NCBI GenBank assembly: GCA_964016885.1 | Contig: OZ024746.1 | Location: 53,692,001 to 53,756,000, forward strand | Direction of reading: 5' to 3' | Length of the DNA stretch: 64,000 nucleotides | DNA from: Eledone cirrhosa | Lineage: Eukaryota | Shown: positions 1 to 64,000 of the stretch, one piece after another | Layout of the letters: each line of letters begins with the position of its first letter | Position numbering within the stretch: the stretch's first letter is position 1 | Notes under the pieces: model-generated | Told to the model about the DNA's origin: nothing | Databases searched by the model: none | What the model saw: only the letters and a program-made list of their open reading frames with translations | Position numbers and translations under genes: made by a program

Positions 1-2882
1 ACAGCCTCAAACAGTTAATCGACCGATCTGACCTGGCCGATAGATATCGATTAGATTTTCCGACTGTGCCACTGTGGACGTGGACTAATCGCAGCGGAAC
101 ATCTAGATCGTACCTAGATAGGGTTCTAGTTAGAAATAAGGATAGGGACATGTTAAGCTGTCCACAAATGTTCATGGTTGCCTATTCAGACCTGCATGGC
201 CAACCTTGATAGAACCCATAGACAAGGACCCGGCTACTGGAAGCTGAACTTGTCGCTACCGACAAACAAATCCTACAGTAGACGGATTAGCACGTTAGTT
301 AAACAGCACTTGACAGGGGCCATTGTCAACAACAGATGGTGGTACTCTCTCAAGAGGGCAGTTAGATTAGACTCGTTAGTTTTTAGTAAAGAATTAGCGT
401 TAGATAGAAATAGAACTGAGAAGGAACTGGTAGATAAAGTAGAAGAGGCATTTAGAAGTGGCAACGTAGCCAGGGTGCTAGCAACGAGAACGGCCTTGGA
501 CCAGTTCTTCGACGCAAAGCACGAGGGCTGCGTTGTCAGAAGCAAAATAAGTGCTCTGGGAAACGAGTGAGCCAAAGCTGTTAGCTGGGACCGAGTGACG
601 GAGGCAAAAAGTGGCAACAGTCCACGATTCGGTCTTTGAAGGACCAAAACGGACGCGTGATACGTGAGCCGAAGCAGATGTGTGCGGCCTTTCAGCGGCA
701 CTTTGCTCAACTGTTCGGGCGGGGCGGCGCGCCAGGAGGGGCTATGGATTTCGGTCCATACCTCGACGGCCTACCGCGACTCTCGGACAGCGAGGCAAAG
801 TTCTGCGAAAAGCCGATTTCAGCCGCTGAGATAGGGGACGCGCTGAGCCAATGCGGCAAACGAAAATCTCCAGGTCTCGACGGTCCACCCTATGAATTTT
901 ACGTAGCAATGCCGGACTTATTCTCCGGTCTCCTGGAAGCGGTCTACTGCAACTGGCAACAGAACGGGAGAATTCCCATTTCTGTAACCGGGGGCGTGGT
1001 CACACTAGTCAGGAAGGACGAGAATAAGGGGGATGACATAGGCAACTTCCGGCCCATAACTCTGCTAAACACAGAGTTACAGATTTTGGCCAAGGTGTTG
1101 GCAAAGAGGCTGGCACTTGTCGTCGAGAACCTGGTGGGAGAAGCGCAGACATGCGCAATCCCGACCAGGTCCATACACGACAACGTCCACCTCATGCGAT
1201 ACATCATAGAGAGGGTAGGGTGTAAACCCGGCTTCGGTGGGGCCCTGATCAACTTGGATCAGTCTAAGGCTTTCGATAGGGTTGACCATCGTTAGCTGGA
1301 TGCGCTGCTCGAGGCGGCAGGCTTCGGACCCGTGTTCAGGGTCTGGATTGTTGCAATGCACAACAGCAACATCTGCTCAAAGATCAACGTGAACGGCTAC
1401 CTCTCGGAGCCGTTCCATATTACGCGATCCATTCGACAGGGATGCCCTCTCTCCTCCCTTCTGTACGTACTGACTCTAGATCCACTACTGCGGAAGTTGG
1501 AGCTATTGCAGGGCATCCCGCTGGAACCGGGAATGCGGTCGAGCGCCTCGCAAATCGAGGAAGTCGGCACCTTACTGAAGGAATACGAGAGTTTCACAGG
1601 AGCGAAGCTGAACCGGGACAAGTCCATCGGTTTGCAACTCGGATCGTGGAGAGGCAAACCAATGCTTTCCGATGGCGTCGTCGGACGCTGGACGGAAGGA
1701 CCCGTAAAGCTGCTCGGGGTCTGGTTTGGTCCGGACCTCCAGGTGGAGAAGAACTGGAACGAAGTGTTTGCACTCACCCAGAAGTGGGTCGAGTGCAGAC
1801 TATCCTTGAAAGGTCGAGCGGAGGTGGCGAACACTTTTATAGCGTCCGCCATCTACTACCGCTTGACCGTCGTGCCTTGTCCAGCCAAAACGCTCTCCAA
1901 AATGGAGCGCGCGCTCTTCAAATTCCTTTGGAAGACGCGGGCTCCTTTGGTGAGAAGATCCATCTGCTGCCAACACCCTTCTAACGGAGGGCTGGGGATG
2001 GCGTGGTTGACGATGCGCAAACACGCGCTCAGGCTGCAGCATCTCTACGTATTTCTCACCGGACAACCGGTGTGGGCCCCATTCGTAAGGCGAGCCTTCC
2101 CACGACTCGTCTCGCTGACCGAGCTGCAGTCCTGGGTCAAGCAAAGACCGAGGAAAATGGGCGACTGGCACATCTAATGTGCTCAGGCGCTCACAGCCCT
2201 CTGGCAGGCGGACCCGGCGATCAGTGGAGACTCGACTTCGTCATTCTATAGAGGGTTGATCCGCAGCAAGTGCGACGACGCGCTCGGTGAAACTCTAGGC
2301 GTAGAGGAAGATGAACTGGCCAGTCTGTTCGGTAGGACCTTCCGCCCGGGACCGATGGACAACTTCCAAAAGTCCCTGGCCTGGCAGTGCTACCGAGGAG
2401 CTCTACCAGTTCGAGACAATCTCTACAGACATGGGCGCCCGGGCAGGGACCCTGCAAAAAAGATCTGTCCGAGGTGCGTGCGTAACGAAGAAACCGTCGC
2501 GCATGCATTCATACACTGCCCGGGCGTTACTGACCTCTGGGGCTATGTAGAACGACTATTGTCGCGGGTGGGACCAATGCAGTTGACCACCGAGTCCATT
2601 GTCATGATCAAACCCCCACCCGCCTTCAAAAACGAAGGAGAGGCGGTTTTCCTTTGTGTGATAGCTATGGCGAAAGAGGTTGTATGGTGGACAAGGTTGA
2701 AAGGGCTGAGGTCAGACACCTTTCTCTCCGGCCAACAACTGATTCTTTTTTTCAAATACCACTTTGGAAGAAGAATCAGGATGGAGAGAGAGGTGCTGTA
2801 CCCCAGCAAGTTTTATGAAAGGTGGGTGAAAGTGGCGAGAATGGCCCGAATGAATGGGCCTTCTCTCTATATCAGACTGTAG
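1..2882 (+). pseudogene. Copy A ORF2 (APE endonuclease-reverse transcriptase), disrupted
   Basis: Stops at 568-570, 1293-1295 and 2175-2177; the AYADDVTVMV catalytic segment present in copies B and C is deleted near 1537. Confidence 0.9.
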
Positions 2883-3120
2883 GTTGAGGAAAAGGAGGAG
2901 GAGAGGAAAGGAGTACAAACTCTTCGTACTCCTGGAGATGAGGGTTTCACATTTTTTCGGGGGTATGTGTTACCCATATGAACTGTCTCCCCCTATTGGG
3001 GAAAATCGACTAATTTTTTAAATTGCATTTGTGATAACATTTTACACGTTTTTATTGTATGTAAACTTCCCCCTTTGTATTTGTCCCCTTCTTTTGTGCC
3101 CCTGTGGCTAATAAAGAAAC
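1..3120 (+). mobile_element. Tx1/L1-clade non-LTR retrotransposon, copy A (5' part outside window), defective
   Basis: ORF2 fragments with the end of the APE domain (SYLDR), GPGYWKLN, KSPGLDG, NFRPITLLN, LDQSKAFDRV, SIRQGCPLS and a C-terminal CPRC...H...C; 3' UTR ends AATAAAGAAAC followed by ATATCTATCT. Confidence 0.93.
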
Positions 3121-3442
3121 ATATCTATCTCTCTTTCTGCTTGACGCGTGGAACATCGCCGGTAAGCTTTTTTGTTAATTTCTATGCAAAAAACCAAACT
3201 AATTGTTTGAAAAAACATAACACTTTGTAGATTAACCCCAAGCTGAATTGTCAGCTGGGCGGTAATCCCATTTTTCGCCCCTGTAGGGGCAAAATTTTAT
3301 TTTAAAAATTTGTTTTAAAATATCATATTTTACAAACTAAATAACTTGACCAACACAAGAACGCCGGAGAACGTTAATAGAGAAAAGTGAGAGGACGTCG
3401 CCATAGATACAAGTGTCAACAAAGAGAAAAATATATTAACAC

Positions 3443-5164
3443 TTGAAAATTTTAAAATTTCTACCGTCGAAGCGGAGAAAAATAACAATAACACAGGAAA
3501 ACACAGGAATTAAACCCATTAACATACATACACATGAAAAAGACATAAACAACTCTACAGATACATATACACATAATGTTTCACCTCGACAAGGAACTGA
3601 GATTTCCAACAACGATAACAACAACAGCAACACCACACAAAAAAAGAAAATGTCTTTCGCTGAAACAGTGAACAAAAAACAAGATTTTATAAATCTTGAT
3701 ATCTCTAACGCAAGAGATAAGCTCCAGCAAGGGAGAAAATTCGTAACTTTCGAAGAAAGAGGTGGGTTTAGAATTAACTCAGCCCTTAAAATAAAGGAAG
3801 AAACAATCCGCAGATCAGTCACTTTTAGGACTGTGTCAAATTCCACAAGAAAGCCGACATTTGTTCACCAAGCAGATATAGAAGATACTTTCAAGGAAAT
3901 TCTAGCAAATGTCGATTTTCTCCAGCGAGGAAAACAGTACGGAAGTGTTTCCGTACTGTTTAAAAGCGAGGCACTCGCCCCAAAAAACTCTGTGACACCA
4001 ATGGTGTCAAAAGCATACACCTTTTTCCCTACATACATGGGAAAAAGGACACAAAAACTAAAACTAAAAAACATACCTCCAAACATTAACATATGGTGGA
4101 TCTTGGCTGGCTTCGTAGAGCCAGAAACTGATATGATACTTTCAATACGAAAATCTATTCGACAAAGGTGGGCGGGCACAGATTTGGAGATTCTGTTGCA
4201 AATGAAACCGGAGAGAATCTCCAAAATACCCGAAAGAGTCGTTATTGATAATAACAACAGAATAAACATTTCGGTAGAAGGACGAATATTTCATTGCTTT
4301 CGCTGTGGTAGCACAGCTCACCTAAAAGCCTCTTGTCCACAAACACACAACAACATCATAAAAAAAACGCTATTACCAACACCAACACCAAAACAACCAC
4401 CACCATCACCACAAGTACAACGACAGACGAAACGAGCAACCACACCAAAACAAACAGACACTCAACCAACAACAACAGAAAAAACAGAGACAACACCCCT
4501 GAAGAACACAGCCCCACTCCATCCCACTCCATCAAACACTACCACAAACACACATACCGAAACACCACCACCGCACAACATACCCTTACCCCACACACCT
4601 GACGATGATTATTCATCGGCGGATGAAGCTGCTTCTTCTTTAAGTGAAGAAGACGGAGAACCGCGGAAATCTAAAAAACAAAAAAAGAGACACCACAAAA
4701 CCCCCAAACTCCAATCACCAACACCAACACACAACCACAGACACAAACAACAACACAAACAACACCACAGTCAAACATCCCCCTATCAGCAAAACCAGCA
4801 CCAACACCACCCCAAACACAAGCACCCACCATAAAAAGAAAACTCCCGGACGAACAACAAACTAAAACAACACAACAAAAACACAAACAACAAGAGTTTG
4901 ATGGAGGTCATCTCCCAAAACCCCAAGGTGGAGACGGAGGGAAAAACTTTCGTCAAGGCAGAATCGTCTCCACACCTTAAACTTATAAGGGTTTCTATGG
5001 AAACCTATAAAGACCTAAAAAATAAATGTTCACAGGACGTGGGCAACCCCTGCCACAAACCCATCAACCGCGTCCTGTTAAAATGTTTCCCCACCCCACC
5101 CAACACCCCATCCAGCACCCAAATGGAGATTGAACAACCCGATCTCCAGGAAACGAAAAGGTAA
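3443..5164 (+). pseudogene. Copy B ORF1 (gag-like, CCHC zinc knuckle, Pro/Thr-rich region)
   Basis: CFRCGSTAHLKASC = CX2CX4HX4C; homologous to copy C ORF1 (PTYMGKRTQ/PSYMGKRTQ, QMKPERI, INISVEGR, KPINRVLLK); interrupted near 4832; start codon uncertain. Confidence 0.85.
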
Positions 5165-5205
5165 GTGCACCTTTCGTCCTTTTTCTCCAACTTTTCTTCA
5201 CCAAA

Positions 5206-8200
5206 ATGGCTAGTTTACGAGTTGGAACCGTGAATGTGCGTGGCCTAGGGATGCCCTGAAAACAGGGCTAACTTTTAAACGACCTTAGGTCACACAGTAT
5301 GGATGTGATAGCCATCACCGAGTCCAGAATCCACAACAGGCAGCAACTAACCCCCATCTTTGACGACTTTGAGATCTACGCATCTCTCTGTCAGCCAGGA
5401 GGTGGAGGTGGAGTGGCTGTCATGTTTCGGAAGAACCTGGACGTCGGAGTACAGCAAGTACACTTGGACCCGGAGGGTAGACTGGTAGTCCTAGACGTGA
5501 ACAGTATCGGAGGTGGAGCCTTCAGACTGGTGGCCGTTTATGCCCCGACCGGGCAATCGCAATCACGGCCAGACTTCTTTAAGCGTATAGAGTCTTTTCT
5601 GGGAACGTCTCGCTTCTTACTTATAGTGGGGGACTGGAATGGTATGCTAGATGCACGATGGGACTATGTGGGAGCGGGGTGCAACAGCCTCAAAACTTTA
5701 ATCGGCCAATTCCAACTGGCCGATAGGTATCGACTGGATTTCCCGACTGCACCACAGTGGACGTGGGCAAACCGCAGTGGGACATCTAGATCGTATTTAG
5801 ATAGGTTCTTCATTAGAGAAAGGGACAAGGAGATGTTAAGCTGTCCACGAATGCACATGGTTGCCTATTCAGATCACAAGTTAGTCGTCTGCTTAGTCAA
5901 CCGTGATAGAATACATAGACAGGGTCTCGGATACTGGAAGCTGAACGTGTCGTTGCCGGCACGTAAAGCTTACAGTGGTCGGATAAGTAGACTAGTCAAA
6001 CAACAGTTAACGAGAACCATCAGAAACAATAGATGGTGGTACTCTCTCAAGAAAGCAATTAGAATAGAATCGATAGGGTATAGCAGAGAGTTAGCCTTAG
6101 ACAAAAACAGAATAGAAAGAGAACTAGTAGCCAAGGTAGAGGAGGCACTTAGAAGTGGCAACGCGACTAGAGTGTTAGAGTCGAAAACGGCACTGGACCA
6201 GTTCTTCGATGCGAAACACGAAGGCTGCGTGGTCAGAAGTAAAACACGTGCTCTAGGAAACGAAGGAGCGAAAGCTGTCAGCTGGGCCCGAGTGGCGGAG
6301 GCAAAAAGTGGCAACAAGTCTACGATTCGTTCTTTGAAAGACCAAAACGGACGCGTGCTACTTGACCCCAAGCAAATGTGCGCGGCCTTTCAGCGGCACT
6401 TTGCGCGACTGTTTGAGCAGAACGACGGTGAGCCAAACGGGGCAATGGACTTTAGTTCATACCTCGACGGCCTGCCGCGTCTCTCGAACACGGACGCCGA
6501 ATTCTGCGAAAGACCGATCACGGACACTGAGATACGGGACGCTCTGGGCCGCTGCGGGAAACGCAAGTCACCCGGTCTAGATGGTCTACCCTACGAGTTT
6601 TACATAGGCATGCTGGACTTGTTCTCTGGCGTCCTCGAAGCCGTCTACTGCAATTGGCAGCAGAACGGGAGAATTCCCAGTTTTGCAGGCAAGGGCGTAG
6701 TAACGCTGATCAGGAAAAACGAGAATAAGGCGGACGAAATTAACAACTTCAGGCCCATAACTCTGCTCAACACAGAGTTAAAGATTTTGGCCAAGGTGCT
6801 AGCGACGATGTTGGCGCTTGTCGTCGAGAACCTGGTAGGGAAAGCGCAAACGCGTGCAATCCCGACCAGGTCCATACACGACAACCTCCACCTCATGCGA
6901 TACATCATAGAGAGGGTGGGTAGTAAACCCGGCTTCGGTGGGGCTCTGATCAACTTGGATCAGTCTAAGGCATTCGATAGGGTCGACCATCGATACTTGG
7001 AAGCGGTTCTCAAGGCGGCCGGTTTCGGTCCCGTGTTCAGAGGATGGATCGAGGTGATGCACACCAGCATCTGCTCGAGGGTCAAGGTGAACGGCTACCT
7101 ATCGGAGCCGTTCGCAATCACGCGTTCCATTCGACAGGGGCGCTCTCTCTCCTCCATTCTGTATGTATTGACTCTAGAGCCACTACTGCGGAAATTGGAG
7201 CTGTTGCAGGGCATCCCTCTAGAACCGGGACTGCGTAAAGCGGCGTTGGCTTATGCCGACGACGTTACGGTAATGGTGTCGAGCACCTCGGAAATCGGGG
7301 TGATCGGCAACTTACTGAAAGAATACGAAACGGTGACGGGAGCAAAACTAAACCCGGACAAGTCTGTCGGTTTGCAACTCGGTACGTGGAGAGGCAAACC
7401 GATGACATCCGACAGCGTCGTTGGACGCTGGACGGACGGACAGGTGAAATTGTTCGGGGGTCTGGTTCGGTCCAGACCTCCAGGTGGAGAGAAACTGGAA
7501 CGAGGTCACGGCCAAGGTGTTTGCACTCACCCAGAAGTGAGCAGAGTGCAAACTGTCCTTGAAAGGTCGAGCAGAGGTCGCGAACACTTTCATAGCGTCC
7601 GTCATCTACTACCGCATGACTGTCGTGCCTTGTCCCCGTGAACACCTCGCCAAGATGGAACGCATGCTCTTCCAGTTTCTGTGGAAGAAGCAGGCTCCGC
7701 TGGTGAGGAGATCCGTCTGCTATCAGCACCCTTCCAACGGAGGGCTGGAAATGCCGTGGCTGATGATGCGCAAACATGCGCTGAGGCTGCGGCAACTCCA
7801 GGTATTTCTCACCGACCCCCAACCGGTGTGGGCACCGTTTGTGAGACAGGCTTTCCCACAGCTCGTCTCGCTGACGGAGCTGCAGTCCTGGGTGAAGAAA
7901 AGACCGAAAACGATGGGCGCCTGGCACATTGAATGCGCTCAGGCGCTCACAGTCCACTGGCAAGCGGGCGCAGCAACCAGTGGAGACTCCACTTCGACAT
8001 TCTATAGAGGGATTGTACATTACAAGGGCGACGACGTGCTCGGAGAGACTGTGGGCGTCGAAGACGATGAGCTCACCAGTCTATTTGGTAGGACTTTCCT
8101 CCCGGGACATATGGACAATCTCCAGAGGTCCTTGGCTTGGTAGTGCTACCGAGGAGCTCTACCGGTTCGTGACAAGATCTACAGGCACGGACGCCCCGAC

Positions 8201-8631
8201 AGGGATCCTTCCAAGAGGACGTGTCCAAGATGGGCGCAGGACATTGAAACAGTCCTGCACGCAATTGTACACTGCCCGGGCGTAACTGACCTGTGGAACT
8301 ATGCAGAACAACTGCTGTCGCGTATGGGACAAATCCAGTTGACTGCCGAGTAAGGATCAAACCGCCAGCCTCTTTCAAAAACGAAAGAGAGGCGGTTTTC
8401 CTCTGTACGGTGGCTATGGTGAAAGAAGTTATATGGTGGACGAGGTTGAGAAGACTGAGAACAGATGCCTTTCTCTCCGGACAACAATTGATTCCCTTCT
8501 TTAAGTATCACTTTAGAAGGAGAATCAGGGTGGAGAGAGAGGCACTGCACCCCAGTAAATTTACTGAAAGGTGGGTGAATGAAGCAAAAATGGCCCGAGT
8601 GATTGGGCCTTCTCTGTTTATAAGCCTGTAG
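5206..8631 (+). pseudogene. Copy B ORF2 (APE-RT-CCHC), disrupted
   Basis: ATG at 5206 (MASLRVGTVNVRG) with two early stops; VYAP, GDWN, SDH and AYADD motifs; frameshift near 7455 and further stops. Confidence 0.9.
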
Positions 8632-8964
8632 GTAGAGGAAGAGAGCAAAAGGAAGAAAGGAGCACTTGCACAACACGCTCCTGGAGTTGAGGGTTGTTCT
8701 ATCGACAGGGTATTAAACAACCCATTTGTAGCCCCCCCCCCCCCCTATTGGGGATTTCGATTGTTGTAATTGTTTGTTTTTTATATTTTTTACCTGACTG
8801 TATGTATAATCCCCTGCATGTCTTTGTTTTGTCCGCTTTTCTTGTGCGCCCTTGTGGCTAATAAATAAATATATCTATCTATCTATCTCTCTATTTATTA
8901 TTTTGTTCTTCTTCAAGGGAATTCAAAATAGCTATACTGTACTCTTTTATGGGGGAAGATTTAC

Positions 8965-8987
8965 GTACACACACACAAGTGCGCGCG

Positions 8988-9076
<89 letters not shown>

Positions 9077-9140
9077 ACATATATATATATGAATATATGT
9101 ATTATGTATTCCCGTAGAAAAGCTAAAGGAAAGAAGAGTG

Positions 9141-9196
<56 letters not shown>

Positions 9197-9220
9197 AGAG
9201 AGAGAGATAGAGAGAGAGAA
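8965..9220. repeat. Compound (CA)n/(CT)n/(TA)n/(GA)n microsatellites
   Basis: Direct reading. Confidence 0.95.
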
Positions 9221-9596
9221 TAGAGATTAGGTAGATAGATAAGGATTAAAAGAAAGAGAAAGTGGATAAAGAGGACTAGATCGAAAGACAGACATATAGA
9301 GCTGGGGAATGTTGGGTATCGATGTTATTTTATATGTAGATCTATTTGCAAGGGAACGTAAATTTGAATTTCTGCCATAGACGTAGTTTGTGCGGAATTA
9401 AATTTCTAAAGTAAATTTCCAGTCCTGCCTTCTGTTGGTATTTTAATGAATAATTAACTCTGTTCTTGCATCAGCCACGGGATACCACATCTACAATGGA
9501 TGATTTGTATAACGTTGAGTGCTTTACTTAATCTATTGCATCCTCGCTAACCAACCGGAACCGCCAGTATACTAATTGGTAAACAACCTAACATAA

Positions 9597-9629
<33 letters not shown>

Positions 9630-9632
<3 letters not shown>

Positions 9633-10432
9633 GTAGTTCAAGTTTGGTATAAATATCCATGTGTTTCGAGCATTCAGTCTATAGGACTAGTTAAGTATAA
9701 TTAGTTACAACACTGACTGGTACAGGTACTTAAGTTTCATTGGGTTATATACCCCATTGGGATATATTAAGCAGAAGTAACCTACGTGTATATCAAACCG
9801 AGGCCTGGATTTATGTAGGAATGTCTGAGAGGCGGCCGAAATCCGTTTCCTGAACCACGAAACAACCTTCAATCATCATGACAAAGATCATACTACTCAG
9901 CTCATCAACCATATGTGGCATCTTAAAAGTAACGACACAGCGTTCTCCTTTAAATGGAAGATACTGGAAAAATCCACCACCTACGTCAATGGGACGAAAT
10001 TTTGCCAGCTGTGAACTCGGAGATGTGGAACATACTCTCACAACTGGCTTCAGGAAATCGCTGCTTAAATACGCGCCGCGGCTGCTTCATTCGCTGTCCT
10101 CATGAAGCAAAATTTGCTCTGAAAATGGTCTAGACTGGATTAATTGAATTTATTTTCTTCTACATTTCAACGTAGCCCCTGGGCTCCATGTTAAGAGTTT
10201 ACCTCGCTTTTCACATACATTGATAATTACATTCCTTTTCACATACATTATTTCAGGTATTTGTCTATTTATAGATAATGTCGGGATTACCTAGCCTTAG
10301 GACTCACCTATACTTTCTAAATTCTCTATGGTGGGAAGCTATTTCTTATTTTACGACAGGCTGAATGAGTTGAATTATATAACCCAACGAAACTTAAATA
10401 CCTGTGTGTATCACAGTTGAAACTAATTATAT
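9630..10432 (+). mobile_element. Degenerate PLE 3' fragment (GIY-YIG remnant + 3' UTR) with an inverted truncated end
   Basis: 9760-10133 translates, with breaks, to IY.AEV...WIYVGMSE...RFLNH...WKILEKSTTYVNGTKFCQL...LNTRR...CPH, homologous to the EN of the 13175 ORF; 9697-9750 is an imperfect inverted copy of 10376-10430. Confidence 0.75.
10356..10405 (+). ncRNA. Type I hammerhead-like motif with variant core CUGAAUGA
   Basis: Stem I ACAGG/CCTGT, stem II GTTG/CAAC, GAAACTTAAATA (GAAACTTAAGTA in the inverted copy). Confidence 0.65.
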
Positions 10433-10450
10433 ATGTAATATATATATATA

Positions 10451-10690
10451 TAACGAAGGAAATGTGGTAAGGAACCAGATGGACCATAACACACCAAAGT
10501 ACTCAATACTTAGTGTAGTAGAGTGGGTAATAGGAACAAGTATGACCTCGACGGCAGAGCTCAAGCCGTTTCGACGGCTAATTCTGGACTAAATAAGAAT
10601 TTTTACCAGGCTAAAAATTCTTATTTAGTCCAGAATTAGCCGTCGAAACGGCTTGAGCTCTGCCGTCGGGGTCATACTTGTTTCTATATA
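10451..10690. mobile_element. Fold-back PLE-like end in (TA)n, family F1
   Basis: Arms of ~78 bp (about 10529-10606 and 10613-10688) plus a one-sided ~80-bp extension; same family at 30558, 36305, 38168 and 61276. Confidence 0.75.
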
Positions 10691-10715
10691 TATATATATA
10701 TATATACATATATAA

Positions 10716-11011
<296 letters not shown>

Positions 11012-11359
11012 GAAGAAATTAGCAAAACAAACAGAAAGAACAAGACAGTGAACGAAACATTTTTTTTTTAAAGGGGAAACCTTAAACGAATGTCACAGAA
11101 CTCCAGGTTCACTGGCTGTTGAGATGGACTATCAACAATACAGCTGTTTCACCCATGGTCACAGCGTCTGACACAAGTGAAAGTGCTGTCCTATGGTGTA
11201 AGAGACGTGACAAAATAGCAACTTATAGCAATGAAACTGTGACAAGTATGCATAGACATGTGACCCATTGAAATTAATGTATATATATAATCAAGGTTTA
11301 GCAAATAGAGAAAAAGTTTTTAAATACATTTAAAAAAGTTTACTGTACCTACTATATTT

Positions 11360-11443
11360 ACCCTTACCGCGCGGTTTCAAGTCTCAAAATAAATGGATAA
11401 TCCATGCGGAAATCCATTGAGAAGAAGACTTTCGTCAGAGGGT
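11360..11443 (-). ncRNA. Type I hammerhead ribozyme motif in a PLE-like fragment (11283-11787)
   Basis: Minus strand: ACCCT-CTGACGA-AAGTCT...AGACTT-GAAA-CCGCGCGG-TA-AGGGT; palindromic stem III, GUA site. Confidence 0.82.
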
Positions 11444-11781
11444 TCTTCTCACTCGGAGAATATAAAATTCCCGAGTTCAAATCACGAACTGGTGCCATAC
11501 AGAACTGTTCCCAGATGAGAGTGTATGATGAAAAAAAAAAAATCTTGTCTAGTGCCGTGTGTAAAAATAGAAGGCAAGGGCGGAAAGGTCAATGTCGTGC
11601 CACTAGAAATAGCAGCAGTTAAAACGACCAAAATGTTATCTCGACCAGGGGAGATTAAGTATGTTTTCCTACATGCAAAAAATGCATATAGGGACACATG
11701 TATTATCCAACCGTATACCTATGTGGTTCTATGGCAGGTTAATAAATTAATAAATTAACGAGCCAGAACATATATAATCAA

Positions 11782-11856
<75 letters not shown>

Positions 11857-12052
11857 ATATTATATATGTATGTATATATTATATATGTATATATATATTA
11901 TATATGTATATATATATTATATATATATATATGTATATATTATATGTGTATGTATATATTATATGTATATATTATATGTATATATATATATTATAAGTGT
12001 ATATATATATATATATATATGTAGATAAATCTACCAAGAGTTTACGGTAGTG

Positions 12053-12887
12053 TCTTTTTTCTTTTTTCTTTTTCTTTTCTTTCCTTTTTAATGTTTATTT
12101 ATTATTTATTATTTTTTATTTTCTTAGTTTATAGATACATCTATAATAAGCAGTCTGCCCAAACCGTTGAATACTGACCTCTCCCCCCCTCCCACCTAAT
12201 TTCTGTATCTTGATCTAAAAATGTGTGTGCCAGTGTTTATGTGAGTGAATTAATATCCATGTGCTTAGGATTTTATATCCACATATATATATGTGAGTGG
12301 GGGTGTGTGTGTGTTTGTATGTTCGTAGTTATGTGTATGTTTATGCATATACGCGCGTGTGTGTGTGATTGTACGGATATGTGTGAGTATGAGAATATGT
12401 GTATACACTTATTTCATATTTATGTGTCTATACGCATCTTATCTGTGCATTATAAACTTACAGAGACATTAACCTTGAAATTTTGTATTTGCATCCATCC
12501 TTTTGGTATGCGTATACAAGTTGAGCATACATTTTTGTAAAATATGTGTAAGGGTAGTTACATGTATATACACACACCGAACTGCATTAAACCTTTTGTA
12601 TTTTCATTGGTCAATTTTGTTCCCAAACGGACCTGAAATTTTGAATTGTTGTTATTATCAATAAATATATTTCATTATTTCTGAAGACGGCGTATATATG
12701 TGTTGGTATGTATATTTAATCTTGATAGTTTGTATAATTTTGTATAATTTTGTACATAGATCTGTTGAATATGCATGCCAATTCTAACACATATATATCC
12801 TAGAAACGATCGTTAAATAATGAACTTTTTTTGTTTAATATAAGGAACTGTTTCATTGTTTTATTCATTATTTGTTTAATATTTTAT
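12053..12887 (+). repeat. PLE1 5' pseudo-LTR
   Basis: Matches 18721-19555 at offset 6668; only two substitutions noticed by eye. Confidence 0.95.
12671..12824 (+). ncRNA. Type I hammerhead with ~115-nt stem II
   Basis: TTCATTATTT-CTGAAGA-[long hairpin]-GAAA-CGATCG-TT-AAATAATGAA; perfect 10-bp stem I; predicted cut after 12814. Confidence 0.8.
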
Positions 12888-13174
12888 CTTGACTCTGTAT
12901 ACCGTTTATCTTTCATCGAAAGTGATTTTTCATTACATCTCTTCTTTCCATGATATCCGGAATACATTGAGTTCTTCATACGGATTGGACACTACCGTAA
13001 ACTCTTGGTAGATTTATCTACATAATTTTGCTCCTATTTTCACGGAAATATTCGTATTTTTGTACTGTATGTGTGTATTAATTTTATATTTATGTATATA
13101 CATATATATGTATGATTTTATAAACCCATATACATTTAGTTGAGCTCTTTCAATTGTCCATCATCCATATCACA

Positions 13175-15616
13175 ATGGAAAAACAATATTTGGGAACCTC
13201 TTTAAAAAACATACCAATACCTTCTAAGGATGACTTCTTACTCCTTATGATTCAAAAAACTAATAATTTTATCAGAAGGGTTAGATGGAGAGCCTACCAC
13301 TTCGATAGAAAATCTAAACAAGCAGATCGGAAATATATGTATGATTTCAATACTTACAAGAATCCACCACACAACTTTTTACTTGAAGACTTCGAGAAAG
13401 ACCTTTTTAATTTAATTAAACACCTCAAATTTAAAAAGTATAAATCCGTCTTTCAAAAGGACCTTGATTCTACCCTATTGGACCTAAAAAAGTCTAAAAA
13501 AATCCATGTCCACTCGGACAAAACTGGTAACTTGTATCATATGGATATTGAACATTATAATGAGTTCATATATAAAGAACTCAGAAAAAATTATAAAAAA
13601 TCTAATAATGCGTCACTCACCAACATCAACAACAAAACACACAACATAGTAAAAAAACTAAACATTGAAGATAGAACTGAACCTTTGGCATTGAAAAGAC
13701 CACACTTCAACCTGAAGGATCATAAATCAAACTTTAACTCAAATCCTTCTATTAGACTTATATGTCCCTCCAAATCAGATATTGGAATAATTAGCAAAAA
13801 AATTTTGGATAGAGTCATCCCACAAATAAGAAAACACGTTATTTTACCACTCTGGGAAAACACCTCCCAGGTAATTAACTGGTTTAAAAATATTAGATGT
13901 AAATCTTCTGCTTCATTTCTACAATTTGATATAGATAATTACTATTCTTCTATATCACCTATACTCCTGAACAAAGCATTGATATTTGCTAAAAATAGAT
14001 CTAACTTAACTTTGGATGACATTAATATTATTACACATGCTAGACTAACACTTATTGAATTTCAGAATGAATACTGGACCAGAAACACATATAGTAATCT
14101 ATTTGATATTACTATGGGTTCAAGCGATTCCGCCCAAATTACTGATCTTGTGGGCCTCTTTCTCCTTTTCAACATAAATGCCTCCTTTCCCCACCTCAAA
14201 GGTGGTTTATATCGTGATGACTGTCTTCTTCTTTCTAACAACCTTAGCCTTTCAGAAATTGAAAAAAACAAAAAACATATTAGAACTTTCCTTAAAGACT
14301 ATTATAATCTTAATATTACTTTTGAAAAAACAAGTAAAGTAGTAAATTTCCTAGATATAACTTTAGATTTAGCTACGGGTATCTACCAACCTTACCATAA
14401 ACCAAACCAAAACTTACATTACATACACTCACAATCTAATCACCCTAAATCTATCCTTAAAAACCTTGCATATAATATATCACTTAGAATTTCTAACCTT
14501 TCTTCTAACCAAGATGTATTTGATAAAAATGCGACCTTCTATAACGAAGCTCTAGATAGAAGTGGCCACAAAAATAGATTAGAATATATACCTTCTACTA
14601 AAAATACTGAAAGCATACAACCTAATATTACCAACAAACACCAAATGAAAAGTACACACCTAAATGCCACCCACACTATACCCCAAAATACCAAATCTTC
14701 TAATATAAAGTATAGTAACTCTCAAAAAACTACTCATCATACAACTCTAATAAATATTAATAATAAAACTCCTAATAAAAAGGATAAAACACCTAAATCT
14801 ACAAATATAACTAAAAATGGTTGTGGTGAGATCATTAACATTAATCCTCCTAGTAAAAATCACGATACAACCTATAAAAATAATAAAAATAATAAACAAC
14901 ATAGAAACCGTAATAGACGGATTACTTGGTATAATGCTCCATTTAATTTACAAATTAAGGATAATATTGCTAAAAAATTTTTTTATATCCTAGAGAAAAA
15001 CTTCCCGCCAAACCACAAATACCATCAAATCTTAAATAGGTCTACAGTTAAATTCTCATACTCTACAACAAATAACATAAAACAAAATATAAGTGCCTAT
15101 AATGCATATAAATGTAAGAAAACCATAAGTATACCACCAGTACATCAAATTAACCATAATATCTCCTCAAATACAGAATTAACGAAAGGTTGTAACTGTA
15201 GAAACAAAGCAAACTGCCCATTAAAAGGGAATTGTCTTGTTAACAACATAGTCTATAAATGTAATGTTAAAACTAAAGATTCTATTTGCTCATATATAGG
15301 AGCTACCTCTAACAATTTTAAGACAAGGTTTAATACCCACAAGCATAGTTTTAAAAATGCCGCACTGGCTAATACAACATCTCTAGCAGAAAAAATCAAT
15401 AGTTATAAAAATAAGAATATAGAATATGTTTTGACCTGGAGTGTGCTCAAAAGAGCCACCCCTTATCAAAATAATAGAAATGAATGTAGATTATGTTCCC
15501 AAGAACTATTTGAAATAATGAAATCTAAGGATATCCTATTAAATAAACGACAGGAATTAATTATATCGTGTAATCATAAACTAAAAAAAACATTTAAATA
15601 TTATAAACCTAATTAA
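13175..15616 (+). CDS. PLE1 reverse transcriptase + C-terminal GIY-YIG endonuclease (813 aa; probably Hydra-type PLE clade)
   Basis: SLKNIP N-terminus, SDKTGN, FLQFDIDNYYSSI, ITMGS, LYRDD, FLDI, YHKP, SNHP, CNCRNKANCPLKGNC linker, IVY...YIG, CRLC, LNKR; uninterrupted; clade label from memory. Confidence 0.92.
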   Translation: MEKQYLGTSLKNIPIPSKDDFLLLMIQKTNNFIRRVRWRAYHFDRKSKQADRKYMYDFNTYKNPPHNFLLEDFEKDLFNLIKHLKFKKYKSVFQKDLDSTLLDLKKSKKIHVHSDKTGNLYHMDIEHYNEFIYKELRKNYKKSNNASLTNINNKTHNIVKKLNIEDRTEPLALKRPHFNLKDHKSNFNSNPSIRLICPSKSDIGIISKKILDRVIPQIRKHVILPLWENTSQVINWFKNIRCKSSASFLQFDIDNYYSSISPILLNKALIFAKNRSNLTLDDINIITHARLTLIEFQNEYWTRNTYSNLFDITMGSSDSAQITDLVGLFLLFNINASFPHLKGGLYRDDCLLLSNNLSLSEIEKNKKHIRTFLKDYYNLNITFEKTSKVVNFLDITLDLATGIYQPYHKPNQNLHYIHSQSNHPKSILKNLAYNISLRISNLSSNQDVFDKNATFYNEALDRSGHKNRLEYIPSTKNTESIQPNITNKHQMKSTHLNATHTIPQNTKSSNIKYSNSQKTTHHTTLININNKTPNKKDKTPKSTNITKNGCGEIININPPSKNHDTTYKNNKNNKQHRNRNRRITWYNAPFNLQIKDNIAKKFFYILEKNFPPNHKYHQILNRSTVKFSYSTTNNIKQNISAYNAYKCKKTISIPPVHQINHNISSNTELTKGCNCRNKANCPLKGNCLVNNIVYKCNVKTKDSICSYIGATSNNFKTRFNTHKHSFKNAALANTTSLAEKINSYKNKNIEYVLTWSVLKRATPYQNNRNECRLCSQELFEIMKSKDILLNKRQELIISCNHKLKKTFKYYKPN

Positions 15617-16069
15617 TAACATTATTTTAGAAATTAATTTAATTTAAATGTTAGTTAACCTATAAATTTAATTTAATTAAAATTCTATTACAGATGAGAA
15701 TATAAAATATTATGTAATCATAAATTGTGAAAAACCTTTAAATATTACTAATATATACTTAGTAATTTAATTTATAGATTAATTTTAATTTATTTAAACC
15801 TTTTATTATAATTCCTTTACAGATAAAATATAACAAAATATCGTGTATCCAATGACAGAGAAATAATTTTTAGTATTATAGACCTAATTAATATACATTT
15901 TAGAAATATATTTATAATTTGGTTTTAAATTTAGTCAACCTAAAAATTTAATTTAATTGGCTTAAAATTAGTATCCTTATACAGACGAATTGCAGAATGT
16001 CATGTAATCATAGAATGGGATGTGTTTTGGATATATACCTAGTTAATATATTCTTTGCAATTTTTGAAA

Positions 16070-16104
16070 AAATATGTATATGTATATATGTATGTGTATG
16101 TGTA

Positions 16105-16147
<43 letters not shown>

Positions 16148-16919
16148 ATGTATATATATATGTGTATGTATATGTATATGTATATGTATTAATTTTGATT
16201 TCTATTTGCATATAATTATATTCTGCTATTGATAAAATACAATATCTGTTTTATTATATACCTAATTAACATATACTATAGAAATAAATATATAATTTTT
16301 AATTTAGTTAACCTATAATTTATATTCTACTACCGATGTAATACTTTATTTGTTTTTTCCCTATTACTAAATTCACTTCCTAATATTGATACCATAACGT
16401 TATTAACTTTAATTTAGTTATACTATAATTAATACTCTACTACTATTTAACTTCAAAATTCTGCTTCAAATATTATAAACCTAACTAATTTACACCTTAG
16501 AAATAAATATGTTAACTATCTTTAGTTTAGTTAACATATAATTAATGGTATACTTATTTATTTTGAAATGCATAAATTTTGCCTTATTTCTTATTTATTG
16601 TATTTCCTAACACTGAAACTATGTAAAAACATACATTGGATCCAGATACGGATAATATTCTATGTTTCTTGAAACATATATTTACTATAATCCCCTTCTC
16701 CAACCCCCCCCTTTCCCCCATACTATTATCATCTGTGTTTGGAAGCGTGTCTGTATGAATATATATGTAGGTAGGTGTATATATGTTTGGGTATTTATAT
16801 CTGAATATAAAAATACATATATGCGCATGCAAATAAGAATGTAAGATTGTGTGTGTATATATATGTGTGTATGTATATATATGTGTGTACATATGCATGT
16901 GTATATATGTGTGTATGTG

Positions 16920-16986
<67 letters not shown>

Positions 16987-17233
16987 ATGTATGTATGTAT
17001 ATATGTGTGTGTATATATATGTATGTCTCTCTATTTATATGTCTATCTTCGTATCTATGTGGATATATGTGTGTGTGTGCATGTATACACATATATGTGT
17101 TTACGTGTATATGTGTGTATGTGTATATATGTGTGTGTGCACACACATATATATGTGAGTGTGTGTATGTGTGTGTGTATATGTATGTGTATATATATGT
17201 ATATATCTATGTGTGTATATATGTCTATATTCG

Positions 17234-17270
<37 letters not shown>

Positions 17271-17493
17271 TATTATTATAATATAACTTATGTGTATGTG
17301 TGTATATGTGAGGGTGTGTATATGTATATATATGTGTATATATATGTGTAAAAAAATATATATGTGCATGTCTGTTTTTTTTTTTTTTTTTTATGTGTGT
17401 GTATATATATATATGTGTATATATATGTATATGTGGGTGTTTGTATGTGTGTTTATGGTTGTATGTGTGTGTGGGTCTATATATATATAAGTG

Positions 17494-17530
<37 letters not shown>

Positions 17531-17863
17531 ATATATATCTCTATTAATGCGTGTATATATGTATATGTATATGCCTTTTTCTTTGTATGTCTGAGTTGTG
17601 TGAGGGTGTAGTGGTGTTTCTATGTATATATGCATATATGGATGCGTATGTATTTGTATATATGAGTATATGTAAGTGCGTATGTATGTATGTATGAATA
17701 TATATCTAATTCTATGTATGAGTATATATGTGTGTGTATGTATGTTGTGTGTGTATGTATGTATATGTCTATGTGTGTATATATATATGTATGTATGTGT
17801 GTGTATGTATGTATGTATGTGTATGTATGTACATATATGTCTATGTATGTGTGTATGTATATG

Positions 17864-17898
<35 letters not shown>

Positions 17899-18100
17899 TT
17901 ATTTTTTATATATATGTGTGTGTGTGTATGTGTGTGTGTGTGTGTATATATATCTTTATATATGTGTATGTGTATGTTCGTGTAGGTGTATGTGTGTGTA
18001 TGACTATATATGTATGTGTGTATGTGTGTATGTGTATATATATCTATGTGTGTGTACATGTATGTATGTGTATGTATGTGTATGTGTGTATATGTGTATG

Positions 18101-18134
<34 letters not shown>

Positions 18135-18438
18135 TATATATATATGTATATATATGTATATGTTTCTCTATTTGTATATGTATATGTGTATAGGTATATA
18201 CCTTTTTCTTTATATGTCTGAGTTGTGTGAGAGTGTAGTGGTGTTTGTATGTATATACCGATATATGGATGCGTAAGTATTTGTCTGTATGTATGTATGT
18301 ATGTCTGTATGTATTTGTGTGTATATATAGGTATGTATGTGTATATCTGTATGTATATAAGTATGTAAGTGTATGTATATGTGCGTGTATGTGTGTATAT
18401 ATATGTGTGTCTATATAGTATGTGTGATTATATGTGTA

Positions 18439-18517
<79 letters not shown>

Positions 18518-18659
18518 ATTTATATGTATGTGTGTATATGTATGTATGTGTGTATATGTATATGTTTATATATGTGTGTGTATGTATGTTCTAAGTGTGG
18601 ATGTGTGTATATGTATGTATGTGTTTGTATATATATGTATGTGTATATGTATATATATG

Positions 18660-18709
<50 letters not shown>

Positions 18710-18710
18710 C
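16070..18710. repeat. Degenerate (TA)/(TG) microsatellite-rich tract inside the PLE1 3' UTR
   Basis: Lies between the ORF and the 3' pseudo-LTR; internal duplication about 17574-17657 vs 18201-18283. Confidence 0.85.
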
Positions 18711-18720
18711 TTGATATATT

Positions 18721-19546
18721 TCTTTTTTCTTTTTTCTTTTTCTTTTCTTTCCTTTTTAATGTTTATTTATTATTTATTATTTTTTATTTTCTTAGTTTAT
18801 AGATACATCTATAATAAGAAGTCTGCCCAAACAGTTGAATACTGACCTCTCCCCCCCTCCCACCTAATTTCTGTATCTTGATCTAAAAATGTGTGTGCCA
18901 GTGTTTATGTGAGTGAATTAATATCCATGTGCTTAGGATTTTATATCCACATATATATATGTGAGTGGGGGTGTGTGTGTGTTTGTATGTTCGTAGTTAT
19001 GTGTATGTTTATGCATATACGCGCGTGTGTGTGTGATTGTACGGATATGTGTGAGTATGAGAATATGTGTATACACTTATTTCATATTTATGTGTCTATA
19101 CGCATCTTATCTGTGCATTATAAACTTACAGAGACATTAACCTTGAAATTTTGTATTTGCATCCATCCTTTTGGTATGCGTATACAAGTTGAGCATACAT
19201 TTTTGTAAAATATGTGTAAGGGTAGTTACATGTATATACACACACCGAACTGCATTAAACCTTTTGTATTTTCATTGGTCAATTTTGTTCCCAAACGGAC
19301 CTGAAATTTTGAATTGTTGTTATTATCAATAAATATATTTCATTATTTCTGAAGACGGCGTATATATGTGTTGGTATGTATATTTAATCTTGATAGTTTG
19401 TATAATTTTGTATAATTTTGTACATAGATCTGTTGAATATGCATGCCAATTCTAACACATATATATCCTAGAAACGATCGTTAAATAATGAACTTTTTTT
19501 GTTTAATATAAGGAACTGTTTCATTGTTTTATTCATTATTTGTTTA

Positions 19547-19555
<9 letters not shown>
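18721..19555 (+). repeat. PLE1 3' pseudo-LTR
   Basis: Copy of 12053-12887, ends directly in (TA)n. Confidence 0.95.
19339..19492 (+). ncRNA. Second copy of the PLE1 hammerhead
   Basis: Same motif as 12671-12824. Confidence 0.8.
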
Positions 19556-19641
<86 letters not shown>

Positions 19642-19756
19642 TATATATATATTATATACGTATTTATATATTATATATATATATATATGTGTGTGTGTGT
19701 GCATTCATATATGCTTGTACACACACACACACACATCTCACTCTCTCTCTCTCCCC

Positions 19757-19853
<97 letters not shown>

Positions 19854-20177
19854 TGATTTCCTGTCAAACCGAACCATCGCATCGTGTGCCTAAGGGTTAC
19901 TCTCTTACCCACATTCTACCAGTTACTATGTACTCCAAATTGTGGTATGTGTCTATGTATAAATGTAGGTATTTATACACACGCACATATATATGTACGT
20001 GTGTCTACATTTTATCTCTGACCCACATTCTGACATACCTAGTGTTTCTCAAGTTGATAACGTCTTTCTTACATAATGTTCTTTCTCTGAACTAAATACA
20101 CACTTGTTATTCCCTTGAATAGAACATAGACCTATGTAGAATGATGAGAATGATGATGATAAGGATGATGATAATAA

Positions 20178-20540
20178 TTGTTTCTACGTTTGGCACACGG
20201 CCAGTAATTACCCAGTACATTACTGGTACTTTATTTTATCAACCCCGTAAGGATGAAAGGCAAAGTTAACCTCGGCAGGATTTGAAATCAGAATGGCAAG
20301 GGCCGTAACTCTATGCGTCAAAGCATGGCGTCCGACCCTCTACCGATACTGCCAATCCAACAGGAAGATGATAATAATTGTTTCTACTTTAGGCAGAAGG
20401 CCAGCAATTACCCAGTACATTACTTGTACTTTATTTTATCGACCCCGTAAGGATGAAAGGCAAAGTTAACCTCGGCGGGATTTGAACTCAGACTGTAAAG
20501 GGACGTAACTGTGCTGGAAAGCATGGCGTCCAACCCTCTA
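20178..20540 (-). mobile_element. Two tandem tRNA-derived SINE copies (family S1)
   Basis: Reverse complement of the 23421 copy, including B box GAGTTCAAATCC and the shared GGTTAACTTTGCCTTTCATCC core. Confidence 0.85.
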
Positions 20541-21179
20541 TGGATCTTTCGTCGATGTCAACTATGTGTTTTCAGTTACTCGCACAACTGAACGTCGAAA
20601 CAAGGATTTAAAGTGTAAGTGGGGGAGTATTTCACAGATTTATTGTGTACCCTTAGCATAATTCCCAAGCTTAATCAGTATAGTAAAAAATGGAAAAATG
20701 TTGGGTCTTTGAATTACAGGTACTGTCCATGTGACTAGCTTCTACACAATTTCCGACTACTCGATTTCTCTCACTAAGGCTGCGATAAAACACTTGCCCT
20801 AGCTCTTCCACGTTCGGACCATATCCTTGTGGTTATGTTCATTATCTATAGATTTCCTTCTATTAGTCGATATATTTAATTTAGGCTATTTTTATATTTA
20901 TTTTGGTAGATGTCATGTAGTAAGTTAGAAAATGTGACTTCAAGATTACAAAACGAACGTCTTAACCAGTCGGCCATTCCTTCCTGTACACGATCTTTAG
21001 GGAAGTCTTTAACATAATGCTGCTTTCTTTTACTGTATATTTAACCAAATAACACATCTTGATTATTTTCATTTTATTTTATTCTGTACTGTTGTTTCCT
21101 CACTGGATTCAGTAAAATGAACAGAAAGGACAATATATTACAAACCAGATCCAAAAATTGTCATCAATAAAAAAAATTG

Positions 21180-21610
21180 TGAAAGTGTACAAATATCTAA
21201 ATATTATTCGATTGACCTATATAATCCAGCAAAGATCGTTATTTCACCAAGTCGAATACGTGCGTAATCGATATGAAATGATTGGCGAATAGTTGGCAAA
21301 ATGGAACACCCTAATGCATATGATATTGGGTAGACTTTCTTTTCTAAGAGGAAACATTTATTTATTTCGATTATAAAACAGCGTGGCGGGAAGTAAATGT
21401 TGTGAGGGAAGAGAGTATTTATAGGAAAATTCATTTTAGTATAAGGTTTTCTTTGTAGGGAAAATGGTGGGAGCCACTGTCATAGATACATATTCTCAAT
21501 AAAATATAACATGATCATAGTTAGATCCCATTTGAGAACAGAACAGCTCCATCAGGTTTGACCAGGGTGTAAAAAAGTAACGATAACAATAATAGTTGAA
21601 AAGAAAAAAA
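21180..21610 (+). mobile_element. Possible highly decayed CR1/L2-type RT C-terminal remnant
   Basis: Broken translations VKVYKYLNII and IVRSHL...QV*PGCKK resemble YKYLG and VRPHLEY..VW.P..KK. Confidence 0.3.
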
Positions 21611-22019
21611 AATCGAACAGCTGATTTTGACAATGTTTATATTTAGAAGAACAGTTCGATTAGCAATGCAAAGCAAAACGTTCGATCTTAAATGTTGTTT
21701 CTAATCGAATGTAATTGAGAAAATGTATATATCGGAAGTGTTATTCTTCGTCTACTTATATGTATGTCCAGTAAATCTATATACGATTGTCATGTGAACG
21801 TAGAATGGTTGCTTGATTAAAAGGTTCGCTTCGCAACATTAGAAATTTCTTTGAGTTTCAGTGTCCTCGAAAAATACATATTTTCGTAGAGCATTAATAC
21901 AACCCCTCTCTCTTTCTTTCTCTTTCTCTCTATATACATACACAAATACATACACGTAATTAAATATATATATATATATATATATATGTTTGTATGTATG
22001 TACGTAAATAAATATATAG

Positions 22020-22273
22020 ACATTAGAGATAGAATGGAATCTCTATACCATTTCCTGTCAGCATGACTTGGCAAGCTAATTAGAACACTGGATTAACCCC
22101 TTTACTTATCTCGAAAATTAAGGATATATAAATAAATTTGTCAACAATATCTTTTGCGTTTGCAATTATATTCTATATCCATACCTGCATTGTCTTGGCC
22201 TTCCAACTCCAAAAGTTTATATATATATAAACTTTTGGAGTTGGAAGGCCAAGACAATGCAGGTATGGATATA

Positions 22274-22280
<7 letters not shown>
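22020..22280. mobile_element. Fold-back element end in (TA)n
   Basis: Perfect palindrome 22167-22280 with a one-sided extension to the left. Confidence 0.6.
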
Positions 22281-22319
<39 letters not shown>

Positions 22320-22411
22320 TGAAACAGTAAAAAAATACGAAAAACAACGAGGAAACGAAGAGGCAGTACAAAATGTTAATATTAGTTTCACGCTTGAGAG
22401 TGGGGGTGGGG

Positions 22412-22448
22412 AACGACGTTTCGGGCATAATCCCTTCACCAGGAGAAA
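22412..22448 (-). ncRNA. Degenerate hammerhead-like motif
   Basis: Minus strand: CTGGTGA-AGGGATTATGCCC-GAAACGTC; core mutated and stem I not formed; related fragment near 33100. Confidence 0.4.
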
Positions 22449-22529
22449 AGTGAGAAAGAAAACAGTTCCGAGGGTGTGAGGGGGAGTGGTGGAAAGACAT
22501 AAAAAAAAGGGGGAGGGGACATTTTTTAG

Positions 22530-22566
<37 letters not shown>

Positions 22567-22608
22567 AGAAAAAAAGAGAATCTGTGTAGCAACGAATGGA
22601 ATTTATTG

Positions 22609-22704
22609 GACATATTACAATCGTTTCTCTGGCGACCAGGCCGACGCACGATCGATGTGATGATCGAAACTGACTCTGAAAATCGCAAGGTCTTCAGATA
22701 CGTC
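22609..22704 (-). ncRNA. Type I hammerhead with extended stem II
   Basis: Minus strand: GACGTAT-CTGAAGA-[~63 nt]-GAAA-CGATTG-TA-ATATGTC. Confidence 0.78.
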
Positions 22705-23165
22705 TTGATTCTACAAAGCAGATTTTCCTATTTTCCAATTTTATAGATATACAAATATATATATACATATATATATATGTGTGTGTATGCATATATATAT
22801 GTATGCATATATATATATATGTATGCAAATATATATGTATGCATATATATATATGTATGCATATATATATATGTATGCATATATATATATATATATATAC
22901 ATATGTATGCATATATATATGCTTATATATATGTATGACTATATATATATATATGTATGCATGCATATATATACATATGTATGCATATATATATGTATGC
23001 ATATATATATATATATATATGTATGCATATATACATATGTATGCATATATATATATGTATGCATATATATACATATATATATATATATGTATGCATATAT
23101 ATATGTATGCATATATATATATATGTATGCATATATATATATATATGTATGTATATATATATGTC

Positions 23166-23237
<72 letters not shown>

Positions 23238-23420
23238 TATATATATATATGTATGCATATATATATATTTATGTATACATATATATACATATATATGCAT
23301 ATATATATATGTATGCATATATATATATATATATATGTATGCATATATATACATATGTATGCATATATATATATGTGTGTGTGCACACACACACACATAT
23401 ATATCATATTTTATTATTGA

Positions 23421-23602
23421 ATTGGCAGTATCGGTAGAGGATCGGACGCCATGCTTTGACGCATAGAGTTACAGCCTTTGCCATTCTGAGTTCAAATCCC
23501 GCTGAGGTTAACTTTGCCTTTTATCCTTACGGGATCGATAAAATAAAGTACCAGTAATGTACTGGGTAATTGCTGGCCTTGTGCCTAAAAATAGAAACAA
23601 TT
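23421..23602 (+). mobile_element. tRNA-derived SINE (family S1)
   Basis: A box TGGCAGTATCGG at 23423-23434, B box GAGTTCAAATCC at 23488-23499. Confidence 0.88.
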
Positions 23603-23767
23603 ATATTATATATATATATATATATTTATACTTAGGTTAATAGGAGTTAGGTATTGTATACCCGTGTCCCATTAAGGTATTGGCAGCATAATAATTAGCT
23701 CTATGCTTTGGAGCAGAGACGTATATATGATAAAGAACACAAGAGCGTCTACAACATCAAAAGATTT

Positions 23768-23825
23768 TTTATTGGCTTACAATGTTTCTTCCTTACGTAA
23801 CCGTAGGATTCGTCAGAGCTATAAA
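23768..23825 (-). ncRNA. Minimal type I hammerhead
   Basis: Reverse complement of 24175-24232. Confidence 0.8.
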
Positions 23826-24174
23826 GGGTTTGATTGGTGTTATGGACTCTACCAACCAAACATTCAAGAACAAAGAGTAAAGAGAGTAAAGAGCAAAAGT
23901 AGGGGACGATAAGTCTAATTTTGGTGCGGGAGGGTGGGGTGTGGGTCCTTGTTTACTAGCTGCGGTCATATTCATTCCCGGGAGTCGAGTGGTTAGTTGA
24001 GCCATAGACTCGACTCGACTCCCGGGAATGAATATGACCGCAGCTAGTAAACAAGGACCCACCCCCACCCCCGCACCAAAATTAGACTTATCGTCCCCTA
24101 CTTTTGCTCTTTACTCTCTTTACTCTTTGTTCTTGAATGTTTGGTTGGTAGAGTCCATAACACCAATCAAACCC

Positions 24175-24232
24175 TTTATAGCTCTGACGAATCCTACGGT
24201 TACGTAAGGAAGAAACATTGTAAGCCAATAAA
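24175..24232 (+). ncRNA. Minimal type I hammerhead
   Basis: GCT-CTGACGA-ATCCTACGGTTACGTAAGGAA-GAAA-CATTG-TA-AGC; cut predicted after 24222. Confidence 0.8.
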
Positions 24233-24380
24233 AAATCTTTTGATGTTGTAGATGCTCTTGTGTTCTTTATCATATATATTTATATGTATGTATATATGTA
24301 TGTGTATATATATATACATGTGCACACACACATATATAATATATTATATATATATTTATATGTATATATAGATGTATATG

Positions 24381-24431
<51 letters not shown>

Positions 24432-24633
24432 TCAAAAGATGGTTAAAAGAGTTCCATGTATTTTATTATGCGCATTTCAAAAACAAATATCATCATGCAA
24501 TAACATTTGTGTTTTCGTCAAATAAAATAGGAAGACATGATATGAAGGTTAAAATACACTTGTGAATAGTGCAGTTTTAAATCAACATAAAATAACATTG
24601 CTTTATTGTACTACAATAAAACTCACCTCCTAA

Positions 24634-24676
<43 letters not shown>

Positions 24677-25209
24677 CACACATATATATTATATATATGT
24701 ATGTATGTATATATATATATATGAGTTTACGTATATATATATATATATATAAAAACATCTCTCTCCAACAATTCTCAATCTATACACAATGTACATTTGA
24801 AATTACCTCACTTCCAGTTGAATCCATTCACAAACCCGAGCATGCCTTCCTACATAATGCGTAGCCGTAAAAATAACCATCAACGTATAAAACAATAACA
24901 CACACTATAAAGGTTTTTTTTATATCTTATATCAAAGTTATAAGTTTTATGAATCGCAATTACTAAATATGGCAAGCATTTAAGCATTGAATAAACAGAG
25001 ATATAAACATAAAACAAATATATAAAACACATTTATACGGATAATTAATCATAAAAAAACCCACACAACACATATATACATACATACATACGTATATATA
25101 TATATATATATATACGTATGTATGTATGTATATATGTATGTATATATTTATATCTATATATATTTATATATATATATATTTATATATATATATATATTTA
25201 TATATATAA

Positions 25210-25240
<31 letters not shown>

Positions 25241-25322
25241 TATATATATATATATATGTATATATATATTTATATATATATATGTATATATATATTTATA
25301 TATATATATATGTATATATATA

Positions 25323-25547
<225 letters not shown>

Positions 25548-25574
25548 ATATATAAGCACACATGGTCCCTTAAA

Positions 25575-25669
<95 letters not shown>

Positions 25670-25867
25670 GCATAAGCACACATGTTCCTTATAAGCAAAC
25701 AAACACTAATACACACAGTCTTTAATAAATGTGTTTCCGCCTACTTCCATCTGTTTTCCTCCATGTTCTCCCCTCTTCCTCCTCTCATTCTGTAAGAACA
25801 TAGATTAATCTAATTATTCACAGGCAACATACACACACACACGGGATATATATATATATATATATAT

Positions 25868-26513
25868 TAGTTTTGCGAGGTTTTTTATATATAATCGTGT
25901 GTCGAAACAAATTTTGTTATACTTGGGGAGGGTCATATTTGTGTAATATTGCCAGAATTAATAACAGAACACACTCACTGTTTGGTTGGTTTTCGCTTCT
26001 CGCTTCTGTGTCTTTTATATCGGTAATCTAACTTACTCGGTCCTCAATGTTGCCATTGACTGACCGACGGTCAAAAATAATACAGATACAATATAGACAC
26101 AAACACATATATATAGTTTATCATAAATCTTTCGTTGCACATCTGCAACACCGTCAGTGGTGCTATATTTTCCTCCTGTTGTATTGTATGCCTACGCCAT
26201 TTTTATTCAGTCTGTCTATATATTTATTTATTTATTTGCTTGTTTGTTTATTTTATTTTGTCTTCTTTGCGCATGCGTTTGCGTGTGTGTATATTGTTTT
26301 GTTTGCTGTGTGATGGGTGACTAGTGTGTGTTTATGTGCTTGTTGTTATTGTGTTTGTGTATGTATTTATTTATTTATTTATTTTATTTTATTTACTTAT
26401 TTCTACTTCTCTTTGGTCAGTGTTGTTTATTTGGGTGTTGTTGTTATTCCATTCATTCTTTCTGTTTAGTCTTGGTCTTCTAATTTCTATTTCACTGGCC
26501 TCTCTGATTTGTT
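25868..26513 (-). mobile_element. 3' fragment of the PLE2 family with a degenerate hammerhead at 26120-26163
   Basis: Reverse complement similar to 29323-29943; encodes [21 protein letters not shown]. Confidence 0.88.
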
Positions 26514-26728
26514 TATATATATATATATATATATATACACGTACATACATATATGTATACAGACGTACAGTAGTATGTATATATACATACATGCACACAT
26601 ATATATATGTACGTATGGATTCGCCGAACATTTATTATAATGCTCGTGTGTTTGTAAACAAGCATCCCGTATTAAGCCGTAGTGTCTAGCAACCATCGTT
26701 GCTCATTTGTTCAACACTGACAAAGGAA

Positions 26729-26769
26729 CGCTGTACTAGTTTCAAGCTTATTAGCTATCGTCAGCAACG
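26729..26769 (-). ncRNA. Minimal type I hammerhead
   Basis: Minus strand: CGTTG-CTGACGA-TAGCTAATAAGCTT-GAAA-CTAG-TA-CAGCG. Confidence 0.8.
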
Positions 26770-27126
26770 TATACATTCCTGCCAGATTGTTGAACGTATA
26801 TACTTACCTTATGCATATTAACGGCTGAGTAGCCCAATTTGCATATCGAGTGGGTTAATCGGCCGGGTGCACCGTAGACGATAAACGTAAAAATTGAAAG
26901 GAAATTTCATTTCCCACTCTTAGTACGGCTGTTACTTAAATATAAGTATGTACACGTACTTACATATATGTATACAGACGTACAGTAGTATGTATATATA
27001 TATACATACATGCAGACATATATATATGTACGTATGGATTGACCGAACATTTATTATAATGCTCGGTGTGTTCCTTAATATGCATAAGGTAAGTATATAT
27101 GTTCAACATTCTGGCAGGAAGGTATA

Positions 27127-27167
27127 CGTTGCTGACGATAGCTAATAAGCTTGAAACTAGTACAGCT
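27127..27167 (+). ncRNA. Minimal type I hammerhead
   Basis: CGTTG-CTGACGA-TAGCTAATAAGCTT-GAAA-CTAG-TA-CAGC; palindromic ACTAGT stem III. Confidence 0.8.
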
Positions 27168-27369
27168 TTCCTTTGTCAGTGTTGAACAAACGAGCAACGA
27201 TGGTTGGTAGACACTACGGCTTAATACGGGATGTTTGTTTACAAATACACCGAGCATTATAATAAATGTTCGGTGAATCCATACGTACATATATATATGT
27301 GTGCATGTATGTATATATATATACATACGACTTTACGTATGTATACATATATGTATGTACGTGTACATA

Positions 27370-27467
<98 letters not shown>

Positions 27468-27472
27468 TATGT

Positions 27473-27547
<75 letters not shown>

Positions 27548-27606
27548 GCGGCGATGAATTAGTTTTGCGAGGTTTTTTATATGAGGTTTTTGCGAGGTTT
27601 TTTATA

Positions 27607-29433
27607 GCTAGCAACTACAGGATCTCCTACTTCCTCTCAATGGTTATACGCCCCATAATCAAGATGTCCCCAGATGTATGTGAAAGTACAGAGGACCTCC
27701 TCAGCAGAATCAGTGAGTGCAACAAAAACAGGAGCCTATCCAACTGCATAATAGGCAGCATGGATGTGGTGTCACTGTACCCATCCATTAACATTGATTT
27801 TGCTGTGAAAAGATGTGTGGAGATGATCATTGAGAGTGAGGTGGAGTTCTGCGACGTCGACACAGACGAACTGGGCCTCCTACTTAGACTTACCTCCGAC
27901 ACTGACTACCTAGACAGCCATGACCTTAGATGTTTCTGCCCTAGTAGACCTATAAGAGGTAGACCCCCCACCATAACCTCAATGGCTAAAAAGACTCCCA
28001 TAGGAAGGTGGATTGGGTGGACCAAAGCTATACGGACCCCCCAAAACACTGATCAGGTAAGAAAAATGGTCGCACATGCAATAGGGGCTAGTATCAAAAC
28101 TACCCTAAAGGGCCACATATTTAAGTTCAATGAGAAAATCTACACCCAAAATGAGGGAGCAGCCATCGGCGTCAGCATAGCTGGCGATGTTGCCAACCTT
28201 TTCATGGTATGGTGGGAAAGGAGACTTAAAGATCTCCTTAATGAAAGCTCCATAGACCTCATCATGTACTCTCGTTATGTAGACGATATCAATATAGTTA
28301 TAAGAACACCCCCACTAGAGAGCACTAACAAGTTTGATTTAGAACGTAGCACGATGGAAAGCATCCAGCAGATAGCTAATTCCATACACCAGAGTATAAC
28401 TGTAACTATAGACTTCCCTTCCAAACACCCTAACAATAGACTACCTGTATTAGACACAGAACTCTGGATTAACACTATAGACGAGAGAGCCCAAATTCTC
28501 CACTCACACTATGCTAAACCCATGGCCTCCAAATACCTGATACTCAAAAACTCAGCAATGTCCAGTAGTGCTAAGTTTAATATTCTGATCGCAGATTTGG
28601 TACGAGTGATGAAGAATGTGTCCAGCATGTGCGACCCAACAGAAATGGAAGGACACATCCAACACTTCATCAACCGCATGCAGTTCTCTGGCTACAACCA
28701 AAGAGACAGAGTCAGAGTATACGAAGGAGCCATGGAAAAGTATAAGACCCTCATAGAACTGGACATGAAAGGAATTTGCCCACTATACAGGAGCAAATCA
28801 TGGAATAGCTTAGATAGGGCTAGACATAAGATAGGGAAGGCCACATCATGGTACGACAACCAGAGATATCAGAGTGTCATGTTTGTGGACGCCACCCCAG
28901 GAGGGAAATTAGCTAACCAGTGTAGAAAGGCCCTGAGAAAGACCCACTTAAAAATAAAGGTGGTAGAAAAGCCAGGAACCACCATAAAATCCCTGATCAG
29001 CAAAACCTACCCTTTTAAGAAAACCCACTGTACCAATAGGAAATGTATCATATGTAAGGTGAACCCCCGGATAAACTGTAAAACTAGAAACGTAGTCTAT
29101 AGCATAAGATGTACAGAGGGTACTTGTAGAAACACGACAACAACATACATAGGTGAGACAGCTCGTAGCATAGGTGAAAGGATAGACCAACACTGGGGGG
29201 AACTAAAAGGACGAAAAAACGGGTCAGTACTATACGAACATGCTAGACAACATCATGACGGTAACATAGACAACATAGAAATTAGAATAATATCTAAACA
29301 TAGGAATGACCCAGCAGATAGGCAAATCAGAGAGGCCAGTGAAATAGAAATTAGAAGACCAAAGCTAAACAGAAAGAATGAGTGGAACAACAACAACACC
29401 CAAACAAACAACACTGACCTAAGAGAAGTATAA
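27607..29433 (+). CDS. PLE2 RT + GIY-YIG endonuclease, open frame but 5'-truncated
   Basis: [49 protein letters not shown] linker, VVYSIRC...C...YIGETAR...H...H, LNRKNEW. Confidence 0.88.
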
Positions 29434-29689
29434 ATAAATAAATAAGTAAATTAAATAAAATAAAATAAGATAAATAAATACATACACAAGCACATAAACA
29501 CACACTAGTCACCCAGCAGACACAACACTATACACACTAGTCACACATCACACACGCAAACGCATGCGCAAAGAAGACAAAATAAAATAAGATAAACAAA
29601 CAAGCAAACAAATAAATAAATATATAGACGGACTGAACAAAAAAAAATGGCGTAGACATACAACACAACAGGAGGAACAATGAATATAA

Positions 29690-29732
29690 CACCACTGACG
29701 ATGTTGCAGATGTGCAACGAAAGATTTATGTA
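29690..29732 (+). ncRNA. Minimal or degenerate hammerhead-like motif of PLE2
   Basis: CCA-CTGACGA-TGTTGCAGATGTGCAAC-GAAA-GATTTA-TG; weak stems I and III. Confidence 0.6.
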
Positions 29733-29962
29733 AACTATATATATATGTGTTTGTCTATATTGTATCTGTATTATTTTATTTTTGACCGCCGGTCAGTCAA
29801 TGGCAACATTGAGGACCGAGTAAGTTAGATCGCAGATATATATATATAAAAGACAGCGAGAAGCGAAAACCAACCAAACAGTGAGTGTGTTCTGTTATTA
29901 ATTCTGGCAATATTACGCAAATATGACCCTCCCCAAATATAACTATATATACATATATATGT

Positions 29963-29997
<35 letters not shown>

Positions 29998-29999
29998 TA

Positions 30000-30069
<70 letters not shown>

Positions 30070-30079
30070 CATTTATATG

Positions 30080-30113
<34 letters not shown>

Positions 30114-30124
30114 TATATATATAC

Positions 30125-30189
<65 letters not shown>

Positions 30190-30252
30190 TGCTTGAATTG
30201 AATTGCATCAATGTTTACCCTAATATATACATAGGTATATATATATATGTAC

Positions 30253-30425
<173 letters not shown>

Positions 30426-30557
30426 TATGTATATATACATATATATAGATATCCATATATATGGATATATACATATATATATATATATATACATATATAT
30501 GTATATATATATATATGTATATATACATATATATGTATATATATATATATATATATT

Positions 30558-30751
30558 TAACGAAGGAAATGTGGTAAGGAACCAGGTGGACCATAACGCA
30601 CCAAGGTACTCAATACTTAGGGTAGTAGAGTGGGTAATAGGAACGAGTAGGACCCCGACGGCTGAGCTCAAGCCGTTTCGACGGCTAATTCTGGACTCCA
30701 GAACTAGCCGTCAAAACGACTTGAGCTCAGCCGTCGGGGGTCCTACTCGTT

Positions 30752-30756
<5 letters not shown>
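30558..30756. mobile_element. Fold-back end, family F1
   Basis: Same sequence as the 10451 copy with a different fold-back point. Confidence 0.78.
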
Positions 30757-30830
<74 letters not shown>

Positions 30831-30848
30831 ATATACATATATATGTAT

Positions 30849-30881
<33 letters not shown>

Positions 30882-30936
30882 CATATATATTATATATACA
30901 TATATATATATATACATATATATGTATATATACATA

Positions 30937-30982
<46 letters not shown>

Positions 30983-31140
30983 TATGTATATGTATATGTA
31001 TATGTATATATACATGTATATGTATTTGTATATATACATATATATGTATATGTATATGTATATATATATACATATATATGTATATATATATATATGTATA
31101 TATACATATATATATACATATATATATATACATATATATC

Positions 31141-31190
<50 letters not shown>

Positions 31191-31219
31191 TATGTATATA
31201 TATATATATGTATATGTAC

Positions 31220-31266
<47 letters not shown>

Positions 31267-31279
31267 TATGTATATATAT

Positions 31280-31328
<49 letters not shown>

Positions 31329-31336
31329 CATATATA

Positions 31337-31396
<60 letters not shown>

Positions 31397-31428
31397 CATA
31401 TATATGTATATATATATACATATACATA

Positions 31429-31488
<60 letters not shown>

Positions 31489-31522
31489 TATGTATATATA
31501 TATATACATATATATGTATATA

Positions 31523-31597
<75 letters not shown>

Positions 31598-31620
31598 GTA
31601 TATGTACAGATATATGTATA

Positions 31621-31708
<88 letters not shown>

Positions 31709-31725
31709 TATGTATATAAATATAT

Positions 31726-31764
<39 letters not shown>

Positions 31765-31980
31765 CAAGCAAATTATAAATGTAAACATGTAAGTATGTTT
31801 TTGAAACGGTGCGCGAGTTTGAAAATTAGAAATTATAAGCTTTCACCGTATTTTAGACTAAAGAAATTTCTAGCCTGATAGTGGGGTTTATAACCCTCGG
31901 AGAAATGGAAAACTCCGAGGGTTATAAACCCCACTATCAGGCTAGAAATTTCTTTAGTCTAAAATACGGTTAAAGCTTAT
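31765..31980. mobile_element. Fold-back element end in (TA)n
   Basis: Arms of ~68 bp across 31835-31980, 10-bp spacer, ~70-bp extension on the left. Confidence 0.65.
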
Positions 31981-31992
31981 ATGTATATATGC

Positions 31993-32023
<31 letters not shown>

Positions 32024-32095
32024 TATCTATATGTATATATATATATGTATATATACATATATATATATATGTATATATATATGTATGTATACATA

Positions 32096-32193
<98 letters not shown>

Positions 32194-32239
32194 CATATAT
32201 ATGTATGTATATATATATATATATATGTATATACACATA

Positions 32240-32283
<44 letters not shown>

Positions 32284-32486
32284 TGTTTCTACTTTTGACA
32301 CAAGGCCATCAATTAATTCAGTGCATTACTGGTGCTTTATTTTATCGACTCTGTAAGGATGAATTGCAAATACACTGTGTATTTGCTGGCCTTGTGCCTA
32401 AAGTAGAAACTATTATATTGTATTATACTATATTATATTATATTATGTTATAATATCATATATTATTTGACTATATAGTTATGCAG

Positions 32487-32730
32487 TAGTGGTTCTTAAC
32501 CTTTTCGCTCCCAAACGGCCACTTTATGTAGATGAATATTTTTCGTACAACCTCCCATGTTAGATTATTATATAGTAATAATAACAGTAAAGAAAGAGAA
32601 ATGTTTATAGTTAGGGAAGAACAAGCAATGAATATCATCTATAGGTTATGTTTAAAAACAAAATGCTTGAAATTTTGAATTTCACTCCCATGCTCCATTG
32701 CGCTCTCGAACTGCAAAGAGGGAACCAATG
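32487..32730. mobile_element. Possible decayed hAT/Charlie-type MITE
   Basis: TAGTGGTTCTTAACCTTT ... GGGAACCAATG resemble CAGTGGTTCTCAACC-type TIRs. Confidence 0.35.
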
Positions 32731-32749
32731 TTATATAGTATCTGGTACT

Positions 32750-33020
32750 TCCTCGCTTACGGCGCCGAAATTTTCCAGTTGATACGTTCAACGGAACAGA
32801 CTGCTCGTGAAATTAACGTACAAGTGGCTGAGTATTCCACAGATACATAACCCCTTAACGTTGTTTTCAAGGAGATTAAGTGTGACACACACAGTGAAAA
32901 GACAAGCCTCTCGAATTTTAGGTGCGAATGAACTGGAGCAACGTGAAATAAAGCGCCGCCAGGAATCGAACTCACGACCTTACGATCGAGAACCAAACAC
33001 TTTAACTAGATGGGTACGCA
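32750..33020 (-). mobile_element. tRNA-derived SINE (second family)
   Basis: B box GTTCGATTCC (reverse complement at 32962-32971) in a tRNA-like head. Confidence 0.7.
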
Positions 33021-33689
33021 TACAGTGTCCCTGCTCACTCTCCGCTATTTTTCTATTTCCTCTTTAATTTCGCATTCTATATTTTAATAAACGACTAGCG
33101 TCCGAAACGTTAAGACTATTCTTACTCTATTAAGCGTGAAACTAATATATATTTTCATTGAACCTCATTGGCTATTGTGTTTTTCCATATACATTTCACA
33201 CACACATATATATATTCACGGGGTGCTTCGACCAAATGTGTTTTGATAAGTTATGAGTTTTATTTGAAAGGAAATCTACGATTTGATTAGTGGTATGTTG
33301 GCTCATTTGTTGAACAATAGGTTTGTGTGCGTGTGTAGTGCGTGCATGTATCTGTTTGTGATTGTATATCTGGTGGTTTCTAGAGAGATGACGGACAGTT
33401 AATATTACTTAATAGGAATAGACAACCATAATTATTTCGGAAACTTCTGGTTAAATCAATAAAATATTTGAACTTAACAACGGTGTCGACGACGACTAAA
33501 ATAACAATGGCGACGATGACTCTACCAGAATAACAACAACTATGACGAGAAAAAAAACTGATCTATGACAACGATGATGATGATGATAACAACATCAACA
33601 CCTTCAAGAACGACTGTACCGAAAAAGCACTAAGATAACTAAACAACATCAACACCGACACCACGCATCCCCACAACCATCGCCGCCAC

Positions 33690-35150
33690 CATGGCTCCCT
33701 CCAAGAAGAAGAAGAACAACAGCACCACCACCAAAAACACCACCACCATCACAAACAACAACACCGTCACCACCAAAAACACACCACCAAAACCACCACC
33801 ACCAAAAACACCACCACCTCCACTACAAACAACAACACCACCAAAACCACCACCACCAAAACCACCACCACCAAAAACACCACCACCTCCACCACAAACA
33901 ACAACACCGTCACCACCAAAAACACCACCACCAAAACCACCACCACCAAAACCACCACCACCAAAACCACCACCACCAAAAACACCACCACCTCCACTAC
34001 AAACAACAACACCACCAAAACCACCACCACCAAAACCACCACCACCAAAACCACCACCACCCAAAACACCACCACCTCCACCACAAACAAAAACTCCGTC
34101 ACCACCAAAAACACCACCACCAAAACCACCACCACCAAAACCACCACCATCAAAACCACCACCACCAAAAACACCACCACCTCCACCACAAACAACAACA
34201 CCGTCACCACCAAAAACACACCACCAAAACCACCACCACCAAAAACACCACCACCTCCACTACAAACAACAACGCCACCAAAACCACCACCACCGAAACC
34301 ACCACCACCAAAAACACCACCACCTCCACTACAAACAACAACGCCACCAAAACCACCACCACCGAAACCACCACCACCAAAAACACCACCACCTCCACTA
34401 CAAACAACAACGCCACCAAAACCACCACCACCGAAACCACCACCACCAAAAACACCACCACCGCCATCACAAACAAAAACTCCGTCACCACCAAAAACAC
34501 CACCACAAAAACCACCACCACCCAAAACACCACCACCTCCGCTACAAACAACAACACCACCACCACCAAAAACACCACCACCTCCACCACAAACAACAAC
34601 ACCGTCACCACCAAAAACACCACCACCAAAACCACCACCACCAAAAACACCACTACCTCCACCACAAACAACAACTCCGTCACCACCAAAAACACCACCA
34701 CCAAAACCACCACCACCACCACCAAAAACACCACCACCTCCACCACAAACAACAACTCCGTCACGACCAAAAACACCACCACCTCCACCACAAACAACAA
34801 CACCGTCACCACCAAAAACACCACCACCAAAACCATCACCACCAAAAACACCACCTCCACCACAAACAACAACAACGTCACCACCAATAAACACCACCAC
34901 CAAATCCACCACCACCAAAAACACCACCACTTCCACTACAAACAAAAACACCACCACCAAAAACACCACCACCACCAAAACCACCACCGCCAAAAACACC
35001 ACCACCACCACCGCCAAAAACACCACCACCTCCACCACAAACAACAACACGGTCACCACCAAAAAACACCACCACGAAAACCACCACCACAAACAACAAC
35101 ACGGTCACCACCAAAAACACCACCACCATAAACAACAACAACTACATCAA
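33690..35150. repeat. CCA/ACA-rich higher-order simple repeat
   Basis: Units such as AAAACACCACCACC and ACAAACAACAAC; reading frame not maintained. Confidence 0.9.
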
Positions 35151-35374
35151 TAACAGCCACTACTACTAGCCAAGACTTTCGATCAAGTATCAAGAGATTG
35201 GACTCCATTTCTTCTGATCTGTGACGTGTAATACCGCCAGTATGACAAAGAATAAAGTAAAATTAGTTGATGTCAAAAATGTAATTTATTTACACAAATG
35301 AAATGCAAAACAAAAATACTAATGAAATGATGATAATGAAGAAGAAAAGACTAATTGTTTGTACTTTTGGTACA

Positions 35375-35540
35375 AGGCTATGAATTGAAGGGAAGGAGAG
35401 AGTTGATTAAAACATACTCTATTGAGCCCGTAAAGACGAAAGGCGAAGCTTAATTCGGCAGGATTTGAGCTCAGAATATAAAGGGCTGTAACTATATGCA
35501 GTAAAGCATGTTGTCCGACGCTCTAGCAATACTGCCGATA
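35375..35540 (-). mobile_element. Diverged S1 SINE
   Basis: CGGCAGGATTTGAGCTCAGA and ATACTGCC match the S1 head. Confidence 0.65.
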
Positions 35541-35909
35541 GCGATAAAACGACGACGGAGATGATAACGAACGAAGAGGAGGCAGAAGGAAAATAGACGA
35601 CCGTGAAAAAGATGAAAAAAAGAGGTCGACGACGAAAATGAAGTAGGGGGAGATGAAAAAAAGATGAAGTACATGAAAAAAAGATGAAAAAAAGATGAAG
35701 AAGAGAAAGATGACGATGACGATGGCGTAGAAGTGGAAGAAGCGAAAGAAGAAAAAAGAAAATAAGGAGAAAGGGAACAGAGACAATGAAAACGACGAAG
35801 AAGAAAATGGTAAATAAGAAGAACAGGAACACAACAACTATCTTAATACAGATACCTAGTTATCTAACGACAGCAACAGTTGACTGATAAAATGACAAGT
35901 CGATCAACC

Positions 35910-36060
35910 ATGTAGGTGGCCTCCCCACAGCCCCGGCGGACAGAATGGAGATGGTCTTTCCCCGAAGGACGGCAATGGGAAGAAAATCTCTGTCGTAGAT
36001 TTTTTGTGGTGGATACTGCAAGAGACAGCATACGACATATTTGGTGAATTTTTCAAATGA
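35910..36060 (+). mobile_element. Possible Tc1/mariner transposase remnant
   Basis: Translates WPPHSP...VDFLWWILQETAY, like WPPxSPDLNPxDFFLWGxLKxxVY with an insertion. Confidence 0.4.
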
Positions 36061-36304
36061 CTGCTTTGGTAAATATACACCACAGAAATGTATAGGTTTT
36101 CTTTGGTTAAAAAAGATTGATATATATTCGGTAATGTCCACGCACGCACGCGCGCACACACACACGCACACATACACACACACGCACGTACATACATATA
36201 TACACAGATATATGCCACCACACAGGCTTGTGCATAATACACACAACATATTTATACATGTATATACGCACACATACAATCATGTGTACACACACATATA
36301 TATA

Positions 36305-36500
36305 TAGGAAAAAGTATGACCCCGACGGCAGAGCTCAAGCCGTTTCGACGGCTATTTCTGGACGGAAATAGCCGTCGAAACGGCTTGAGATCTGCCGTCG
36401 GGGTCATACTTTTTCCTATTACCCACTCTACTACCCTAAGTATTGAGTACTCAGGTGCGTTTATGGTCCATCTGGCTCCTTAGCACAATTCCTTCGTTAT
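36305..36500. mobile_element. Fold-back end, family F1 (opposite orientation)
   Basis: Palindrome about 36305-36419 plus an extension to CCTTCGTTA. Confidence 0.78.
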
Positions 36501-36786
36501 ATATATATATATATATATCATAAAACATGTCTATAGAATCACCAGATAAAATATATACCATTTCCTCTCCCAATTAGCATAATCAACCATATAAAAAATC
36601 GAATAGACCAGGCTATAAGAATAAGGCTTCTATGAAGAAATCTCCAACAAATAACCGAAACTAGCCCTTCGCGTCGGCTGCGACGGAATATTTATCGAAT
36701 ATTTCGACAGCGTAATCGCCCAGATATACAGTTAATTAAACAGAATTAGGTGTAAAATAAACTAGGAGAAAAGAGAAAGCATTTAT

Positions 36787-36868
36787 TTACCTCGACCATG
36801 GTTTCGTCCGCATTTTGAGATTTCGAATAACTTCGGAAACTCGAGCACCGGACTCTTCAGGAGTTTGC
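36787..36868 (-). ncRNA. Type I hammerhead with extended stem II
   Basis: Minus strand: CTC-CTGAAGA-GTCC...GGAC-GAAA-CCATGG-TC-GAG; GUC site. Confidence 0.78.
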
Positions 36869-37518
36869 TCTAATCTAGGCAATAAATTTTCCAAAGTGAT
36901 CGCGCCAAGAATACATTAAAAAATGGCTAAGAATCGTGACGTAGCAGCGGTCAGGTTGGGAGGAGTGTGGTAGTTGCTTACGGCTAGTGGCTTTTTGCTA
37001 GAAAGCACAGCACAATACAGCCAAATTTGTATCTCAACCTAGCAGGAGATTATTACAGATATAAACATAAATTATCGAGATTCGCATTTCGGCCCACGAA
37101 ATAACGAAAACCAACCTCCGAGATGTGTGGCAAGTGCTCAATGATTCAGATGAACCAGAACTATAACAAAGGTTAAAGGCCAAACACACTGAGACGATGG
37201 TTAAACAATCATTCGCAAAGCCAAAAAAACGATCAAGTAATTCGGGTATTGAAAATTTACCCGGACCCCTGGAAGGTTGGTAAAATCCAGTATATGGGTT
37301 TCTGCGGCTCCTAAATCAAGTACCGTCCGCTTACATAAATAATGTCAGGCTTCTGGTAAGATGATTGAACAGGAAGCCACTATATATATATATAAAATAT
37401 AGAAGGATTTCCTTCGAATGGAATAGTTCTAGTCCTGCAGAAGCCACTTCAATTTAAGATATTTATACTCTGCTATGTATTGAGTGCCTTACTGTGGTTA
37501 CCCCCGATTGAACCTGGG

Positions 37519-37643
<125 letters not shown>

Positions 37644-37827
37644 ATTCGTTTGTTGATTTGTTTTGCAAGATTTCTTATCTGAAAACTTGTGTTGAAACAG
37701 ATATTGACAATATATAAACAACCTTCCGGTTATTGAACCAACCCACCAACCGGAAACTTAAAATAAATTGAAGTGAAAACCAATAGGTGGGTGTGTTTTT
37801 ATTGGCAGCATGACCCTCCCAAAGTAA

Positions 37828-37870
<43 letters not shown>

Positions 37871-37873
<3 letters not shown>

Positions 37874-38109
37874 ATAATAATAAATTTGAAGACTAAAATC
37901 CAAAGAGAGCTCGATAAGGAAAATATATATCAAATATATAAGAACCGTAGAGCAAATATTTATTAAAATAACAGATTAAAGTTAAGCAAAGAATCGCTGC
38001 TTTCACCCTTAACGGGATCGTCTGAAACTAAAAAAGTCAATCTGTGAACGCAGAAGTAAATATTTCAAAAAACGTTGCAATGATTCTTTGCTTAAACTTT
38101 AATCTGTTA

Positions 38110-38117
<8 letters not shown>
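37871..38117. mobile_element. Fold-back end of family F2 (also at about 46870-47180, 50120-50215 + 52316-52592, 50885-51020)
   Basis: 37961-38080 is the reverse complement of the 52470-52592 end; short arm at 38082-38117. Confidence 0.7.
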
Positions 38118-38168
<51 letters not shown>

Positions 38169-38289
38169 AGTCAGGAGCCCGACTGCTGAGCTCCGGCCGT
38201 TTCCACAGCTAGATCCGAACCTAAGTATTGAGTACTCTGGTGCGTTATGGTCCACATGGTATCTTACCCTCTTTCTTAAGATTACAAGA

Positions 38290-38576
38290 TTAAATAAATT
38301 TAAAAAATGGAGTAGACATTACAGTACAATACAATGGGAGGAAACATAATAGTACCACTGATGATGTTGCAGATGTGCAACGAAAGAACTTTGATAGATT
38401 ATATATATATATATATTTATATCTGTATTTTTAACCGTTGGTGAAACATTGATTGCCAAATAAATAAACTATGGAGATATAAAAGACACAGAAGCGAAAA
38501 CCAACCAAACAGTGAGTGTGTTCTGTTATTATTTCTGGCAATATTATTACAACAATATGAATCTCCCCAAGCATAA

Positions 38577-38578
<2 letters not shown>
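38290..38578 (+). mobile_element. PLE2-related 3' fragment with CUGAUGA hammerhead-like motif at 38353-38396
   Basis: Similar to 29640-29943. Confidence 0.8.
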
Positions 38579-38620
<42 letters not shown>

Positions 38621-39265
38621 TCGTTGACAAGTATATTAATGCGCACAGACACGCAGATATATTGCCCTTGGTATGACAGTGTGGATTTAGCTCAAAGTAG
38701 GATAACTAGTATACCACAGAGCCATTATAAGTCATGTATTGTGTGTTTTTCTATATAGCGCTGGCCTTGGGACCCCCCTTACTTGTCCTTTATCCTTGTT
38801 CTGGTGACTGAGCTCGATGGAGCCTGCAACCTTTGATATATTTTTGTTTATTGGCCCTGACGATCCCTGCCATAGAGTATGGATGAAACACTGCTAGCAA
38901 ATAAAACAATTTATTTCTAAGCACTCTTTGTTTATTCCTAAACTTATATATATTATTCCACCACACAGGCTTGTGCATACGCATAAAATAATTATATATG
39001 AATGCATAGGCCTTTAAAACTTGAAGGAGTCATAGGACGTTGTAGTGATATATTGAACACAACCGACTTATCCAGAGAAACGAGATAGAGTTGAATCAAG
39101 TACTGGGACTAATACTTTATTGATCGACGTTTGAAAAGATGAAAAGCAAACGTGACCTTGTTTATGTTTGTTTACTCAGAACGTGTTTGTATGCATATAT
39201 GTATATATATATATATACATGTGTATATGTATATGTATATATATGTCTATATATATATATATATA

Positions 39266-39402
<137 letters not shown>

Positions 39403-40071
39403 AAATGGGGAGAAGAATACTGCAGGTTGCACATGGATAACATGTTATAAAATGAGTCCCTCATCAGTGATTTGCCAACGATCATAGATATTTCATTTCA
39501 TTAAAAATCATATACCTCACGTTGGTGCAATAATAACTAAATTAAGTTATTAGGACAATTAAAACGCGTAAAGCGAGTGAGACAAGTAACAACAAAGAGG
39601 AAAGCTAACCGTAGATAGGAAGGGCACAAGCTACATAGTTATTCTGTCAGCATAAGCTGGGTGAATATATGAGCGCGTAGAAAAAAGACCTTTCGAGATG
39701 AATCAAAATGTAAGAAAGAAGGAAATTGTTTTCGTCGCGAACGGGGTGAAGTGAGAAGCGGAGAAACAGTGAGTGAGTGAGTGGAAGTGTGAGGAAGAGG
39801 TCAGTAGAGAGAAAGTGTTAACTGACATAACAGAGGGGGCGAAAGAAAGTAAGAGAAACAGAGAGAACGAGGGAGCAGTAAGAGAGAGAGAGAGAGAGAA
39901 AAACAGAATCGCAGTTTAGGTAAATATATGTGAAAAAATGGGGAGAAGAATATATATGTGTGTGTGTGTGTGTACATAAAATGGGGAGAACATATATATG
40001 TGTGTGTGTGTGTGTACATATACATGTGTTTATATCTATATATGTATATATATGTATACATACATGTGTGC

Positions 40072-40120
<49 letters not shown>

Positions 40121-40481
40121 CATGTGTCTATAGGTCTATATGTGTATATATGTGTATATGTATATAGGTGAATATATACATGTGCATATATGTGTACATA
40201 TACGTGTGTATATGTCTGTCTATATGTATATATATATATTATATCTAGCTGTCGTCTGTTCTACAGCGTAGATGTAATTCACTTCGCGCAGAAGTTTTGT
40301 TCAAATTTATTGCGGAAATTTTGTATGTTCAATTTTAATTTTGATACTATTGTGTAGCTTGACCCCCCGTCTGAACTGTCAGGCGGTGGGTCAGCTCATC
40401 TTTACCCCTCCTAGGGGTGAAAAACCTGTTTTTTTAAATTTTGTGGCAAAAAAAAAAAAAAATTTCAATCGTCTGACAGAA

Positions 40482-42400
40482 ATGTTAAACGAAGCTAACG
40501 AAAATAGTGGTGGGGGGACAGCGGTAAGAGTTGTAAGCTCGCACGCTTTAGTCCCCCCTTCCTTCCCAACTAACTTCATAGAGAAGGAAGGAAAAAATAA
40601 AATAAAAACAGACGAATCTGCGGAGAAAAATGACGAAAACACAAATCTGGACATGGATTCCAACAACGAAAAAAAAAAAAATTTTGAAAAATTGCATGAC
40701 AATATTAATACCACAAACAAAGACACAACAAACACAAAAATAACATTTGAAAACAACATCATAACAGAAAGCAAAGCAGACGACAAAGTCAACACCAACA
40801 AGATTTCATTTGCACAAACAACAAAGAAATCTTTGACATATATACCTGAAAATATTTTAGATGTGGCACAAAGAATCACAGACGCCAAACAATACATAAG
40901 TGAAGGAGAGAATGGTATTTTATCGGTAAAAATGCCTCAAGAACTCACCAAAGACATTGAAAGTCGAACGGTCGTGTTCCGCACCATCAACAACACTTCA
41001 AAAACACCTGAACAGCCAACTCAAGCAGAAATCAAAACAGTACTCACAGAAGTACTTAATGAAACCACTTTCATAAGAAAAGACAGACTGTATGGAAGCC
41101 TAGCGATTATTATGAAGAACGAATCGGCGGCAAAAAAATGTGCTTTGTCACCGATTCGTTCGAAAAATTTTACCTTTTATCCATCTTATATGGGTAAAAG
41201 AACTCAACGCATATGGCTGGATGCAATGATGCCAGATGTGGACTACTGCTGGCTCATAGCTGGCTTCATCGATCCAGTGAATGACAACGTGATTTCCATT
41301 GGGAAAACCACAGGCAATGCGTTCAGTGGAACAGGTATAGAGCTTGTAGTGCAAATGAAGCCTGAACGCATCGCCCAAATACCCGACAGAATCCTATTAG
41401 AGGGCCACGGGTATATAAACATTAGCGTGGAGGGGAGAAGACCGTCCTGTCATATCTGTGCAGGCAGAGGGCACCTGAAGGCCGCTTGTCCCCAACTCAA
41501 CAAAAAGAAAACCCTGCTACCAACACCAGCTCCACCACCACCACCACCACCACAACAGATAAACAAACAACAAAACTCAGTCCCACCCAACCCGTCCCTC
41601 AGTAAAACTACACCACCACCACAACACAAACAGTCACAACACATTACCCCAAAACAAAATACAGGCCCACCCAACCCCTCACTCAATAAAACAACACAAC
41701 CACCGCATCCACAACACACAACACAGTCTAACATAGTGACATCCATCTCCCCCACAAAGAAAACCAACACGGAAACATTACCAGCAAACATACCTCTTCC
41801 CTCCAACACTGAAGATAACCCAACGAATTCGGAGGAAGAAACGGAGTCCTTCAGACAGATTAAAAGGAAAAAAAGAAAACATGTGCAAAACACACAAGGC
41901 CAAACAACCCCCACCCAAATGTCAACACAATCCAACAAAACAGAAAACACCCCTCCAGCAACAAACAAAACCAAACCTGCCCTCCCCTCTTCGAAACACT
42001 CACACCATCCGAAAAAAAGACATTACACTATACTTACATCAACAGAAACAATAATAAATTAAATGAACTCATAAACAATAATCCTTCGGTACAAACCGAA
42101 GGTGTAAACTTTGTTTCTTCAGAAAACTACCCACATTTAAAATTAATAAAGATCCCAATGAACCTCTACCAAAAACTAAAAAAGGATTTTAAGGAGGACG
42201 TAGGACCACCCTCTGTCAAACCCATAAACCGTGTCCTACTAAAAAGCTTTCCCCCTCCCCTTCCCCTCCCCAACACAACTCCAAACACCCCAACCCCACC
42301 ACACACTGACGACCCCACACCACCACAAGACACCCCTTCACCCAACACCCCCGACCCCATGGAAGTCGTGCGACCCGAATCCCGGGAAGCAGAAAGGTAG
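40482..42400 (+). pseudogene. Copy C ORF1 (CCHC zinc knuckle), one frameshift near 42050
   Basis: CHICAGRGHLKAAC; first ATG at 40482; C-terminal block 42158-42400 homologous to copy B. Confidence 0.87.
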
Positions 42401-42433
42401 GTCTCTACACTCTCCTTTGGCTCTGCCGCCCAC

Positions 42434-45400
42434 ATGGATGTGTTAAGAGTAGGATGTTTGAATGCACGTGGCCAGGGCTCAACTTGGAAGCAAGCAAAGC
42501 TTCTAAATGACCTCAGGTCATGTGGTATAAATGTAATGGTTATCTGTGAGACTCGGATCAGCGTCGTGCGGCAGCTAGCCCCTACCTTCGATGACTCTGA
42601 GGTGCATGCATCTCTCTGTCAACCTGGAGGTGGGGGTGGGGTTGTCGTACTGCTGCAAAAACACCTGGGTCTTGCCGTACAGGTTGTTCACTCGGACCCG
42701 GAGGGTCGTTTGTTGGTGCTAGACGTTGGCAGTAGTGAAGGTGCGGCCTTGAGACTGGTCGCCGTCTACTCGCCTTTCGGAGCTGAACAGCCCGACTTCT
42801 TCCAGCGTTTGGAGACTTTTCTGGGAACGTCGCGTTCCCTGCTTCTAGCGGGGGATTGGAATGACATCCTAGATGCACGTTGGGACTATGCAGGAGCATG
42901 TCCTAATAGAGGGAGGTGTAACAGCCTCAAGGGGTTACTTGACCGTTTTAACTTGGTCGATAGATATCGACTAGATTTTCCAACTGTGCCTACCTGGACT
43001 TGGAGAAACCACAGTGGTCAATCTAGATCGTACTTAGATAGATTCTTAATTAGAAGTAAGGATAGGGACATATTAAGCTGCCCAGAAATGCGCACGGTTG
43101 GCTATACGGATCACAAATTAGTGACCTGCGTAGTCAATCTCGAGAAAACACATAAACAGGGTCCCGGTTACTGGAAACTTAATTTGTCTTTACCGGCAAA
43201 AGAGACTTACAGAAACCGGATTAGCAGATTAGTTAAGGAGATGTTGACGGGTGCAATCGTCAACAACCGATGGTGGGCATCTCTCAAAAGAGAGATTAGA
43301 ACAGAATCAATAAGTTATTGCAAGATGTTAGCTGCCGATAGGAATAGAAACGAGAAAGAATTAACAGGTAAATTAGAAGAGGCAATCAAGAGCGAAGATG
43401 TGGCCAGAGTGCTGGCATCGAGGACGGCCTTGAACCAGTTTTTCGATGCAAAGCACGAAGGCTGCGTCATTCGAAGTAAAATACGTGCTCTAGGTAATGA
43501 GGGAGCCAAAGCCGTTGGCTGGGCCCGCGTGACAGAAGCTAAGAGTGGAAATCGATCCACCATCCGGTCGTTGCAAGACGAGGATGGACGGGTGATCCGG
43601 AAGCCTAAGCAGATGTGCGAGGCCTTTCAAAGGCACTTTGCCCGATTATTCGGGGGAGGCGAGGGTCCGGGCGGGGACATGGATTTCAGTTCATACCTCG
43701 ACGGCCTGCCGCGTCTCTCGAGCGAAGAGGCAGATTCCTGTGAGGGTCCAATCTCGGCTGATGAGATCGGGGATGCGCTGAGCCAATGCAGCAGACGCAA
43801 ATCTCCAGGTCTCGATGGTATACCTTACGAACTTTATTTAGCAATGCCGGTCTTCTTCTCCGAACTCCTCGAAGTGGTCTACTGCAATTGGCAGCAGAAC
43901 GGGAGAATTCCTTGCCAAGGGCGTAGTCTCGCTGGTGAGGAAGGACGAGAACAAGGGGGATAGTATAAATAATTTTCGGCCCATAACCCTGCTAAACACA
44001 GAGTTAAAGATTTTGGCCAAGGTGTTAGCAAAGAGGTTGGCGCTTGTCGTGGGTAGCCTGGTGGGAGATGCGCAGACATGTACTATCCCATCCAGGTCCA
44101 TTCACGATAACCTTCACCTCATGCGATACATCATAGAGAGGGTTGGCAACAAACCCGGCTTCGGTGGGGCCCTGATCAACTTGGATCAGTCTAAGGCCTT
44201 CGATAGGGTCGACCATGGTTACCTGGATGCGGTGCTAGCGGCGGCTGGGTTCGGTCCTGTTTTCAGAGGCTGGATCACTGCCTTACATAGCAACCACATC
44301 TGTTCTAGGATCAAGGTGAACGGCTACCTTTCGAAGCCGTTGGAAATCACACGATCCATTCGACAGGGGTGCCCTCTCTCCTCCCTTCTGTACGTATTGA
44401 CTCTCGAGCCTTTACTGAGGAAGTTAGAATTGTTGCAGGGTATCCCCCTGGAACCAGGATTGAGCAAAGCGGTGTCGGCCTACGCCGATGACGTAACAGT
44501 AATGGTATCGACCGACTCGGAAATCGAGGCGATCGGTACCTTACTGGAGGATTACGAAAGGTTGTCAGGAGCGAAACTGAACCGGGAAAAATCCATCGGG
44601 CTGCAACTCGGAACGTGGAGAGGCAGACCGATGCCTCCCGACGGTGTCGTCGGACACTGGACGGAGGGCCCGGTTAAGTTGCTTGGGGTCTGGTTTGGAC
44701 CGGACCTCCAGGTGGAAAAGAACTGGGACGAGGTTACGAACAAGGTGTTTGCACTAACCCAGAAATGGGCCAAGTGTAAGCTGTCCCTAAAAGGCCGGGC
44801 GGAGGTGGCGAACATTTACATAGCGTCCGTCACTTACTACCGCCTGACTGTCGTGCCTTGCCCTAAGGAAACACTCACCACCATGGAACGCATGCTCTTC
44901 CAATTTCTTTGGAAGAAGCGCCCTCCTATGGTGAGAAGATCCATCTGCTGCCAACAACCTTCGAAAGGAGGGCTGGGGATGCCGTGGTTGATGATGCGTA
45001 GGCACGCATTAAGGCTACGGCACCTACTGGTATTTCTCACTGGTCAACCGGTGTGGGCTCCGTTCGTGAAACGAGCCTTTCCGAGACTCGTCTCGCTCAC
45101 CGAGCTGCAATCCTGGGTCAAGCAAAGATCCGGAAAACTGGGAGACTGGCACACTGAGTGTGCTCAGGCGCTCAGGGCTCTCTGGCAAGCGGGCCAGGCC
45201 ATCGGTGGAGAATCCACCTCATCATTCTATAGAGGGCTGGTGGCTAGCAGGGGCGATGACACCCTTGGAGAGTCGCTGGACATGGAAGAGGACGAACTGG
45301 CCAGCCTGTTCGGTAGGACTTTCGGCCCGGGACCAATGGACAACTTCCAAAAGTCACTAGCCTGGCAGTGTTACCGGGGGGCTCTACCCGTTCGAGAGAG

Positions 45401-45863
45401 GCTCTACAGACACGGGCGCCCGGGCAGGGATCCCTCAAAAAAGATTTGCCCTAGATGCGTGCGTCACGAAGAAACCGTTGCGCACGCATTGGTGCAATGT
45501 CCGGGCGTGGCTGATCTGTGGGGCTACGCCGAACGACTGCTGTCGCGGGTGACGCCGATTCAATTGACCACCGAGTCCGTGATGACAATCAAACCGCCTC
45601 CCCTCTTCACAAAGGAAGCAAAGGCGGTTTTTCTGTGCGTAATAGCCATGTTGAAAGAGGTTGTTTGGTGGACACGATTGAAAGGTCAGAGGTCAGGCAA
45701 CTTCCTCTCTGGCCATAGTCTGGTCTACTTCTTCCGATATCACTTCGGAAGAAGGATAAGAATGGAGAGAGAGGTGCTTGACCACAGGCAGTTTTATGAA
45801 AGGTGGGTGATAGTGGCGAGAATGGCTCGTGTAAATGGGCCTTCTCTGTATACCATCCTGTAG
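42434..45863 (+). pseudogene. Copy C ORF2 (APE-RT-CCHC), single frameshift near 43912
   Basis: LNARG, CET, GDWN, SYLDR, TDH, QGCPLS, AYADD, CPRCVRHEETVAHALVQC. Confidence 0.93.
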
Positions 45864-46079
45864 GTAAAGAAGTGAAGGAGAGGGGAGCACCTTCTCCATG
45901 TGCTCCCCGGGCAAAGGATTACACACTTTTTCGGGGGTGTGTGCAACCCCATCACGTCCCCTCCCTTTTGAGGTTATTTTCGATTATTTTCATTTTATAC
46001 CCTTTTTACTCGATTGTATGTAAACTCCCCCTTTGTATTTGTCCCTTCTTTTTATGCCTTTATGGTAAATAAAGAAATA

Positions 46080-46125
<46 letters not shown>

Positions 46126-46241
46126 AAAGGTAAACAGAAATAACGACACAATCGGTACAGTATATGGAAGATAGATGTGTATATATATATATATGTATAG
46201 ATGTGTGTATATGTGTAAGCCTCCAATTATATATATATATA

Positions 46242-46698
46242 CTAGCAGAGGTACCAGGCGTTGCTCGAGTATTAAATAGCAGTTGTGTATACCATTTATG
46301 TCAATACTTCAGTGCTACTTCGAAAATTATACTTTTATAAAATCATCGGCTTTTTCCAAAAGGGGATTCCTGCCCCCAGGGGTCCCCTACTCAATATGTG
46401 CCAATTCTGAGAGTTCACATTCATCTGTAGGACAAACGTAGCCCATGTGTCAAGTTTTGTGAAAATCGGTTGCGAACTCCAGAAGTTATGACGTTTTGTT
46501 GCATTGCACTGCAGTTCTTCAGTCGACTCCAAGGAAGTGGTTAAAGTGGTTAAAGGGGTTATCTGCTGGGGGACCCTATAATCAATACCTGGAAAAATTA
46601 CAGTGCCCATGACTATCCGGAGTACATAAGTAACCTATGGCTTAAGTTTGGTGAAAATACTGTAGAAATGCATAAGGTTTATACATATGCGTGCGTGC

Positions 46699-46793
<95 letters not shown>

Positions 46794-47180
46794 TGGGTGT
46801 GTATATATTTGTGTGTGCGTATGTATGTGTATGTCCGTCGGGGCATACGTATGTACTGGCCTATATCTTCACTATTTACTTTTACTATTTTAATAACCTC
46901 TGTCATTTTCGTTTTCAATTTTATTTACATCATTCTTAAACTCCGGGGCAGGAAATCACTCTGTTATTTTAAATAGAATATTAGTCTAACGACTCCATTT
47001 ATACCATAAACTTGCTCTTGTTTTTGCATGAAATTGTTCTATCGCTCCAAATAACGACGTATTATCCTCGCTTTTTTTCCCGTTCATTGCCAGGGAACAT
47101 CTTCACGAACCAAAATATCGTCTTCCTGTTTTCGTTCGGTTGGAACGTTTCTCGAAATATTGACTTCTGCGTTCACAGAT
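46242..47180 (-). mobile_element. Non-autonomous Helitron 3' part joined to an F2 segment
   Basis: Minus-strand end: hairpin-like CTCGAGCAACGCCTGG then CTAG|T; homologous to 50216-51020. Confidence 0.65.
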
Positions 47181-47391
47181 TACTCTCAGTTCAATTTGAA
47201 TGGGAAATTCCTGCTTCATCGATGTTCTCCGTAACCATGGAAGCTTGTACCCTAAAAGTCGACCCAACGCCTCTTCGGGTCATTCTGCATAACTGTAAAT
47301 TTTCGCTGCATTCCACCAACCCATTTCGACGTTTATCCGACTACACCTACTTACTTAAATATACAACGTCCGACCACTTCCAATTTATATA

Positions 47392-47430
<39 letters not shown>

Positions 47431-47631
47431 CTTTTCCTGAGTCCTGTATTTTCGTTGCTCTGGTGATGCGGCTGGACTGCCGATCGCTATATTTGATTTG
47501 CTAAGCTGTCTAAACGTATTGTTATTACTCTGGGGTACTTTTCCCCATCCGAGAGCTAAAGCTACATACCGAATTTGCATTCGTTAGCCTGGCCGCGAAC
47601 TAAAACTTCGTTAATGCTGTATTAAAATTTG

Positions 47632-47665
<34 letters not shown>

Positions 47666-47857
47666 CATACATATGTATGTCTATATATACATGTAAATAT
47701 ATATATATGCAATTTATGATTTGTTTATAAAGTATTTCGTTTCTATTGTTATAATGTCTGCCTTTCTCCACCATAATATGAGAAATCCCGTATCCGTGTA
47801 TCAGATTAACGTGGAGGACTTTTTAACAAGATACTTGATATTATTATATTGATTTGC

Positions 47858-48230
47858 CTTGTTGATGTTGTCGTTGTTGTTGTTACTGTTGCTGTTGTTG
47901 TTGTTGTTGTTATTGCTGATGTTGTTGTTGTTGCTGTTGTTGGTGCTGCTGCTGTTGTTGCTGATGTTGTTATTGCTGATTGTTGTCGTTGCTGCTGCTG
48001 TTGTTGTTGCTGATTTTGTTGTTGTTATGGTGGCGGTTGTTGTTATTGCTGTTGTTGTTGTTGCTGTTATTGCTGATTTTGTTGTTGTTATGGTGGCGGT
48101 TGTTGTTGTCGTTGTTATTGCTGTTGTTGTTGTTGTTGTTGTTACTGTTATTGCTGATTTTGTTGTTGTTATGGTGGCGGTTGTTGTTGTTGTTGTTGTT
48201 GTTACTGCTGCTGATTTGCTGCTGTTGTTA

Positions 48231-48262
<32 letters not shown>

Positions 48263-48510
48263 ATTGTTGTTGTTGTTATTGCTGTCATTGTTGATGCTAT
48301 TGTTGTGGTGGCGGTTGTCATAGTTGTTATTGTTGATACTGCTGCTGCTGTTCTTGTTGTTGTTGTTGTTGTTGTTGTTATTGCTGATGTTGTTATTGTG
48401 GTGGCGTTTGTTGTTGTCGTTGTTGTTGTTACTGCTGCTGTTGTTGTTGTTATTGCTGATATTGTTGTTGTGGTGGCGGTTGTCATGGTTGTTGTTGTTG
48501 TTACTGCTGC

Positions 48511-48543
<33 letters not shown>

Positions 48544-48900
48544 GTGGTTGTTGCGGCGGTTGTTGTTGTGATATTTGTGATTGTTGTGGCTGTTATTGTG
48601 GCAGTAGTAGTAGTTGTTGTTGTTATTGTGGTAGTTGTCGTGAATGTTGTTTTTGTGGCTGCAATTGTGGTAGTTGTTCTGATTGTTGTTGTTGTTTTGG
48701 TTGTAGTTGTGAGTTGTGGATGCTTTTGTGATAGTTGTTTTTGTTGTTGTGGTAGTTGTTATTGTAGTAATTATTGTGATTCTGGTTTTGTTATGGTTTC
48801 TGTTGTTATATTCATCGCTGTTTATGTTGCTGTTGTGGTTGAGGCTGTTATCGCTGTTGTTGATGTCTTTCTTGTCGTGGCTGGGTTTGTTATGGTTTCA
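47858..48900. repeat. Degenerate (GTT/GCT)n repeat with recurring GGTGGCGG subunits
   Basis: Direct reading. Confidence 0.92.
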
Positions 48901-49420
48901 AATATTATATTATTTTGCACTACCACTCCACCAATTTTAATTAATATTCAGAAAATTATTTTCACTATAAAGAATAATAATAAAAAAAAAAAAAAATACA
49001 AGCACAAAGCAGAATTGTAAAAAAAATAGAAAGATATGAAAATAATTGGAATTTTTTTTTGAATGGCGTAATTTGATAAATTAACACACTCGAATTTATT
49101 ATTTTTTCTTTAGGTATATACGTATGTATATGTGTGTGCATATGTATGTATATGTGTGTGCGTATGTATGCATGTATGTATGTATATATATATTTATATA
49201 TATATATATATGAATGTATGCATAGTATATTTGGCAATATACTGTATGTTTAATTAAAAACATTTTGAAGACCTTACGCTATCATTTTTAAAGTAGTGAC
49301 TACGTCACTTACTTCTTTTCGGCGAAAGAAGGCAGAGATGCTAACAGTCTGTTTCATGCTGTTTGGCAATCATCAGAGCTATGTACTTCCCTCTTCCGCC
49401 GAAAATTATAGAAGCTTCAT

Positions 49421-49585
49421 AAAAGGCAAAGTTAACCTCGGTGAGTTCAAATCCCGCCGAGGTTAACTTTGGCTTTTATCCTTACGGGGTCGATAAAATA
49501 AAGCACCAGTAACGTACTGGGGTCGATTTAATCGACTTTCCCCTCCCCCCAAATTACTGGCCTTGTGCCTATAGTAGAAATCATT
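49421..49585 (+). mobile_element. 5'-truncated S1 SINE with a short inverted 5' piece
   Basis: GGCAAAGTTAACCTCGG precedes GAGTTCAAATCCCGCCGAGGTTAACTTTGGC. Confidence 0.75.
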
Positions 49586-49656
49586 AAACATACGGTATAT
49601 TGCCAAATATACTATGCATACATTCATGTATACATCGCTATTTCAGAGCACCAATC

Positions 49657-49714
<58 letters not shown>

Positions 49715-49910
49715 TATGTGTATATATTAATGTATGTGTGTGCATATCTAGGTATATTTGTGTGCGTATGTGTGTGTGTATATATATATTGTGTTTTGGT
49801 TGATGTACGTTTGGTGAACATATGTGTTTTTACCTGTAGGTATATGTACGCGAGCGTTATATGCGTATTTATGTGTGTATATTTATATACGTTTATATAA
49901 TTATATGTAT

Positions 49911-49941
<31 letters not shown>

Positions 49942-50215
49942 ATTTTTTTATGTGTATTTGGTGTATACGTTCGTATGTGTGCGGGTATGGGTGTCGCGCT
50001 GATATATGTATGTGTGCGCGTGTTTATGTGTACGTGCATGTATATGCATGCATGGCGTGTGTTTTGCGTATGCCTGTGTATGTACGTAAATTGATGCGTG
50101 TATGTATATATTTAATTATTTGATTTTAATAACCTCTGTCATTGTCGTTCTAGTAATTTATTTATATTATCCATGACTCTGAAGCCGAGAATCATTCGGT
50201 TTCCTATATAGAATA

Positions 50216-51321
50216 CTAGCAGAGGTACCCGGCGTTGCTCGAGTATTAAATACCAGTTATGTATACCATTTATGTCAATACTTCAGTGCTGCTTGGAAAA
50301 CTATACTTTTACAAAATCATCGGCTTTTTCCAAAATGGGGTCTCCTACTCAATATGTGCCAATTCTGAGAGTTCGCATTCATCTGTAGAACACACGTAGC
50401 CCATGTGTCAAGTTTTGTGAAAATCGGTTGCGAACTCCAGAAGTTATGACGCTTTGTTGCATTGCACTGCAGTGCTTCAGTCGACTCCAAGGAAGTGGTT
50501 AAAGGGGGGTTATCTGCCGGGAGGCCCTATAATCAATATCTGGGAAAATGACAGTGCCCATGACCATCCGGAGTACATAAGTAACCTATGTCTTAAGTTT
50601 GGTGAAAATACTGTAGAAATGCATAAGGTTTACACACAAGCGCGCGCGCACCTGCGTGTGTGTGTGTATGTATTTGTGTGCGCGTATGTATTTGTATGTG
50701 TATGTTCGTCGGCGCATACGTATGTACTGGCCTAAATCTTCCCTATTTACTTTTACTATGTTAAGGCAAAGTTAAAATCCCGTCGAGGTTAACTTTGCCT
50801 TTCATCCTTACGGGTTCGATAAAATAAAGTACCAGTAATGTACTGGGTAATTGCTGGCCTTGTGCCAAAAGTATAAACAACTATTTTAATAACCTGTCAC
50901 TTTCGTTTACAATTTTATTTACATCATTCTTAAACTCCGGGGCTGGAAATCATTCGGTTATTTTAAATAGAATATTAGTCTAACGACTCCATTTACACCA
51001 TAAACTTGGTCTTGTTCTTCTCGGTCCACCGCGTCGTTTATACGTAACATAAATAGATAAGCAAATGATGCCATAATAGGGAAATAACTCGTCTCTGATC
51101 TCTATTTATACATTTGAACTGAAGAATCAATACATTACAGATTCGATTTTTGCATTTGGCGTGGGTCGATTTGAAAATTTTTAGGACCGATGTCTCCGCC
51201 GGATCTTCATCTATGCGTGTAGAAATTTCACCGAAATTTGAACGTATGGTTTAGGAAATGTGTGTCGACGGATTTAGTAGACAGACAGACAGACAGACAA
51301 CCTCAGTTTTATATATATAGA
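50216..51321 (-). mobile_element. Non-autonomous Helitron H1
   Basis: 5' TCTATATATATAAAA + (CTGT)n; 3' hairpin + CTAG; S1 fragment inserted at about 50761-50880. Confidence 0.72.
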
Positions 51322-52315
51322 CTAGCAGAAAACCACCCGGTGGGCGGTTTTCTGCTAGAAAATGTAGTGTATATACTGATATTGTTGAGATTTGGATGAG
51401 AAATGTTTTCGGCACCACATGTTCACCGTCTCTCGGTGTGTCTTTTATGCATGTATAAATATATATGTTATCTATACGGTGAAATCTTTGAAATAAATAT
51501 ATGTTAAAACGAAAAAGGAGAAAATAAATAACTGGCGGTTAGAAAAAAATATTCCTATGAAATTTTAATCAAACCATTAGGTGTGAATTAGGTTTTTTTT
51601 ATTGCCAAAACAAATGTTCAAAAGTTAAACTTCAATTTTTTTAATTATTTCCAATTTTTTCATGAAATTGAACACTGGACATTGGCTGCTGGAAATGGAA
51701 ATTAAATCGTATTTAATTGTATTTAAATTTCTAACCTTATTTTATTATTTATATTTTTTCAATAAGAAATAAAAAAAAAAACAACAAAAAAAATTGAAGA
51801 AAAAAATTGAACAAATCAAACGTAGGTTATGGAACTGCGCAATCTGATTAATAAATTACCTCATCAGCAGCAAGCTTCTTCAAATGGTCCTTATTATCAG
51901 CAGCAACAACCACAAATTCAATGGCAACCTTCTTCAAATGGTCCTTATTATCAGCAGCAACAACCACAAATTCAATGACAACCTTCTTCAAACCACAAAT
52001 TCAATGGCAACCTTCTTCGCATGGTGTCAAGTCAGAACCGCCTCGAACTGGTTACTTCTGGCTTGTGCAAGGTGTCTCTATAGCAACCAGCGATTCCCTC
52101 GGCCTCAGTGACCAAAGTCAGTGGAGAGGGGAAGGTAATGTTTCCGTAGCACGTGTTTTAGCGTCTATTCACTCTCTCTCTCTCCCTATCTCCCTCCCGC
52201 TATGCCCCTCTCGTTGTCTTCTCTTTCTTTCACTCTCACTCTCTCTCTACGCACGTGTTTCCACTGTCGGACAAACAGACAGACAGAGAAATTGCTGGTT
52301 ATATATATAAGTAGA
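51322..52315 (-). mobile_element. Non-autonomous Helitron H2, head-to-tail with H1
   Basis: 5' TCTACTTATATATATAA + (CTGT)n; 3' CTAG abutting the TC of H1; internal ~54-bp tandem repeat at 51875-52015. Confidence 0.72.
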
Positions 52316-52523
52316 TTAGTCTACGACTTCATTTATACCATAAACCTAGTTTTCTCTTTGCGTGTATTTGTTTTTCTCGCTCCACATAACGACGTATTAT
52401 CTTCGTTTTTTCCGTTCATCGCCAGGGAACGTCTCCACGAACCAAAGAATCGTCTTCCTGATTTGCTTCGGTTGCAACGTTTTTCGAAATATTTACTTCT
52501 GCGTTCACAGATTGATTTTTTTT

Positions 52524-52574
52524 AGTTTCAGAAGATCCCGTTAATAGTGAAAGCAGCGATTCTTTGCTTAAACT
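52524..52574 (+). ncRNA. Hammerhead-like motif with CAGANGA core (family F2)
   Basis: AGTTT-CAGAAGA-...-GAA-AGCA...TGCT-T-AAACT; minus copy at 37980-38029 has CAGACGA and a CCC/GGG stem II. Confidence 0.5.
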
Positions 52575-52585
52575 TTAATCTGTTA

Positions 52586-52622
<37 letters not shown>

Positions 52623-52799
52623 TAATATATCTATGTATGTATAAATGGATATATGTGTGCATATAAGTATCTTTATGTAGGTATGTATTGATGCAGGTCA
52701 CTAACAAAGCGTACACACACATACACACACACATACACATACACACACACACACTTATATATATTGAACATTACGTGGCAGTCATTTACACCCTACACC

Positions 52800-53490
52800 A
52801 TTGTTCTGCAGCGGGGAACTGCACCCAGCATAGAAGGTCGATGAGATGTTGCCTAAGTGAATTTGGTAAGGAAAGTTATCTCTTCGTAAACGCCTCAGAC
52901 ACAAACCCGAGAAACGTTTCGGGGATGTTGTTAAAGGCAACCAGAATACTCTTAATATTAGTGTTGAGGATTAGGAAGATGAGGCAGAAAGTGGATCTGG
53001 TTAGGAAAGTCTGGTTTATGAGGGTTGTAATCGCTTTTATGTCCAAAGAATGGAACATTCAATGTTTAAAAAAACACCCAGGAAGTGTGATGCAGACTCA
53101 GGCCTCTTTGGTTTCCCCTTCCAGAAGAACGTATTGCTAGCACTCCTGATAGATGACTTTCCACACTAAGACCGGTTTCAGAGAGTGCAGCTATATCAAT
53201 ACTATTCCTGCTCAATTCTCTGCCAATAATAGCAGTTCTGCGTTCTGGATTTGTGGATGATTTCCTGTCGAGAAGTGTTCTAATATTCCATGTGGCAACG
53301 TTCAGTACAATTCTATTCTTTTGAAAATTATTCTTCTTCTCTATTTTCCTGTCGGTATGAACAACCGTCAACCGCAAGTAGCTTAATGGGGGAATTGACA
53401 ACGTTTGGGTCATCTTTTCTAGGCCTCTCCCAAGATTTGGCGAGCAGTGTTTTCTCTTGAAAGGGCTGCTCGTAACAAAAGACTCCACCC
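52800..53490 (-). mobile_element. RTE/BovB-like LINE 5' fragment (APE endonuclease N-terminus), degenerate
   Basis: LNVATWNIRTLLD...PERRTAIIGRELSR..IDIAALSET. Confidence 0.85.
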
Positions 53491-53746
53491 AAGCCAGTTC
53501 CTATTCAGAAAACTAGCAACGATGTTAGATAAGCCCTAAGCCGCCTGCCTGTAGATTAGCAACTGCATACCTCTAACACGTTAGGTCTGTATACATCGCT
53601 GTTTAGCCATCACCGCAAAACTTTGAAGAAATATCTGCACAAGGAGATCAAAGCAACCCGTGTTCGTGGTATACACATGCAGTTAACTAAATATCAACAG
53701 CCAGAATCCAATGACTAGCAGATGCAAGATTATCGGTAGCTGTATC

Positions 53747-53866
<120 letters not shown>

Positions 53867-54082
53867 CAAAAAAGATGCTAGCTGCAACAGACGTAGGTTT
53901 TCCCAGATAAATAATAAACTGGTTAAATAGATAAACAAGATAAACAAATTATAAAAAAAAGAAAAAATCCCCCCCCCCATATCTATGTTTACACACCCAC
54001 ACAATATATACGTATATACACCCACACAATATATACGTATATACATACATAAATGTATGTATGTATATACATATATATTCAT

Positions 54083-54144
<62 letters not shown>

Positions 54145-54149
<5 letters not shown>

Positions 54150-54730
54150 TTGCCCCTCGTTATCGAGTATGGCCATTGCACGATATAACATTATTAATAA
54201 TTATTAATTAATTCCATCGTGCAATGCCTGTGCGTAAAGATATTTTTGAAAGTGAGGAAATACTGTGCACTGTGCCAATCCCACTTTATGAGCGACAGTA
54301 GCTATAACCCCAAAAGAAGAGAAGATCAACATCAACATCATCAGTAACTACTAAGCCGCAGGTTTTATATCGGAGTTATCCCAGTTTCCTGAGTGAGTTG
54401 CCTCCCAGTCGTTTAACCACGCGATCGGGTGTTCAGCCCGACTATTTTTATGTCCTCGTGCATATACATACACATGCACCCATGTATATACACATATACA
54501 TACATATGTACATGTGTATATACATATTTACACACTTTTCGATGGCCGTTGACTCTTATGAGTTCTTCCGCCCTTTGTCGGGTCACTCTTGAGTGCTACT
54601 GGCAACATGTAACCCAGTACAACATGTCGCATGGTCGGGTCGTCGGCAATTAAACCGGCAACCCCACCCAGTTTACTTGGTGTGGAGGGTGATTTTAGAA
54701 CCCCTGCAGGACAAAAAACAAAACCTGACA
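54145..54730. mobile_element. Fragments of an unclassified interspersed repeat (also 59506-59790, 62860-62897, 63140-63420)
   Basis: Shared CTCGTTATCGAGTATGGCCATTGCACG and CCAGTACAAC...GGCAACCCCAC segments; possibly RTE-derived. Confidence 0.6.
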
Positions 54731-54859
54731 AAATACATACATACATACTTACATAAACACATATAATACGTACTATACTGTAGAATAGAACTTATGAATA
54801 ACTTTTAGCCAATAGATGTAAGCATCTTGTCTTTGTGTAGAATATCTTCGTGAACTAGT

Positions 54860-54936
54860 ACTACTACCATCTCCACTGCCAACATGACACTATTACTACC
54901 ATGACTACCCCCAACTACTAGCGCCACCCCTACCAT

Positions 54937-55010
<74 letters not shown>

Positions 55011-55159
55011 TTACCACTACCAAAACCACCACCATCAACAGTACAACCACCACAACCATCACCACCACTACTACTATTATTTTTACCGCTATCAACACCA
55101 ACACCGTCACCGCCACCACCACTACTACTACTACTACTACTGCTACTACTACTACTACA

Positions 55160-55190
<31 letters not shown>

Positions 55191-55255
55191 TTTTTACCAC
55201 TACCACCACCACCACCATGAACAGTACCACCACCACAATCAACAGTACCACCACA
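54860..55255. repeat. (ACT/ACC)n repeat
   Basis: Direct reading. Confidence 0.92.
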
Positions 55256-55829
55256 TATAAGTATCTAGGAATTCATATAAAAGAGAGATATAGTTGAAGT
55301 AATTGGTTTTAAAAAATCAAGAAAATGATAAAACATTAAAGAATTTCTCCATCATATGGAAATATCCACACCAACAATTGCCATAGAAACCATTTTTCAC
55401 AATTCAATCTTTATAATTATTGGTAGACTGAAGTTACGAAATAGTTTGCCTCATAAATTGATAAATGAATAAATAAATGATTACTATTATTATCATAAAA
55501 TAAAGTACCAGTAATACACTGGGATAATTGCTGGCTTTGTGCCAAAAGTAGAAATAATTATTATCATTATTGTGTTCGGTCGTCCGTCGGCTTCGACGAT
55601 GATAAATCTATTTAATTTGATCAGTAGAACAACCGTATCTAGTAAACGAAGTGCGACTGTCTGAACAAGCAATAGACACGTGTACCACTAATATAGTTCT
55701 CAGGGAGATTCCGTGTGACAGTGTATGACATGGGTGGTATTATTGAATTCAACTACAATTACAAACCACTTTTTTTTTGCCAACTGAATGGTTTGGAACA
55801 ATGGGAAATAAAGTATCTTGTTTAAAGTC

Positions 55830-56560
55830 CAAACGTGGATAGGCTTGCTGCTGAGTTCTGCACGACTGGGATGAAAATCAATGCTGCGAAGATTGAGACA
55901 AGTATACCCAAGAAAGCCTGCGCAGTACATTCTACATGGGAGTGGAGATCCACCGGAGCAGGCGAAGAAGTTCAAGTATCTTGAAGCCGTTTTTACGAGT
56001 GATGGAATGCAGGAGGCTGATGTAGTAATGCGCCAGCTTCAACAATCGGTCGCCAGAAAGAGGTGGTGGGTGTAAAAGCCAAACTCGTTATCATCAATTC
56101 AGCATTCATTCTAACCGTTACCTATGGCCATGATTCTTTGGTAATAACCGAAAGAATACGATTGTGTATATAAGCAGCCGAAATGGGATTCCTCCAAAGG
56201 GTCTTTGAAGTAACGTTACTCGATAGTGTACGTAGTTCAGAGATTAGGGAGTGGCTAGAGGTAGAGCCTCTACTTCTCTGAATTGAGAGATCACAGTTCC
56301 GATACTACGGACATGTAGTCAGAATGTCTAAGACAAGAATCACTGGTCAAGTTTTACGGGCAAGTTTTACGGGCAAGTTTTACGGGCAGAACCAGCTGGC
56401 AAGCGACACAGGTAGATCTTGAGCAAGATGGTTGGATAACATCCATGAGCTCTGCTGGTCTTGTTTGGGAATCCAGCCGGATCAGTTTAAAAGAGTTGTT
56501 TCTCACGGGACTCACTGGATGGCGTGCTTAAGGACTCCACTCCCACGAATCTTCCAGAAA
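55830..56560 (+). mobile_element. RTE (Expander/Rex3-like) RT C-terminal remnant
   Basis: EQAKKFKYL..FTSDG; KAKL...TYGHDSL.ITERIR..I.AAEMGFLQRV...R.SEIRE.L.VEPLLL.IERSQ.RYYGHVVRM. Confidence 0.82.
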
Positions 56561-56569
56561 GAGCGGTGG

Positions 56570-56775
56570 ATTGTTAGTATCAGCAGAGCGTTGGACATGG
56601 TTTTCGGCCTATAGTTACGATGTATATGTTCTGAGTTCAAATCGTGTCGAGGTTAGCTTTGCATTTCATCCTTAAGTGTTCGGTAAAATAAAGTATCAGT
56701 AACATACTAGGGTAGATTTAATCGACTTTTCCCTGCCCTTCAAATTGCTGGTCTTGTGCCAAAGTAGAAACGATT
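56570..56775 (+). mobile_element. S1 SINE, diverged
   Basis: TTCTGAGTTCAAATC...GAGGTTAGCTTTGC...TTGTGCCAAAGTAGAAAC. Confidence 0.8.
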
Positions 56776-56949
56776 ATTTCTTTATATATCTATATATTTA
56801 TTTATTTGAATATTTCTTTTTCAGCACTTCCTTGTTGTTCTACTTGTATTGGATTGGAAGACATAGAACTTCATCCCGCCACCTTATGTTTCTAGTATCC
56901 TTCCTGTTGTTCTCGCTTTCTTTGCTAGTCATACACTCTGGCTGTAGAT

Positions 56950-57530
56950 TCTGGAAATTCACCTTAGTATCCAACGTCTTCAACCAGCAATTCAAACTTG
57001 CTTGCCACTGTCCTTCTCCTACAAGACTTCTCCTACTATTTGGGAAATTCATCTTGATACACATCATCTTCAACCAAGAATTTTAATCTTTCTTGCCATT
57101 GTCCCTAAGTCTTCTTCTACTATTGGGAAATTCATCTTATCTAACATCTCCAACGAAGAATTTTAAACTTTCTTGCAACTGTCCCTAAGACTTCTCCTAC
57201 TATTGGGAAATTCATCTGGATACACATCATCTTCAACTAAGAATGTTAATCCTTCTTGTCACTATCCCTAAGACTTCTCCTACTATTGGGAAATTCATCT
57301 TATCTAACATCTCCAACCAAGAATTTTATACTTTCTTGCAACTGTCCCTAAGACTTCTCCTACTATTGGGAAATTCATCTTTATTCAAAAGTTCTTCAAC
57401 CAAGAATTTAAACTTTCTTGCCACAGTCTCTAAGACTCATATTACAATTGAATAATTCACCTCTATATCCATTGTCTTCAAGGAACTATATAAACGTCTC
57501 GCCACAGTCTCTACAACTATTACAATTGGG
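56950..57530. repeat. Minisatellite, ~80-83-bp unit, about 7 copies
   Basis: AAGACTTCTCCTACTATTGGGAAATTCATCTT recurs at about 57023, 57107, 57187, 57270 and 57350. Confidence 0.9.
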
Positions 57531-57727
57531 ATGATAGCAACAACACCAACAGAACATGTAAGTTATAATTACTTAAGTTACTGGTATCTGTGTAATGTTA
57601 TGGTTGATAACTTTTAATTTGTAGGCTGAAATTGTTGGTTGAGCTTTGGCAATTATAATATTGATTCAGTGTGGTTCTATTTATAGCTGATTTCTCTCGC
57701 TTGGTTATTCATGAAAAGAAAAAGCAA

Positions 57728-57728
<1 letters not shown>

Positions 57729-57758
<30 letters not shown>

Positions 57759-57893
57759 CTTCTTCTTCTTCTTCTTCTTCTTCTTCTTCTTCTTCTTCTT
57801 CTTCTTCTTCTTCTTCTTCTTCTTCTTCTTCTTCTTCTTCTTCTTCTTCTTCTTCTTCTTCTTCTTCTTCTTCTTCTTCTTCTTCTTCTTCTT
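57729..57893. repeat. Perfect (TTC)n microsatellite
   Basis: Direct reading. Confidence 0.98.
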
Positions 57894-57894
57894 G

Positions 57895-58280
57895 ATATCT
57901 CTGTTATTAATGTTTTTTTAACCAGAAAAAAATGCCCACATGAATATCAAGTTGCTACCCGTAGCTTCAGATATTCAAGACTTATTTGAGTGTCCTTGCT
58001 GTTCCCAGTAGGCGTTCTTTTGTCGTGTTCTAAAAATGGTGGATGAGCTAATTGTCTTTAGTCAGCATTGGAAACTCATCGAGACAGTACCTAGTGCTCC
58101 TATAACGATGGGGATAACCTTGATCTTATGAGAGTCCTAATACCTTTTCAGTTCCCATTTTAGATTCTGGTACCGGTTAATTTTCCCCTTTTTCTTTTCC
58201 GCCATTCTTGTGTCAAAGGGGATAACTACATCTATAATGAAACAAAATCTTTTTTCTGTGTCTGGGATTCACAATACTAC
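57895..58280 (-). mobile_element. 3' remnant of an RLE-type LINE (R4/Dong/NeSL-like)
   Basis: Minus strand translates FIIDVVIPFDTR...YQNLKWELKR...KVIPIVIGALGTV; runs into (GAA)n. Confidence 0.75.
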
Positions 58281-59076
58281 TTTCTCCGAGTTGAATCTGT
58301 GGTTTCAGTTATGAATTTTATTGCATGATTAAAAATATATTTAAATTCTGGCGATGGATGAGGAGTTCATTCGTATTCTTTTGCCTAAATGCCACGAGAA
58401 GTGAAAGTGAGGGTGAAGAGTATGGTGGCATGCAACAACCGTTATGAAAAACGAGGAGGATATGTCGACTATCATGGAGGCACACACGGTATGCCAAGAG
58501 AGACTTGTCGAAGATAGAAACATACAACTTTCTAAACATCACTGAACAGATTAATAGCAACACATTATTCGTAGCGTAGAAAAGAGAATGTCTTGTACTT
58601 GGAGTGTGGTTTGTGGTCAACGTTAATCAGGCAGTGAGCGATTGCGTTGTTCGAAAGCTTTTAGCTCTCAAATTACAGCCGATCTTCTTGGGCCAAGATA
58701 GCAATTCGGTGGTTTTGAATGATAGACTCAATAAAAGCAGCGGTTTCAGATTAGTCACCGCGAATGCCCCATCTAGAATATACTACCGTTTTTACGGGTA
58801 ACTAACTCCTGGCACTTTTGAAGGGAAAGAATTCCCGATTTCTAAGGACGAAATATTTACCATGTTGGAAACAGAATATTAGTTTTTTTCTCGAAATATT
58901 CCCTATATTGTTATTTTCATATATGTAATTAAGGCCTATGTTGTGAAGCCACGAAAACAATAGTAGGCCTCATGAGAAGTTAGATCATATTGCTTCGTGA
59001 ATGCTCATACATGACTACACATCTCTGTAAAGAGAACTGTATATTGTTTTGGTATTATTTATCAAGTATGATACGA

Positions 59077-59115
<39 letters not shown>

Positions 59116-59116
<1 letters not shown>

Positions 59117-59166
59117 CCCTTTGTATTTGTCCCCTTCTTTTGTGCCCCTGTGGCTAATAAAGAAAC
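59116..59166 (+). mobile_element. 51-bp 3'-terminal fragment of Tx1 type A in (ATCT)n
   Basis: Identical to 3070-3120 and followed by the same ATATCTATCT. Confidence 0.9.
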
Positions 59167-59178
59167 ATATCTATCTAT

Positions 59179-59237
59179 CCCCGGCATGTCTTTGTATTGT
59201 CCCCTTTTCTTGTTGCGCCCTTGTGGCTAATAAAGAA

Positions 59238-59238
<1 letters not shown>
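59179..59238 (+). mobile_element. ~60-bp 3'-terminal fragment of Tx1 type B in (ATCT)n
   Basis: CCCCGGCATGTCTTTG...GCGCCCTTGTGGCTAATAAA matches 8811-8870. Confidence 0.88.
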
Positions 59239-59275
<37 letters not shown>

Positions 59276-59335
59276 TTATCTATCTATTTATCTTTCTATC
59301 TTTTGCTATGTATACATATGTATATATATATAATT

Positions 59336-59415
<80 letters not shown>

Positions 59416-59419
59416 GTAC

Positions 59420-59450
<31 letters not shown>

Positions 59451-59793
59451 CATATGTACATATATATACATATATATATATACATGTATAAATATATATA
59501 CATATATGGTGGCTGCCGGCTCGTTATCGAGTATGGCCATTGCACGATATACCATTATTAATTAATTCTATCGTGCAATGCCTGTGCGTGAAGATATTTT
59601 TTAATCCCACTCTCTGAGCGACAGTAGCTATAACCCGAAAAGAAGAAATAGTCGGGCTGGACACCCGATCGCGCGGTTAAACCACTGGGAGTGAAGGACC
59701 CCTAGCCTTTGTCAGGGCATTCTTCTAGGAGAAGGGAACTCAGGAAATTGGGATAACTCCTAGATAAAACCTGCGGCTCAGTAGAAACCGATG

Positions 59794-59867
<74 letters not shown>

Positions 59868-59876
59868 TGCATATAT

Positions 59877-59935
<59 letters not shown>

Positions 59936-60045
59936 TAAGGGCGGTGCCCCAGCATGGCCTCAGCCGCATGGCTGAAACAGGTAAAAGAGTAATATATATA
60001 TTTTAAAATATAAATATCAATAAAATAGATGTTCTTTTGATCAAT

Positions 60046-60104
60046 TACATTTTATTATACATATTTCGGATGTACAACAGTACGTCCTCATCAGACAAAA
60101 TATA
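60046..60104 (-). ncRNA. Minimal type I hammerhead
   Basis: Reverse complement of 60221-60279. Confidence 0.82.
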
Positions 60105-60220
60105 ATGATACATGACATACCCTGAGATGTTAAAGGGTTAAGATTTAATCAAGGTAATACCTTGATACTACCTTGATTAAATCTTAACCATTTAACATCT
60201 CAGGGTATGTCATGTATCAT

Positions 60221-60279
60221 TATATTTTGTCTGATGAGGACGTACTGTTGTACATCCGAAATATGTATAATAAAATGTA
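60221..60279 (+). ncRNA. Minimal type I hammerhead, canonical CUGAUGA
   Basis: TATATTTTGT-CTGATGA-GGACGTACTGTTGTACATCC-GAAA-TATGTA-TA-ATAAAATGTA; cut predicted after 60269. Confidence 0.82.
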
Positions 60280-60415
60280 ATTGATCAAAAGAACATCTAT
60301 TTTATTAATATTTATATTTTAATATTAATAACTCCGGAAAATTATTTTTCGTAGAGTGCTTTTAATCTACTGTAAAACTTATTCTTTGACATAATCATTG
60401 AATATCGTTTAACAC

Positions 60416-60500
<85 letters not shown>

Positions 60501-60625
60501 CATATATATATATATATACATATATATATACATACATATATATATATATACATATATATATATACATACATATATATATACACATACATATATATATACA
60601 TACATACATATATATATATACATAC

Positions 60626-60707
<82 letters not shown>

Positions 60708-61054
60708 CCAGTAATATAAGAAAATATATCTGACATGGTAAACATAGAAAAGCTTTCACTGAGGAACTAGATTAACTTGTCATATTTACTGGAGACTTGT
60801 ATCAGTTTCATTTCCGCTTCATATCATCAAAGCATACACACACACACGCATACGCAGATACACTACCACCCACACATATACATATACGCAGACATGCGCA
60901 CACACGTACACTCGTAAACACATATACAGAAACATTCACACACACATATACACAGAGAAATTATATATATATACATATATATATTATATATATATATATA
61001 TATATACGTATATTTATTTCATATCTCTCTCTCTATATATATATACATATATAT

Positions 61055-61150
<96 letters not shown>

Positions 61151-61275
61151 TGACATAAACCTAGATATACATTTCTCTGTCTCTCTTTCTTTCCGTATAT
61201 ATATCTATATAAATATAATATATATACCTACATATATTTATATACATATATACACACACACACATATATATATAA

Positions 61276-61452
61276 AACGAAGGAGGTGTGGTAAGGAACC
61301 AGATGGACCATAACGCATCAGACTACTCAATACTTAGGGTAGTAGAGTGGGTAATAGGAAAATGTTTGACCCCGATGGCAGAGCTCAAGCCGTTTCGACG
61401 GTTTGAGCCGTTTCGAAACGGTTTGAGCTCTGCCGTCGGAGTCAAACATTTT

Positions 61453-61457
<5 letters not shown>
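61276..61457. mobile_element. Fold-back end, family F1
   Basis: Same tail as the 10451 and 30558 copies; fold-back with a small internal duplication. Confidence 0.78.
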
Positions 61458-61534
<77 letters not shown>

Positions 61535-61942
61535 CATACACATACATACATATATACATACATACATACATATATATACACTAACACACATACGCACACA
61601 CACACATATATAAATATGTGTGTGTGTGTCTGCATATATATACACCCACAAACCTTTGCATAGCATTCTTTACCTTGTAATAGCTAACCTGAAAGTTGTG
61701 AGAATGCTGAAGTCGTCCACCCGAATCTATCTTCTCCAATTTAAAACGGACTTTCATCTGTTTCCACCCAGTCTTATGAACCAGAGCGTTCATTTATTTG
61801 GGTATAATCATTGCAATATGAATAGCAGCTAATTCAACTGGTTGAAATGATTTATAGATAAACACAGACACAGAATAGACTTAGAAACGGTGAGGAAATA
61901 TGTTGGTGTATGTATATATATGTGTGTGTGTGTGTGTGTATG

Positions 61943-62021
<79 letters not shown>

Positions 62022-62054
62022 ATGTATATATATATATGTATATATGTGTATGTA

Positions 62055-62097
<43 letters not shown>

Positions 62098-62116
62098 ATA
62101 TATATATATGTATGTA

Positions 62117-62159
<43 letters not shown>

Positions 62160-62370
62160 ATATATGTGTATGTATACATGTATATATATATATATATATA
62201 TACATACATGCATACATATACACACACAGATATGTATATATATACATACATATACGCACACACACCCTTGCAAGCAGGGAACAAGCGGACGTAAAATGAA
62301 ATGATGATGATATATATATAAAGAATGAATAATAACAGGTAGACATCATAAAAAGGTAATTTATTCCGTG

Positions 62371-62481
62371 TGCTTACAAATGTTTCAACGGTGGTAATAC
62401 AGCCTAGTTATGCTGTGCAAATTTACAACTATTTGCAGAACTCAAATATCTCAATGCTGTGACCACTGTATCCTCAGAGCA
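62371..62481 (-). ncRNA. Type I hammerhead with ~84-nt stem II
   Basis: Minus strand: TGCT-CTGAGGA-TACAGTGGTCACAGC...GCTGTATTACCACCGTT-GAAA-CATTTG-TA-AGCA. Confidence 0.78.
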
Positions 62482-62760
62482 GAATGGTTAAAATGTACAA
62501 TGTAAATACCCTTAAGTATTTAACCATTACTACATCTAGGATAATCCTATACCTAATATATATATATATATGTATATATATGTATATATGTGTATGTATA
62601 TATGTATATATGTATATATATATGTATGTATATATGTATGTATGTATATATATATGTATGTATATATATATGTATGTATGTATATATATATATGTATGCA
62701 TATATGTATGTATATATATGTATGTATGTGTGTATATATATATATATATGTATATATGTA

Positions 62761-62836
<76 letters not shown>

Positions 62837-63085
62837 TGCATACATATATACATATATATGATGGCTGCCCCTCGTTATCGAGTATGGCCATTGCACGAGG
62901 AGAAAAACAAATTAATAAAAAAAAAAAAAAGAAATATATATATATATACACACATACATATACATATATACACACACACATATACATTAATAACAATAAT
63001 AATAATAATAATAACAATAATAATAACGACAACAACAATAATAATATACATATATATATATACACATACATACATATATATATAG

Positions 63086-63133
<48 letters not shown>

Positions 63134-64000
63134 TTATGTCAGGTCACCAGTTGGTGCTACTGGTAACATGTATCCCAGTACAACCTGTCTCATGTTCGGG
63201 TCGTTGGCGACTAAACTGGCAACCCCACCAAGGTTTCTTGGCGAGGAGGGTGGCTTTGGACACCTGCAGGACTAAAAACAAAACCTGTCAAAAGGCAAAG
63301 GGGCTCTTAAGAGTCAATAGCCATCCAAAATCACCGGGAGAGATGACCCCTTAGCCTTTGTCAAGGTAGAATTCTAGGAGAAGGAAAACTCTGATATAAC
63401 ACCTGCAACCCTGATGGTATCCAATGATGTTGAATTGTTCTTCTTTTTGGTAAATATCATCTTGGTTAAGAGAGTGGGACTGGCTTTGTGCAGTGCCTTT
63501 GCTCACTATAAAAGCTTCACAGCACAGGCATTGCTTTATATCTGGAGATCTCTTTGCACTTGTCGTCACATGGTACCATGGGCACAGCACTATGTGTCAA
63601 TAATTGTCACAGGTGTAGTGTTTGTACCCGAGTTTTCAAGTCGCTGGCTGGACTTAAAAGTCACACTCGTTCAGCGCATTGGTAGGGGTTCTCCTACATG
63701 GATATAAAGTAGTGGCTGTACTCGAAAACGAGTTGGCAGCCACCATGTATTTATGTATAAATGTGTGTGTGTGTCTGTGTGAGTATATACCTATGCATGT
63801 ATATATACGGTGTGCATATGTCTGTATGGCTGTCTGTCTGTATGTATGTATGTGTGTATTTATGTAAGTATATACATATGCATGCACAAATATGTGCATG
63901 CAAATGTGTATATATGTATTTATTTATCTATGTGTATATGTATGTATCTTTGTATGTATGTATACATGCATATATATACTGATGTATATATATATATATA

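What the first reader, a model, noticed from the sequence alone, without database searches (positions are those of the whole stretch)
5161..8631. Tx1 copy B: the whole ORF2 looks like a spliceosomal intron whose removal rebuilds the ORF1 end
Seen: ORF1 ends AAA AG|G TAA GT, a perfect donor (AAG|GTAAGT, GT at 5161). ORF2 ends CCTTCTCTGTTTATAAGCCTGTAG|G, a pyrimidine tract plus TAG acceptor where the AG belongs to the ORF2 stop (8629-8631). Joining 5160 to 8632 gives AG+G TAG, the same Arg-stop as unspliced ORF1 (...ETKR*). A GA-rich, splicing-enhancer-like tract follows the acceptor. Known: Ty1/copia LTR elements (Drosophila copia, Arabidopsis Evade) splice to make gag-only mRNA, and ORF1-only HAL1 elements derive from L1. 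Inference: this LINE may make an ORF1-only mRNA that keeps the 3' UTR, setting the ORF1p:ORF2p ratio and possibly spawning ORF1-only non-autonomous copies. I know of no such stop-to-stop intron in Tx1/L1 elements.
Basis: partly seen in the sequence, partly recalled or inferred. Interest (0 to 1): 0.92.

Follow-up and report, generated by a model that had tools for sequence, protein, structure and literature searches.

The report
Retrotransposon whose second gene looks intronic
A young, microsatellite-targeting LINE retrotransposon has kept splice signals at both ends of its reverse-transcriptase gene across many divergent lineages, which suggests that it splices that whole gene out to make a message for its RNA-binding protein alone; no RNA data were available to prove it.

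Summary
The motifs are real (donor GT 5161, acceptor AG 8630-8631), but the headline 'same Arg-stop' is a private mutation of this decayed copy. 2 of 54 family 3' ends have it; in the others the join adds 28 residues. The wider idea gains support from relatives. A U1-matching donor GTRRGT sits 1 or 2 codons before the ORF1 stop in 10 lineages of this genome, in two phases and beside three different stop codons. ORF2 ends in YTRTAG in all 8 lineages with a known 3' end. In family B the donor ties for best of 292 GTs and the acceptor ranks first of 264 AGs. None of 23 distant L1/Tx1 elements has both motifs. A second intron-like unit (91-125 nt) lies in the 5' UTR of three families. No precisely spliced genomic copy was found (0 against 465 unspliced), which cis-preference would predict. 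No RNA run was available. Verdict: probable programmed ORF1-only splicing (about 0.6), analogous to Copia shGAG. I found no description of it for a LINE in the library searched. It is unproven until junction reads are seen.

The parts
3132..8870 (+). Copy B: full-length but decayed L1/Tx1-type LINE, head-to-tail behind copy A, flanked by (TATC)n
   Evidence: family of at least 465 copies with this exact donor context
3162..3286 (+). 5' UTR intron-like unit (125 nt): donor GTAAGC here (family norm GTAAGT), branch-like TTAAC at 3232-3236, hairpin, pyrimidine tract and TAG|G
   Evidence: counterparts in families A (91 nt) and C (92 nt)
3650..5164 (+). ORF1 (CCHC zinc knuckle, Pro/Thr-rich); broken by a stop at 4832-4834 in this copy; intact relatives encode about 596 aa
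5158..5166 (+). ORF1-end 5' splice-site motif AAG|GTAAGT (GT 5161-5162), overlapping the ORF1 stop
   Evidence: kept in 10 lineages
5167..5205 (+). Pyrimidine-rich inter-ORF spacer, no AG in family B
5206..8631 (+). ORF2 (APE endonuclease, RT, zf-RVT), broken in this copy; with the spacer it is the putative 3471-nt intron (3492 nt in intact copies)
8607..8632 (+). ORF2-stop 3' splice-site motif, pyrimidine tract and CTGTAG|G
8632..8870 (+). 3' UTR / putative last exon: GA-rich start, AATAAA at 8860-8865, then (TATC)n
1..3125 (+). Copy A (family A), 3' part; acceptor AG at 2881-2882; its donor (GG|GTGAGT) lies upstream of the window in L179
40240..46075 (+). Copy C (family C, 74% identical to B in ORF2): 5' UTR unit 40323-40414, donor AG|GTAGGT at 42397, acceptor TAG 45861-45863 followed by GTAA (true stop-to-stop)

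Best explanation
This LINE lineage uses the host spliceosome to make two RNAs from one transcript. The unspliced RNA carries ORF1 and ORF2; it makes ORF2p and is the only template copied back into the genome (cis-preference). A spliced RNA joins a donor placed 1-2 codons before the ORF1 stop to the ORF2 stop codon, which doubles as the acceptor AG. This gives a short monocistronic ORF1 mRNA that keeps the 3' UTR and poly(A) signal and supplies ORF1p in excess. A small 5' UTR intron is probably removed from translated RNA too. Shown: the motifs, their rank within the element, their conservation, and the absence of processed copies at exact match. Inferred: that splicing occurs, that these two sites are partners, and the purpose. 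Also inferred, from my own knowledge: the stop of the spliced RNA lies in the last exon, so it would escape junction-dependent NMD.
For: Donor GT(A/G)(A/G)GT at the ORF1 end in 10 lineages: B GTAAGT (30 of 30 loci, found with a query spanning the site), C GTAGGT (25 of 30, exon-only query), A GTGAGT, D and E GTAAGT, F 7 of 7 and F2 2 of 2, G 10 of 13, H 2 of 2, I 6 of 6. ORF2s of the 8 lineages compared are 62-90% identical, and synonymous third positions are invariant across them in only 38 of 182 columns. The donor persists in phase 1 (young A, F, F2, I) and phase 2 (B, C, D, E, G, H, old A), next to TAA, TAG or TGA and different ORF1 C-termini, so it is no by-product of the stop codon. The phase change also excludes a conserved ORF1-ORF2 fusion. 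ORF2 stops in CT(G/A)TAG in 8 of 8 lineages, followed by G in 7 of 8. That AG ranks 1, 1, 2, 1, 3, 10 and 18 of 207-264 AGs in B, C, A, D, F, F2 and G (E has no end in the alignment), and first of 42 invariant AG columns. On the tree an immediate stop in the joined frame is present in three separate places: C/D (phase 2), young A (phase 1) and F (phase 1; F2 one codon later). Control: of 23 non-redundant distant L1/Tx1 elements, 1 has a donor score of 7 or more at the ORF1 stop, 0 have TAG|G and 0 have both. A second intron-like unit with GTRAGT, a branch-like YTRAC and YAG|G lies in non-coding 5' UTR of A, B and C. Precedent for the logic: Copia shGAG (PMC5580714).
Against: No junction read or cDNA was seen. 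No genomic copy has the exact join in B (0 against 465 unspliced), C/D or A, nor the B 5' UTR join, although human L1 does leave spliced copies (PMC5860796). The 5' UTR result is the harder one, since such an RNA would still encode ORF2p. These were exact-match searches, and only B's ORF2 join had a positive control. The acceptor is weaker than the donor. Its pyrimidine tract is largely the codons of a conserved GPSL peptide, TAG invariance alone has a probability of about 0.2 by the synonymous background, no branch point is conserved, and A, B, D, G and one F2 copy have another AG 7-14 nt upstream. B, E, G and old A read on for 27 codons or more after the join, and the B and E tails are not alike in their second half. 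All lineages come from one genome and share ancestry.
Confidence: 0.6

Rival explanations
1. The donor is a selected U1 snRNP landing site that is not spliced. It protects the long transcript from premature cleavage and polyadenylation or aids transcription or export, and the acceptor look of the ORF2 stop is coincidence.
For: The donor is much better conserved than the acceptor. U1 has this splicing-independent role in EVD (PMC5580714, section 8). No processed copies exist. ORF1 of B and C holds four AATAAA each downstream of the 5' UTR donor.
Against: ORF2 has no AATAAA in B, C or A (about one expected by my rough estimate, so weak). This reading does not explain why the donor always lies just inside the ORF1 end, why the best acceptor is exactly the ORF2 stop, or the complete branch/tract/AG unit in the 5' UTR.
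Confidence: 0.2
2. The donor is used, but with other acceptors: sites inside ORF2, the 5' UTR acceptor of the next element in a tandem array, host exons, or back-splicing to its own 5' UTR acceptor (ORF1 as a cassette or circular exon).
For: ORF1 is flanked by the element's best acceptor upstream and best donor downstream. Elements often sit head-to-tail. 14 YAG columns are invariant in the interval.
Against: The ORF2-stop AG outranks the other invariant AGs. In-frame stops directly after that AG track donor phase in C, D, young A and F.
Confidence: 0.12
3. Both motifs are inherited by chance or kept for non-splicing reasons (termination-reinitiation signal for ORF2 translation, 3' end recognition by ORF2p).
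For: One genome and shared ancestry; CTG-TAG is simply Leu-stop; the family B join is not tidy.
Against: GT and +5/+6 GT are invariant through phase shifts and stop changes, while the spacer beside them varies in length and sequence. Variation is confined to A/G at +3/+4, as a 5' splice-site consensus allows. The motif pair is absent from 23 of 23 distant elements.
Confidence: 0.08

Closest known systems
Ty1/Copia shGAG splicing (Arabidopsis EVD; PMC5580714, abstract and section 8 read)
   Same: Alternative splicing gives a short RNA for the structural protein only; the 5' splice site is the conserved, U1-like determinant; the full-length RNA retains the intron.
   Different: Copia is an LTR element, and there a short intron is coupled to premature termination. 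Here a non-LTR element would lose its entire 3.4-kb ORF2 and keep the normal 3' end. Shown by RNA there, only inferred here.
Human L1 splicing and SpIREs (PMC5860796, abstract and Introduction read)
   Same: An L1-group LINE with splice donors and acceptors in its RNA, including an intra-5' UTR intron.
   Different: L1 splicing is described as inhibitory and leaves dead-end genomic copies; the classes described are 5' UTR/5' UTR and 5' UTR/ORF1. Here the sites bracket ORF2 exactly, are conserved over deep divergence, and no spliced genomic copy was found.
HAL1 (half-L1; passage in PMC5753468)
   Same: ORF1-only product of an L1-type element.
   Different: HAL1 is a genomic non-autonomous element; no ORF1-only copy with the exact join was found here. 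The primary HAL1 paper (PMC2923044) was not held.
Microsatellite-targeting Tx1 families Kibi, Koshi and crocodilian Tx1 (passages in PMC4494074)
   Same: Two-ORF APE-type element inserted in a simple repeat.
   Different: The target here is (TATC)n rather than (TC)n, (TTC)n, (TTCC)n or (TTTC)n; the passages read mention no splicing.

Membership tests
L1-group non-LTR retrotransposon | ORF2 with N-terminal APE endonuclease, RT and C-terminal Cys-rich domain | tested here: met
   Pfam Exo_endo_phos and RVT_1 in copy B, zf-RVT in copy C; best PDB match human L1 ORF2p, E 4e-54
L1-group non-LTR retrotransposon | Separate ORF1, no LTRs, frequent 5' truncation | tested here: met
   596-aa ORF1 with CCHC knuckle; many 5'-truncated copies
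Tx1 clade | Target-sequence preference | tested here: met
   TATC repeats 5' of 19 of 19 and 3' of 18 of 19 full-length B copies; above the 20% rule quoted in PMC4494074
Tx1 clade | RT phylogeny with named Tx1 elements | not testable with these tools
No hit listed or 75 was named Tx1; closest named protein is an Argonauta hians hypothetical protein, 66%.
Spliceosomal (U2-type) intron | 5' splice site GTRAGT-like, U1-complementary | tested here: met
Spliceosomal (U2-type) intron | Pyrimidine tract and YAG 3' splice site | tested here: met
   rank 1 of 264 in B, weaker in F2 and G
Spliceosomal (U2-type) intron | Branch point | tested here: inconclusive
   By eye: YTRAC-like in the 5' UTR unit of A, B, C; not conserved before the ORF2-stop AG
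Spliceosomal (U2-type) intron | Removal from RNA | tested here: inconclusive
   no RNA holder listed; contigs of runs of unrecorded kind only
HAL1-type ORF1-only element | Genomic copies lacking ORF2 | tested here: not met
   0 exact-join copies in B, C/D and A; older or imprecise ones not excluded

The most novel reading that the evidence does not exclude
A successful LINE lineage carries two retained spliceosomal introns as part of its normal life cycle. One lies in the 5' UTR and one is the whole of ORF2, with the ORF2 stop codon doubling as the splice acceptor. Spliced RNA feeds ORF1p translation and only unspliced RNA is retrotransposed, so the ORF1p:ORF2p ratio and the mobility of the element are set by host splicing.
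Probability: 0.55. Interest if true: 0.85.

Novelty: new variant of a known kind. Interest (0 to 1): 0.72.

Why it matters
LINEs need far more ORF1p than ORF2p and are thought to get it from one bicistronic RNA (PMC5860796, Introduction); splicing of L1 RNA is treated as a defect. A LINE that has kept a purpose-built ORF2 intron through deep divergence would be convergence on the Copia and retrovirus strategy in a non-LTR element. It would also give the host a splicing switch for mobility, and it explains how a retroposing element can keep introns. Families with hundreds of young copies also scatter strong splice sites into (TATC)n repeats across a 3-Gb, probably cephalopod, genome. One RT-PCR or one RNA-seq library tests it.

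Tried and rejected
RNA: no RNA holder listed. Contigs of four runs of unrecorded kind laid on L162 (families B, D and an A 3' end) listed 15 of 677 joints, none at the predicted sites. This is uninformative, and the flatter ORF1/ORF2 depth of run X4 cannot be used. Processed genomic copies: none (exact match only); the 30 best hits to the C ORF1 end all continue into the spacer. Annotated ORF1 proteins with a spliced C-terminus: two homology searches with ORF1 regions found nothing. Close relatives with DNA context in other species: none. The second scan returned only distant elements, used as a control: 80 loci, 56 with a long ORF2, 45 with both ORFs, 23 after removing redundancy. 'Same Arg-stop' as a family trait: rejected. 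ORF1-ORF2 in-frame fusion by splicing: rejected because donor phase differs between lineages. A 28-34 nt micro-intron ending at an AG just before the ORF2 ATG (A, F): rejected, as the AG is absent in B, C, D, E, F2 and G. A conserved alternative C-terminal peptide: not supported, as the B and E tails diverge after a short basic start. Earlier scan notes: none. Literature: searches listed no paper whose title or abstract start describes an ORF2-spanning intron in a LINE. Most subscription papers and Repbase Reports are outside the library, and no supplements were read.
Full report
What the element is. Window 3132-8870 is a full-length but decayed two-ORF LINE. ORF2 has APE endonuclease and RT domains and is closest in the PDB to human L1 ORF2p. 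Intact relatives encode a 596-aa ORF1 with a CCHC knuckle and a 1148-aa ORF2. The family is young and large: 465 exact matches to a 28-nt donor-context pattern, and full-length copies average 95-98% identity to each other. It inserts in (TATC)n: 19 of 19 copies have the repeat on the 5' side and 18 of 19 on the 3' side. Elements often lie head-to-tail, as copies A and B do. The closest named protein is from Argonauta hians (66%), which points to a cephalopod host. Tx1 membership fits the structure and targeting but was not tested by phylogeny.

The observation. The donor (GT 5161) and the acceptor (TAG 8629-8631, then G) are as described. The tidy Arg-stop is not a family trait: 2 of 54 distinct B-type 3' ends have the stop after the acceptor, one being copy B. 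In 16 of the 19 full-length copies that reach the acceptor, the joined frame reads 28 more residues to a stop; three differ. Copy B itself has stops in both ORFs.

Beyond chance within the element. In L069 the two best U1 matches among 292 sense-strand GTs are the ORF1-end donor and a donor about 25 nt from the 5' end. In C the ORF1-end donor ranks 2 of 291, in A 2 of 288 and in F 1 of 349. The ORF2 stop AG ranks 1 of 264 AGs in B and first among 42 AG columns invariant across families. Both scores are simple heuristics, and the acceptor score was written knowing the site.

Conservation. Mining G000 gave 10 lineages with an ORF1 end. All have GT(A/G)(A/G)GT one or two codons before the ORF1 stop: GTAAGT in B, D, E, F, F2, G, H and I, GTAGGT in C, GTGAGT in A. 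The phase differs (1 in young A, F, F2, I; 2 in the others), as do the stop codon and the last residues, and the spacer next to the motif varies in length and sequence. For scale, synonymous third positions are invariant over the 8 lineages aligned in 4 of 22, 16 of 69 and 18 of 91 columns. ORF2 ends CT(G/A)TAG in the 8 lineages whose 3' end was seen, then G in 7. E's end was linked through its 3' UTR, and H and I have no 3' end in hand. Two single old copies end in TAA (L221, and an unassigned element in L207). On the ORF2 tree, phase 2 with read-through looks ancestral for E, B and old A. An immediate stop in the joined frame appears in C/D, in young A through a one-base shift on the ORF1 side, and in F. 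This is suggestive, not proof, because a TGA already lay near the acceptor. As a control, 1 of 23 non-redundant distant L1/Tx1 elements has a comparable donor at the ORF1 stop, none has TAG|G, and none has both.

A second unit. The 5' UTRs of A, B and C each hold GTRAGT, a branch-like YTRAC, a hairpin, a pyrimidine tract and YAG|G, spanning 91, 125 and 92 nt. The acceptors rank 4 of 355, 1 of 388 and 1 of 357. This lies in non-coding sequence, and the donor sits at a different place in B than in A and C. It supports the view that this lineage deals with the spliceosome. One old F copy (L208) does not show the same layout.

Against. No RNA evidence could be had. No genomic copy carries an exact join for B, C/D, A or the B 5' UTR. 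For the ORF2 join this is expected if ORF2p acts in cis (PMC5860796, Introduction). For the 5' UTR join it requires that RNA destined for insertion stays fully unspliced, whereas human L1 does leave such copies. The acceptor can largely be explained by coding sequence, and several families have a nearer upstream AG.

Mechanism and odds. Most likely (0.6): regulated intron retention. Unspliced RNA is the genome and the ORF2 message; spliced RNA is a short ORF1 message with the normal 3' end. The rivals are a non-spliced U1 site guarding against early termination, as shown for EVD in PMC5580714 section 8 (0.2), use of the donor with other acceptors (0.12), and no splicing-related function (0.08).

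Comparison. It would work like Copia shGAG splicing, but it is not a Copia, and it removes the whole ORF2 rather than coupling a short intron to early termination. It differs from L1 SpIRE splicing, described as inhibitory, and it is not a HAL1, since no ORF1-only copies were found. Ten searches of the paper library listed nothing describing an ORF2-spanning intron in a LINE; the library lacks most subscription journals and Repbase Reports. Papers seen: PMC5580714 (abstract, section 8), PMC5860796 (abstract, Introduction), PMC5753468 and PMC4494074 (passages); the others only as listings. The U1 and branch-point consensus and the NMD rule are recalled, not from a call.

Verdict. Observation partly confirmed, interpretation partly supported and strengthened by comparative evidence. 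New variant of a known kind; interest 0.72, about 0.85 if junction reads appear.

Noticed in passing
window 3162-3286 and 40323-40414; L168: Intron-like 5' UTR unit with a hairpin between the branch-like motif and the acceptor, in families A, B and C.
   Followed up: partly
window 3120-3131, 8870-8890, 59075-59300: (TATC)n target specificity, head-to-tail arrays of different families, and stacks of tiny 3'-end insertions.
   Followed up: partly
L063: A copy with a B-type body and an A-type 3' UTR (recombinant, or an A copy inserted near the end); L070 and L180 hint at similar mosaics.
   Followed up: no
L177, L164 versus L167, L168, L176: Old A copies have a phase-2 donor; young A copies are one base shorter there (phase 1), which puts a stop right after the predicted join.
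   Followed up: partly
window 13175-15616 and 27355-29433 (+): Long ORFs resembling Penelope-like RT by eye; the second has a weak RVT_1 hit, the first no Pfam hit.
   Followed up: no
window 9700-10150 (+): Decayed fragment resembling the GIY-YIG end of a Penelope-like element (by recall).
   Followed up: no
window 33690-34900: Low-complexity CA-rich tandem repeat with a Pro/Thr/Lys-rich open frame; weak similarity to the ORF1 low-complexity region.
   Followed up: no
L247: A distant L1/Tx1 element from a metagenome contig also has GG|GTGAGT just before its ORF1 stop, without TAG|G at the ORF2 stop.
   Followed up: no

What the first reader, a model, noticed from the sequence alone, without database searches (positions are those of the whole stretch)
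12671..19492. Intact PLE1 bracketed by two hammerheads with a giant stem II, predicting a 6668-nt unit RNA
Seen: stem II spans ~115 nt with nested helices (TATATATGTGTT/AACACATATATA; TGGTATGTATATTTAA/TTGAATATGCATGCCA with three G-U pairs). Predicted cuts after 12814 and 19482 release one repeat unit containing the whole ORF. Inference: a young, potentially active element needing no promoter-defined ends and possibly circularising. Such long-stem-II motifs would be missed by standard descriptors.
Basis: partly seen in the sequence, partly recalled or inferred. Interest (0 to 1): 0.7.

Follow-up and report, generated by a model that had tools for sequence, protein, structure and literature searches.

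The report
Penelope retroelement with oversized hammerhead ribozyme
This is an intact young copy of a known kind of animal jumping gene that carries a self-cutting-RNA motif with one arm several times longer than in its relatives, and the broken ends of thousands of its copies mark a likely RNA start rather than the predicted cut, while its long copies look as if they were read from an RNA with no end there, possibly a circle.

Summary
Observation confirmed. An 813-aa RT + GIY-YIG ORF (13175-15616) lies between 835-bp direct repeats (2 mismatches), each with a type I hammerhead whose stem II domain is 115 nt. In 54 of 77 related loci it is 10-25 nt; Rfam misses this one. The element fits the Hydra clade of Penelope-like elements, is young and has thousands of fragments.

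Copies end 3' at two fixed sites, 12887 and 13024 (23 of 23 short palindromes use one of each). A third of hammerhead copies (3326 of 10112) begin at 12674, an initiator-like site 7 nt before the core; only 35 of 7746 show a foreign C/G at the predicted cut. Yet 0 of 52 ORF-spanning copies stop at 12674, and arrays of up to five near-identical units exist. This favours an end-less template, a ribozyme-made circle or a read-through RNA. The ribozyme is predicted to be mostly off (weak palindromic stem III, decoy hairpin). Cleavage, circles and expression are untested. The scan noted oversized hammerheads and fixed stop spots before on other DNA of this genome.

The parts
11787..12017 (.). (TA)n-rich left flank, likely the target
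12018..12054 (-). 37-bp inverted arm, exact reverse complement of 12988-13024; likely the second cDNA, primed at the 13024 site and aborted
   Evidence: 100% identity; interpretation inferred
12053..12887 (+). 5' pseudo-LTR (835 bp)
12660..12665 (+). AATAAA kept 8 nt before 12674 across subfamilies while the spacer varies
12674..12674 (+). 5' stop hotspot of genomic copies; the A of an initiator-like TCATT; likely RNA 5' end
12671..12824 (+). type I hammerhead motif, copy 1; predicted cut after 12814 (GUU)
12688..12802 (+). 115-nt stem II domain: C.A closing, G.U and G-C, C.C mismatch, 13-bp helix, 6-nt bulge, about 16-bp helix, distal hairpin
12815..12861 (+). predicted decoy hairpin that sequesters the 3' strand of stem I
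   Evidence: pair probability about 0.9; z -1.86 on its own
12888..13024 (+). 137-nt tail between the two fixed 3' ends, 12887 and 13024 (likely RT start sites)
13175..15616 (+). 813-aa ORF: telomerase-like RT, N/K/T-rich disordered linker, CxCx5C, C-terminal GIY-YIG nuclease
15617..19341 (+). 3.7-kb microsatellite-rich 3' region, carried by sister copies
18721..19555 (+). 3' pseudo-LTR; ends at the 12887-equivalent site
19339..19492 (+). type I hammerhead motif, copy 2 (identical); predicted cut after 19482
19556..19690 (.). (TA)n-rich right flank

Best explanation
This is an intact, young Hydra-clade Penelope-like retrotransposon whose terminal repeat carries a hammerhead motif with a 115-nt stem II; its protein likely nicks (TA)n DNA and starts reverse transcription at two fixed internal RNA sites, short copies likely run off a transcript that starts at 12674, and long copies likely come from an end-less template, most probably a circle that the normally repressed ribozyme would release only rarely. 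Shown: the anatomy, the clade motifs, the two 3' ends, the 12674 hotspot, the near absence of ends at the cut, and seamless tandem arrays. Inferred: the transcription start, two-site priming on both target strands, rare dimer- or protein-assisted cleavage, ligation by a host enzyme, and rolling-circle reverse transcription. The long stem II forms on paper and tolerates mainly A-U/G.U swaps; its job is unknown, most likely a stable scaffold that is not needed for the chemistry. Clade membership alone about 0.95; two-site priming about 0.85; 12674 as a true RNA 5' end about 0.75; circle as the template of long copies about 0.5.
For: Clade: RWR, DKT, CxCx5C, CxxC and CxH, YRDD (against PMC8557442 section 11); best folds telomerase RT (E 4.9e-9; Z 16.2, rmsd 7.4, 346 aligned) and the I-TevI catalytic domain (Z 9.6, rmsd 2.3, 89 aligned, residues 690-793). 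3' ends: of 30 loci, 16 end at 12882-12887, 12 at 13024, 2 run on; 23 of 23 short head-to-head palindromes have one arm of each kind, matching the two start sites of PMC11167929. 5' hotspot: 3326 of 10112 exact copies of the 15-mer at 12674 lack the native preceding C, against 271 one base further up; one locus repeats the 13 nt from 12674 three times (L146). Cut site: foreign G in 20 of 7746 at 12815 against 667 of 10112 at 12674. Long copies: 0 of 52 ORF-spanning copies that reach the hammerhead stop at 12674-12681, against 29 of 65 tail-started arms (Fisher p 1.5e-9, copies not all independent). Units within an array differ at 0-7 sites per 3 kb, between arrays at 2-38. Repression: 2-bp monomer stem III, palindrome duplex -13.8 kcal/mol, stem I probability at most 0.001 once 12890 is included.
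Against: No cleavage, RNA end or circle was observed. In the one PLE tested in vitro, hammerhead mutants inserted normally and no RNA-seq reads ended at the cut (PMC11167929). Covariation in stem II is weak: only 2 of 52 pairs change on both sides (414 of 500 shuffles as high), and shared breaks exist at the pair 12701:12789 and at helix ends. The A-to-G swaps could be RNA edits fixed by reverse transcription rather than selection (inference). An extra cap-derived G is only modestly enriched (667 G against 271 non-native C without a preceding T), and fold-back arms can supply that G. Homogeneous arrays can also arise by DNA-level duplication. The S-base test at the cut misses ends followed by A or T; 7 of the first 10 such hits were true junctions at 12815, so a minor class (about 1% or less) exists.
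Confidence: 0.5

Rival explanations
1. Same element and priming, but no circle: long copies and arrays come from uncleaved read-through or multimeric transcripts (host promoters, upstream units) or DNA-level duplication, and the hammerhead cuts rarely or serves another step such as translation or RNA turnover.
For: Unprocessed RNA was the main substrate in vitro for the anole element (PMC11167929). The catalytic fold is predicted to be disfavoured. Multi-unit arrays that could be transcribed exist. Naiads spread without canonical hammerheads (PMC8557442).
Against: Linear templates that start at 12674 should leave some ORF-spanning copies ending there; 0 of 52 do. The hammerhead is kept in at least 54 of 77 related loci.
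Confidence: 0.3
2. 12674 is not a transcription start but the downstream end left by poly(A)-type cleavage 8 nt after the conserved AATAAA; the mRNA ends just before the hammerhead, and the uncapped downstream piece templates the short copies.
For: AATAAA is kept at a fixed 8-nt distance while the spacer changes; a CA dinucleotide and a GU-rich tract follow.
Against: The distance is short for a poly(A) site (own knowledge); a cut after CA would put ends at 12675, while 17 arms were called at 12674 and 3 at 12675; G is modestly enriched before 12674; D. virilis Penelope has an internal promoter in the same region (PMC2377424).
Confidence: 0.12
3. One reading: efficient cutting releases a linear 6668-nt RNA whose ends define the element, with no role for a promoter.
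For: Two identical, well-formed motifs flank the ORF; a few copies do begin at 12815.
Against: 3' ends lie 73 or 210 nt beyond the cut; 1 of 54 ORF-spanning copies that reach the cut stops within 12810-12820; 35 of 7746 show a foreign C/G at the cut.
Confidence: 0.05
4. The long stem II has inactivated the ribozyme, and the hairpin is kept for another job, for example masking a 5' splice site (GGTATGT at 12705-12711) of a 5'-UTR intron like that of D. virilis Penelope.
For: The only donor-like site in the 5' UTR lies inside stem II, and an AG at 13139 is present in all 20 variant sequences listed; Penelope and Chlamys-3 have 5'-UTR introns.
Against: Core positions show no variant shared by more than 2 of 78 copies, while position 17 swaps between U and A; the pyrimidine run before the AG is lost in diverged copies; the 2 genomic hits to a junction pattern were chance matches.
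Confidence: 0.1

Closest known systems
Hydra clade of C-terminal EN+ Penelope-like elements (Craig et al. 2021, PMC8557442; section 11, passages and part 2 of 59 of the supplement read), including Hydra-1_Obim
   Same: Single RT + C-terminal GIY-YIG ORF; RWK/R, DKT, CxCx5C, CxxC and CxH; (TA)n targets; sense-strand type I hammerhead near the 3' end, often with an extra base after CUGANGA and U at the cut; partial tandems and inverted arms.
   Different: Unit 6.7 kb against 1.1-3.0 kb listed; stem II domain 115 nt against 3-7 bp with 3-9-nt loops; tail 137 nt against 30-40; linker 140 aa against a median of 46 in 71 aligned proteins. Identity to Hydra-1_Obim was not tested; its listed hammerhead is different.
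Minimal type I hammerheads of metazoan PLEs (Cervera and de la Pena 2014, PMC4209133; parts 1-2 of 4 read)
   Same: Position in both pseudo-LTRs, palindromic weak stem III that implies dimer activity, extra base at the start of stem II; the circle and more-than-unit model is proposed there.
   Different: 'Large' helix II there is 6-8 bp; the G10.1-C11.1 pair is replaced here by C.A followed by G.U, G-C and a C.C mismatch.
Anole Poseidon element PAc (Frangieh et al. 2024, PMC11167929; parts 1-2 of 4 read)
   Same: Two internal RT start sites downstream of the hammerhead bound the tail; both target strands are cut and extended; AT-rich targets; no RNA ends seen at the cut.
   Different: Start sites here lie in the 5' UTR and 137 nt apart; different clade; here a genome-wide 5' stop hotspot sits just before the hammerhead.
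Drosophila virilis Penelope promoter and intron (PMC2377424, passages read) and Adineta vaga Penelope (PMC3846280, passages read)
   Same: Transcription start and initiator-like motif in the pseudo-LTR; head-to-head inverted arms; N-rich inserts between RT and EN.
   Different: Promoter and intron are only inferred here; the head-to-head arms are explained here by two-site priming rather than by an antisense template.
Animal non-LTR retrozymes (PMC7229834, passages read; bioRxiv 10.64898/2026.07.22.740005, part 1 of 5 and passages read)
   Same: Tandem units bounded by type I hammerheads; circles shown for those RNAs.
   Different: They are 170-400 nt and non-coding; this is an autonomous 6.7-kb unit.

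Membership tests
Penelope-like element (EN+) | Telomerase-related RT | tested here: met
   Top fold hits are TERT; D252 and YRDD invariant aspartates in 71 of 71. Pfam found no family for the protein.
Penelope-like element (EN+) | C-terminal GIY-YIG nuclease | tested here: met
   I-TevI catalytic domain, Z 9.6, rmsd 2.3, 89 aligned, residues 690-793; Y694, Y707, G709, R718 invariant
Penelope-like element (EN+) | Pseudo-LTRs, partial tandems, inverted arms, one-sided tail | tested here: met
Hydra clade | RWK motif, DKT, CxCx5C linker, CxxC and CxH around E and N | tested here: met
   RWR 37-39, DKT 115-117, C673/C675/C681, C771/C774, C799/H801
Hydra clade | (TA)n insertion preference | tested here: met
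   TA-rich sequence follows the 3' end in 28 of 28 terminal arms
Hydra clade | Short unit (generally under 3 kb) | tested here: not met
   6668-nt unit; a typical trait in PMC8557442, not a diagnostic one
Hydra clade | Phylogenetic placement with named Hydra families | not tested
   No named reference proteins were held as sequences
Type I hammerhead ribozyme | CUGANGA, GAAA, UH core in a three-way junction | tested here: met
Type I hammerhead ribozyme | G10.1-C11.1 pair closing stem II | tested here: inconclusive
   C.A, then G.U and G-C; extra bases at this place are usual in Hydra motifs and L326 also has C.A
Type I hammerhead ribozyme | Structure supported by covariation | tested here: inconclusive
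   95.7% of cells paired, 17 further pair types, only 2 of 52 pairs change on both sides; 26 close sequences
Type I hammerhead ribozyme | Self-cleavage | not testable with these tools
   No assay; no raw RNA reads
Non-LTR retrozyme | Short and non-coding | tested here: not met
   813-aa ORF in a 6.7-kb unit

The most novel reading that the evidence does not exclude
An autonomous Penelope-like element propagates through a 6.7-kb protein-coding circular RNA made by a switchable hammerhead with a 115-nt stem II. A decoy hairpin keeps it off until the element's protein binds the tail; linear transcripts from 12674 give only short palindromic copies, while circles give all full-length copies and arrays by rolling-circle reverse transcription. 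The genome would then hold a two-template footprint that explains why PLEs keep hammerheads.
Probability: 0.3. Interest if true: 0.75.

Novelty: new variant of a known kind. Interest (0 to 1): 0.52.

Why it matters
What hammerheads do in Penelope-like elements is open: PMC4209133 proposed circles, PMC11167929 found cleavage dispensable in vitro, and PMC8557442 calls the function unclear. This family offers an intact young donor and thousands of copies whose ends separate two template classes, with exact coordinates for RACE, circle RT-PCR and mutant assays. It also shows that hammerheads with a stem II over 100 nt escape Rfam, so counts of genomic hammerheads are likely low. The element class, the ribozyme class and the circle idea are known; the size of the arm, the 137-nt tail and the end statistics are what is new.

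Tried and rejected
(repeat finder) was swamped by microsatellites. One search was translated in the wrong frame and repeated. Pfam gave no family for the protein (two relatives hit GIY-YIG below cut-off), and the PDB sequence search gave only a retron RT at E 0.0013. The single-sequence model of the nuclease domain was poor (pLDDT 47) and was not searched.

Sequencing runs: no RNA holder listed. Four contig sets of unknown kind were laid; they showed no joint at the predicted intron and say nothing on expression. A search for an intron-less genomic copy gave 2 chance hits, which is uninformative because PLE copies keep introns. Insertion polymorphism could not be tested with one genome.

Rejected: an assembly artefact (3171 exact hits of the core 18-mer, 0 for the control; 2 differences between the repeats); low complexity as the cause of the hairpin; a hotspot of ends at the cut.

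Literature searches listed no paper on a PLE hammerhead with a stem II of this size. The longest in the table read is about 50 nt (PLE-X1_sMoe). Subscription papers are not covered, and most of the PMC8557442 supplement and all bioRxiv supplements were not seen. Look-ups of earlier findings by sequence and by words returned nothing.
Full report
Observation. The window holds a direct repeat 12053-12887 / 18721-19555 with two mismatches, and a 37-bp inverted copy of 12988-13024 at 12018-12054. Both ends of the insertion abut (TA)n. Each repeat has a type I hammerhead motif: CUGAAGA at 12681, a 115-nt domain, GAAA at 12803, a palindromic stem III and a GUU triplet ending at 12814. Rfam finds nothing at gathering score in the window and no hammerhead at E<=10 in 12500-13200.

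The protein. The ORF gives 813 aa and has 118 relatives at E<=0.001 among 7996 candidates scored, none named. A model built on 71 aligned sequences (pLDDT 85) matches telomerase RTs best, and its C-terminus matches the I-TevI GIY-YIG domain (Z 9.6, rmsd 2.3, 89 aligned). RWR, DKT, CxCx5C, CxxC and CxH match the Hydra-clade diagnosis of PMC8557442. No tree with named families was built. The linker is 140 aa against a median of 46; N-rich inserts have precedent in PMC3846280. The host is a 3.0-Gb microsatellite-rich animal genome. Cephalopod origin is a guess and was not tested.

Youth and copy number. Exact 18-mer hits: 3171 at the core, 10607 just after the cut, 2684 in the tail; a 16-mer beyond the tail has 365. 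Most copies are thus short 3' fragments. In seven regions chosen from the best hits, 11 more intact 813-aa ORFs differ by 3-9 aa, three 807-aa ORFs belong to a sister lineage, and six are broken. Distinct single-base codon variants are 21 synonymous and 33 non-synonymous against 25% expected (p 0.017).

How unusual is the arm. Published Hydra motifs have 3-7 bp with 3-9-nt loops; the longest PLE motif in that table is about 50 nt. Within this genome, subfamily variants are mostly 100-116 nt. On 26 hand-picked variants (of 85 distinct strings) 95.7% of cells pair and 17 further pair types occur, nearly all A-U/G.U swaps; only 2 of 52 pairs change on both sides, and some shared changes break pairs. 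This fits a hairpin that forms on the sense RNA but is not strong covariation. The A-to-G swaps could also be adenosine edits fixed by reverse transcription (inference).

3' ends. Of the first 30 core hits on contig C1, 16 end at 12882-12887, 12 at 13024 and 2 run on. Among all short head-to-head palindromes in my loci, 23 of 23 have one arm of each kind. The window's insertion fits: the long arm ends at the 12887 site, the 37-bp arm at 13024. This is the genomic mark expected from the two internal start sites and two-strand extension shown for the anole element (PMC11167929), with a 137-nt rather than 30-40-nt tail.

5' ends. I sampled 83 arms through the post-cut 18-mer (the first 30 hits plus 40 regions picked from the next 70 listed; one arm appears twice). 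24 run more than 230 nt upstream; 17 were called at 12674, 12 at 12675-12681 and 12 at 12645-12673 (some of these likely over-extended into TA matches); 8 fall at 12804-12826, none at 12815. Genome-wide, 3326 of 10112 copies of the 15-mer at 12674 lack the native C before it, against 271 lacking the next native base. At the cut, 35 of 7746 have C or G in place of the native U/A. Of the first 10 of these, 4 are junctions through stem I complementarity, 3 other junctions and 3 point changes. A foreign G stands before 12674 in 667 of 10112 and before 12815 in 20 of 7746. 12674 is the A of an initiator-like TCATT (consensus recalled), and D. virilis Penelope starts in its pseudo-LTR from an internal promoter (PMC2377424). 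One locus re-copies the first 13 nt three times. A conserved AATAAA 8 nt upstream keeps a poly(A)-cleavage rival alive.

Long copies. Among 70 copies that include sequence beyond the tail (the first 30 hits plus 40 picked from the next 70, skipping most inner array units), 52 reach the hammerhead core and none stops at 12674-12681; 1 of 54 that reach the cut stops within 12810-12820; 41 run to 12113 or beyond. Against 29 of 65 for tail-started arms, Fisher p is 1.5e-9, though units of one array are not independent. A linear RNA from 12674 through one unit, or a linear cut monomer, should leave ends at 12674 or 12815. Arrays reach five full units plus a part, and units within an array differ at 0-7 sites per 3 kb against 2-38 between arrays. 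A circle explains all of this; so, less simply, do read-through transcripts from upstream promoters or DNA duplication.

Is the ribozyme on. As a monomer stem III has two pairs around a four-base loop, while two copies form a -13.8 kcal/mol duplex, the dimer type of PMC4209133. The catalytic fold lies 5-7 kcal/mol above the minimum, and once 12825-12890 is present the 3' strand of stem I pairs downstream with probability about 0.9. The same strand is paired in 33 of 42 distinct variants, with a different partner in older subfamilies; alone this hairpin is only mildly significant (z -1.86). Core positions show no variant shared by more than 2 of 78 copies. All of this is prediction.

Verdict. 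A real, intact Hydra-clade element with a hammerhead variant larger than any I found in relatives or in the papers read. Earlier notes of this scan on other DNA of the same genome report oversized hammerheads, a C.C mismatch, double priming and a fixed stop spot. I reached the end statistics before reading them, and they are not independent support.

Noticed in passing
window 11348-11453 (-), 22597-22712 (-), 62356-62492 (-): Three more hammerhead-like motifs with long spacers (53, 63 and 84 nt); their minimum-energy folds do not give the hammerhead shape.
   Followed up: partly
window 27277-29433 (+), hammerheads at 27132 (+) and 26764 (-): A second Penelope-like element of another type (RT hit E 1.5e-4, GIY-YIG-like C-terminus by eye) with an ordinary short hammerhead and an inverted arm.
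   Followed up: no
window 23722-24278 and around 60094-60231: Short head-to-head palindromes carrying hammerhead cores of other families.
   Followed up: no
L123, L135, L139, L145, L260, L261; repeat also at window 20173-20540: 6 of 35 distinct junctions at 12674 join the same end of a dispersed SINE-like repeat, all in the older subfamily; a chimeric non-autonomous family or repeated template jumps.
   Followed up: partly
window 12705-12711 and 13135-13139: Possible 434-nt 5'-UTR intron that would remove most of the hammerhead and both start sites; the donor is buried in stem II. No RNA support.
   Followed up: partly
window 1-3124, 3440-8641, 40278-46082: Three related LINE copies (75-81% identical) with endonuclease, RT and zf-RVT domains.
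   Followed up: no
G000:C2:262008000-262037999 (L041-L043): An insertion with multi-unit arms in both orientations; the arms differ at 1-2 sites per 3 kb and end at 13024 and 12887, so one event primed twice.
   Followed up: partly
window 13090-13110: A further (TA)-rich hairpin in the 5' UTR just before the start codon.
   Followed up: no

Follow-up and report, generated by a model that had tools for sequence, protein, structure and literature searches.

The analysed window, a 64,000-nt stretch of the Eledone cirrhosa genome, contains on its forward strand a near-full-length copy of a LINE (copy C) and a second copy (copy B), which serves here for comparison. Judged by sequence similarity, the element is a Tx1-type LINE with a reverse transcriptase nearer to that of Xenopus TX1 than to that of human L1. 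Its ORF2 product scores 208 bits with 36% identity against the Xenopus TX1 protein and 108 bits against human L1 ORF2p, a placement based on similarity scores. The features of the locus are as follows (a slash marks the putative splice point):

40219 to 46077, forward strand: Tx1-type LINE copy C, near full length; decayed, with two frameshifts, and belonging to a young family
40482 to 42400, forward strand: ORF1, as translated from the candidate first ATG to the terminal EAER and stop
42394 to 42402, forward strand: 5' splice-site motif AAG/GTAGGT, with GT at 42397-42398; overlaps the ORF1 stop TAG (42398-42400)
42401 to 42433, forward strand: ORF1-ORF2 spacer, rich in pyrimidines, which runs into the ORF2 start context; would form the 5' arm of the predicted long-range duplex
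42434 to 45863, forward strand: ORF2, with AP-type endonuclease, reverse transcriptase and C-terminal zinc motif
42397 to 45863, forward strand: proposed 'intron', which corresponds to the whole of ORF2 (3.5 kb)
45840 to 45863, forward strand: candidate 3' splice site, pyrimidine-rich, encoding PSLYTIL and stop; AG at 45862-45863
45860 to 45895, forward strand: first part of the 3'UTR, rich in purines; would provide the 3' arm for the predicted duplex with the spacer, and holds G/GT and the TAA of the proposed join
45882 to 45908, forward strand: predicted local 3'UTR hairpin (computed fold), whose 5' arm overlaps the long-range duplex
46068 to 46073, forward strand: poly(A) signal AATAAA at the end of the element; GAAA and a (TA)n/(ATCT)n microsatellite come next
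5158 to 5166, forward strand: donor of copy B, AAG/GTAAGT
8630 to 8635, forward strand: ORF2 end of copy B, AG/GTAG; the A at 8634 is a private change (GTTG in the family)

Copy C shares 95.5% identity over 5,905 nt with another member of its family, L159; the family includes 40 scored copies at 99% among 1,173 candidates. A CX2CX4HX4C zinc knuckle (CHICAGRGHLKAAC) was identified in ORF1 of copy C and is also present in the intact ORF1s of families A1, C, D, F, G, H, and I, while a Pfam search of the ORF1 region 40506-42059 gave no match. ORF2 contains the Pfam domains PF03372, PF00078, and PF13966. The frameshifts lie near 41983 in ORF1 (1 nt, from the alignment gap list) and near 43914 in ORF2. 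Variants of the 3'UTR hairpin arms are present in other families. Most lineages end with AATAAA-GAAA-(ATCT)n/(TA)n and begin after the same repeats, which indicates a target-sequence preference, and elements of mixed families form tandem arrays with a spacing of about 5.8 kb.

Splice-donor motif at the end of ORF1

The motif G/GTRRGT was found at the end of ORF1 in all 12 lineages examined, whose ORF2 sequences share 68-95% identity. GTAAGT, GTGAGT, and GTAGGT are the only states observed among the families, and G at -1, G at +1, T at +2, G at +5, and T at +6 are fixed as family states. For comparison, among 123 conserved four-fold codons, 25 show no variation across these 12 lineages. The donor is the top U1 match (ties counted) among the approximately 260-410 GT dinucleotides of the element in 23 of 27 copies and is always located within 13 codons of the ORF1 stop. 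Genome-wide, the motif is borne by 5,793 ORF1 ends, against three matches for a control pattern, and in the C family the donor letters are identical in 30 of 30 near-identical copies. The phase of the donor is not constant, in disagreement with an earlier sequence-only reading of this locus: among copies with intact ORF1, it is 1 in A1 and D, 2 in C, F, H, and I, and 0 in G. ORF2 has few hexamers of the type A(A/T)TAAA; upstream of the donor, they are present at a distance of up to about 725 nt in 12 of 12 lineages (26 of 27 copies). They may merely reflect the A-rich composition of this region.

Use of a homologous donor was observed in run X4. Here, a unitig ends with the base that directly precedes the GT and forks into an unspliced branch of depth 52 and another of about depth 18. 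The loose end of the latter is a single-copy host exon, which is preceded by a branch-like CTAAT and by TTAACAG. This exon is joined at a canonical AG located 2,187 nt downstream of an F-family donor on the same strand; the F-family donor end occurs as a single copy within the 203 kb around the host exon, and the element copy to which it belongs has no 3'UTR of its own. The join is in frame. The joined exon shows a weak similarity to Pfam RRP36 (E 4.5e-4, below the cut-off), the next exon a clear one (E 6e-12), and a simple-motif search of 160 kb revealed no upstream RRP36 exon. The ORF1 side of the junction comprises about 30 letters as deduced from depth arithmetic, slightly fewer than the 31 letters set as the rule for such joints. 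Judged from its own data, namely the GT-AG join and a variant depth of 1,084 as compared to 25 in X1, run X4 is likely RNA, and the F-family donor is likely a functional GT donor. This evidence consists of one junction in one run and concerns an F-family copy rather than copy C; it shows that the donor can splice, its role for the element being a separate matter. One X4 contig crosses the C acceptor and one X5 contig the C donor, both unspliced. No join of a donor to the element's own 3'UTR was present among the 15 joints listed of 152 or among the loose ends of X4 and X5, although contigs of this kind demonstrate presence and not absence.

Since the motif is kept in three phases and in 12 lineages, is the top U1 match in 23 of 27 copies, and is used in a contig that is likely RNA, selection on the ORF1-end donor is supported.

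The ORF2 end and its predicted pairing with the spacer

The sequence-only reading had proposed that ORF2 of copies B and C is excised as an intron reaching from one stop codon to the next. The letters on which this was based in copy C are correct: the donor reads GGAAGCAGAAAG/GTAGGT, ORF2 ends with CCATCCTGTAG at 45863 and is followed by GTAAAG, and the hypothetical join AG+G TAA would restore the same EAER end. The acceptor letters are identical in all five C-family sequences that have a 3' end. The reported swap of stop codons between B and C fails as an argument because it depends on a substitution private to copy B. The B family ends with TAG/GTTGA in 100 of 100 copies listed (of 1,851 matches), while copy B of the window reads TAG/GTAGA; splicing in this family would append 27 codons. 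Nor can the two copies be taken as independent, as the tree traces them to one common ancestor. A downstream stop does occur within three codons of the spliced frame in 8 of 12 lineages, and is missing in A2, B, E, and I. The lineages compared thus share neither a single phase nor, in every case, an in-frame stop right after the acceptor. Of the inference that selection rather than chance maintains the arrangement, the part concerning the donor is supported; the stop-to-stop intron is not established.

The proposed acceptor is weaker than the donor. It displays no excess synonymous conservation (0.30 versus 0.35 overall, with 31% of windows equally low). Conservation of the terminal TAG and the last 15 codons of ORF2 was not above background, the invariance of the TAG being inside the null (15 of 47). 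By a crude score, the ORF2-end AG is nevertheless the best or second-best pyrimidine-rich AG among about 260 in 9 of 12 lineages and ranks first of about 250 AGs in C, and by pyrimidine score the ORF2-end YAG ranks first or second in 22 of 27 copies. Acceptors are poor in D (rank 19-21) and J (rank 9).

The spacer and the beginning of the 3'UTR are complementary in a manner specific to each element. The energy computed for their duplex in L159 is -30.7 kcal/mol, with the same value in copy C, as compared to a shuffle mean of -20.9 kcal/mol; 3 of 200 shuffles were as low. Cognate spacer/3'UTR pairs have a mean of -29.7 kcal/mol versus -24.8 kcal/mol for non-cognate pairs. In exact permutations of three sets of eight lineages, 55, 29, and 10 of 40,320 arrangements (p about 0.001) did as well, whereas neighbouring control windows gave 8,068 and 11,936 of 40,320. 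At the level of sequence, cognate-specific complementarity that covaries across lineages is therefore shown; the duplex itself is a computed prediction. The duplex of H is weak, being matched by 55 of 200 shuffles, and for 5 of 12 lineages the element contains a different window with equal or better pairing. When the local hairpin is allowed to compete, the predicted duplex includes donor positions +3 to +8 in just 5 of 11 lineages. In 9 of 11 lineages, the predicted partner of the ORF2-end G/GT is the sequence that precedes the ORF2 start; the exceptions are D and J, both of which are without the +1 G. The sequence-only reading had allowed that G/GT at the acceptor could be kept for a reason other than splicing, and the computed pairing with the ORF1-ORF2 spacer provides one.

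Genomic copies of spliced RNA were sought with junction probes. The copy C junction gave no matches across the genome. One match to the ORF1 end followed by non-G letters, L031, proved to be an unspliced point mutant. A pattern for all families (scope A-I, with D, J, and K outside) retrieved six sequences (L172-L177), none of them Tx1-like as judged from the matched letters and from the lack of an endonuclease or C-terminal tblastn row. In total, no spliced retrocopies of the long intron were found versus 5,793 unspliced ORF1 ends. An intron candidate in the 5'UTR of E and F likewise gave 0 spliced and 717 unspliced copies, so that the retrocopy test has no positive control. A cis preference of ORF2p could account for missing spliced retrocopies even if splicing were common.

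Possible roles of the donor and the predicted duplex

The explanation that we favour, with somewhat less than even confidence, combines a U1-binding donor with a predicted duplex clamp round ORF2 that likely keeps the full-length RNA unspliced, U1 binding being the probable function of the donor. The ORF1-end donor would bind U1 snRNP, while pairing between spacer and 3'UTR would close ORF2 into a loop and hide the AG/GT at its end. Such a duplex, if formed in vivo, would block the element's own acceptor and cover the ORF2 start context. By analogy with U1 at the gag-end donor of EVD/copia elements (PMC5580714), U1 bound here and at a second donor-like motif in the 5'UTR could guard the A-rich ORF1 from premature polyadenylation. 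Copies without their own 3'UTR, such as the one beside the RRP36 exon, would splice into host exons; at least 5,793 donor-bearing copies are scattered in the genome and can capture host exons. Removal of ORF2 in its entirety may take place to a minor extent or under certain conditions. A donor kept throughout an active superfamily together with a covarying clamp would point to an undescribed control of RNA completion, export or ORF1:ORF2 dosage. The high acceptor rank (9 of 12 lineages) and the near stop (8 of 12) suit a different explanation.

According to this main alternative, which we regard as possible though doubtful, the whole of ORF2 is a regulated spliceosomal intron that lacks the stop-to-stop symmetry. 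Splicing would yield an ORF1-only mRNA with a normal 3'UTR and poly(A) signal, like the shGAG RNA of copia, the duplex would set the ratio of the two RNAs, and the spliced RNA, devoid of ORF2 and spacer, would therefore not be retrotransposed. The constant proximity of the donor to the ORF1 stop, its competence for splicing as seen in X4, the YAG ranks, and the nearby in-frame stop agree with this explanation. So does the history of the 3'UTR stop: a single shift, from phase 1 into phase 2, took place in the common stem of H, C, G, E, F, and I, and the majority of these lineages carry donors in phase 2. It is opposed by the ordinary synonymous conservation of the acceptor, its poor quality in D and J, the mismatch of phase and stop in A2, B, E, and I, the lack of spliced retrocopies, and the predicted pairing, which accounts for AG/GT. 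Moreover, bicistronic LINE RNA already gives an excess of ORF1p through translation.

A two-state RNA switch in this LINE superfamily is likewise conceivable, at a tentative level. With the clamp closed, the RNA would remain whole and serve for ORF2 re-initiation and retrotransposition; with the clamp open, the spliceosome would excise the 3.5-kb ORF2 as one intron, and the resulting ORF1-only mRNA, missing the spacer, would be excluded from reverse transcription. If true, this would represent a division of labour between genomic and subgenomic RNAs, as in retroviruses or copia, within a non-LTR element.

It is rather unlikely that the duplex alone is conserved, for ORF2 re-initiation or for recognition of full-length RNA by ORF2p, with the donor being part of this structure and host-exon splicing a side effect. 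The covarying duplex would indeed bring the ORF2 start beside the ORF2 stop, donor positions +4 to +8 are complementary enough to pair with a GCAC arm in the 3'UTR, and the replacement of the ORF2 ATG by ATA in intact-ORF2 copies of family G hints at an unusual initiation. Pairing within an RNA allows compensatory change, yet the donor positions named above are fixed and the sole hexamers present are U1-compatible; positions -1 to +2 are, in addition, mostly unpaired in the predicted duplex.

There is very little probability that the donor serves a mini-intron of 39-53 nt, which would end at an AG at the ORF2 start and fuse the two ORFs in frame. An AG at a conserved Arg codon near the ORF2 start is suitably placed in phase-2 families, and a K-family genomic copy, L220, lacks exactly a 48-nt GT..AG stretch. 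The fusion would be out of frame in G and, at the first AG, in A1 and D. Since such an RNA retains ORF2, many retrocopies are expected, whereas the search gave five matches only: four are ordinary deletions ending away from splice sites, and the ambiguous one, L220, has a 3-nt microhomology and results in a stop rather than a fusion. A translation-termination context or chance resemblance, to which the stop codon inside the motif in phase-2 families might point, is highly improbable and largely refuted by retention of the motif in lineages whose stop is located outside it (phase 1 in A1, D, J, and K; phase 0 in G, with 13 further codons), as well as by use of the F-family donor in X4.

Comparison with other retroelements

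LINEs are regarded as bicistronic RNAs without introns, to which splice sites are a disadvantage. The Drosophila TART element is likewise a non-LTR element; its splice and polyadenylation sites have reportedly been mapped, and its splicing is said to concern antisense and UTR transcripts, not the removal of ORF2.

The closest structural relatives are the Tx1-clade non-LTR retrotransposons Kibi, Koshi, and crocodilian Tx1, which, in the accessible part of their description, target microsatellites and are flanked by (TC)n/(TTC)n (PMC4494074). The element from Eledone resembles them in having two ORFs, an APE endonuclease, a reverse transcriptase, and a C-terminal zinc motif; here too, both ends of the copies lie in a microsatellite and tandem arrays occur, the flanking repeat being (ATCT)n/(TA)n instead. 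That part of the Tx1 accounts makes no mention of an ORF1-end donor or a spacer/3'UTR duplex (PMC4494074). A paper on the repeats of O. vulgaris lists L1-Tx1 families, and its main text contains neither 'splic' nor 'intron' (PMC13282606). Our literature search, which had subscription papers, Repbase reports, and supplements outside its scope, found no precedent for the ORF1-end donor or for the spacer/3'UTR duplex.

Human L1 is a LINE with functional splice donors as well, and its spliced RNAs leave retrocopies, the SpIREs, from which the retrocopy test applied above was borrowed. SpIRE donors belong to the 5'UTR of L1, the principal one being retained through its overlap with a RUNX3 site (PMC5860796). 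In contrast to L1, no spliced retrocopy was found here, whether the long intron or the intron candidate of the 5'UTR was considered.

A functional parallel comes from EVD, a Ty1/Copia element of Arabidopsis, in which a conserved donor of the U1 type lies close to where the structural-protein gene ends. This donor both gives rise to a spliced, Gag-only RNA and represses the formation of premature 3' ends on the full-length RNA (PMC5580714); RNA pools are described for BARE, a related Copia case (PMC3735527). These Copia elements are LTR retrotransposons that have a single ORF and whose short intron is linked with early termination (PMC5580714), whereas the element studied here is a non-LTR retrotransposon with a 3.5-kb candidate intron that comprises the whole of ORF2 and with a predicted long-range clamp.

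The element and its relatives

Copy C is classified as a Tx1-type, microsatellite-flanked LINE, the clade being assigned provisionally by similarity. The following features were located in the window:

40219-46077: near full-length non-LTR retrotransposon (copy C); CCHC knuckle in ORF1; endonuclease, RT and zf-RVT domains in ORF2
13124-15616, + strand: long ORF of 830 codons, no Pfam match
27277-29433, + strand: long ORF of 718 codons, weak RVT_1 match below the cut-off

The RT of copy C resembles Xenopus TX1 (208 bits, 36% identity) more than human L1 ORF2p (108 bits). Frameshifts occur near 41983 and near 43914. The family of this copy is nonetheless young: its 40 scored matches are 99-100% identical.

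Related copies number in the thousands in this 3.0-Gb animal genome, with 12,305 matches to the ORF2-end motif and 5,999 to the endonuclease motif. Mixed tandem arrays are common among them, and (ATCT)n/(TA)n repeats lie at the flanks. Head-to-tail arrays of full-length units, spaced by ~5.8 kb, were seen at G000:C1:4.22-4.26 Mb, at 22.19-22.21 Mb and elsewhere; some contain a single family, others mix C, E, A and F, with microsatellite between units. The element end of family H adjoins a different flank, CCACTCTATATATAC. Locus L098 joins an F-type ORF1 end and spacer to an E-type 3' end and is an apparent inter-family recombinant. Copy A (window 1-3120), a 5'-cut Tx1 of another family, is directly upstream of copy B, and its ORF2 ends in TAG/GTTGAG (slash, proposed splice site).

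Comparison was made across 80 of the first 100 listed endonuclease-motif places, together with 20 further places for more distant families. These loci fall into 12 lineages with ORF2 nucleotide identities of 68-95%; their tree is (K,(D,J),(B,((A1,A2),(H,((C,G),((E,F),I)))))).

Conservation and use of the ORF1-end donor

ORF1 ends in G/GTAAGT, G/GTGAGT or G/GTAGGT in all 12 lineages, in any frame and with any stop position; among conserved four-fold codons of the same lineages, only 25 of 123 are invariant. The motif was present in 70 of the 80 endonuclease-motif loci, with a point change at +5 in one and other sequence in nine. Genome-wide, it was found at 5,793 ORF1 ends (control, 3). Scored against the U1-complementary consensus, the donor outranks or ties with every other GT of its element in 23 of 27 copies. 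On these comparisons the donor is real. Since the motif is kept whatever the frame and stop position, coding or termination context does not explain it, and termination context or chance resemblance is most improbable.

The sequence-only reading had described a stop-to-stop intron in copy C, and the letters of donor, acceptor, phase and TAA agree with that description. Its key comparison, the stop swap between copies B and C, does not hold up, the change being peculiar to copy B: this copy has TAG/GTAGA, but the B family has TAG/GTTGA in all 100 listed of 1,851 ends. Nor does the phase persist as had been claimed; in copies with intact ORF1 it is 1 (A1, D), 2 (C, F, H, I) or 0 (G, where ORF1 runs 13 codons further). 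The downstream stop had also been said to persist; read in the spliced frame, a stop comes within three codons in eight lineages and is lacking at this distance in the other four.

Contigs of sequencing run X4 were placed on the ORF1 end of the F-family copy L145. A unitig of depth 62 stops at the last base 5' of the donor GT and then forks: one branch is unspliced (depth 52), the other (depth ~18, from the depth table) has at least 255 loose letters. These letters occur once in the genome, directly 3' of a branch-like CTAAT and TTAACAG, where they begin an exon of 67 nt extending to a GT. This exon matches Pfam RRP36 weakly and the next one clearly.

L198:1461-1527, - strand: RRP36 exon joined to the F-family donor (loci L198 and L199, G000:C14:40238880 and 40241067)

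An F-family donor ending in the same 30 letters as L145, the sole one of this kind in 203 kb, lies 2,187 nt upstream of this exon on the same strand, and the join is in frame. The copy that carries it is truncated early in ORF2 and lacks a cognate 3'UTR, and the sole other Tx1 3' end before the exon has AAG instead of TAG. An F-family ORF1-end donor is used for splicing to a host exon, as seen at a single junction in a single run of unrecorded kind, with ~30 letters on the ORF1 side. The product is a LINE/host chimeric transcript of RRP36, an rRNA-biogenesis gene, whose upstream exon was looked for with a simple motif in 160 kb and not found.

The ORF2 end, the spacer and the role of the donor

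Excision of the whole ORF2 as the donor's purpose is unlikely, and use of the ORF2-end acceptor is doubtful. The terminal YTRTAG occurs in 12 of 12 lineages, but the same invariance is seen in 15 of 47 comparable two-fold codons. The last 15 ORF2 codons diverge at 0.30 (overall value, 0.35), a level that 31% of windows reach or undercut. The ORF2-end AG is followed by T in D and by A in J. A crude pyrimidine score speaks for the acceptor, placing this AG at rank 1-2 of ~260 in 22 of 27 copies (rank 19-21 in D, rank 9 in J); the tract also codes for protein. Genome-wide, no spliced retrocopies, such as an ORF1-only RNA might leave, were found versus 5,793 unspliced ORF1 ends. Cis preference weakens this test, and so does the behaviour of its would-be positive control: a 5'UTR intron candidate of E and F with textbook features likewise gave 0 spliced versus 717 unspliced copies. 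Such candidates, of 63-70 nt, occur in B, E and F with TTTTGTAG; in other families, GTGAGT or GTAAGT lies close to the 5' end.

Copy B, window ~3160-3230, and L143, L145, L162, L169: 5'UTR intron candidate (GT-AG, branch-like motif)

Predicted duplexes of -18.6 to -36.8 kcal/mol join the pyrimidine-rich spacer between ORF1 and ORF2 to the first 36 nt of the 3'UTR, which are purine-rich. They outdo shuffled sequences in 11 of 12 lineages, where no more than 3 of 200 shuffles are as good; in H, 55 of 200 are. Cognate pairs average out as more stable than non-cognate ones (-29.7 vs -24.8 kcal/mol). Exact permutation, with one copy from each of eight lineages, gave 55, 29 and 10 of 40,320, and 8,068 and 11,936 of 40,320 for two neighbouring control windows. 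The complementarity covaries; the duplex structure is a prediction. In 9 of 11 lineages the ORF2-end G/GT is predicted to pair with the ACC or CACC that immediately precedes the ORF2 start; D and J, the only lineages without +1 G, leave it unpaired. Such predicted pairing is a second explanation for AG/GT at the ORF2 end. With competition from a local hairpin, donor +3..+8 is covered by the predicted clamp in just 5 of 11 lineages. In 5 of 12, another window of the element pairs equally well or better.

Our overall reading, put forward tentatively, is a U1-binding donor together with a clamp keeping the RNA whole. U1 would bind the ORF1 end during transcription and could protect against premature 3'-end formation, which fits a second donor-like motif in the 5'UTR and poly(A)-signal hexamers that are scarce in ORF2 and abound in ORF1, where the A-rich composition may itself produce them. 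The HIV-1 major donor provides the same protection. The 3'UTR, once transcribed, would pair with the spacer; the clamp would hide the element's own AG/GT and the ORF2 start context, and the RNA would stay whole. Where a copy has no cognate 3'UTR, its donor would be spliced to the following host exon. A purely structural role is rather improbable.

In loci of family A and a relative (L103, L111, L115, L139, L150), the last letters of the spacer, right in front of the ORF2 start context, are TTTTAACTTTTCAG, which looks like a textbook acceptor. An upstream donor could use it to yield ORF2-only RNA, but its AG is absent from the other families. A mini-intron fusing ORF1 and ORF2 is scarcely credible. 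The K-family locus L220:1500-1560 lacks exactly the 48-nt GT..AG stretch from the donor to the Arg codon at the beginning of ORF2, and is either a spliced retrocopy or a 3-nt microhomology deletion.

All 13 family-G copies have ATA, overlapping the ORF1 TAG, in place of the ORF2 ATG, and three of them (L110, L114, L134) retain an intact ORF2 frame. This suggests AUG-independent re-initiation, as known from human L1.

Comparison with known systems

Neither a donor at the ORF1 end of a LINE nor such a spacer/3'UTR duplex turned up in a search of mostly open-access papers. New here are the corrected stop-swap argument, the donor-host junction and the covariation test of the duplex. Microsatellite-flanked Tx1-type LINEs are described in PMC4494074. 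Among the sources compared, the nearest LINE case is that of SpIREs in human L1, where the donors lie in the 5'UTR and not, as here, at the ORF1 end (PMC5860796). The nearest working analogy is offered by copia/EVD (PMC5580714) and BARE (PMC3735527); for the gag-end donor of EVD, protection against premature 3'-end formation has been shown (PMC5580714).
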